In this document: positions 1 to 31,562 of the stretch, one piece after another
Layout of the letters: every line of letters starts with the position of its first letter
How positions within the stretch are numbered: position 1 is the first letter of the stretch
Virus record (IMG/VR): IMGVR_UViG_2645727555_000016
Span: 1-31,562 of that record
Length of the DNA stretch: 31,562 nt
Direction: 5' to 3' (one strand)
Origin: a virus
Lineage: Duplodnaviria; Heunggongvirae; Uroviricota; Caudoviricetes
Position numbers and translations under genes: made by a program
The notes under the pieces: model-generated
The model's input: only the letters and a program-made list of their open reading frames with translations
What the model was told of the DNA's origin: nothing
Database searches by the model: none

Positions 1-1
1 G

Positions 2-94
2 CAGAAAAAGCTTATTATGCTTCCATCGGAAACGATGATCTGGCAGCCTGAGTTCACAGATAAAACACTCTCCAGGAAACCCGGGGCGGTTCAG
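2..94. repeat. Left copy of a 93-bp perfect terminal inverted repeat; exact reverse complement of 31470..31562
   Basis: Manual reverse-complement comparison of the window ends: positions 2..94 match the reverse complement of 31470..31562 at every base; identity breaks at position 95 and at position 1. Confidence 0.85.
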
Positions 95-238
95 GTAGCA
101 CGACAGAATCCGGCGATACAGAAAGCATATGGAACAATGCCGCTCAACGGATGAAAGCAATCGCGCTTGAGACTATCGCTCAAGAGAAACGCCCTGGCGG
201 ATCACTCAACCCAAACACTCAACGTAACTAACTATCGA

Positions 239-256
239 CTGCCCCGACCGGGGCAG
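239..256 (+). other. Short GC hairpin (CTGCCCC-GACC-GGGGCAG) just upstream of the M-like gene; weak terminator candidate with no clear U-tract
   Basis: 7-bp perfect stem with 4-nt loop read directly; followed by TCTC only. Confidence 0.3.
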
Positions 257-273
257 TCTCACAAGGATGTGAG

Positions 274-609
274 ATGGAAAGACAAACGTTTAATTGGTAT
301 CCAGATTACGAATCTGAAAAGAGCGTAAAACCGAATGTAACGGTACTTAATTTTGGTGATGACTACGAGCAGCGACAGGCTCAAGGTCTTAATCGTATTA
401 AAGAAGAATGGTCGTTAACCTTTACCAGATTATACAACGAAATTAATGCAATCGATGACTTCCTGACTGAGCGATCAGGCGTTGAATCGTTCTATTGGGT
501 TAATCCAAGAGGCAAGCAGATTGTAGTTGTATGTGACAGTCATACGGTCAAGCGATATCAGGGGTACTGTGTCTTAACTGCTACATTCAGACAAGTATTT
601 GAGGCTTAA
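274..609 (+). CDS. Phage minor tail protein M-like (lambda gpM-like)
   Basis: 111-aa ORF immediately upstream of L/K/I/J homologues; size and position match the lambda M-L-K-I-J order; RBS-like AAGGATG upstream. Confidence 0.7.
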   Translation: MERQTFNWYPDYESEKSVKPNVTVLNFGDDYEQRQAQGLNRIKEEWSLTFTRLYNEINAIDDFLTERSGVESFYWVNPRGKQIVVVCDSHTVKRYQGYCVLTATFRQVFEA

Positions 610-616
610 GCATCTG

Positions 617-639
617 GATAAGTAAGTACTAATTTACTA
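617..639 (+). promoter_or_regulatory. Conserved intergenic motif GATAAGTAAGTACTAATTTACTA (instance 1 of a recurring GATAAGTAAGTAC family), 53 bp upstream of the L-like start
   Basis: Near-identical 13-mer cores recur in the same orientation at 13064, 18110 and 23613, each upstream of a gene start. Confidence 0.45.
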
Positions 640-691
640 TTATTGTGGCGCTGACAGGATGTTAGCGCCTACTTATTTCAAGGATGAAACA

Positions 692-1390
692 ATGGGAATT
701 AAAGCTGATATTCAGAGCTTATCTCCCTCTGCACTCATTGAGTTGTTCGTATTGGATATGTCGAACACAACTTCAGGGGGGAAGCTATTCTTCCACGCCG
801 GAACAAACGAACTGATGCAACCGGTCGTCTGGCAAGGAGTGACATACGAGCCGTGGCCAATCAAAGCATCAGGCTTTGACAAAACTGGCCAGGGAACGTT
901 GCCACGTCCAAAAATTCAGGTATCGAACTTTGCCGGAACCGTCTCTGCGGAAGTTCAGGCGAACGATGATCTTGTTGGCTGCCGCATTATTCGCAAGATG
1001 ACGCTGGCTCGCTTCCTCGATGCCGTTAATTTTAAAGACGGCAACCCAACAGCAGATCCAAACCAACATTTCCCGGATGAAATGTGGTTTATCGAACAGA
1101 AAACTCTCGAAACTCATCAGGTTGTCGAGTTTGAATTGTCCAGTGTGTTCGATTTGATGGGGGTGCAACTGCCGTATCGTCAGATCATTAAAAACACCTG
1201 CCCGTGGAAATACCGAGGGCCAGAATGCGGCTATACCGGTCCATATTTCGACAAAAATAACCAGCAGACGTCTATGTCTGGTGCGGATTACTGCACAAAA
1301 CGTTATGACGCCTGTAATGCGCGTCGGAATTATTTTGCCGACGGTGTGATCCATTTTGGCGGATTTATTGGAGCTACGCGGTATGGGTAA
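692..1390 (+). CDS. Phage minor tail protein L-like (lambda gpL-like)
   Basis: ORF 659..1390; likely true start ATG 692 (MGIKADIQ) preceded by AGGA RBS; position between M-like and K-like genes. Confidence 0.8.
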   Translation: MGIKADIQSLSPSALIELFVLDMSNTTSGGKLFFHAGTNELMQPVVWQGVTYEPWPIKASGFDKTGQGTLPRPKIQVSNFAGTVSAEVQANDDLVGCRIIRKMTLARFLDAVNFKDGNPTADPNQHFPDEMWFIEQKTLETHQVVEFELSSVFDLMGVQLPYRQIIKNTCPWKYRGPECGYTGPYFDKNNQQTSMSGADYCTKRYDACNARRNYFADGVIHFGGFIGATRYG

Positions 1391-2180
1391 TAAAGCAATC
1401 CATGAGCTTGGCTCTGACGTTATGCAGCAAATCTATCTCTGCGCCATAAATCGCTACCCTAATGAAGCGTGTGGCTTTCTGGTTAGAACTAATGGCGACA
1501 AATATCGCTTTATGGAAGCGCGGAATGTTTCGGAGAACCCGCAGAACACTTTTGTAATGCACGTTGACGACATTATGGCGGCAGAGGATGCGGGTGATGT
1601 TATCGCAATCTGGCATTCACATACTGATGAATCAGCAGAGGCATCTGATGCCGATCGTGCAGGCTGCGAAGCGACGGAAGTTCCGTGGATGATTCTGGCT
1701 ATTCGCAAGAATGTTGAGGGAGATGCCCCTTTCCATTTTAGCGAGATGAATGTGATCACTCCTGATGGTTTCGAAATGCCATACCTGGGCAGACCGTATG
1801 TATTTGGCGTATTCGATTGCTGGATGTTGTGTCGGGACTATTTGAAGCGTGAGTTTAACGTCGAACTAAACCCGAACGCACACCTGCATATTCCATCGTG
1901 GTACACCGGCGATAACGACATTCTCGATCAGAACTACCGTAACGAGGGATTGGTGCGTCTTGCGCCCGGAACAGAGCCTCAACGTGGGGACGTATTCTTT
2001 ATCCAATACGGGAAAATGCCTGACCACTGCGCGGTTTATATCGGCGATGGAATGATTCTTCATCACCAGATCGACCGCCTAAGTTGTCGTGCTTATTACG
2101 GCGGAATGTATCAGAAACATACGACGCATCACTTGCGTCACAGAGACTTGCTCAAGGGAGATGAGACGTGTCTGAGTTAG
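1383..2180 (+). CDS. Tail assembly protein K-like (JAB/MPN metalloprotease domain plus NlpC/P60 cysteine peptidase domain)
   Basis: JAMM motif HSHTDESAEASDAD (HxH-x7-S-x2-D) preceded by a conserved Glu (NEACGFLV); NlpC/P60-like Cys (FDCWMLCRDY) and downstream His (PDHCAVYIGDGMILHH); start uncertain (1356/1383/1422). Confidence 0.8.
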   Translation: MGNKAIHELGSDVMQQIYLCAINRYPNEACGFLVRTNGDKYRFMEARNVSENPQNTFVMHVDDIMAAEDAGDVIAIWHSHTDESAEASDADRAGCEATEVPWMILAIRKNVEGDAPFHFSEMNVITPDGFEMPYLGRPYVFGVFDCWMLCRDYLKREFNVELNPNAHLHIPSWYTGDNDILDQNYRNEGLVRLAPGTEPQRGDVFFIQYGKMPDHCAVYIGDGMILHHQIDRLSCRAYYGGMYQKHTTHHLRHRDLLKGDETCLS

Positions 2181-2758
2181 TTCATGTGCAGCTTGGCGGC
2201 CCTATGGCCAAACATTTTGGCCGCCACTGGCATCTAAAGGTGCGTAATACAAAACAGGCTCTGGATTTAATTGAGGCCAACAAGCCTGGGTTTAAAGCAT
2301 GGATGAAGCGCAATATCAAAACCTATGACAGATACCACATCCAGATCACCAATAAACAGGGCCACAAGTGGTCTGTGGACGAGAGTGAATATCAGATGAT
2401 GGGGCAGTCTGACAATATTGCAAAAATCCGCATTACCCCTGTTCCGCGAGGAAGTGGTGGATCTGCTTTTGGATGGTTTCAGACGGTTGTTGGAGCAGTA
2501 TTAATGGTTGCCTCGATATGGGTGCCCGCTCTTGCGCCTCTCGGTTTGTCACTGATGATGGGCGGTATAGCGCAAATCATATCTCCGCAAGCCACTAACG
2601 AAAGTGTGAGGCAGGCGGATAACTCGAACTCTTATTACTTTGATGGACCTCAAAACACAACAAACCAGGGGAACCCTGTACAGCTTATCTATGGCGAGGA
2701 AATTTTAGTTGGCTCACAGGTCGTGAGTTCTTCTATCACCATCGACCAGCTTATGTAA
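2168..2758 (+). CDS. Tail assembly protein I-like (lambda gpI-like)
   Basis: 196-aa ORF between K-like and J-like genes with a hydrophobic central segment; overlaps the K-like stop as in lambdoid tail modules. Confidence 0.7.
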   Translation: MSELVHVQLGGPMAKHFGRHWHLKVRNTKQALDLIEANKPGFKAWMKRNIKTYDRYHIQITNKQGHKWSVDESEYQMMGQSDNIAKIRITPVPRGSGGSAFGWFQTVVGAVLMVASIWVPALAPLGLSLMMGGIAQIISPQATNESVRQADNSNSYYFDGPQNTTNQGNPVQLIYGEEILVGSQVVSSSITIDQLM

Positions 2759-2769
2759 TCAAGGATTTT

Positions 2770-5700
2770 TTGGACATGGAACAGTTCAAGAAGAAAAAAT
2801 TACCGCTTCTTATTGCCGGTGCTGGTGGCAAGAAAAGTAAAAGCTCCAGCCGTACCCCGGTTGAAGCTGATGATACTGTCAATTCTCGTGCTATGGCAGC
2901 CATCCTCGACCTTCTTGGCGAGGGGGTTATCGGTGGCCTGGTAAATGGCGCAAAGTCGATCTTCATCGACGATTTACCGATCTTGAATGAAGATGGCTCT
3001 TCCAACTTCAGCGGTATTACATGGGATTTTCGTGACGGCTCACAAGATCAGACGCCAATGGCTGGTTTTGATTTTGTCGAAACGCCTAAGTCCGTAAATA
3101 TTCAGCTTAAAAAAACACACGACGTTACGGTTTCAATCGATAACGATGAAGCTGATCGCGTTCGTGTCATCATGAAATTCCCCTCTTTACGTAGCGTTGA
3201 TAAAAGCTCTGGCGATACAAATGGCACTACGGTGAAGTACAAATTCCAGATCGCCAACGCAGACGCAACATTTTCTGATGTAGTGGCAGAAGGTGAGAAA
3301 AGCGTTGATATCACGCTAACGGCAAAGAAAACCGGCGTGTATTACCGTAGCTATGAGCTGAAACTGCCTAAGCCTGGTCGTGCATACAAGGTTAGGGTGA
3401 TTCGTCTTACAGATGATAATAGTAGCCAGTACCTCTACAACGACACATGGGTTGATTCCATCGGTGAGATTGTCGACACGCCAATGAACTACCCTAACTC
3501 TGCTCTTGTTGGCTTGAAGGTCAATTCAGAGCAGTTTGGTAGCACAATGCCTTCCCGTTCGTATTTGGTGCGCGGTATCAAAATCCGAGTACCGTCAAAC
3601 TACAACGAATACACCAATACTTATGTCGGCGTATGGGACGGTACTTTTAAGCTGTTGTCTTCTTCAAACCCTGCGTGGATTCTCTACGATTTGCTTACCA
3701 ATACTCGGTATGGTCTTGGGCAATTTGTGTCGGAATCCATGATTGACCTCGGCCAGCTCTACCAGATTGGTCGATATTGTGACGAAGAGGTCGATGATGG
3801 CTTTGGGGGTAAAGAGAAACGCTTTGCAATCAATACGCAGATCACCAGTCGACAAGACGCATACCGATTAATTCAGGATATTGCCGGTGCATTCCGCGGC
3901 ATGGTGTTTTGGGCTGGTGGCATGGTTAACATCATGCAGGATAGCCCATCAGATCCGGTAATGATGTTTACCAACTCCAACGTCAAAGATGGACTGTTTA
4001 CCTATAAAGGTTCTGCGCGTAAAGATCGCCCATCCGTTGCGCTCGTAACCTACAACAACAAGGAGGACGGTTATAAGCAAAATATCGAGTACGTTGAAGA
4101 TCAGGACGCAATGCGCCGTTATGGTGAGCGTAAAACAGAAGTCGTAGCATTTGGATGTACAAGCCGAGGCCAGGCTCACCGAGTTGGTTTGTGGCTTTTG
4201 TATACCGCCAGAATGGAGTCGGATGTAATTACATTTACTGCCGGCTTAGACGCCTCATTTCTGATGCCCGGTGAAACCGTTCTGATTCAGAACAAATATC
4301 GTGCAGGTAAACGTAACTCCGGTCGAATTGTGGAGTTTACCAAAAACAGCATCACTCTCGATGCGCCTGTGTCGTTAGCTAAAAGCGGCAGCTTTATTCG
4401 GATATTGAATCAGGAAGGCAAAATCGTTGAACGCGATGTTCTTGAAACTGGCGAAAACATAACAAAGGTTACGTTTTCAAAAGCCCTGTCGTCAGCGGAA
4501 ACGCCTGTTTTGAACGGTGTCTGGACAATTACAGAACCAGATCTCGAACCTATGCGCGTTCGCATCGTTAACATCGCACAGGGGGAAACGCCGGGTAGCT
4601 TTGACATCACCGCTGTTGAGAACAATCCGTCTAAATATGAGGCAATCGACAATGGTGCAACGCTGATCCCGCAGAATACGACGGTATTGGACCCAACTTA
4701 CTCCAAGCCATCTAATCTGCAAATCACTGAAGGGACTTATCTCTCAAGCCCGGGCAACCTGTCAGTAAAACTGACTGCAACATGGGAAGGGAAATCTCCA
4801 GAGTATTGGATCAGTTGGCGACGTTCTGATGAAAACAATGTATCGAACTGGCAATCGGCGCGTGTAACCGAAGAGCAATACGAAATCGTTAATGTCGCGG
4901 AGAATGGACGCTACGACTTCCAGCTGTATGCGGTTTCATTCAACGGTAAAAAAACAGAGATTATCAGTACCGTTTATCAGGTGTTGGGCACAATGACACC
5001 GCCGGATGCCCCAACGTCATTAACGGCCGTTGGAGACTATCGTAATGTGATACTGAATTGGGTTAATCCAGATTCGGTAGACCTTGATCACATTAATGTT
5101 TACGCATCCCAGACCAACAATCTGGATACGGCGAAACTGATCGCAGAGTCTGCAAGCACCACCTTTACACATGCTGGTCTTGGGGATAGCGAAACGTGGT
5201 ATTACTGGGTTCGAGCATCGAACAAGCGAGGTATGTTAAGTCCTCCGAACTCAAACTTGGGTACAGAGGCGACAACTCGCGATGTACTGTCGTTCCTGAC
5301 TGGCAAAATTACATCTTCCGAGCTTGGTCAGGCTCTGCTTGAGGACATCAACAGCAAAGCCTCTCAAGAAGCAGTTGACGAGTTAAATGAGCATATCAAC
5401 CAGAGCGTCGAATCTTTGGAGGGGGCGGTAAACGACGTTAAGGAAGATATAGCTGAATTAGATAAGCAGTTCAGCGATAACCTCGCGGATTTTGAAATAA
5501 AATTCAACGAGCGTAGCGATGCTTTGGAGAACGCACAAACCGAGCTTAAAGGTGAGGTTTCGGCAACGATCGACAAGGTCAATGAAGCGTTTGAAAAAAT
5601 TGATGCTACTGATGCTGCAATTGTTGAAATCGAAAACACCGTATCTGAACACGATAAAGCTCTCGCTAATACAGTCGAGGCAATAAAGGCTGCAAGAGAT

Positions 5701-7500
5701 GAAGCGGCGGCTCTTATTGCTAAGGAAAGCGAGGCTCGTGTTGAAGGCGATGCTGCAAACGCTAAACAACTGGAAGTGTTGCAGTCAACGGTAGAGGAAA
5801 GCTCCGCTGCCGTTGAAGAAATGAAAAAGACGGTTGCAGAGGTCGATCGTGCCAGTGCAGAACTGACTACGAACATTGAGGCGTTAGCCAAAACAAATAT
5901 TGACTTGGCTCTTCGTCAAGATGAAGACCAGCACAAGCAGATGGTCAATAACGCGAAGATCGCAACAACACAGAAAACCTTTGCTGATGATATGTCTGCA
6001 ATGGCCACGAAGGTTGAGGAAATTCGCGTAGAAATTGGCGAAGACATTAAGGCCAGTATTCTGGAAGAGTCCACCGCTCGTGCCGATGGCGATGAAGCGT
6101 TGGCAAAGCGTGTCACTCAGCTGCAATCTAAGTTTGAAGGAGATATCAGCGCGGCGATTAGTACAGAGCAGGAGGCTCGTACATCTGCCGATGAAGCTCT
6201 GACGACACAGATCACTCAGCTTGAGTCGAAAGTAAGCAACGATATCGTCGCAGCTATTAAGGAAGAGCAAGAAGCCCGAGCAACGGAAGATTCGGCTCTG
6301 GCAAGCCAGATCACACAACTTCAGGCAAAGGTTGATGATGATATTTCTGCTGCAATACGTAGTGAGCAGGAGGCCCGAGCAAGCGGGGACTCTGCGTTAG
6401 CCAAACAAATAAACCAGCTTCAGTCAAAGGTTGACGGTGATATATCCGCTGCCATCACTCAGGAGCAGGAGGCCAGAGCAAGTGCTGACCAGGCGCTCTC
6501 ACGAGAAATTAACAGCCTGCGAGCACAAACCGGAACTGATATTGCCGCAGCGGTTGCTGTAGAGACAAAAGCAAGGACTGATGCCGATAGTGCATTGTCT
6601 ACCCAGATTACGTCTCTTACAGCAAAAGCTAATGATCTCGAGGCGTCTCTTGCCAGAGAAACAACGGCTCGTGCAGATGGTGATACCGCTTTAACAAAAG
6701 AGGTTTCAAGTTTAAAAGCACAGACAGCGAAAGATATTAGTGCGGCCGTTGCAGTTGAAACGCAGGCTCGAACTGATGCTGACTCGGCGTTGTCGTCTCA
6801 GATCACCAAGCTGACCTCTCAATACAAAGAGGATATTAAAGCGGCTGTAGCAACCGAAACGAAAACGCGTACAGAGCAAGATGCTGCATTGGCGACTCAA
6901 ATCACAAACTTAGAGTCTCAAACGGCAGCCAACATTTCCGCGGCGGTAACAACTGAAACGACAGCGAGAACGCAGGCAGATAATGCTCTGAGTGGGCGAA
7001 TCGATACTCTGAAAGCAGAGGTGGATGGAAATACCGCGACAATTCAACAGCAGGCAACAGCTATTGCTGATACCAACAAAAAAGTATCAACCGCGTGGAC
7101 GTTGAAAATGGAGACTTCAACGAGCGGAGGGCAGAAGTATGTTGCCGGTATTGCGCTTGGTATTGACACCACTGGGCTATCTCAGTTTTTGGTTCAGGCG
7201 GACAGGTTTGGTTTGGTCAACTCTGTTAACGGGAAGATCACAACGCCATTTGTTATCGAAAACAGTATCGCCTATATGAATGGAGCGTATATCAAGGATG
7301 GCACAATCACCAATGCAAAAGTAGGCGATCTGCAATCTACCAATTTTGTTAGCGGTAGATCTGGATGGCGGTTCGGCAAAAATGGAACGCTTGAGATCAA
7401 CGGTAATAGCGGCGGCAATGGGCGATTGGTTATAAATGGTCAGCGGATTGACGTTTATGACGATAACAACGTCTTACGAGTAAGAATTGGCCGTCTGTGA
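2770..7500 (+). CDS. Central tail fibre / host specificity protein J-like (lambda gpJ-like), enlarged to 1576 aa by an internal coiled-coil repeat array
   Basis: N-terminal region shows gpJ-like conservation (e.g. ...SGITWDFRDGSQDQTPMAGFDF...); large size; position after the I-like gene; fibronectin-III-like segment and C-terminal distal domain. Confidence 0.85.
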   Translation: MDMEQFKKKKLPLLIAGAGGKKSKSSSRTPVEADDTVNSRAMAAILDLLGEGVIGGLVNGAKSIFIDDLPILNEDGSSNFSGITWDFRDGSQDQTPMAGFDFVETPKSVNIQLKKTHDVTVSIDNDEADRVRVIMKFPSLRSVDKSSGDTNGTTVKYKFQIANADATFSDVVAEGEKSVDITLTAKKTGVYYRSYELKLPKPGRAYKVRVIRLTDDNSSQYLYNDTWVDSIGEIVDTPMNYPNSALVGLKVNSEQFGSTMPSRSYLVRGIKIRVPSNYNEYTNTYVGVWDGTFKLLSSSNPAWILYDLLTNTRYGLGQFVSESMIDLGQLYQIGRYCDEEVDDGFGGKEKRFAINTQITSRQDAYRLIQDIAGAFRGMVFWAGGMVNIMQDSPSDPVMMFTNSNVKDGLFTYKGSARKDRPSVALVTYNNKEDGYKQNIEYVEDQDAMRRYGERKTEVVAFGCTSRGQAHRVGLWLLYTARMESDVITFTAGLDASFLMPGETVLIQNKYRAGKRNSGRIVEFTKNSITLDAPVSLAKSGSFIRILNQEGKIVERDVLETGENITKVTFSKALSSAETPVLNGVWTITEPDLEPMRVRIVNIAQGETPGSFDITAVENNPSKYEAIDNGATLIPQNTTVLDPTYSKPSNLQITEGTYLSSPGNLSVKLTATWEGKSPEYWISWRRSDENNVSNWQSARVTEEQYEIVNVAENGRYDFQLYAVSFNGKKTEIISTVYQVLGTMTPPDAPTSLTAVGDYRNVILNWVNPDSVDLDHINVYASQTNNLDTAKLIAESASTTFTHAGLGDSETWYYWVRASNKRGMLSPPNSNLGTEATTRDVLSFLTGKITSSELGQALLEDINSKASQEAVDELNEHINQSVESLEGAVNDVKEDIAELDKQFSDNLADFEIKFNERSDALENAQTELKGEVSATIDKVNEAFEKIDATDAAIVEIENTVSEHDKALANTVEAIKAARDEAAALIAKESEARVEGDAANAKQLEVLQSTVEESSAAVEEMKKTVAEVDRASAELTTNIEALAKTNIDLALRQDEDQHKQMVNNAKIATTQKTFADDMSAMATKVEEIRVEIGEDIKASILEESTARADGDEALAKRVTQLQSKFEGDISAAISTEQEARTSADEALTTQITQLESKVSNDIVAAIKEEQEARATEDSALASQITQLQAKVDDDISAAIRSEQEARASGDSALAKQINQLQSKVDGDISAAITQEQEARASADQALSREINSLRAQTGTDIAAAVAVETKARTDADSALSTQITSLTAKANDLEASLARETTARADGDTALTKEVSSLKAQTAKDISAAVAVETQARTDADSALSSQITKLTSQYKEDIKAAVATETKTRTEQDAALATQITNLESQTAANISAAVTTETTARTQADNALSGRIDTLKAEVDGNTATIQQQATAIADTNKKVSTAWTLKMETSTSGGQKYVAGIALGIDTTGLSQFLVQADRFGLVNSVNGKITTPFVIENSIAYMNGAYIKDGTITNAKVGDLQSTNFVSGRSGWRFGKNGTLEINGNSGGNGRLVINGQRIDVYDDNNVLRVRIGRL
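6070..7020 (+). repeat. In-frame tandem repeat array (about 11 units of roughly 81-84 bp, i.e. 27-28 aa) inside the J-like gene, encoding Ala/Glu/Gln-rich coiled-coil repeats
   Basis: Protein repeats of the form D[IV]SAAI..EQEARASADxAL..QI.QLQSKV seen back to back; antisense ORFs here are repeat artefacts. Confidence 0.7.
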
Positions 7501-7533
7501 TGGTGGAAAAAAAATTTTATATCGGTAAAAATA

Positions 7534-7553
7534 GGTGAGTATTTACTTAATGG
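7534..7553 (+). promoter_or_regulatory. Palindromic variant of the GATAAGTA motif (GGTGAGTA-TT-TACTTAAT) about 40 bp upstream of the tail-fibre gene, followed by GC hairpin GGCGGGC-N7-GCCCGCC
   Basis: Imperfect inverted repeat of the GTGAGTA/TACTTAA half-sites read directly; resembles the palindromes at 26286 and 22704. Confidence 0.35.
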
Positions 7554-7593
7554 CGGGCAAGGATAGCCCGCCAAATCAAGGAGCATATTCAAC

Positions 7594-10500
7594 ATGTGGT
7601 ACAGGGAAGGTACTATCACATTTACACAGGGTAGCAATACTCTGGTTGGGGCAGGGACAGCCTGGAACGTAACAGCTAATGGTGTGTTGCCGGGGATGAT
7701 CGTCATTGGCCCCGACAATAAGCTGTATGAGATCAAGCGCGTAACAAGCGATACGAATATTGTTCTCTCAGAACCTTATACCGGCGAAACTCAGTCTGAG
7801 GTTCCGTGCCGAATCATTACGACCTATGAAGGCGACTTAACACAGTTTAGCGCGCGCTTTACTGCGCTAATGTCGCGTATGTCGGCTGATTCCAAGTCCA
7901 TGCGCAGTTGGTTGACTACGCTGGATGAGGTGACAATCGAGCGTGAAGACGGTACAGAAGTGACCGTTAAGCCGCTGATACAGATTGTCAACGAGCACAA
8001 CGAAAACGTTGAGTGGTATAAAAATAACACCGACGCGATTGACGCTGCTGGCGACAAAGCTCGTGAGGCGGCGGCCAGTGCTGCCGCAGCAGCAGAAAGC
8101 GCCAATACCGCTGGAGAAAAAGCCTCTCAAGCGTCTCAAAGTGCATCCGCTGCAGAGTCCTCAAAAAGCGCGGCGGCCACCAGTGCCGGTGCCGCGAAAA
8201 CGTCTGAAACGAATGCTGCAGCGTCACAAAAATCTGCAGCCACTTCTGCATCCACCGCGACCACGAAGGCGTCAGAAGCTGCCACCTCAGCCCGGGATGC
8301 GGCGGCCTCAAAAGAGGCAGCGAAATCATCAGAAACGAGCGCAGCCTCGAGCGCCAGTAATGCCGCTTCCTCGGCAACGGCGGCAGGAAATTCCGCGAAG
8401 GCGGCAAAAACGTCCGAGACGAACGCCAGGTCTTCTGAAACGGCAGCGGGACAGAGCGCCTCGGCTGCGGCAGGCTCAAAAACAGCGGCTGCGTCGTCTG
8501 CCAGTGCCGCGTCAACAAGTGCCGGGCAGGCCTCAGCCAGTGCCACCGCCGCCGGAAAATCGGCAGAAAGTGCCGCATCGTCTGCTTCAACAGCCACAAC
8601 GAAGGCTGGCCAAGCCACTGAACAGGCCAGCGCAGCAGCGAGGTCTGCTTCCGCAGCGAAGACATCCGAAACGAACGCGAAAGCGTCGGAAACCAGCGCA
8701 GAATCCTCAAAAACGGCTGCCGCATCGTCAGCCAGTTCGGCGTCGTCATCGGCATCATCTGCGTCTGCTTCAAAAGATGAGGCGACCAGACAGGCGTCAG
8801 CAGCGAAGGGTAGCGCCACGACGGCATCCACGAAGGCGACAGAGGCAGCTGGCAGTGCGACGGCAGCAGCTCAGAGCAAAACTGCTGCTGAATCCGCTGC
8901 GACCCGTGCGGAAGCTGCTGCTGATCGTGCTGAAGAGATTGCCGGTGCAGTTGCGATGGAAGACGCAAGCCTTACAACTAAAGGTGTTGTGAAACTTAGC
9001 AGTGCTGTCGATAGCACCAGCGAATCACTGGCTGCAACTCCAAAGGCAGTTAAAGCTGCGAATGACAATGCGAATAGCCGATTGGCGAAGAGTCAGAATG
9101 GCGCTGATATCCCAGACAAGGGCCGCTTCCTGAGTAACATTAATGTTTACAGCAAAGGTGAAGTGGATAAGAAAAAGGGGATGCGAAAATACACTTTCTC
9201 TGCTCCTGCAAATGCAGTAAGCGGTAAGTGGTATCCTGTAGTCTTTCGCCGAACTGGTGGTGGCACAGATGAATTAGCCTCACGAGTGGTTATCACCACT
9301 TATTCCTCAGCTGGCGGATACGCCATGAATAATTGTGAATTTAATGGGTTTGTTATGCCTGGCGGTTGGTCTGATCGCGGTTCATATGCGGCTGGTTTTT
9401 TCTCAATATATTCTACTGCTGAGCGAGCCATACACTCGATTATCGCAAGCGTGAAAGATGATGATTTGTGTAGTGTATTTTACGTTGAGACAAGAGCATT
9501 CCCTATCCAGATTTTTGCTGAGGAAGGATTAAATGTGATTGTTCCAACGGCTGATTATGCAGTTGGTCAAACCACTTATAAGTGGGGGGCAACTGATCCT
9601 TTATCAGAAAGTACGAATGCACAGATAATTTTGGACTTTAAAAATGGACGAGGTTATTACTGTTCACATCCATTTATTTCAAGTCTTTCAGGAAATGCTG
9701 CTACAGCCACGAAATTGCAGACGGCAAGATCTATCGGTGGAGTTGTTTTCGACGGTTCTGCAAATATTAACCTTCCAGGTGTAAACACTACGGGTAATCA
9801 GAACACCACTGGTAATGCTGCAACTGCTACAAAACTTCAGACGGTAAGAAAAATATCCGGTGTTCCATTTGATGGTTCTACTGATATCACTTTAACCGCT
9901 GCGCATGTTGCCGCTTTCGCAAGAAGGGCAACAGGGTCATATGCGGATGCTGATGGTGGCGTGCCGTGGAATGCTGAATCTGGTGCTTACAATGTAAATA
10001 GAACAGGCGACAGTTATATTCTTGCCAACTTTTATACCGGAGTCGGAAGTTGCCGGACCCTGCAGATGAAGGCGCATTACAGAAATGGTGGTCTGTTCTA
10101 CCGTTCTTCAAGAGATGGCTATGGTTTTGAAAGTGGTTGGGAGCAGGTTTACACGACTGGATTTATGCCTCAGCCGGCTGATATAAACGCGCCAACCGCT
10201 GCCGCTGGATGGTTAAATAGTGGTAACGGAACGGCATTTACGACTGCTCAATTTATAACTTGGCTAAATAATCAGGGGGCATTTACAAACAAACATTGGA
10301 TCGCACGGTGCTCATGGACTTACGCCAACAATAATTATATAGACGACACTGGTTGCGGTAGGATCGATCTATCTGGTTCCGTGATTGAGGTGTTTAGTAA
10401 TAAGGCAACAAGCCACTACACTATTCGTGTTACAACGACAACAACATCGGGTCATGGTGGTGTTAACAATGCGGAATTTATTTATGTGTACAATGGAAGT

Positions 10501-11901
10501 GATTATGCACCAGGCTGGCGTCGTTCTTATAACACTAGAAACAAACCAACAGCTTCTGATGTAGGAGCATTACCGCTTTCAGGTGGCACATTATCTGGAG
10601 GGTTAACGTCTTCTGGTGAGATCGTTTCAAAATATGCAAATGGTTTCCGCATTGCCTACGGAAACTACGGATTCTTTATCCGAAACGATGGTTCAAGCAC
10701 ATACTTCATGTTGACCGATTCGGGTAACAGCCTGGGAACCTATAATAGTTTAAGGCCGCTTATCATTAACAATGCCAATGGTGCTGTTAGGATCGGTAAT
10801 GGACTCAATGTTACTGGCGGCATCAATGGTAGCTTGAACGGTAATGCTTCAACAGCTACGAAGTTGCAAACTGCTAGAAACATCAATGGTGTTAAGTTTG
10901 ATGGCTCAGGCGATATCAACATTAATACATTGGTATCTCGTGGCCGAGTTACGGCGTTAAGCGGCTCTACTCAAGGCACTGCTGGCATTCAAATGTACGA
11001 GGCGTACAACAATAACTACCCGACCATGTATGGCAACGTATTGCACATGAAAGGTGCGAGTGCTGCTGGTGAGGGAGAGTTGCTAATTGGCTGGAGTGGT
11101 ACGAGCGGTGCACATGCGCCAGTTTTCATTCGCTCACGAAGAGATACCGCAGGTTCGGCATGGTCAGCGTGGGCGCAGGTATATACCGCTAAGGATTCAA
11201 TCCCTGGTGTGAATACAACCGGTAATCAGAACACTACTGGTAATGCCGCAACCGCCACAAAATTGCAGACAGCAAGGAAAATTGCTGGTGTGGCGTTTGA
11301 TGGCTCTGCCGATATAACTTTGACTGCGGCTAACCTTAATGCTTACACGAAAACAGAGGTAACAAACCTTCTAAGTTCCTATGCAAGCAGATCATCACTG
11401 ACAGGCTATAGTGGCAACCTGGATATTATTGCTGAAACACTGGTTGTCAAATCAGGCGGTAGTGGAGGGTTTGCTATATGGGATATTGGCACAACTACTA
11501 GCGGTGCCAATATGTACATTGATCCAAACCCAGGTATCAATACAGTTTGGCGTTCAACATCTTCAAGGCGCTATAAAAAGGATATTGAAACATTACAAGA
11601 TCGATATGCTGATGAACTTTTGTCATTAAGACCTGTTTGGTATCGTTCAATTTGTCGAGGTGACCGAAAGGATTGGGGGTATTACGGCCTTATTGCTGAA
11701 GAGGTAGGTGAGATTGCCCCGCAATATGTCCATTGGCGTGAACCAACAAATAATGATTCTCCAGAAGATATTTCCTCAAATGGTATGGTCGCTGAAGGGG
11801 TGATGTATGAGCGTTTGGTTGTACCACTCATTCATCATATTCAGCAATTGACCAAAAGGGTTGAGGAGCTTGAAACGAAGTTAAATTCACCTAAAGAATA
11901 A
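7594..11901 (+). CDS. Side tail fibre protein (Stf-like) with Ala/Ser/Thr-rich low-complexity region, four dispersed tail-fibre repeat motifs and a C-terminal intramolecular chaperone (peptidase S74-like) domain
   Basis: 1435-aa ORF; low-complexity SETNAxAS-type repeats (nt about 8040..8950); motif TTKGVVKLSSAVDSTSESLAATPKAVKAAN; four copies of GNAATATKLQTAR.I.GV.FDGS.DI; C-terminal ...DWGYYGLIAEEVGEIAPQYVHW...ERLVVPLIHHIQQLTKRVEELE (about nt 11520..11901) typical of auto-cleaving chaperone domains. Confidence 0.8.
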   Translation: MWYREGTITFTQGSNTLVGAGTAWNVTANGVLPGMIVIGPDNKLYEIKRVTSDTNIVLSEPYTGETQSEVPCRIITTYEGDLTQFSARFTALMSRMSADSKSMRSWLTTLDEVTIEREDGTEVTVKPLIQIVNEHNENVEWYKNNTDAIDAAGDKAREAAASAAAAAESANTAGEKASQASQSASAAESSKSAAATSAGAAKTSETNAAASQKSAATSASTATTKASEAATSARDAAASKEAAKSSETSAASSASNAASSATAAGNSAKAAKTSETNARSSETAAGQSASAAAGSKTAAASSASAASTSAGQASASATAAGKSAESAASSASTATTKAGQATEQASAAARSASAAKTSETNAKASETSAESSKTAAASSASSASSSASSASASKDEATRQASAAKGSATTASTKATEAAGSATAAAQSKTAAESAATRAEAAADRAEEIAGAVAMEDASLTTKGVVKLSSAVDSTSESLAATPKAVKAANDNANSRLAKSQNGADIPDKGRFLSNINVYSKGEVDKKKGMRKYTFSAPANAVSGKWYPVVFRRTGGGTDELASRVVITTYSSAGGYAMNNCEFNGFVMPGGWSDRGSYAAGFFSIYSTAERAIHSIIASVKDDDLCSVFYVETRAFPIQIFAEEGLNVIVPTADYAVGQTTYKWGATDPLSESTNAQIILDFKNGRGYYCSHPFISSLSGNAATATKLQTARSIGGVVFDGSANINLPGVNTTGNQNTTGNAATATKLQTVRKISGVPFDGSTDITLTAAHVAAFARRATGSYADADGGVPWNAESGAYNVNRTGDSYILANFYTGVGSCRTLQMKAHYRNGGLFYRSSRDGYGFESGWEQVYTTGFMPQPADINAPTAAAGWLNSGNGTAFTTAQFITWLNNQGAFTNKHWIARCSWTYANNNYIDDTGCGRIDLSGSVIEVFSNKATSHYTIRVTTTTTSGHGGVNNAEFIYVYNGSDYAPGWRRSYNTRNKPTASDVGALPLSGGTLSGGLTSSGEIVSKYANGFRIAYGNYGFFIRNDGSSTYFMLTDSGNSLGTYNSLRPLIINNANGAVRIGNGLNVTGGINGSLNGNASTATKLQTARNINGVKFDGSGDININTLVSRGRVTALSGSTQGTAGIQMYEAYNNNYPTMYGNVLHMKGASAAGEGELLIGWSGTSGAHAPVFIRSRRDTAGSAWSAWAQVYTAKDSIPGVNTTGNQNTTGNAATATKLQTARKIAGVAFDGSADITLTAANLNAYTKTEVTNLLSSYASRSSLTGYSGNLDIIAETLVVKSGGSGGFAIWDIGTTTSGANMYIDPNPGINTVWRSTSSRRYKKDIETLQDRYADELLSLRPVWYRSICRGDRKDWGYYGLIAEEVGEIAPQYVHWREPTNNDSPEDISSNGMVAEGVMYERLVVPLIHHIQQLTKRVEELETKLNSPKE

Positions 11902-11913
11902 ACAACTTCAATC

Positions 11914-11940
11914 GGGGCTGGAACTAAACCAGCCCCTGCT
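11914..11940 (+). terminator. Hairpin GGGGCTGG-AACTAAA-CCAGCCCC after the tail-fibre gene; candidate terminator with a weak U-tract
   Basis: 8-bp perfect stem read directly; followed by TGCTTAAAAG. Confidence 0.4.
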
Positions 11941-11961
11941 TAAAAGTATAAGGATATATTT

Positions 11962-12216
11962 ATGAGCTATGGTGCACAGGTATGGTCGCCATCAAGACAG
12001 GAGATGGTCGATGCGTTGGCCCCTGTTTATTACCTCGATTATTTTACTCCCTCTGGTTCTGGAAGTAGAACATATGAGGTTGAGGCGGGATTGGGAATCG
12101 ACTATTACATAATGGACGTAACCAATGGGAAATACACAAGTCTTACGGTTTCTGGAAATACCATTTCATGGTCTGGAGCTAGTGGCAATTTAAACATATT
12201 GGTTTTTCAAAAATAA
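11962..12216 (+). CDS. Hypothetical small protein downstream of the tail fibre
   Basis: 84-aa ORF; stop overlaps the next start (TAATG); no recognisable motif. Confidence 0.4.
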   Translation: MSYGAQVWSPSRQEMVDALAPVYYLDYFTPSGSGSRTYEVEAGLGIDYYIMDVTNGKYTSLTVSGNTISWSGASGNLNILVFQK

Positions 12217-12824
12217 TGTACGGAAGCAAGATATATCGATCTGACGGGAAGGTCTGGATGTCTCCTTCTTTGTCTCCTATCGTTTTTCAGAGAAAGCAGG
12301 TTGTTTCTTTGTCTGGCGGGACAGAGTTTAACACCCAAATATCTCCAGATCGTTCACCGATGATTTTTGTTGCCTATTCGAAAGCTGTTTCATTAATAGC
12401 CAACAGAATAGTGCGTAACAACCAGGTGATTTACAGTTTCGGAGGTCAGGGTAGCGACTCTAGTGCCACGATATACGTATTTTCGAAAGGTATAGCCAAA
12501 AAAGAAACTTGGGGCATGAGTTTTTTCAATGCACAAGGGGAGGAAATCTATAATACGGCAAATATCCCACTTTCATTTACCTTTCTTAATAATACGGAGT
12601 GGAACAGTTCTGGAGGGCATGTTTTTGATTACCCGCCAGCGATAATCCCAACATATGCAAATGTGTTCGCGGTTCCAGTACCGGGCGGGGCCATGACAAT
12701 GGTTTATGGATATGCGGCATATGGAAATACTGTTAGCTCTATATTCGTAAACCAACTTAATGGCGGCCATAGTTTTAGTGTAAATGGCAGAGTACCGGTA
12801 ATAAATAGAAATCTGTATAACTGA
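12216..12824 (+). CDS. Hypothetical protein (tail-fibre-associated region)
   Basis: 202-aa ORF translationally coupled to the upstream ORF; Gly/Ser/Asn-rich; no recognisable catalytic motif. Confidence 0.4.
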   Translation: MYGSKIYRSDGKVWMSPSLSPIVFQRKQVVSLSGGTEFNTQISPDRSPMIFVAYSKAVSLIANRIVRNNQVIYSFGGQGSDSSATIYVFSKGIAKKETWGMSFFNAQGEEIYNTANIPLSFTFLNNTEWNSSGGHVFDYPPAIIPTYANVFAVPVPGGAMTMVYGYAAYGNTVSSIFVNQLNGGHSFSVNGRVPVINRNLYN

Positions 12825-12834
12825 TGAGTAAACG

Positions 12835-13065
12835 ATGAAAAGATTATTTCTAACAATAGCTGTTGTTCTCTCTCTTACTGGCTGCCAGAAATTGCCGACA
12901 CCTATATGTTATGGTGAAGCTATCATTGGTGGACAGGAGACAGTCATACCCATATATGCTGTTAAAAAAGTGAACGACTATACCTTATACAAAGCGGGTA
13001 GCATCTATAACTGGCGATGGGTTGGAGTAGGTGCTTTCTCATCAATCGGTTGCAATGCTGAATGA
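12835..13065 (+). CDS. Small lipoprotein; candidate Cor/Llp-type superinfection-exclusion lipoprotein
   Basis: 76 aa; signal peptide plus lipobox MKRLFLTIAVVLSLTGC; small lipoprotein genes directly after tail-fibre genes are typical of lambdoid phages (cor). Confidence 0.4.
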   Translation: MKRLFLTIAVVLSLTGCQKLPTPICYGEAIIGGQETVIPIYAVKKVNDYTLYKAGSIYNWRWVGVGAFSSIGCNAE

Positions 13066-13088
13066 TAGGTAAGTACACACCTACAACA
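13064..13088 (+). promoter_or_regulatory. Conserved intergenic motif GATAGGTAAGTACACACCTACAACA (instance 2 of the GATAAGTAAGTAC family)
   Basis: Matches instances 1, 3 and 4 over the 13-nt core and the downstream C-rich/CTAC segment. Confidence 0.45.
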
Positions 13089-13146
13089 AAAGGGTGAAAT
13101 GTGATATAAATCCGCCATCCCGATTTGACTTTTCATGGAGGAAAAC

Positions 13147-13470
13147 ATGTCGAACGAGATGGCGGGCGTTACAACAGAGCAAGTTGAGCGTATTGCCGCG
13201 ATCGTTGCTCGGGAGGTTGTTGGCAAATTAGGTAAAGAGCTACGTGAAGAAATTGGCCAGGAGGTCAATGATCAGCTGAAAACCTACTTTGGTGATATGA
13301 CCCCGGCGCAACATAGTATTCAACACTCCAATCTGGACAAACTCCTTAACCGGTTAGATTCCATCTCCAGTGGGTTCTTTGGCGGCATTGTTTCTAAAAT
13401 AACGTCGTTCATTATTACTGCACTGCTTTTGGGGTTAGCCGCGTATGGCGTAAAAAATGGACTGCAATAA
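13147..13470 (+). CDS. Small membrane protein with a single C-terminal transmembrane helix; holin/antiholin candidate by position
   Basis: ORF 13135..13470; likely start ATG 13147 preceded by GGAGG; C-terminal hydrophobic helix SFIITALLLGLAAYGV; sits upstream of the spanin pair. Confidence 0.35.
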   Translation: MSNEMAGVTTEQVERIAAIVAREVVGKLGKELREEIGQEVNDQLKTYFGDMTPAQHSIQHSNLDKLLNRLDSISSGFFGGIVSKITSFIITALLLGLAAYGVKNGLQ

Positions 13471-13483
13471 CAGGAGATCAAGG

Positions 13484-14176
13484 ATGAAGACTCCGAGAGG
13501 CATTCGTAATAATAACCCCGGTAATCTTGATAAAGGATCACCGTGGCAAGGTCTGGTTGCGAATCCAGACGAACCGCGCTTTTGCACGTTTAAAGACCCT
13601 GTTTGGGGGATTCGTGCGCTGGCGGTGACTCTAATTACCTACCACGACAAACGTCGCGCAAAAGACGGCTCAAGTATCGATACCATTCGTGAAGTTATTG
13701 AACGTTGGGCACCGCCGAATGAAAACAACACTGACGCCTACATTAATGAGGTGTCTAAAGCCGTTGGTGTAACCGCAGACATGATCATCGATCTGCATGA
13801 TTACGACATCCTTCGACCTTTGGTTAAGGCAATCATTCGCCATGAGAATGGGCGAGGTCCGCTAAAAACGCTGAACACCTGGTATGCGGCAGAAGTTATT
13901 GAGGAAGGTCTGCGTCGAGCTGGCGTCGTTAAGCCGGTGAAAACCGTGAAGGCTGTTCCTGTAACTAAAGAAACCGCAGGCGCAACTGTTACAGCAGGTA
14001 TTGGTCTGGCACAGCTGGCCGATGTTATGCCACAGGTTTCCGCTGCTATGGATAAAGCACAAGGTCATATCTCTAGCGGGGATACAGTACGCATCATCTT
14101 CGGTATTGCCACTATTGTTGTGGCAGGATTCATTGCCTGGTCGCAGGTAAGAAAACACCAGAAAGGGATGGTCTAA
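13484..14176 (+). CDS. Hypothetical protein with a C-terminal transmembrane anchor; endolysin candidate by position only
   Basis: ORF 13457..14176; likely start ATG 13484 after AGGAG; motif IRNNNPGNL; C-terminal TM IIFGIATIVVAGFIAW; no canonical lysozyme or amidase motif recognised by eye. Confidence 0.3.
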   Translation: MKTPRGIRNNNPGNLDKGSPWQGLVANPDEPRFCTFKDPVWGIRALAVTLITYHDKRRAKDGSSIDTIREVIERWAPPNENNTDAYINEVSKAVGVTADMIIDLHDYDILRPLVKAIIRHENGRGPLKTLNTWYAAEVIEEGLRRAGVVKPVKTVKAVPVTKETAGATVTAGIGLAQLADVMPQVSAAMDKAQGHISSGDTVRIIFGIATIVVAGFIAWSQVRKHQKGMV

Positions 14177-14177
14177 T

Positions 14178-14429
14178 ATGCTAGGCAGCCTGATGACAAA
14201 GCTAAAAGTTGCTTTGATTACGCTGGCTGCCGTTCTTTTCGTTCTGGTCGGCGCTTACACGATGGGCGGGAATGCGGCGCGACGAGCAATGGAAGAGAAG
14301 GCAAAACAGGAAGACAGAAAACGACTTCAAAGCACAGTGGATGTCAAAAATGAAACGGTTAATGAAGTGCGGCAAAAAGATGCCTCTGGTGTTCATCGCG
14401 AGCTGTTTGATAAATGGGTGCGTGATTAA
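14178..14429 (+). CDS. Rz-like inner-membrane spanin (i-spanin) candidate
   Basis: 83 aa; N-terminal TM (LKVALITLAAVLFVLVGAY) followed by a charged helical region; overlaps an out-of-frame lipoprotein ORF. Confidence 0.45.
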   Translation: MLGSLMTKLKVALITLAAVLFVLVGAYTMGGNAARRAMEEKAKQEDRKRLQSTVDVKNETVNEVRQKDASGVHRELFDKWVRD

Positions 14430-14586
14430 GACGCAGGCTCCAGGCGTGCTATTCTGCGATGCTGCAAATCCTATCTATGTGAGTAGAGAGGATTTTATGA
14501 CTGAGGAAACGGAGCGACAGTTGCTTATCCACAATACGATAGGTGAAAGGCTGTGTGAGTGGGGGGCACCTGAACTGAGTCGATGA
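14350..14586 (+). CDS. Rz1-like outer-membrane lipoprotein spanin (o-spanin) candidate, starting inside the Rz-like gene in another frame
   Basis: Internal start of ORF 14272..14586: MKRLMKCGKKMPLVFIASCLINGC with lipobox LINGC; overlapping genes are the classic Rz/Rz1 arrangement; exact start (14341/14350/14362/14380) uncertain. Confidence 0.4.
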   Translation: MKRLMKCGKKMPLVFIASCLINGCVIKTQAPGVLFCDAANPIYVSREDFMTEETERQLLIHNTIGERLCEWGAPELSR

Positions 14587-14795
14587 TTGATCTCAGTTTA
14601 CCTTTTATCCTAAAGATGGCATCTTCACTCATATACACGCCTGTTCACTCAAGCTCATGTTGAATCATTTAGTAATTTGATGTAGATTTATTAGGCATCC
14701 ACGTAAGTGGGCACATACAGGCTACGCATTCTCGTAGCCTTCAACCCCGAGAGGGGTGCCGCAATGACACTTGTGTTAACGGCTAAGGTGGATAT

Positions 14796-15215
14796 ATGCT
14801 AAATTATCATGACAATACGCGTTCTATGCAGACGATCCGCACCAATACTGCGGTTATCGACAGCTTTCCTATGCGTATTCACAACAGTGAAGACGCAGTA
14901 GAAGTGCGACGTATGTTGTGCCGTGAATCAGCTAACCGCCAGCACTTCATCGTCACTTTTAAGAGCGATGTGGCGCGTGCCGAAAAGGTCTCTAATTCTA
15001 CGTCACTGGTTAAACCGTTGGCCGAGGTTGTCGCTAACGGTAAACGAACCTCTTTTGTTTTAGATGTTGCTGAACAATATCCTGACTTGAAGTGTTTAGA
15101 TCGTGATATTTCTTCACGAATCAAACAAGTTGTAGAGTCTTTTATGAAGAAATTCTGTAAAATCGATGATATGGAACCATCAACGGCACAGAATACTTCA
15201 TGGCACCATCTCTAA
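14796..15215 (+). CDS. Hypothetical protein
   Basis: 139-aa ORF after a structured intergenic region; overlaps the start of the next ORF. Confidence 0.35.
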   Translation: MLNYHDNTRSMQTIRTNTAVIDSFPMRIHNSEDAVEVRRMLCRESANRQHFIVTFKSDVARAEKVSNSTSLVKPLAEVVANGKRTSFVLDVAEQYPDLKCLDRDISSRIKQVVESFMKKFCKIDDMEPSTAQNTSWHHL

Positions 15216-15973
15216 TTGGTCAGGCGAACAGATTAATCCCTGAAATAGAAGACTACAGCAAGGTCTTGTCTGAAATGCCGAGAGCGACGAGAATTATCGC
15301 TCTCGGTGAGTTCTATTTTATCTCCCGAGGTTTCGATCTAATTCGATTTACCGAATACGAGCTTGTTGATTCGGCCTATGAACGCTGTATTGTTGGCGAG
15401 TGTCTTGAGTCATGTGATCCTGATTACCAAGAGCAGGAAGTTAAGCGACTCAAACGTGCTGGTTACACACCTCTTGAGATAGGAGCAGAAATTGAATCCT
15501 ACAAGTTGCATGTGGGGCAGCCAGTCCAAACAGTCTTCCGCGTGGCCTACTGCGAGTTTCCAATCAAGGATAAATCTGGAGTAAAAGTCAGCGCCAAGCA
15601 GATTAGAGGGGTTTTTACTCATGCTGATTATATGGGATTAGGCATCGCAAGTTTTGCTTACCTTTATCTCGTAGATAAGTATCAGTACTTGGTTTGCGAT
15701 ACGTTACAGACGATAAAAGGCGCAACTCTTTGGGCTGTGAGTATGCGCAAACATGGACTGGTCGAAATTTACGATACGAAGAACGAAAATTTTATAGAGG
15801 AATTGGGTGAGGATGCCTGTGGCGTAAGTGGTTTTATTCCGTGGGATATCGGTAAGTCTGACGGAGGCCAGATGCGAAGACGTGAAGAGTGGGGGACTAA
15901 TAAAATCAATCTCACCCCAGGTGCTTGTACTCATATAGTGAACATTCTGAGTAAACGATCTATGAATCAATAA
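15200..15973 (+). CDS. Hypothetical protein (weak GNAT-like G-x-G-x-A motif; start uncertain)
   Basis: 257-aa ORF followed by a strong intrinsic terminator; segment HADYMGLGIASFAYLYLV loosely resembles an acetyl-CoA binding motif; not confirmed. Confidence 0.35.
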   Translation: MAPSLIGQANRLIPEIEDYSKVLSEMPRATRIIALGEFYFISRGFDLIRFTEYELVDSAYERCIVGECLESCDPDYQEQEVKRLKRAGYTPLEIGAEIESYKLHVGQPVQTVFRVAYCEFPIKDKSGVKVSAKQIRGVFTHADYMGLGIASFAYLYLVDKYQYLVCDTLQTIKGATLWAVSMRKHGLVEIYDTKNENFIEELGEDACGVSGFIPWDIGKSDGGQMRRREEWGTNKINLTPGACTHIVNILSKRSMNQ

Positions 15974-15995
15974 ACCCGCTACGGCGGGTTTTTTG
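15974..15995 (+). terminator. Rho-independent terminator (CCCGC-TACG-GCGGG followed by TTTTTTG)
   Basis: Perfect GC-rich 5-bp stem, 4-nt loop and 6-T tract directly after the stop codon of ORF 15200..15973. Confidence 0.7.
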
Positions 15996-16121
15996 TTATT
16001 AAGCCCACCTATGTACCTATCATTAAACCTTTACACCGCAGCCGTAGGCATTTAGGCTATATCACATATAAGAAAACAAGTTGTTTCAGACGATAATTAT
16101 ATACGCAAAGGGAACTCTCCA

Positions 16122-16790
16122 ATGACCAAGATCTTTGTGGTTGGCGGCACAAAGGGCGGGCCTGGCAAATCCACCGTTGCCCAGCAAATTGCCGTTTGCC
16201 TGAAAGTCAAAAAGAAGAAGAAGGTTTATATCACTGATATAGATATTCAGCGCACGACAACAAGCTGGTGTGAAGACCGTCGACAGAACGAAGACCTTGA
16301 GCTGATTCCTTTTGCATACGTTCAGGATGACATCATTAAGCACCTAAAATCGCTTCAGGGTAGAGCTGAGTTTGTAGTGGTAGATGCTGGTGGCTTTGAC
16401 TCCGAAATTCAGCGACAAGCGATGCTGATGGCCGACGTTATCATTATCCCGCTTCGTCCTAAGCGTCGTGATTTGAAATCTCTGCGTGACATTGATCCTA
16501 TTATCGACAATGTTCGTAATGTAAACGATAAAGTGAAGGTCCGCGCGGTCATGAACCAGTGCCCGGCTTTGCCATCACAAGTGTCTCGCATTCTGGCGGC
16601 TAAAGAGATTGTTGAGACGTTTGGCATCGAGTCTGCGCCAGTCAATCTATATAACCGCAACGTCTATGATGATGCGGAAGAGTCTGGTCGTTCTATCTTT
16701 GAAATGACCGGTAGCGAGCGCGACAAAAAGGCGGAAGCCGAGTTTGAAGAATTTGTAGATTATCTGTTGAGTCTGGAGGAAGAAGAATAA
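16122..16790 (+). CDS. parA: ParA-family partition ATPase (small type Ib, ParF-like)
   Basis: Deviant Walker A box GGTKGGPGKST (KGGxxK[ST]) at the N-terminus; 222 aa; followed by a small DNA-binding-type gene. Confidence 0.7.
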   Translation: MTKIFVVGGTKGGPGKSTVAQQIAVCLKVKKKKKVYITDIDIQRTTTSWCEDRRQNEDLELIPFAYVQDDIIKHLKSLQGRAEFVVVDAGGFDSEIQRQAMLMADVIIIPLRPKRRDLKSLRDIDPIIDNVRNVNDKVKVRAVMNQCPALPSQVSRILAAKEIVETFGIESAPVNLYNRNVYDDAEESGRSIFEMTGSERDKKAEAEFEEFVDYLLSLEEEE

Positions 16791-17149
16791 TGTCCATGAA
16801 AATGGGTGACCTAGCAAAGCGCAAAGAGCCTGATGCACCGGCTAAGAACACAACTCCTTTGCGCCAACCAGTCAGACCACAGGGACGCCCGACTCGTGGC
16901 AAAGAGAAAATTAAAAGCCGCACAATGTCACTGGAAGACGAATACTTCGAACTGCTGGAGATGATGAAGTTCATCCCTCGCTTCGAGAAATTCACCCGTT
17001 CTGACGTGATTCGCGCAGCCATTTTCCATCTGGCAGAGAAGTCACCGCAGGAAATCGAGGACATCGTGAAACTTAACGAGGCAATCACAGCTGCCGATGT
17101 CACGATGCGTACCGATGAAATTAAACGAGAGTTGATGAAGAAAGGTTGA
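16790..17149 (+). CDS. ParG/ParB-like centromere-binding protein candidate (partner of ParA)
   Basis: 119 aa; start overlaps the parA stop (ATGA); basic Pro/Arg-rich N-terminal tail and helical C-terminus, as in RHH-type small partition proteins. Confidence 0.45.
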   Translation: MSMKMGDLAKRKEPDAPAKNTTPLRQPVRPQGRPTRGKEKIKSRTMSLEDEYFELLEMMKFIPRFEKFTRSDVIRAAIFHLAEKSPQEIEDIVKLNEAITAADVTMRTDEIKRELMKKG

Positions 17150-17193
17150 TAAGAGAAGGCGTGATTAGACGCCTTCTCTTAAAAGGTATATTT

Positions 17194-17949
17194 ATGCTTT
17201 ACAAATATGTTGGAAGTAGCGTCCCGGAAGACACAATAAAGTATTTAAAGTATTACTTAGAAGATGGGAAAATTCGAGCAACTCGTCCGAATGATTTCAA
17301 CGATCCTGCCGAGTTTAAAGTTAATTTTGATTATGATGCTGATATAGACGCCATTAAGAAAAGATTTTTTGAGCTTTGGCCTAATCATCACAATGATGAA
17401 TTTGAACGCTGGTTATTGAGTCAAACAGAACATAGTCGCAGTTTTGATAACTATATGATTAGAACAACTTTTCTGCAGTGTCGGGGAGTTATTTGTTTGA
17501 CAAAAAGACCAGATAATTATCTTATGTGGTCGCATTATGCGCATTCTCACTCTGGTTTTTGCATCGGATTTGATGATGGTTTTATAAATGCGTTTGATGA
17601 TGTTTTTTTTGTTCGCGGTGAGGTCAAATATTCCTCTGATGTTCCGGTTGTAAATTTTTTTACCGACTCAGCTAAAGAGATTGCAGCGGCTCTTTGCCTA
17701 AATAAAAGCGATGTCTGGGAATATGAAGAGGAGGTTAGAATCGTAACCGAGAATTGTGGCGTGAAATTATTTGATAAATCCTTAATTAAGGAAATAACAA
17801 TAGGTTGTAAGGCTAGCAGTCAACTTCAAAATTATGTTCATCAACTATTTGATTCAGGTATCGAAATCTACAAAATGAAGTGCCCTCCAGGATCGTATAA
17901 GCTGGAAAAAATAAGATTAGAGAAAGATACTGATTTTCTTGGATACTAG
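17194..17949 (+). CDS. DUF2971-family protein (domain recurrent in defence islands), AT-rich
   Basis: N-terminal LYKYVGSS and NDFNDPAEF, central LMWSHYAHSHSGFCIGFD; these match the DUF2971 signatures as recalled (LYKY start, FNDP.E, MWSHYA); low-GC coding sequence relative to neighbours. Confidence 0.5.
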   Translation: MLYKYVGSSVPEDTIKYLKYYLEDGKIRATRPNDFNDPAEFKVNFDYDADIDAIKKRFFELWPNHHNDEFERWLLSQTEHSRSFDNYMIRTTFLQCRGVICLTKRPDNYLMWSHYAHSHSGFCIGFDDGFINAFDDVFFVRGEVKYSSDVPVVNFFTDSAKEIAAALCLNKSDVWEYEEEVRIVTENCGVKLFDKSLIKEITIGCKASSQLQNYVHQLFDSGIEIYKMKCPPGSYKLEKIRLEKDTDFLGY

Positions 17950-17971
17950 TATTGGTAGTATCAACAATTAT

Positions 17972-18034
17972 GACCTGCTTCCGTATATAATAAGTATCTT
18001 AGTATATATATATATACGGAAGCAGGTCTTTTAA
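17972..18034. terminator. Long perfect 18-bp inverted repeat (GACCTGCTTCCGTATATA / TATATACGGAAGCAGGTC) with an AT-rich alternating TA loop, followed by TTTT; bidirectional terminator or recombination/origin-like hairpin
   Basis: Arms 17972..17989 and 18011..18028 are exact reverse complements; loop contains a (TA)n run; T-tract follows. Confidence 0.55.
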
Positions 18035-18109
18035 AAGACACCACCAGAACAACTCCCTTCCGTTTCCACTTCCAAAAACTGCCACCAGTCGCTATCATCC
18101 GCTCATTGT

Positions 18110-18132
18110 GATAAGTAAGTAACTACCTACCA
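18110..18132 (+). promoter_or_regulatory. Conserved intergenic motif GATAAGTAAGTAACTACCTACCA (instance 3), immediately upstream of the 18143 start
   Basis: 13-nt core identical to instance 1 except the last base; followed by a CTACC segment as in instances 2 and 4. Confidence 0.45.
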
Positions 18133-18142
18133 GGTGAGCCAC

Positions 18143-18883
18143 ATGAGCCAAATCTTTTTCGATACCATCGACAACGACCAGTACGACTTCATGACAGAGT
18201 GGAATACCGCTGTTATGGACAAGTGGGTCGCTGAAAACATTGGTTTGTCGCGCTGTAAAGACGAGGCTGAACTCTTCGAGACGAAGTGGTTTGATTACCG
18301 TGACATGCATCCTCTCATGGCCACCTGTCTTTTTACGGAGGCATACAAACGTCAGTACTCAAATATCATGCTGACGCACGGTCGCGAACACTTTGAAACA
18401 GCTCCGTTCACCACCGGGTTAAAACGCCTGCCTTATCAGGAGTTGTCGACTGCCAATAAAACGTCGCTATGGAAAGCACGCCAGTTTGCGGATCGCTATT
18501 GCTGCTCATACGACTACTTTATCTCCACCGTTCTTTCCGCAGCTGCACGACGGCTGTGGGACAAGCTGCCGCGCCCACAGCATTTGTGGCAGCCAGAACT
18601 GATTGAGATATTTGAAGAGAAATTAGCCAGACGCGCAACAACCCGTCTGGATGACTCTCTTGTTAGCTTTAAGCATATGGGAGACATGCAGTTCAACCCG
18701 ATTCAGGAAAGCTATTTTGAGTGGATTCTGGAGCGTTTGCGCACCATCCCTCGCAGCAAGCGCATACGCGCAATTTTCTCCGCTATCTGGCTAATGGAAA
18801 TCGTTCCAGAGCGCCTTATTTCCGCCCACTTTCCAGAAGAACTGGAAGAAGCACGGCGGTTTATTGATCCCCTATCTAATTAA
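18143..18883 (+). CDS. Hypothetical protein at the head of the replication module (possible helicase loader or initiator; unsupported)
   Basis: ORF 18134..18883 (GTG) with a likely ATG start at 18143; no recognisable motif; precedes the DnaB-like helicase. Confidence 0.4.
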   Translation: MSQIFFDTIDNDQYDFMTEWNTAVMDKWVAENIGLSRCKDEAELFETKWFDYRDMHPLMATCLFTEAYKRQYSNIMLTHGREHFETAPFTTGLKRLPYQELSTANKTSLWKARQFADRYCCSYDYFISTVLSAAARRLWDKLPRPQHLWQPELIEIFEEKLARRATTRLDDSLVSFKHMGDMQFNPIQESYFEWILERLRTIPRSKRIRAIFSAIWLMEIVPERLISAHFPEELEEARRFIDPLSN

Positions 18884-18926
18884 CTAATACTAGAAAACAA
18901 TTTGTTTAAAAAACAAAGGAAAGCAC

Positions 18927-20267
18927 ATGACCGAACTTTGCCATACAGGACGCGGGCTGTCCGAAGAGTTTGATGAAGATTTCCAGAACAGACTGACGGC
19001 ATATTTTTGTCGTGATCACGAGTTTCTTACTCGTGCGGGAGATCTGGTTGTGCCTAGCCAATTTGCCAATGCGGCCAATGCCATATTGGTTAATATGGTT
19101 TCGGGCTATTACCGTATGTACAAGAGCGCGCCCTCTTCATCTGCAATTCTGGATATGCTTAAGCGTGCGAAACGCGATAAGACTATCCGTGAGGAACTAT
19201 TCGCCGATGTTGTTGCTGCGTTTAAGCGCATTCTTGCAGAAAAATTGTCCGATACCTCGTACATGGTTGACCAGGTATCAACCTTCGCAAAAAGTGTAGC
19301 GTTTGATGATGCTCTGATTAAGGCTGCTGAACTGAAAGAGAAGGGCGACTTTCAGGGGGCGATGGCAATCATGGCCAAGGTTCAGCAGATTGGATCGAAC
19401 GAAGCGACCGGAATCTATGACTACTACACCTCCGCAAGTGAGCGATTGAAAGCGCGTGAATATGAGGCTTCAGAGGAGTATGTGCCAAACAGCATTACAA
19501 CTGGACTCCCTCTGCTTGATAGATTGCTGTACCAAAAAGGCTGGGCAAAGCGCGAAATGGTGCTCTTCATGGGGTTCGCTAAATCCGGTAAATCGACCGC
19601 AATGGGTGAGTTTTCCATAAACGCAACGCTTGCTGGCTACAATGTTCTGTATCTCTCGCTGGAGGTTCACACCACCATTTTATCCGACCGTTTTGATGCA
19701 AGATTGTCGGAGACAGAAATGTCCAAGCTGGTGGAACGGCGCGATGAGGTTCATCGTAAGTTGGCAGAGTTGGGAGCCACGAAGGGGATTGGTAGTTTGT
19801 GGGTGGTTGAGCGTCCGTCAGGAAGTATGTCACCGGCAGATCTGGACCGTATGCTTAACAGCATGAAAGCCAACGGCATGGTACCTGACATGGTTGTTGT
19901 CGACTACGCAGATTTGATGCGTGCCAGTTATGACCTTCGTGATGATCGCGCCAACATTCGTAGCATCTACACCGATTTACGTGCTCTTTATGACAAGCAT
20001 AATGTTGCTGGGATCACGGCATCGCAGACAAACCGTGAAGGTGGCGCGTCAGAAGTTGCCACAATGATGCACGCTGCCGACAACATCGAAAAAGTACGTA
20101 TTGCTGACCTGGTAATAACGATCAACAAAACCGAAGAAGAAGAAGCGAAAGGAGAGGCTCGTCTCTACTTTGCTGGTTCACGTAACCAGCAGGGAGGGAT
20201 CAGCATTCGCGTTAAACAAAACCTCGAACAAATGCGCTTCATTGAGCGAATCTTAGACGTTACCTAA
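18927..20267 (+). CDS. DnaB-like replicative DNA helicase (RecA-fold C-terminal ATPase)
   Basis: Walker A GFAKSGKST, Walker B-like MVVVDYADLM; 446 aa; N-terminal helical domain plus C-terminal ATPase. Confidence 0.6.
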   Translation: MTELCHTGRGLSEEFDEDFQNRLTAYFCRDHEFLTRAGDLVVPSQFANAANAILVNMVSGYYRMYKSAPSSSAILDMLKRAKRDKTIREELFADVVAAFKRILAEKLSDTSYMVDQVSTFAKSVAFDDALIKAAELKEKGDFQGAMAIMAKVQQIGSNEATGIYDYYTSASERLKAREYEASEEYVPNSITTGLPLLDRLLYQKGWAKREMVLFMGFAKSGKSTAMGEFSINATLAGYNVLYLSLEVHTTILSDRFDARLSETEMSKLVERRDEVHRKLAELGATKGIGSLWVVERPSGSMSPADLDRMLNSMKANGMVPDMVVVDYADLMRASYDLRDDRANIRSIYTDLRALYDKHNVAGITASQTNREGGASEVATMMHAADNIEKVRIADLVITINKTEEEEAKGEARLYFAGSRNQQGGISIRVKQNLEQMRFIERILDVT

Positions 20268-20414
20268 AAAATAAGCGTGGAGAACACCTCCACGCTTGAT
20301 TCATTGGTGAAACAACTTTTCTTTTGCCAAACCACAAAAGAAAAACACATGAGCCTTTATGTTATATCAACATTTAGGTTGGTCACAATATTGCCTATTA
20401 AAGGTGGAATTATC

Positions 20415-21530
20415 GTGAGCGAGCTGAAAGAGCTAATTACCGAATTAGATTTTGAACAATGGTTGGACACTGAAGGTATCGTTTATCGACGTGGAGGCGT
20501 GAGTGCTCGCGGTCGTGAAGTGAATATCAAGGAGTGTCCGGTATGTGGCAGCTCCAACTGGAAGGTATATTTCAATCTGACCAGTGGCGTCGGCAAATGC
20601 TTTGCTGGTGATCATCCCGAAGAGATTCAGTTCAATAAGCTGGTCTTCCTCAAGCACTACAGCGGTAAATCACGACGACAGTTCGAGGAATATGTGCAGA
20701 ACGCGCTGATCTCACAAGGATGGGCGCCGAAGAAGGAAGAGGTCGTGCTGGCCAGCAAGGTTGAACTCGAAGGGCCAGTAGCTCTCCCTCGACATTACGA
20801 ACTCCCCATTGACGGTCGTCTTCCTGATTATCTGGTGGAGCGCCATATCTCCCCGGATCTGGCCAAATACTTTGATCTGCGTTACTGCGTCGAAGGCAAG
20901 CACGCATACGTCGATCCGTACACAGACCAGGTCAAAGGGCAGGTGTTTGATATGCGCATCCTGATACCGGTTTACGATCTGGATGGCGTGATGAAGACCT
21001 TCCAGGGGCGTGACATTACCGGTGCAGCAGAACGCCGTTATCTCTTCCCTATGCAGCTGCCGGCGTCGGGTAAGTTTCTCTACAACGGCCACAACGCAGT
21101 CGGGAAACAAACAGTCGTTGTGTGTGAAGGGGCATTTGACGTAATGGGCGTGAAGCGAGCCATCTTCGACGAAAAGACGCTGAGGGATTATGTAGAGCCA
21201 ATTGGCACGTTCGGGATGCACTTGTCCGGAAATATGAATGAGGACGCTGAAGATCAGTTGGGCGCGTTCCTGACGCTCAAGGCGCGTGGATTACGCAACG
21301 TCATCATGATGTGGGATAGCGAGAAGCAAGCGATCCGCAACACCATGTCGGCGGCCAAACGCCTCACCAGCATCGGACTAAATGTCAAAGTGGCCTGTCT
21401 GGGCGAAGAAGGTCTCGACCCCGGCGACGCGACGCCAGAGCAGATCCTTAAAGCCTATTATCGTGCCAAGCCTTACTCCAAACAGCTGGAGTTAAAATGC
21501 AAAGTGCTCGGTATCAAGTCACTCGTGTAG
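20415..21530 (+). CDS. DNA primase (zinc-ribbon plus TOPRIM)
   Basis: ORF 20277..21530; probable GTG start at 20415 after AAGGTGG; zinc-binding CPVCGSSNW...KCFAGDH; TOPRIM-like VVVCEGAFDVMG and MWDSE. Confidence 0.5.
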   Translation: MSELKELITELDFEQWLDTEGIVYRRGGVSARGREVNIKECPVCGSSNWKVYFNLTSGVGKCFAGDHPEEIQFNKLVFLKHYSGKSRRQFEEYVQNALISQGWAPKKEEVVLASKVELEGPVALPRHYELPIDGRLPDYLVERHISPDLAKYFDLRYCVEGKHAYVDPYTDQVKGQVFDMRILIPVYDLDGVMKTFQGRDITGAAERRYLFPMQLPASGKFLYNGHNAVGKQTVVVCEGAFDVMGVKRAIFDEKTLRDYVEPIGTFGMHLSGNMNEDAEDQLGAFLTLKARGLRNVIMMWDSEKQAIRNTMSAAKRLTSIGLNVKVACLGEEGLDPGDATPEQILKAYYRAKPYSKQLELKCKVLGIKSLV

Positions 21531-21531
21531 T

Positions 21532-22584
21532 TTAAGTTGTGGGAGACAGACGGTTCAGGACAAACGCAGCGATATTATTTAGTGCTATATTTAGCAAACT
21601 TGCATCATATGTTTGGTCGTTATCCTTAGGTTTAAAATTGCTGATACTGACTGTCTCACTGTGCTCATTTTCATAGAAACGTTTACTGCTTGAATCTAGG
21701 CGTTTGAGGACGTAAATTTGCCCAAATTCAATCCACTCACCTTCACCATTGAGTCCGCTCCCTGTTTTGACTGAGATGAAGTACTTTGCCAGCTTGGTTG
21801 TAATGCAGTCTTCATTTTTTTCTATGCAAACCTTAATGCCGGCGGCTTTCAAACTACGATAAATGCTGTTTGGATATGCCCCACTATAGATTTCGCTGCT
21901 TTCAATGATAATGACGTCGTATTCTTCCTTTGGCTCAATAGATAAAGCTTCAGGCTCCAAATCATCCTTGTGAAAAATAAATCCTAAAAGACGCTCAAGT
22001 TCATCTGTTAATTTGAACATGGGGTTCGCTTGGATCTCGCCAGCCCTGTCTTCGTAGACGAGACCCGAGGTTATGAGCTTATTTAGCGATCTCAGAGCCA
22101 TTCCACTTTTTTGTGATGTGAGGCTAACTTGGGCTAATACAGTTGATTTATAGCCTTTTATTGGCGAGCTTGTTGTGATGTAAAGTTTGCGCGCATATTC
22201 AATATCAAAGCAGGTTAACCCACTCAGTATGTGGATAAAAAATAGTTTTTCATCGTCGTTAAGGCTGCTGCGGGCTAGGCTTACCGTCAAGCGAATGTAG
22301 TATTCTGTTTTCTTGTCTTCATCATCAAGCACGAGCTTTTTGACTAACGCCGAAAAGTGTTCTCTTGAGATATCGACCTCATCGTCGCAAATTTCACCAA
22401 TGCCCATAATGTAACGGTTGAATCGATCACGACAAGTCGTCGCATTTATCTCTGAGAACAACGTGAACATTTTTTCCGCTGCCTCAATATGAGGTCCAAC
22501 AAGCGGTATAGATTTGGCAAACGCCAAACCAGTTTCTTTCAATACCTTCCTGTGTTGCATCACGTTTTTGGACAACGTTGTCAT
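21532..22584 (-). CDS. Hypothetical protein on the opposite strand, AT-rich; candidate moron (possible abortive-infection or defence cargo)
   Basis: 350-aa ORF, one of only two convincing minus-strand genes in the window; visibly lower GC than flanks; sits between the primase and a promoter-like AT-rich spacer. Confidence 0.5.
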   Translation of the reverse strand: MTTLSKNVMQHRKVLKETGLAFAKSIPLVGPHIEAAEKMFTLFSEINATTCRDRFNRYIMGIGEICDDEVDISREHFSALVKKLVLDDEDKKTEYYIRLTVSLARSSLNDDEKLFFIHILSGLTCFDIEYARKLYITTSSPIKGYKSTVLAQVSLTSQKSGMALRSLNKLITSGLVYEDRAGEIQANPMFKLTDELERLLGFIFHKDDLEPEALSIEPKEEYDVIIIESSEIYSGAYPNSIYRSLKAAGIKVCIEKNEDCITTKLAKYFISVKTGSGLNGEGEWIEFGQIYVLKRLDSSSKRFYENEHSETVSISNFKPKDNDQTYDASLLNIALNNIAAFVLNRLSPTT

Positions 22585-22703
22585 AGACCTAAGCCTTGTG
22601 TGTTTAACGTATTAGTTAAGTGAAATCATATAGAAGTGACCTGACAGCTACAACTGGACAAGATTAAGAGCATTTTTTATAAACGAAACTAAACGCCTAC
22701 ATT

Positions 22704-22724
22704 GATAAGTAGATACATACTTAT
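22704..22724 (+). promoter_or_regulatory. Palindromic GATAAGTA...TACTTAT site (ATAAGTA-N7-TACTTAT) in the divergent intergenic region between the minus-strand ORF and gene 22768
   Basis: Inverted repeat of the ATAAGTA half-site read directly; overlaps a TTGATA -35-like hexamer. Confidence 0.35.
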
Positions 22725-22767
22725 ATTTCTGTAAGAATATGCTCGACAAAGGAATTGAGGAACCTTT

Positions 22768-23562
22768 ATGAAAGCAGATATTCAGAAGTCCGTTACCGAA
22801 ATCATCGACAAATCAGGCGTAGAAATTGATACAGAAGAGCGCCAGAAGATTATCGATGAGGCGATCCAGACTGCGCTGGAGCACATCGCCACGTCTGTGA
22901 GCACCGCACCTCTTTCGGAAGGCTCGAAATACATGCGGGTCTGGGTTCGTTTTGGGGAGTCCCCGGAGCTGCCTGGTGTTAAACAGAAACGCGCGGCACT
23001 CGTGGCGTTCACTCGCAAAATGAAGGACGCAACGGTCGAAGTACGCGCCGGTGCATGGTACGACGGTCGCGTTGTCTACACCAATCAGGCAGTGTGCGAT
23101 GAAGGTGAACGGTTTGAGGAAATTGTCGACGCGACTCTTCGCGCGATCAAAGGCAGGGCTGGCGTAGAGGATGATCCTTCTATCGCGGCGTTCCTGAGCA
23201 TTGTCGAACTGCCTGAAGTTACCGAACGCGTTACAGATCTGACAACCCCACCTGGTTTGCTGGAGTTGGTGGTCAGTGGCGATACCAAAAAAGCCGTTGA
23301 GCGCATTCGTGAGGTGGAATACGGCATCATCTGCGATATGTGCCGCAGCGACTTAGACCTGGTGCGCATCATTGTCGACGCGGGTCAGACATGTGACGGT
23401 GTGCTCGCCAGTTTTGCAGGGCAGGTGGCACGCCTGGCCAACGAGCTGCCGATGATTAAACAGGAGGCAAAATCCTACGCCGTCCACCATGCCAACGATT
23501 TACTGGAACCATACCGGTTCGAAGCCGCTCAGGACAAAATGACTGGCTGGGCTACCTGGTAA
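22768..23562 (+). CDS. Hypothetical protein
   Basis: 264-aa ORF with AGGAA-type RBS; followed by an intrinsic terminator. Confidence 0.45.
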   Translation: MKADIQKSVTEIIDKSGVEIDTEERQKIIDEAIQTALEHIATSVSTAPLSEGSKYMRVWVRFGESPELPGVKQKRAALVAFTRKMKDATVEVRAGAWYDGRVVYTNQAVCDEGERFEEIVDATLRAIKGRAGVEDDPSIAAFLSIVELPEVTERVTDLTTPPGLLELVVSGDTKKAVERIREVEYGIICDMCRSDLDLVRIIVDAGQTCDGVLASFAGQVARLANELPMIKQEAKSYAVHHANDLLEPYRFEAAQDKMTGWATW

Positions 23563-23579
23563 GCCTTGATAAACCATTT

Positions 23580-23601
23580 AGCCCCCTGGTGGGGCTTTTT
23601 T
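23580..23601 (+). terminator. Rho-independent terminator (AGCCCC-CTGGT-GGGGCT followed by TTTTT)
   Basis: GC stem and T-tract directly after the stop of ORF 22768..23562. Confidence 0.65.
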
Positions 23602-23612
23602 AAACTGCGCTC

Positions 23613-23635
23613 AATAAGTAAGTACACGACTACGG
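23613..23635 (+). promoter_or_regulatory. Conserved intergenic motif AATAAGTAAGTACACGACTACGG (instance 4), immediately upstream of the 23644 start
   Basis: Core AATAAGTAAGTAC plus ACnnCTAC segment, as in instances 2 and 3. Confidence 0.45.
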
Positions 23636-23643
23636 TTAGAAGC

Positions 23644-24108
23644 ATGTCCACAAAAACAGATTTGTCGAAAATCCCGTCTATCTCCGGAAACAACGGTTAT
23701 TCGCTGCGCTGTCAGGAAGTGAAGATCAACGGCCATGAGGCCCATTGCAGCTATACAGTCTGCCAGCACACCATCCTCGCCTACAAAGAGAAGCGTCTCC
23801 CAGCGACATCGTTCCAGTCCTGCGCTGCGGCCATTGCTGCTGGAAAATGCCAGGCGCTGAAGATGATGGTCGAAGAGATCCGCAAAGGCGAACAGCTCTA
23901 CTTCATCGATATGGCTGCGCTTATCAAAGAAGTGGAAGAGCAAAACGACCACGCCAGAACGCTTACCCGGAAGCGCAACACCATGACGATTCAACGCACG
24001 AAGAAAACAGAACCAGCCAAACCCGAAACCACGTCCACCGATTCACTGGCGCCTGTCACTGACGTGTACGCGGCACTCATTGAAGAAGCAACCAAAGAAA
24101 ACACATGA
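23644..24108 (+). CDS. Hypothetical protein (Cys-containing; possible nucleic-acid-binding)
   Basis: ORF 23566..24108 overlaps the terminator; the likely start is ATG 23644 (MSTKTDL). Confidence 0.4.
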   Translation: MSTKTDLSKIPSISGNNGYSLRCQEVKINGHEAHCSYTVCQHTILAYKEKRLPATSFQSCAAAIAAGKCQALKMMVEEIRKGEQLYFIDMAALIKEVEEQNDHARTLTRKRNTMTIQRTKKTEPAKPETTSTDSLAPVTDVYAALIEEATKENT

Positions 24109-24142
24109 AAACTCCCGAGCGACCGATGGAGGTTAAACACTA

Positions 24143-25465
24143 ATGGAAAAACTGATCGCCCTAAAGCACAAGCTGGATGCCATAAAAACGATGGGAACCA
24201 ACGCCAAAAAAGAGGCGCTGGCCAACCTTGATGAATTTGAGCAGAGCATGGTCTCGCTAATGCTCAACCCATTCATTCGATTCGGTGTGAAGAAGTACAA
24301 AGTGGTCGAGCCACTCGATACTTCCGTACCCATCGACCAGAAGGTAGTCGAGCTGCTGGAGAAGCTGGCGGCGCGCGAACTGACCGGGAACGCGGCCATT
24401 ACTGCTGTCGAATCACTCGTTGCCTCAATGTGCGCTGACGGGCAGGACGTGTTTCGTCGCTTCCTGCTGAAAGATCCGAAAGCCGGCGTCGGCATCAGCC
24501 TGTGCAACAAGGTGTTCGAAAACCCAATTCCGAAGTTTGAGGTACAGCTGGCGTCTCCGTACAAGGAGAAAGGCGACAAATACCCATTTAAACCAAATCC
24601 AAAGGCCAAGTGGCCAATGATCGGCAGCCTCAAACTCGATGGTCTCCGGGTTATCTGCGAAGTCATCGTTGACGAGGAAGAGGTGAACTTCCTGACGCGT
24701 ACCGGAAATCCGATTACGTCACTCGATCACCTTAAACCGGCCATGCTGGAGCGAGGCAGACTCTCCGGGTTCAAGCACATCTTCTTCGATGGTGAGGGTA
24801 CTGCAGGTACGTTCAACCAGTCCGTATCGGCGCTTCGCAAGAAGAACGTGAAAGCCATTGGTGCCGTTTACCACATCTTCGATTTCTTCTTACCGGAATG
24901 GCGTGCTCAGGCAAAAAGCAAAGAGTACCTGAAGACCGGCATGAAGCTGAAAGAGCGCCTGGCTATGCTGGTGGCGTTGTTCCGCAACACTTGCGGGGAA
25001 GATTACGCGCAAGATATCCACCTGCATCCGTTCTACATCATCCATAGCCATGGAGACTTTATCGAACGCTTCATGAAGCGCCTGGACGAGAACGAAGAGG
25101 GGGAGATGGGCAAAGATCCGGATTCTGTTTACGAGTTTAAACGTACCCGCAGCTGGTGGAAGTTAAAAGACGAAGATTCAGAAGATGGTGAAATTATCGA
25201 CTTTGAGCCGGGCGACCCGGACTCTGGTTTTGCCAACACGCTTGGAAAAATTGTTATTCGTCTTGAAAACGGCGTCATCGTGCGTGCGAGCGGCATTAAG
25301 CATAAATATCTGGACGAGATCTGGAACAACAAAGAGAAGTACCGTGGTCGTATTGTTGAGGTTCATTGTCACGAGAAAACACCGGACGGCAGCTTACGCC
25401 ACCCACGACTGAAATGGCCGCGTTGCTTACGCGATACAGAAGATCGAATCGGAGATAAAGAATGA
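24143..25465 (+). CDS. ATP-dependent DNA ligase
   Basis: Adenylation motif I KxDGxR present as SLKLDGLRV; 440 aa; location in the replication module. Confidence 0.6.
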   Translation: MEKLIALKHKLDAIKTMGTNAKKEALANLDEFEQSMVSLMLNPFIRFGVKKYKVVEPLDTSVPIDQKVVELLEKLAARELTGNAAITAVESLVASMCADGQDVFRRFLLKDPKAGVGISLCNKVFENPIPKFEVQLASPYKEKGDKYPFKPNPKAKWPMIGSLKLDGLRVICEVIVDEEEVNFLTRTGNPITSLDHLKPAMLERGRLSGFKHIFFDGEGTAGTFNQSVSALRKKNVKAIGAVYHIFDFFLPEWRAQAKSKEYLKTGMKLKERLAMLVALFRNTCGEDYAQDIHLHPFYIIHSHGDFIERFMKRLDENEEGEMGKDPDSVYEFKRTRSWWKLKDEDSEDGEIIDFEPGDPDSGFANTLGKIVIRLENGVIVRASGIKHKYLDEIWNNKEKYRGRIVEVHCHEKTPDGSLRHPRLKWPRCLRDTEDRIGDKE

Positions 25466-25641
25466 TGCTCGGCTGGATGATTGCATTTTTAGCGGTTGGT
25501 TTTTTAATCGGTATTGTGGTGATGTCCAGTTGCATCAATGACTACATTAAAAGCGGTGTTATAGAACGACGCGGTCGTATTTATCGCATTGTAGAAATAA
25601 CCCACACAGTGAAGGAGATTAAGGATGATCGTATTAAGTAA
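25462..25641 (+). CDS. Small membrane protein (59 aa), not in the supplied ORF track; paralogue of 25837..25989
   Basis: ATGA overlap with the ligase stop; N-terminal TM MMLGWMIAFLAVGFLIGIVVM followed by GRIYRIVE, parallel to GKRVYRVV in the paralogue. Confidence 0.4.
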   Translation: MMLGWMIAFLAVGFLIGIVVMSSCINDYIKSGVIERRGRIYRIVEITHTVKEIKDDRIK

Positions 25642-25840
25642 ACGGGAGAAGGAAACGCTTCATGAAATCAGTAAGTGGCCGGAGTTCCCTGAGTACTGGA
25701 AGCCTAAAACGCGAGCTAAGTTAGAGCGTTTAGGGTTGGTTGCAAACGTTTCTGAAACGAAGTGTTCGGCCAACTACCAGTTAACTGATAAAGGGAAAGT
25801 ATTGCTACAGCAATTAGTAGAATCAGGAGCGTTAAAATGA
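25625..25840 (+). CDS. Hypothetical small protein
   Basis: 71-aa ORF; overlapping start and stop with neighbours (translational coupling). Confidence 0.4.
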   Translation: MIVLSKREKETLHEISKWPEFPEYWKPKTRAKLERLGLVANVSETKCSANYQLTDKGKVLLQQLVESGALK

Positions 25841-25989
25841 TTCCATACATCTCATTAGCTTTTATGGGTGGCTTCCTTATTGGCTTCGGCATCTGTCGTG
25901 ATTTAATTAAGCAGGAACTTAAAACCAAAACACTGTGCATCGGAAAGCGTGTGTATCGGGTAGTTCATGAAACAAAGGTTAGAAAATGA
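25837..25989 (+). CDS. Small membrane protein (50 aa), not in the supplied ORF track; paralogue of 25462..25641
   Basis: ATGA overlap with the upstream stop; TM MIPYISLAFMGGFLIGFGI followed by a basic tail. Confidence 0.4.
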   Translation: MIPYISLAFMGGFLIGFGICRDLIKQELKTKTLCIGKRVYRVVHETKVRK

Positions 25990-26276
25990 GCAATTTAACT
26001 TCTTGGGACTGGTGGTTGGCCACCTATTTCTTAGCGGCCGGAGTCGCATTCGCCTTTTACGTAGGTCAGTTAGTCGTAAAACTGTTGCTGATTAAATTTG
26101 CTAGTCATAAACGTATCGATGATGGTCTGTGGCGTCTTGGCACCCTGGTGGAAACTCGCTACGGGCAACTTAAGGAGAACGAAACCATTACTATCCAAGC
26201 GAAACGATTCACTGCCACCATCACAAGAACACCTAGTCGTAGAGTGGCATTGATCAAAAAAGTCACAACCGAATAA
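25986..26276 (+). CDS. Small membrane protein
   Basis: 96 aa; N-terminal TM WWLATYFLAAGVAFAFYVGQLVV; ATGA overlap with the upstream gene. Confidence 0.4.
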   Translation: MSNLTSWDWWLATYFLAAGVAFAFYVGQLVVKLLLIKFASHKRIDDGLWRLGTLVETRYGQLKENETITIQAKRFTATITRTPSRRVALIKKVTTE

Positions 26277-26285
26277 AAATACAAT

Positions 26286-26307
26286 GATAAGTATTTACTT
26301 ACTTATC
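26286..26307. promoter_or_regulatory. Perfect palindrome GATAAGTA-TT-TACTTACTTATC built from the same GATAAGTAAGTA unit as the recurring motif; operator-like
   Basis: The right arm is the reverse complement of GATAAGTAAGTA; lies at the start of a gene-free structured region upstream of the tRNA cluster. Confidence 0.45.
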
Positions 26308-26666
26308 TTTTATGTATAAGATGACTTTGTTTTCGTTGAGACGCGACTGTTTGAACTTAAATACAAGTGCAAACGAAGAAGTCTATCTGGCAGTAGCCTA
26401 ATAAGCCAAACACCAGCGAGGTCAGTTTCCAGCCTCGTTACCGAAATGGGACACACTGAGCGAGTGTGATTGCAGAACGCAGGAGGGAACATTCATGTTC
26501 CCTCTGATGAAGTAACAGAATGGGCGGTCGTTATATTTTCAACTCAATATGACTCCCGGATTCTTAGCCACTGACCGCCCATCCTGTTACGTCATTTTGT
26601 TCAATTATGTCGTTTATACTGGGTTAAAAAGCGGCGGCGTAGCCCGGCTGGTATGGTTAGCCAGCA

Positions 26667-26788
26667 CACAACGTTGAGGCCATTACATTTTTATCAATTC
26701 TAAGGTTCTATTCACAGAGATACCGGCGAGCGTTGATATGTAACATGTTGGGCAAACATTCAATCGGAGTAGTGGCCTCAACGTTGTG
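26667..26788. repeat. Hairpin element A: 16-bp perfect inverted repeat (CACAACGTTGAGGCCA / TGGCCTCAACGTTGTG) flanking about 90 nt
   Basis: Arms 26667..26682 and 26773..26788 are exact reverse complements; arms share CTCAAC..TTGTG with elements B and C. Confidence 0.6.
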
Positions 26789-27052
26789 AAGACAGGATTG
26801 TTGTGTAGGTTTAACCACTGTTGCCATTGGTGCCTGTTTTCACAACAAATGATTCCATACATCACATTGTATAAATTACAAAGTAGGTGCTGTCCTCAGA
26901 AACATCATCTACTTAAAGATTTTGCCTTCTATTGAGCGAAGTCGAAAACGTCTGGCACTAACGAAAAGTGCAAGTAGCGGTGCGTTTATTGGCAAAAACT
27001 AACACCGCCGCGATTGGCACTGTTGAGTAATAAATACTGGCAGTGCTGAATT

Positions 27053-27127
27053 GATGGTGTAGCTCAGCGGTAGAGCAGTTGGCTGTTAACCAACTGGTCG
27101 GTGGTTCGAATCCACCCACCATCGCCA
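27053..27127 (+). tRNA. tRNA-Asn (anticodon GTT)
   Basis: Manual fold: acceptor GATGGTG/CACCATC, D-stem GCTC/GAGC, anticodon stem GTTGG/CCAAC with loop CTGTTAA, T-arm GGTGG-TTCGAAT-CCACC, discriminator G, encoded CCA. Confidence 0.75.
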
Positions 27128-27132
27128 ATTTA

Positions 27133-27219
27133 GGGGAGTTAGTCCGTAGAGGTAGCGGTGTAGACTGTAAATCTACTGTCATGGCGACTCGGGTGGTTCG
27201 ACTCCATCACTCCCCACCA
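27133..27219 (+). tRNA. tRNA-Tyr (anticodon GTA), class II with long variable arm
   Basis: Acceptor GGGGAGT/ACTCCCC, anticodon stem GTAGA/TCTAC with loop CTGTAAA, variable arm with GTC/GAC stem, T-arm GGTGG-TTCGACT-CCATC, encoded CCA; D-arm is non-canonical. Confidence 0.55.
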
Positions 27220-27223
27220 AATT

Positions 27224-27299
27224 GCCGGTTTAGCTCAGTTGGTAGAGCAGTCGCTTTGTAAGCGAATGGCCAGCGGTTCAAGTCCGTTAACCGGCACCA
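27224..27299 (+). tRNA. tRNA-Thr (anticodon TGT)
   Basis: Acceptor GCCGGTT/AACCGGC, D-stem GCTC/GAGC, anticodon stem GTCGC/GCGAA (one mismatch) with loop TTTGTAA, T-arm AGCGG-TTCAAGT-CCGTT, encoded CCA. Confidence 0.7.
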
Positions 27300-27304
27300 A
27301 CATA

Positions 27305-27395
27305 ATATTGAGAACATTGGCGTAACGGGGTCATATCCCAATCTATGAATAAATGTTGCGTTGCCGCGTGACAACCAGTGTTCTCAACATTGTGG
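27305..27395. repeat. Hairpin element B: imperfect inverted repeat (ATATTGAGAACATTGG / CCAGTGTTCTCAACATT) between tRNA-Thr and tRNA-Ser
   Basis: Two mismatches in a 16-17-bp repeat; shares the CTCAAC..TTGTG arm signature with elements A and C. Confidence 0.5.
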
Positions 27396-27494
27396 TGAAT
27401 GCACAGGCTGATGTGCCGCAACTACAGTAGTGCGCGCTTTGCGGGGCTTGCTACAACCCTGTGTCGGAGATCAGCACCGACCACCACAATCACT

Positions 27495-27581
27495 GGAGAG
27501 TAGGGAGCATGGTGCTCAAGCGGTCTTGAAAACCGTCCCATTGCGCAAGCGATGATGGTTCGATTCCATTACTCTCCGCCA
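27495..27581 (+). tRNA. tRNA-Ser (anticodon TGA), class II with long variable arm
   Basis: Acceptor GGAGAGT/ACTCTCC, anticodon stem GCGGT/ACCGT with loop CTTGAAA, long variable arm, T-arm GATGG-TTCGATT-CCATT, discriminator G, encoded CCA; D-arm slightly irregular. Confidence 0.55.
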
Positions 27582-27584
27582 GAC

Positions 27585-27660
27585 ACAGCGTTGAGCGGTT
27601 TGGCCTTTTAATCACCCAGATTAAGACTCCGCTAACATAAACCAGACCGCTCAACGCTGT
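27585..27660. repeat. Hairpin element C: 16-bp perfect inverted repeat (CACAGCGTTGAGCGGT / ACCGCTCAACGCTGTG) immediately 3' of tRNA-Ser
   Basis: Arms 27585..27600 and 27645..27660 are exact reverse complements; same arm signature as elements A and B. Confidence 0.6.
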
Positions 27661-27735
27661 GATAGACAATTACGGCAGACGTTCTTAACCATAGCTTGCT
27701 AACATCCTAGCAACACTTTTTTCAGCGCAAAATTC

Positions 27736-27758
27736 AAAGGGGCTTCGGCCCCTTTTTT
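27736..27758 (+). terminator. Rho-independent terminator (GGGGC-TTCG-GCCCC followed by TTTTTT), likely ending the tRNA transcription unit; A-tract upstream may allow bidirectional use
   Basis: Perfect GC stem with tetraloop and 6-T tract read directly. Confidence 0.7.
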
Positions 27759-27885
27759 ACTGGGTTGACTCCAGAATATTTCCAGGTATGGTTTTACCAC
27801 TTTTGGGTCTTCATTTAGCAACGGCAGCATTAGACTGCCTGCATGTGGGTGACAGGATGTGGCAGAAAAACATGGAGATAAGCCA

Positions 27886-28440
27886 ATGAATAAGCGCAAC
27901 CTCAATATTCTTGCCTCTCTGGTAATCATGCTCGCTCTGACGGGATGTAACGAATCGGAGATCGACAAAATTACCTTAATAGGTAGAGATAAAAGCGATC
28001 TTGCACAGAACTATAAAGCCCAGTTCCAAGAGCAAACACCCAGTATTGAGGTATTCGCTCTTCAAGATAAAAATGCACCGAATGAACAGGAACCACATAC
28101 GCATGGAAATCTCATTGATGGAAAGGTTGAATCGTCTTTAACGACAAATGTCGGTAAGTATACGTTCATGCAGATCGGTGAAATGATGACAAGGGAGTAC
28201 GGAAAACCGGTAGCAACGAAAGACAGAATTTTCGACCAAGAAGCTATCTCAGGTATGGACTGTATTGAGACAAAGACCTGTGGTGCAGGCAAGTATTATG
28301 AAGTCTATCGAGGGAAGGATCGTTTAGTAATGGTGATTAACGGTGCAGGCTTTGTGAACGAAAAAGAGGGTGTAACATTGCTTTCTATCACCGATAAGAT
28401 GATTAAAGTTTCACGCTTGAAAGAAGACAAACGCAAATAG
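27886..28440 (+). CDS. Lipoprotein (secreted or outer-membrane), cargo-like
   Basis: ORF 27859..28440; likely start ATG 27886 after GGAGA; signal peptide plus lipobox MNKRNLNILASLVIMLALTGC. Confidence 0.5.
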   Translation: MNKRNLNILASLVIMLALTGCNESEIDKITLIGRDKSDLAQNYKAQFQEQTPSIEVFALQDKNAPNEQEPHTHGNLIDGKVESSLTTNVGKYTFMQIGEMMTREYGKPVATKDRIFDQEAISGMDCIETKTCGAGKYYEVYRGKDRLVMVINGAGFVNEKEGVTLLSITDKMIKVSRLKEDKRK

Positions 28441-28454
28441 CAAATAGCCATAGA

Positions 28455-28982
28455 TTGTTTAACACTGCGAGGTTAAATGTGAGTAACAGAGATGATTTTT
28501 CCCCATCGGTGAAGCGAACACTAGCCGAACGCGTAGGCTGGAAGTGCTCTTATCCTAGCTGCAACCAGACAACTGTAGGTCCAGATAGCAGCAATACAAA
28601 CGGCAGGATTAATAATGGTATTGCGGCCCATATTACAGCAGCAGCGCCAGGTGGACCGAGATATGATCATAGCTTAACCCCAGAACAGCGAAGCTCGATT
28701 GATAACGGTATATGGATGTGTCGTTCACATGCCGCACTCATTGATTCTGACAAATATGCCTATTCCGTTGAGCAATTAAAAAACTGGAAGACACTGGCCG
28801 AAACTCAGCAATCTTTACTGCTTCAAATGGCGCACCAGGTGAGCCAGAATAATTACTCAGAAAGAGACGTCGATGTTCTAAAAGCTATTACTGATATTTT
28901 TAATTATAACTACCTCCAAATGCTGAAGAGCGAACCGTTCCGGGCAAAAGGTTCATGGTTAACCAACTGGTCAACCCTCTAA
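28455..28982 (+). CDS. HNH/His-Me-finger-like protein candidate (start uncertain; ORF track start is TTG)
   Basis: Cys pair CSYPSC, then AAHITAA and NGIWMCRSHAALID, resembling a C-x-C...H...N...H nuclease arrangement; 3' end overlaps the recombinase ORF. Confidence 0.3.
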   Translation: MFNTARLNVSNRDDFSPSVKRTLAERVGWKCSYPSCNQTTVGPDSSNTNGRINNGIAAHITAAAPGGPRYDHSLTPEQRSSIDNGIWMCRSHAALIDSDKYAYSVEQLKNWKTLAETQQSLLLQMAHQVSQNNYSERDVDVLKAITDIFNYNYLQMLKSEPFRAKGSWLTNWSTL

Positions 28983-29797
28983 TATTGGATGGCAAAATTG
29001 TTATGGGCCGCCGCGTTTTCTCTCTGATGAAGCAGTTCCTTAGCTGGTGCGCCTTCCAGGGGATGATAGACGTGTCACCGTTAAACGATATGTCACTAAA
29101 CAAAGTTGCCGGTGGCGCAAAGCCCACACCTCGCGAGCGGAAGCTGACCGACGCAGAGGTATGGGTGTTCTGGAATATATGGGACTACTTCAATGTGTGC
29201 GCTGGTACAAAATGGGCGGCCAGGCTGTGTCTTGTATCAGCAAGACGACCTGACGAAGTACTGCGGGCTAAAAAAAGTGAGTTCAATCTTAAGCGTGGGG
29301 TTTGGAATCAAGGCAAAAGAAACAAGTCAGCACGTGAGCATTCGCTGCCTTTAAGCACATTAATGCGCACATGCATTGAAGAGTTGTTCGAATACGGTAA
29401 AGACAGCCAGTGGCTCGTGCCTTCGAATAAAAAAATCGGGAAAGACCTTCCTATGTCTAAAGTGGCAATATCCCAGGCATTACGTCGTATTCTGGAACGA
29501 CCAGAACTGATGGAGCTTGAGCCATTTACACCCCGAGATTTGCGCCGTACTGCGCGTAGTTACTTCCCAGCATTAGGCATAAGCCAGGAGGTATCACGCA
29601 AAATTATGAACCACAGTCTTGAGGGGATAGATCGGGTCTACGACCGGCACGATTATATGGACGAGATGCGAGACGCCTTAGAAAGTTTCTCGACGTACAT
29701 CGCATCAATCGTAGAGCAACCGGATTTAGACGAAATTGACCACAAATTCAAGGGAGATCGTCTATCAACAGAGCTTATTCGTGTAAATTTTTCATAG
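28955..29797 (+). pseudogene. P4-type tyrosine recombinase/integrase, N-terminally truncated (catalytic domain only); probable remnant
   Basis: C-terminal signature PFTPRDLRRTARSY...IMNHSLEGIDRVYDRHDY resembles P4-family integrase boxes (R...HxLRRT...H...Y), but Arg replaces the usual His in HDLRR and the roughly 100-150-aa N-terminal arm-binding region is absent. Confidence 0.55.
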
Positions 29798-30178
29798 AGA
29801 CTTTATGGCCTCAACAACCTTTTGTGATGCGCCTTTCTCTTTACCGAATCGCTCGTTATATGCAGCAAGAACCTGTTTTTCGTCCTCGTTAAGAGGAGCG
29901 GTGCCTTCTTTGTATAAAAATGCTGCGAGTTCAGGTTGGCGTTCTTCCAGCACCATCATCATTAGACGACTTGGCTCAATACCCAGCGCCAGCGCCAACG
30001 GACGAACCTTATCGATAGGCAAAGGAATTTTGCCACTTTTAATTAAAGAAAGGTTGTTGGCATTTTTATAACCAATAAGTCTGGCTATTTGGGCCTGACT
30101 CATAGGTGAGGATTCAATCAGCCCTGCGATAAAAGCAGCATAGCGACTTTCTATAAATTCAATCTTGTTGTCAGACAT
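29792..30178 (-). CDS. XRE-family helix-turn-helix transcriptional regulator (Cro/CI-like)
   Basis: HTH segment SQAQIARLIGYKNANNLSLIKSG near the N-terminus; 128 aa; divergently oriented to downstream + strand genes, with a palindrome in its upstream region. Confidence 0.6.
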   Translation of the reverse strand: MSDNKIEFIESRYAAFIAGLIESSPMSQAQIARLIGYKNANNLSLIKSGKIPLPIDKVRPLALALGIEPSRLMMMVLEERQPELAAFLYKEGTAPLNEDEKQVLAAYNERFGKEKGASQKVVEAIKSL

Positions 30179-30209
30179 TGTTACAACCTTTGCGCGTTTA
30201 ATTCTCTCT

Positions 30210-30223
30210 GGTAAGTGCTTACC
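30210..30223. promoter_or_regulatory. Palindromic operator candidate GGTAAG-TG-CTTACC, 32 bp upstream of the XRE regulator start
   Basis: Perfect 6-bp inverted repeat; the GGTAAGT half-site matches the core of the recurring motif. Confidence 0.4.
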
Positions 30224-30428
30224 GATATTACATCAAAGGTTAGGGTTGTAAAGCTATTATCATTTTTTCGGCAGGCACTTGTAAGACCGAGCAAAGGTCC
30301 ATGCATGGAGAAAAACTAGCCCAAAATAGGTAAGAAAATTAACTTGCATCTGATATAGATGCATTCAGTATTGATACAAATTTTAGTAGTATTCCTTACC
30401 ATAGTATAAGTTAGAATGGATTGATTGA

Positions 30429-30641
30429 ATGAAAACCACTATTTCCAACCTAATCGCTCTTGAGATCGGACACGTACAGAAATTAGCTGATGAGTGTGTA
30501 GCTGACATCCTCACCGATCTACCGAATGAGCAGATTCAGGTTGGTGTGAATGACACAACTGGCTTTATATTCGAACTTAACAACAAACGCTTCACGCTTC
30601 TCAATACCGGCTCCGGGTCTTTAGCCGTCAGAATCTGTTAA
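30429..30641 (+). CDS. Hypothetical small protein
   Basis: 70-aa ORF downstream of the divergent regulatory region; followed by 9-bp inverted repeat CTGCGCGAA / TTCGCGCAG. Confidence 0.35.
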   Translation: MKTTISNLIALEIGHVQKLADECVADILTDLPNEQIQVGVNDTTGFIFELNNKRFTLLNTGSGSLAVRIC

Positions 30642-30739
30642 CCCCTCTTCTCCCTGCGCGAATGGCTTAGTTCCCTGTTCGCGCAGTGCTACATTAAACA
30701 CACTAGTAAATAATTTGTTTTCATAACAAAGGATTAGCC

Positions 30740-31510
30740 ATGTCTAAAAAACGTTCCATCAAAGAGGTTCAGGACTTCCGTGACAGTGTAAAACGAGTAG
30801 TCGCTCTCCTTTCAGGTAAAAACATCCCTGTTGCAGAACGAGGGGACGACGCTTATGTACGCTATAGCGATGATGGAGAGCCAATTCTCGTAAACATCCC
30901 ATCAATCCCGGATAACGCAACACCGGCATTGATGAATGCTGTGCGCGGATTTCTCGATCATGAGGTTGCTCACATTTTGTTTACCGATATTCGTGTGTCC
31001 AACAAAATGAGAGAAAAAGGACGCGTTCCTTCCTGGTCACTATGGAATGCCTTAGAAGACGTGTTCATCGAGCGAAAAATGGGGCAGGTCTTTAACGGAA
31101 CGAGACGTAATCTGATGGCAACTCAGCGCCTTATAATCGAAAAAGTCTTTAAACCAAAGGCTTCAGAGGCTATTGCTTATTGTGGCAAAGATCAGCGCGC
31201 GCTTTTTCTAAACTTCTTTCTCTGTCCGGTTGCAAGAGCCTGGGATGGCCAAGCACCGTTCGTAGATTTCATGGATGAATACTGGCCTGTCATTGAGAAA
31301 CCAATTTCATTATTAAAAGAACATGGTATCGATGTGGCCGTGCGTAACATGTCTTGCACCGAGGATTGTGTAAAGGTGGCTGCGACCATAGCTAAGATCC
31401 TCAAAGACACTGAAAGTGAAAGCAAAGGTAAGGAGTCAGCTCCGGGAAAAACTTCCGATCCTTCAGACGCTGAACCGCCCCGGGTTTCCTGGAGAGTGTT
31501 TTATCTGTGA
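30740..31510 (+). CDS. Hypothetical protein with HExxH motif (possible zinc metallopeptidase-like); last 41 nt lie inside the terminal inverted repeat
   Basis: Motif DHEVAHILFTD contains HEVAH; RBS AAGGA upstream; 256 aa. Confidence 0.4.
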   Translation: MSKKRSIKEVQDFRDSVKRVVALLSGKNIPVAERGDDAYVRYSDDGEPILVNIPSIPDNATPALMNAVRGFLDHEVAHILFTDIRVSNKMREKGRVPSWSLWNALEDVFIERKMGQVFNGTRRNLMATQRLIIEKVFKPKASEAIAYCGKDQRALFLNFFLCPVARAWDGQAPFVDFMDEYWPVIEKPISLLKEHGIDVAVRNMSCTEDCVKVAATIAKILKDTESESKGKESAPGKTSDPSDAEPPRVSWRVFYL

Positions 31511-31562
31511 ACTCAGGCTGCCAGATCATCGTTTCCGATGGAAGCATAATAAGCTTTTTCTG
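31470..31562. repeat. Right copy of the 93-bp perfect terminal inverted repeat (reverse complement of 2..94)
   Basis: Manual reverse-complement comparison; see the left copy. Confidence 0.85.

Follow-up and report, generated by a model that had tools for sequence, protein, structure and literature searches.

In phage-plasmids of the SSU5/pHCM2/pSLy3 type, the tail genes are followed by a ligase gene, tRNA genes, a recombinase gene (int), the gene of an XRE-family regulator, orf70 and cobT. Tyrosine recombinases are among the genes that persist across the SSU5 supergroup (PMC7969092). Escherichia phage Cyrano, which is pLF82, and the E. coli ETEC plasmid NZ_LR882992.1 are examples of this type, and in E. 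coli, Shigella, Salmonella and Klebsiella such elements bear cargo genes for resistance and virulence.

XerCD, acting at cer and psi, and ResD/rfsF of F are tyrosine recombinase systems for the resolution of plasmid multimers. Cre/loxP of P1, Dre/rox, VCre and Vika have two-domain enzymes that lack an arm-binding domain. In Cre/loxP-type systems, one palindrome consisting of inverted arms and an asymmetric spacer lies next to the recombinase gene and occurs once per plasmid. The host replicon of Cre is a plasmid prophage, P1, whose multimers are resolved by this enzyme (PMC7969092). Targets predicted from palindromes beside Cre-type recombinase genes were validated experimentally in about half of the tested cases (PMC10250229). 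The locus described here has the gene order of the SSU5-type elements, and its intact relatives share these Cre/loxP traits, including the type of host replicon.

The window is part of an SSU5-type phage-plasmid

The whole stretch of DNA that was analysed (the window; 31,562 nt) is a 31.5-kb contig bounded by copies of an insertion sequence (IS), and our statements are confined to that contig. It is part of an SSU5/pHCM2-type (pSLy3-like) phage-plasmid: apart from a few replaced segments, most of positions 94-31473 shows 94-99% nucleotide identity to known members, namely ∼110-kb plasmids of E. coli and Shigella and the phages Cyrano and CMS-2020a. The order seen in the window, with tRNAs, cargo genes, recombinase, XRE regulator, orf70 and cobT, recurs in more than 200 related plasmids. 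Among the loci on viral contigs of IMG/VR, int was present in 80/80, the XRE gene in 80/80 and orf70 in 79/80; int-XRE-orf70-cobT is phage-plasmid backbone. The features of the segment are as follows.

27053..27581, plus strand: cluster of four tRNA genes (ARAGORN, Rfam; same cluster in the related locus L001)
27053-27127, plus strand: tRNA-Asn (ARAGORN, Rfam)
27133-27219, plus strand: tRNA-Tyr (ARAGORN, Rfam)
27224-27299, plus strand: tRNA-Thr (ARAGORN, Rfam)
27495-27581, plus strand: tRNA-Ser (ARAGORN, Rfam)
27739..27758, plus strand: intrinsic terminator after the tRNAs, GGGGC-TTCG-GCCCC (GGGGCTTCGGCCCC) followed by T6 (direct reading of the sequence)
27765..27792, plus strand: sigma-70-like promoter match ahead of the cargo genes, TTGACT/16 nt/TATGGT (9/12 in a consensus scan, a consensus match only)
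27886..28440, plus strand: intact lipoprotein gene, cargo, 184 aa (ORF; lipobox LTGC; PHROG 15156 at 6.4e-114)
28479..28982, plus strand: 3'-truncated HNH-nuclease gene; the ORF opens with TTG at 28455 (comparison with L001 3175-3963; PHROG 21516)
28949..28950, no strand: junction left by the deletion of 1,262 bp that correspond to L001 3647-4908 (BLAST alignment to L001; reading of the junction)
28955..29797, plus strand: tyrosine-recombinase remnant, 280 aa, residues 88-367 of a 367-aa family protein (Pfam PF00589; alignment A2)
29792..30178, minus strand: intact XRE-family regulator gene, 128 aa (PHROG 8 at 6.6e-12; 80/80 related loci)
30225..30285, minus strand: two promoter-like matches ahead of the XRE gene, within the 250 bp between it and the divergent orf70 (consensus scan, matches only)
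30429..30641, plus strand: orf70, a conserved 70-aa backbone ORF (PHROG 2627 at 2.7e-41; 79/80 related loci)
30740..31470, plus strand: 5' third of cobT, IS-interrupted (Pfam CobT 3e-22; similarity to L001 ends at 31473)
31471..31562, plus strand: end of an IS3-family insertion sequence (TGAACCGCCCCGGG...) (reverse-complement identity of the window ends)

The original prediction was made from the sequence alone. The lipoprotein, HNH-like, tyrosine recombinase and XRE ORFs that it had placed behind the tRNAs and their terminator are real (ORF, Pfam, PHROG and ARAGORN analysis), and its suggestion of a phage living as a plasmid is borne out. Its picture of an integration-module-like island is not, since the segment is collinear with related phage-plasmids. 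The tRNA genes are the phage-plasmid's own variable cluster; their set differs among phage-plasmids, with four genes in L001, three in Cyrano and one in a Citrobacter plasmid. The terminator behind them was missing from the consensus-scan output.

The XRE regulator, for which Pfam HTH_19 stayed below the cut-off, occupies the position of Cyrano CYRAN_45, a putative prophage repressor that is expressed in lysogeny (PMC9928086). It had been called divergent, which is correct with respect to orf70/cobT only: with the recombinase gene it is convergent, and the 3' ends overlap by 6 nt.

Compared to its SSU5-type relatives, the window alone has a 1,262-bp deletion (HNH' - ΔgrxA - Δsite - 'int), and it contains IS3-family insertions in cobT, whose intact product in relatives has 702 aa, and in the tape-measure gene. 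The latter is interrupted by the same 92 nt of the IS, inverted, at positions 2-93; the sequence of this IS end recurs in IS3-family transposase regions of 4,122 out of 5,426 E. coli genomes. The window copy is probably a defective derivative of an SSU5-type phage-plasmid, and the deletion and the two IS insertions mark it as decaying towards a plain plasmid or fragment. In the undisturbed state, the segment runs from the tRNA cluster over variable cargo, grxA, a lox-like palindrome of ∼33 bp and the gene for a 367-aa recombinase to the convergent XRE repressor gene, orf70 and cobT. We are confident in reading the region as a lysogeny/accessory segment in which one recent 1,262-bp deletion disabled int and removed its probable site, and in which the recombinase of the intact family would, by inference, be a multimer resolver.

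The recombinase family lacks the arm-binding domain of P4-type integrases

The recombinase ORF of the window matched PF00589 with 41.3 bits (cut-off 27.1 bits), and a full-length relative with 39.8 bits. It had been proposed to be truncated at its N terminus, and the homologue search agrees: its start is the internal Met88 of 367-aa homologues encoded at the same position, which puts the cut at residue 88, and it is 100% identical to residues 88-367 of one of them (P0002; alignment A2). Intact recombinases of the family have ∼340-380 aa, and those at the 80/80 IMG/VR viral-contig loci are full length. What the window has lost is not the N-terminal domain of P4-type integrases, since the intact family is already without it: the arm-binding domain PF13356/DUF4102 was not found in the 367-aa relatives and appeared only in homologues of 28-34% identity.

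P4-type (CP4-57/IntS-like) integrases are nevertheless the best-scoring named family. They share DLRRT and YDRHDY with the recombinase clade and are its distant homologues at 28-34% identity. The corresponding NCBIfam model (PRK09692) reached 33.1 bits against a cut-off of 434 and matched only from position 137 of 413. In contrast to P4-type integrases, members of the clade lack PF13356, score below this cut-off, have RDLRR instead of HDLRR, are restricted to plasmids and are associated with a palindromic site that is not tRNA-derived.

The catalytic domain of the remnant is intact, with ARRPDE at 29240, the K in RNKSAR at 29318, RDLRR at 29534-29548, NHS at 29606 and the presumed catalytic Tyr in RVYDRHDY at 29633. 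In alignment A2, R185, K211, R284 and Y316 are invariant, H307 is found in most members (Gln in P0016 and P0020), and the first catalytic His is replaced by Arg (R281) in 13/13 aligned clade members. RDLRR, formerly taken as a sign of degeneration, is present in all 13 of these proteins at 43-100% identity, whereas HDLRR occurs only in the distant P4-type homologues with an arm domain. As judged from this alignment, RDLRR is a clade trait and not a result of decay.

In an AF2 model (pLDDT 80.5), the core-binding helices comprise residues 42-121 and are preceded only by short helices. The best match among solved folds was lambda Int 75-356, and a sequence search of the PDB with the recombinase returned nothing at E ≤ 1. 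Intact relatives consist of the core-binding and catalytic domains only, and the window has lost half of the former.

A lox-like palindrome accompanies the recombinase gene

In 91/91 loci with intact homologues, non-phage plasmids included, one pair of inverted arms is located upstream of int. The arms are perfect or near-perfect and 11-14 nt long, and the 7-nt spacer between them is asymmetric and variable. The distance to int is 48-173 nt in most loci and ∼2 kb in L088. The arms read (A)ATGATTCCATAC / GTATGGAATCAT(T), or TGACTCCAGAC / GTCTGGAGTCA, and co-vary symmetrically between clades (TGATTCCATAC versus TGACTCCAGAC). A full form of the site is AATGATTCCATAC-CTACTAT-GTATGGAATCATT; another spacer is CTATTAA.

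We rejected a function of the palindrome as an RNA hairpin or terminator, based on the missing T-run, the differing strands of the upstream genes, the invariant arms and the variable spacer. Turnover of cargo by crossover within the spacer was not supported, since the similarity between relatives breaks ∼25 nt upstream of the palindrome and not inside it. The palindrome could also be merely an autoregulatory operator, which counts against a role in resolution. A literature search with the arm sequences returned unrelated primers only, and in the literature covered, albeit incompletely, on the SSU5 recombinase or resolution we found no description of a palindromic site.

A search of the window for the complete palindromic site was negative. 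Two isolated exact copies of one arm were found instead:

25837..25848, plus strand: exact arm copy ATGATTCCATAC, with which a small ORF (MIPYIS...) begins (exact match)
26849..26860, plus strand: second exact arm copy ATGATTCCATAC, ∼200 nt upstream of the tRNA cluster (exact match)

By chance, 0.02 exact copies are expected per 109 kb. These two are unexplained by a simple lox model and count against it.

Multimer resolution is favoured over integration

From its architecture, the intact recombinase would be a Cre/Xer-style two-domain enzyme that acts at a single palindrome in the resolution of plasmid multimers and not in chromosomal integration. We favour resolution because the enzyme lacks an arm domain, is confined to plasmids, has a single palindrome adjacent to its gene, and has homologues that are solitary or lie beside par and rep genes. 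The distribution data are as follows. Int and its site were found on plasmids only, with one site per plasmid, and at 0 chromosomal places in 5,426 complete E. coli genomes. Homologues of 45-50% identity occur singly on contigs of 437-723 kb from Rahnella, Pantoea and Erwinia, two of which are complete CP-accession records, with no phage genes nearby; the Rahnella locus, checked for tRNAs, had none near the recombinase homologue. On a 33.8-kb Photorhabdus plasmid, a homologue is encoded between parA and a Rep3 gene. The role of recombinase and palindrome is one that we infer from architecture and distribution only.

There are also clear differences to Cre/loxP. Sequence similarity to Cre was not detectable, and Cre chains ranked 32nd and lower in the fold search. 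Arms of 11-14 bp flank a spacer of 7 bp, not 8 as in loxP; the recombinase clade has Arg at the position of the first His of HxxR, and in the window the site is deleted. With XerCD (cer/psi) and ResD/rfsF the system would share the proposed role, a gene-adjacent site on a low-copy replicon and, in one homologue, the position beside par and rep. Unlike in those systems, no accessory-sequence architecture was identified at the palindrome; the sequence relation was compared at the superfamily level only. The intact recombinase may in addition cyclise incoming phage DNA.

Alternatively, the family recombinase could be a true integrase that uses the palindrome as attP for entry into a chromosome or a different replicon, and the window copy would be an inactivated, retired integration module. 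The lambda-Int/P4-like fold and sequence fit this explanation, as the catalytic domain is closest to the P4 type, and int adjoins a putative repressor gene in the way integrases of lysogeny modules do. Moreover, some relatives reside in possible cointegrates, namely larger plasmids of 150-198 kb. However, the arm-binding domain is missing, no excisionase gene is annotated beside int in the related loci, and the lack of any chromosomal place for int or the site in the E. coli genomes leaves no attB-like partner. The solo homologues on large non-phage contigs and the one beside par/rep on a small plasmid also speak against an integrase. We regard this explanation as unlikely. The assumption that the clade targets tRNA genes, carried over from P4-type integrases, does not hold either, given the missing arm domain, the 33 versus 434 bits, the plasmid-only distribution and the lox-like palindrome.

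Under the resolution reading, the protein that is annotated as "integrase" in hundreds of SSU5-type phage-plasmids is probably a resolvase of the lox type whose 33-bp site can be identified, which would give a testable handle on monomer segregation of these low-copy elements. We see an even chance that the recombinase clade and its palindrome form an uncharacterised, self-contained Cre/lox-like system with heterospecific spacers, which arose from P4-type integrases by loss of the arm domain and of which the window is a natural knockout. Such a system would span Enterobacterales phage-plasmids, small plasmids and large (437-723 kb) plasmid-like contigs. The recombinase and the palindrome, whose spacers vary naturally, are candidates for a new orthogonal pair of recombinase and site.

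A private deletion removed the lox-like palindrome and the start of the recombinase gene

By BLAST, window positions 26001-28950 align to L001 702-3646 and positions 28946-31473 to L001 4909-7436. The two sides of the junction match at 4/5 positions, with a microhomology of 2 nt, AG (AAxAG). Lost with the deletion are the last 105 codons of the HNH gene, the complete grxA gene, the promoter region and first 87 codons of the recombinase gene, and the lox-like palindromic site. The HNH and recombinase ORFs overlap by 28 nt in different reading frames because the deletion created this overlap. It had been suggested that the HNH ORF displaced the 5' end of the recombinase gene; indeed, the same event removed this 5' end and abutted the HNH gene to it, but it was one deletion that clipped both. 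A single illegitimate deletion at the 2-nt microhomology joined the middle of the HNH gene out of frame to recombinase codon 88.

The junction was not found in 72,556 plasmids, 5,426 E. coli genomes or IMG/VR. A single GTDB match to the junction 20-mer, in a Bacteroidales MAG (L003) that has nothing else in common with the window, was judged to be due to chance; ∼1 match is expected by chance in 596 Gb. The deletion is private to the window and recent. Its recent origin follows from the identity of the remnant to P0002 88-367, from the differences to L001, most of which affect third codon positions (14 of 18 nt), and from the absence of stop codons. The remnant is left without promoter region, N-terminal helices and the first two core-binding helices. 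Since it has neither a promoter nor a full cognate site in the window, it is predicted to be unable to recombine DNA.

The uniqueness of the junction across the collections searched, and contig ends in IS copies, which are typical of short-read assemblies, would also fit a mis-join of short reads, with HNH, grxA and int intact in the source. Mis-joins normally occur at repeats, however, and here the sides match only in 2 nt (4/5). The deleted DNA was sought elsewhere in the window and not found, and the element has other real lesions, as cobT and the tape-measure gene are both interrupted by an IS. An assembly artefact is therefore quite improbable.

Search for tRNA-derived attachment sites

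Attachment repeats had been expected to match the 3' end of tRNA-Ser or tRNA-Thr. The longest repeats of these 3' ends had 11-13 nt, which is within the range for random 95-mers, and no tRNA-derived att repeats were found for Thr, Ser or Tyr. An exact 15-mer, GTTAACCAACTGGTC, is found at 27085-27099, in the anticodon arm of tRNA-Asn, and again at 28958-28972, in int codons 89-93; it occurred in 0/100 random controls (estimated p ∼0.02). We attribute it to chance, because it encodes the conserved VNQLV, is present at 14/15 in L001 (synonymous GTG) and is not involved in the deletion end-points. Presumably, it does not match the host tRNA-Asn.

These results bear on the proposal of a decayed integrative element, that is an island or prophage that a P4-type integrase had inserted at the tRNA-Ser or tRNA-Thr 3' end. 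Four genes directly downstream of tRNA genes, the P4 type as the nearest named family and the sporadic cargo (the lipoprotein and HNH genes occur in ∼10% of relatives) are in line with it. But related phage-plasmids match the segment in gene order over its full length and encode intact homologues in the corresponding place, the tRNA genes belong to the phage-plasmid itself, and int, XRE and orf70 are part of its backbone. Chromosomal copies are missing from the 5,426 E. coli genomes, and the repeats are in the random range. The lack of tRNA-derived repeats, together with intact homologues in relatives, is what the original prediction had named as refuting it, and the island/att reading fails on these grounds. 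We consider such a footprint very improbable. For the window, the outcome is mostly corrective: what had the appearance of an integration scar is a deletion private to one member of a well-known phage-plasmid family.

Least credible of all, and already refuted by alignment A2, is a naturally short, active recombinase with its own start, since, despite the open ORF, the intact catalytic domain and AAGG 3 nt upstream of the ATG, no complete-ended member of this 340-380 aa family has ∼280 aa (shorter entries are either labelled partial, come from short contigs or miss half the protein), the ATG is the internal Met88 of identical full-length proteins, and the window has lost the cognate site as well as half of the core-binding domain.

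The cargo genes include a candidate defence effector

The lipoprotein has the same length as its L001 counterpart (WP_001042621), and its gene lies within 3 kb of int in only 9/80 related loci. The truncated HNH ORF keeps its HNH domain (CxxC at 28545, AHI at 28626, NGIWMCRSH at 28704), with the final 105 of 262 codons swapped for a 10-codon out-of-frame tail, GSWLTNWSTL; Pfam HNH_2 matched it below threshold (E=0.064). The intact HNH relative matches PADLOC models of HNH effectors, namely PDC-M68A (5.9e-25), CBASS/SAVED-HNH and the Shedu protein SduA. These matches (E 6e-25 to 1e-16) involve its N-terminal 125 residues; a full-length match to a defence protein was not obtained, the PDC-M68A profile being covered only at 4-125 of 253. 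The C-terminal half of the relative is unmatched, and it is the C-terminal 105 residues that the window lacks. Based on the PADLOC profile match, the HNH gene is a candidate defence effector.

The recombinase gene is a recent pseudogene

The region under study contains the following features.

27053-27127, tRNA-Asn
27133-27219, tRNA-Tyr
27224-27299, tRNA-Thr
27495-27581, tRNA-Ser
27739-27758, clear intrinsic terminator, after the tRNAs
27886-28440, lipoprotein gene, 184 aa
28455-28982, HNH-type ORF
28955-29797, recombinase ORF, 280 aa; Pfam phage-integrase family (41.3 bits, cut-off 27.1)
29792-30178, minus strand, XRE ORF, 128 aa

The original prediction had described these genes largely correctly: the tRNA cluster, the terminator and the lipoprotein, HNH-like and recombinase ORFs are all present. 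For the lipoprotein, HNH-type and XRE ORFs, Pfam gave only sub-threshold hints. The XRE gene had been called divergent, but it is convergent with the recombinase gene.

As had been proposed, the recombinase lacks its N-terminal part. In the related locus L001, which carries the intact region, positions 702-3646 align to window 26001-28950 and positions 4909-7436 to window 28946-31473. Therefore, 1,262 bp are missing from the window, and no copy of them was found elsewhere in it. The lost DNA comprises the last 105 codons of a 262-aa HNH protein, the whole grxA gene, the 210-bp region upstream of the recombinase gene (int), and int codons 1-87, so that the 280-aa ORF starts at the internal Met88 of the full-length protein. 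At the junction, CGGGCAAAAG is joined to GTTCATGG, and the parental sequences have only AG in common there (AAxAG). The truncated HNH-type ORF keeps its HNH motif but has lost the C-terminal domain. Past the junction it continues out of frame for 10 codons (GSWLTNWSTL), and this accounts for its 28-nt overlap with the recombinase 5' end; the overlap noted previously is thus real, but was made by this out-of-frame tail after the deletion.

Residues 88-367 of a full-length protein, one representing 615 database sequences, match the remnant exactly. The remnant has no stop codons and differs from L001 by 18 nt, of which 14 fall at third codon positions. We therefore conclude that the deletion is recent. 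The int gene is full-length in all 80 IMG/VR loci compared, and the junction was not found in 72,556 plasmids, 5,426 complete E. coli genomes, or IMG/VR; a single match to a junction 20-mer in GTDB was judged a chance match. Mis-assembly could possibly have created the junction, but this is unlikely, since there is no repeat at which it could have occurred. Taken together, the window feature is an ordinary, recent pseudogene.

A recombinase family without an arm-binding domain

Our homology search yielded complete-ended homologues of ∼340-380 aa, most of them on ∼100-115 kb Enterobacterales contigs, and placed the truncation point at Met88. The assignment as a P4-type recombinase holds only distantly. 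The corresponding NCBIfam model matches the family only from position 137 (33 bits vs. a cut-off of 434), and the arm-binding domain PF13356 was not found in the family; it was seen only in P4-like homologues of 360-464 aa with 28-34% identity. The RDLRR motif is indeed present (29534-29548), but is no departure from the usual: RDLRRT occurs in all 13 aligned clade members, and HDLRRT in the three arm-domain homologues (3/3). Residues R185, K211, R284, and Y316 are invariant in the alignment. In the AlphaFold model (pLDDT 80.5), short helices at the N-terminus precede a core-binding domain of four helices (residues 42-121), which is followed by the catalytic domain. The top solved-fold match was lambda Int 75-356, which is lambda Int minus its arm domain. 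Judged by the model and this match, what is missing from the window remnant is the N-terminus together with the first two helices of the core-binding domain.

The region is a cargo hotspot of a phage-plasmid

Over the window segment, identity is 94-99% both to ∼110-kb non-mobilizable plasmids found in E. coli, Shigella, and E. fergusonii and to the Escherichia phages CMS-2020a and Cyrano. These relatives are SSU5/pHCM2-type phage-plasmids. Cyrano (pLF82) is maintained at ∼5.5 copies per cell; it produces virions, and ciprofloxacin induces it. The product of its gene CYRAN_45 is a putative repressor expressed in lysogeny (PMC9928086). The window XRE gene occupies the CYRAN_45 position. The alignment with the ETEC plasmid NZ_LR882992.1 covers most of window 94-31473, starting at the end of the tape-measure gene and reaching cobT, with a few segments replaced. 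Relatives from E. coli, Citrobacter, Nissabacter, Klebsiella, Xenorhabdus, and Providencia share the order ligase, small ORFs, tRNAs, cargo, int, XRE, orf70, cobT, AAA ATPase, dnaE.

We then counted gene content up to 3 kb upstream of int in the 80 IMG/VR loci. Int and XRE are present in 80 each, orf70 in 79, and GrxA in 61, and the lipoprotein (9) and the HNH gene (8) are sporadic; relatives carry 4, 3, or 1 tRNA genes. Based on these numbers, we assign int, XRE, and orf70 to the backbone and the lipoprotein and HNH genes to sporadic cargo; the tRNA set varies. Repeats of tRNA-Thr, tRNA-Ser, or tRNA-Tyr elsewhere in the window reach only 10-13 nt (longest exact), the level of random 95-mers. 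The idea of a decayed integrative element at a tRNA, with att repeats derived from the tRNA-Ser or tRNA-Thr 3' end, therefore fails against the collinear relatives and the backbone status of int; the region is a cargo hotspot within a phage-plasmid, and not an island that entered at a host tRNA. The tRNA-Asn anticodon arm (27085-27099) and int codons 89-93 (28958-28972, 8 nt from the deletion junction) share an exact 15-nt direct repeat, GTTAACCAACTGGTC. Such a length is unusual, as none of 100 random controls reached it. We nevertheless judged it to be chance: it is conserved coding sequence, 14/15 in L001, and unrelated to the deletion end-points.

The intact 262-aa HNH protein falls in a PHROG without assigned function. 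Over its first ∼125 residues it matches PADLOC HNH models, namely PDC-M68A (5.9e-25), CBASS and SAVED-HNH effectors, and SduA, from which we would guess at a defence role. In a Klebsiella relative (L098, 4422-4667), the cargo slot upstream of int holds an Acb2/Tad1-hairpin family gene, anti-CBASS/anti-Thoeris-like, beside grxA; Ail/Lom, PhoH, or Gp49 genes occupy it in other relatives. Defence and counter-defence genes seem to accumulate there.

A lox-like palindrome upstream of int

A palindrome was found upstream of int in 91/91 loci examined, including two that palindrome scoring had missed and direct search recovered. It lies 48-173 nt from the int ATG in most loci, typically ∼130 nt (∼2 kb in locus L088). 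The arms are (A)ATGATTCCATAC and GTATGGAATCAT(T) in elements of the E. coli/Salmonella/Citrobacter/Klebsiella/Nissabacter type, and TGACTCCAGAC and GTCTGGAGTCA in the Xenorhabdus/Providencia/Rahnella/Pantoea/Erwinia group; the Photorhabdus palindrome is imperfect. All arms of one clade are alike, and the differences between clades are symmetrical. In both groups the spacer is 7 nt long, asymmetric and variable, with 13 versions, several mutually reverse-complementary. Among the related loci L017-L101 it varies (CTACTAT, TCCTTAG, TCTTTAG, TTAATAG, and others) even with 98-99% identical recombinases, and is present in both orientations relative to int. This architecture is the same as in loxP, FRT, and dif. 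No description of the site was found in the literature searched, the coverage of which was incomplete. The full site is absent from the window because it falls inside the deletion.

In E. coli, 252 genomes carry the 40-bp site, one per plasmid and none on a chromosome, and the int 5' segment was found at 232 places in the 5,426 complete genomes, all plasmid and none chromosomal. Homologues of 45-50% identity are solitary, with no phage genes in their vicinity, on large contigs: 723 kb in Rahnella victoriana and 508 kb in Pantoea vagans (both complete CP-accession records), and 437-459 kb in the Erwinia group. Their sizes and accession types lead us to read these contigs as secondary replicons or megaplasmids. 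A scan of the Rahnella locus found no tRNA genes near the homologue. On a 33.8-kb Photorhabdus plasmid, the homologue sits between parA/TA genes and the Rep3 initiator.

Palindromes adjoining Cre-type recombinase genes predicted working targets in about half of the tested cases (PMC10250229), and Cre resolves P1 multimers (PMC7969092). From the plasmid-only distribution, the solitary or par/rep-side homologues, and the lox-like site, we therefore infer, with slightly better than even confidence, that plasmid multimer resolution is the role of the intact enzyme, like that of Cre in P1. Chromosomal integration by the intact recombinase is a minor rival, and int was probably never an integrase gene. 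The view of a retired module in a plasmid-maintained phage thus came close with regard to the retired recombinase and the plasmid phage, but not to the integrase role. It is the recombinase/site pair revealed by the comparison that merits further work.

Isolated exact copies of the arm ATGATTCCATAC were observed at window 25837-25848 and 26849-26860, and a third in dnaE of NZ_LR882992.1 (record position 11717), with 0.02 expected by chance per 109 kb. Also conserved in distant relatives, they always precede AT(C/T) and often ...TTAG, and several coincide with the ATG of a short ORF (MIPYIS...). These copies and the full site lie on opposite sides of the variable cargo region. In many relatives (e.g., L055 3607, minus strand, and L005 10607), the 11-mer arm also lies within int on the opposite strand, coding for a conserved VWNQG; it is degenerate in window 29300-29311. 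This copy may be either a coincidence or an autoregulatory site.

State of the element and further observations

Window 2-93 and 31471-31562 are an identical, inverted 92-nt sequence (TGAACCGCCCCGGGTTTCC...), the end of an IS3-family insertion sequence with matches in 4,122 of the 5,426 E. coli genomes. One copy breaks the tape-measure gene ∼137 nt ahead of its stop, the other breaks cobT after codon 244, at 31470. Because two inverted IS copies bound the entire 31.4-kb segment, the element is probably defective or rearranged. Together with the int deletion, these insertions make three independent lesions in 31 kb, and the window copy probably represents a defective phage-plasmid or part of one.

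The tRNA genes are bracketed by three long, hairpin-forming inverted repeats (26667-26788, 27298-27397, and 27584-27661), whose arms are related (CACAACGTTGAGGCC..., CAACATAATATTGAGAAC..., CACAGCGTTGAGCGG...) and which may be tRNA-operon processing or structural elements. The tRNA-Thr/tRNA-Ser spacer (27284-27488) is 94% identical to phage P1 DNA under the plp/upl genes; this similarity suggests that P1-type and SSU5-type phage-plasmids have exchanged DNA of their tRNA regions. Ahead of the tRNA cluster, a weak tRNA-like/tmRNA-like Rfam match (26350-26452; 17 bits, E = 0.025, far under the gathering score) is probably noise. Finally, at 8001-9000 and 9078-10468, a GC-rich stretch (0.60 vs. ∼0.46 elsewhere) lies in a 1,435-aa tail-fibre ORF, and both strands carry overlapping long ORFs. 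Directly beyond this stretch the match to the reference plasmid breaks off, and the segment looks like a mosaic host-range region.
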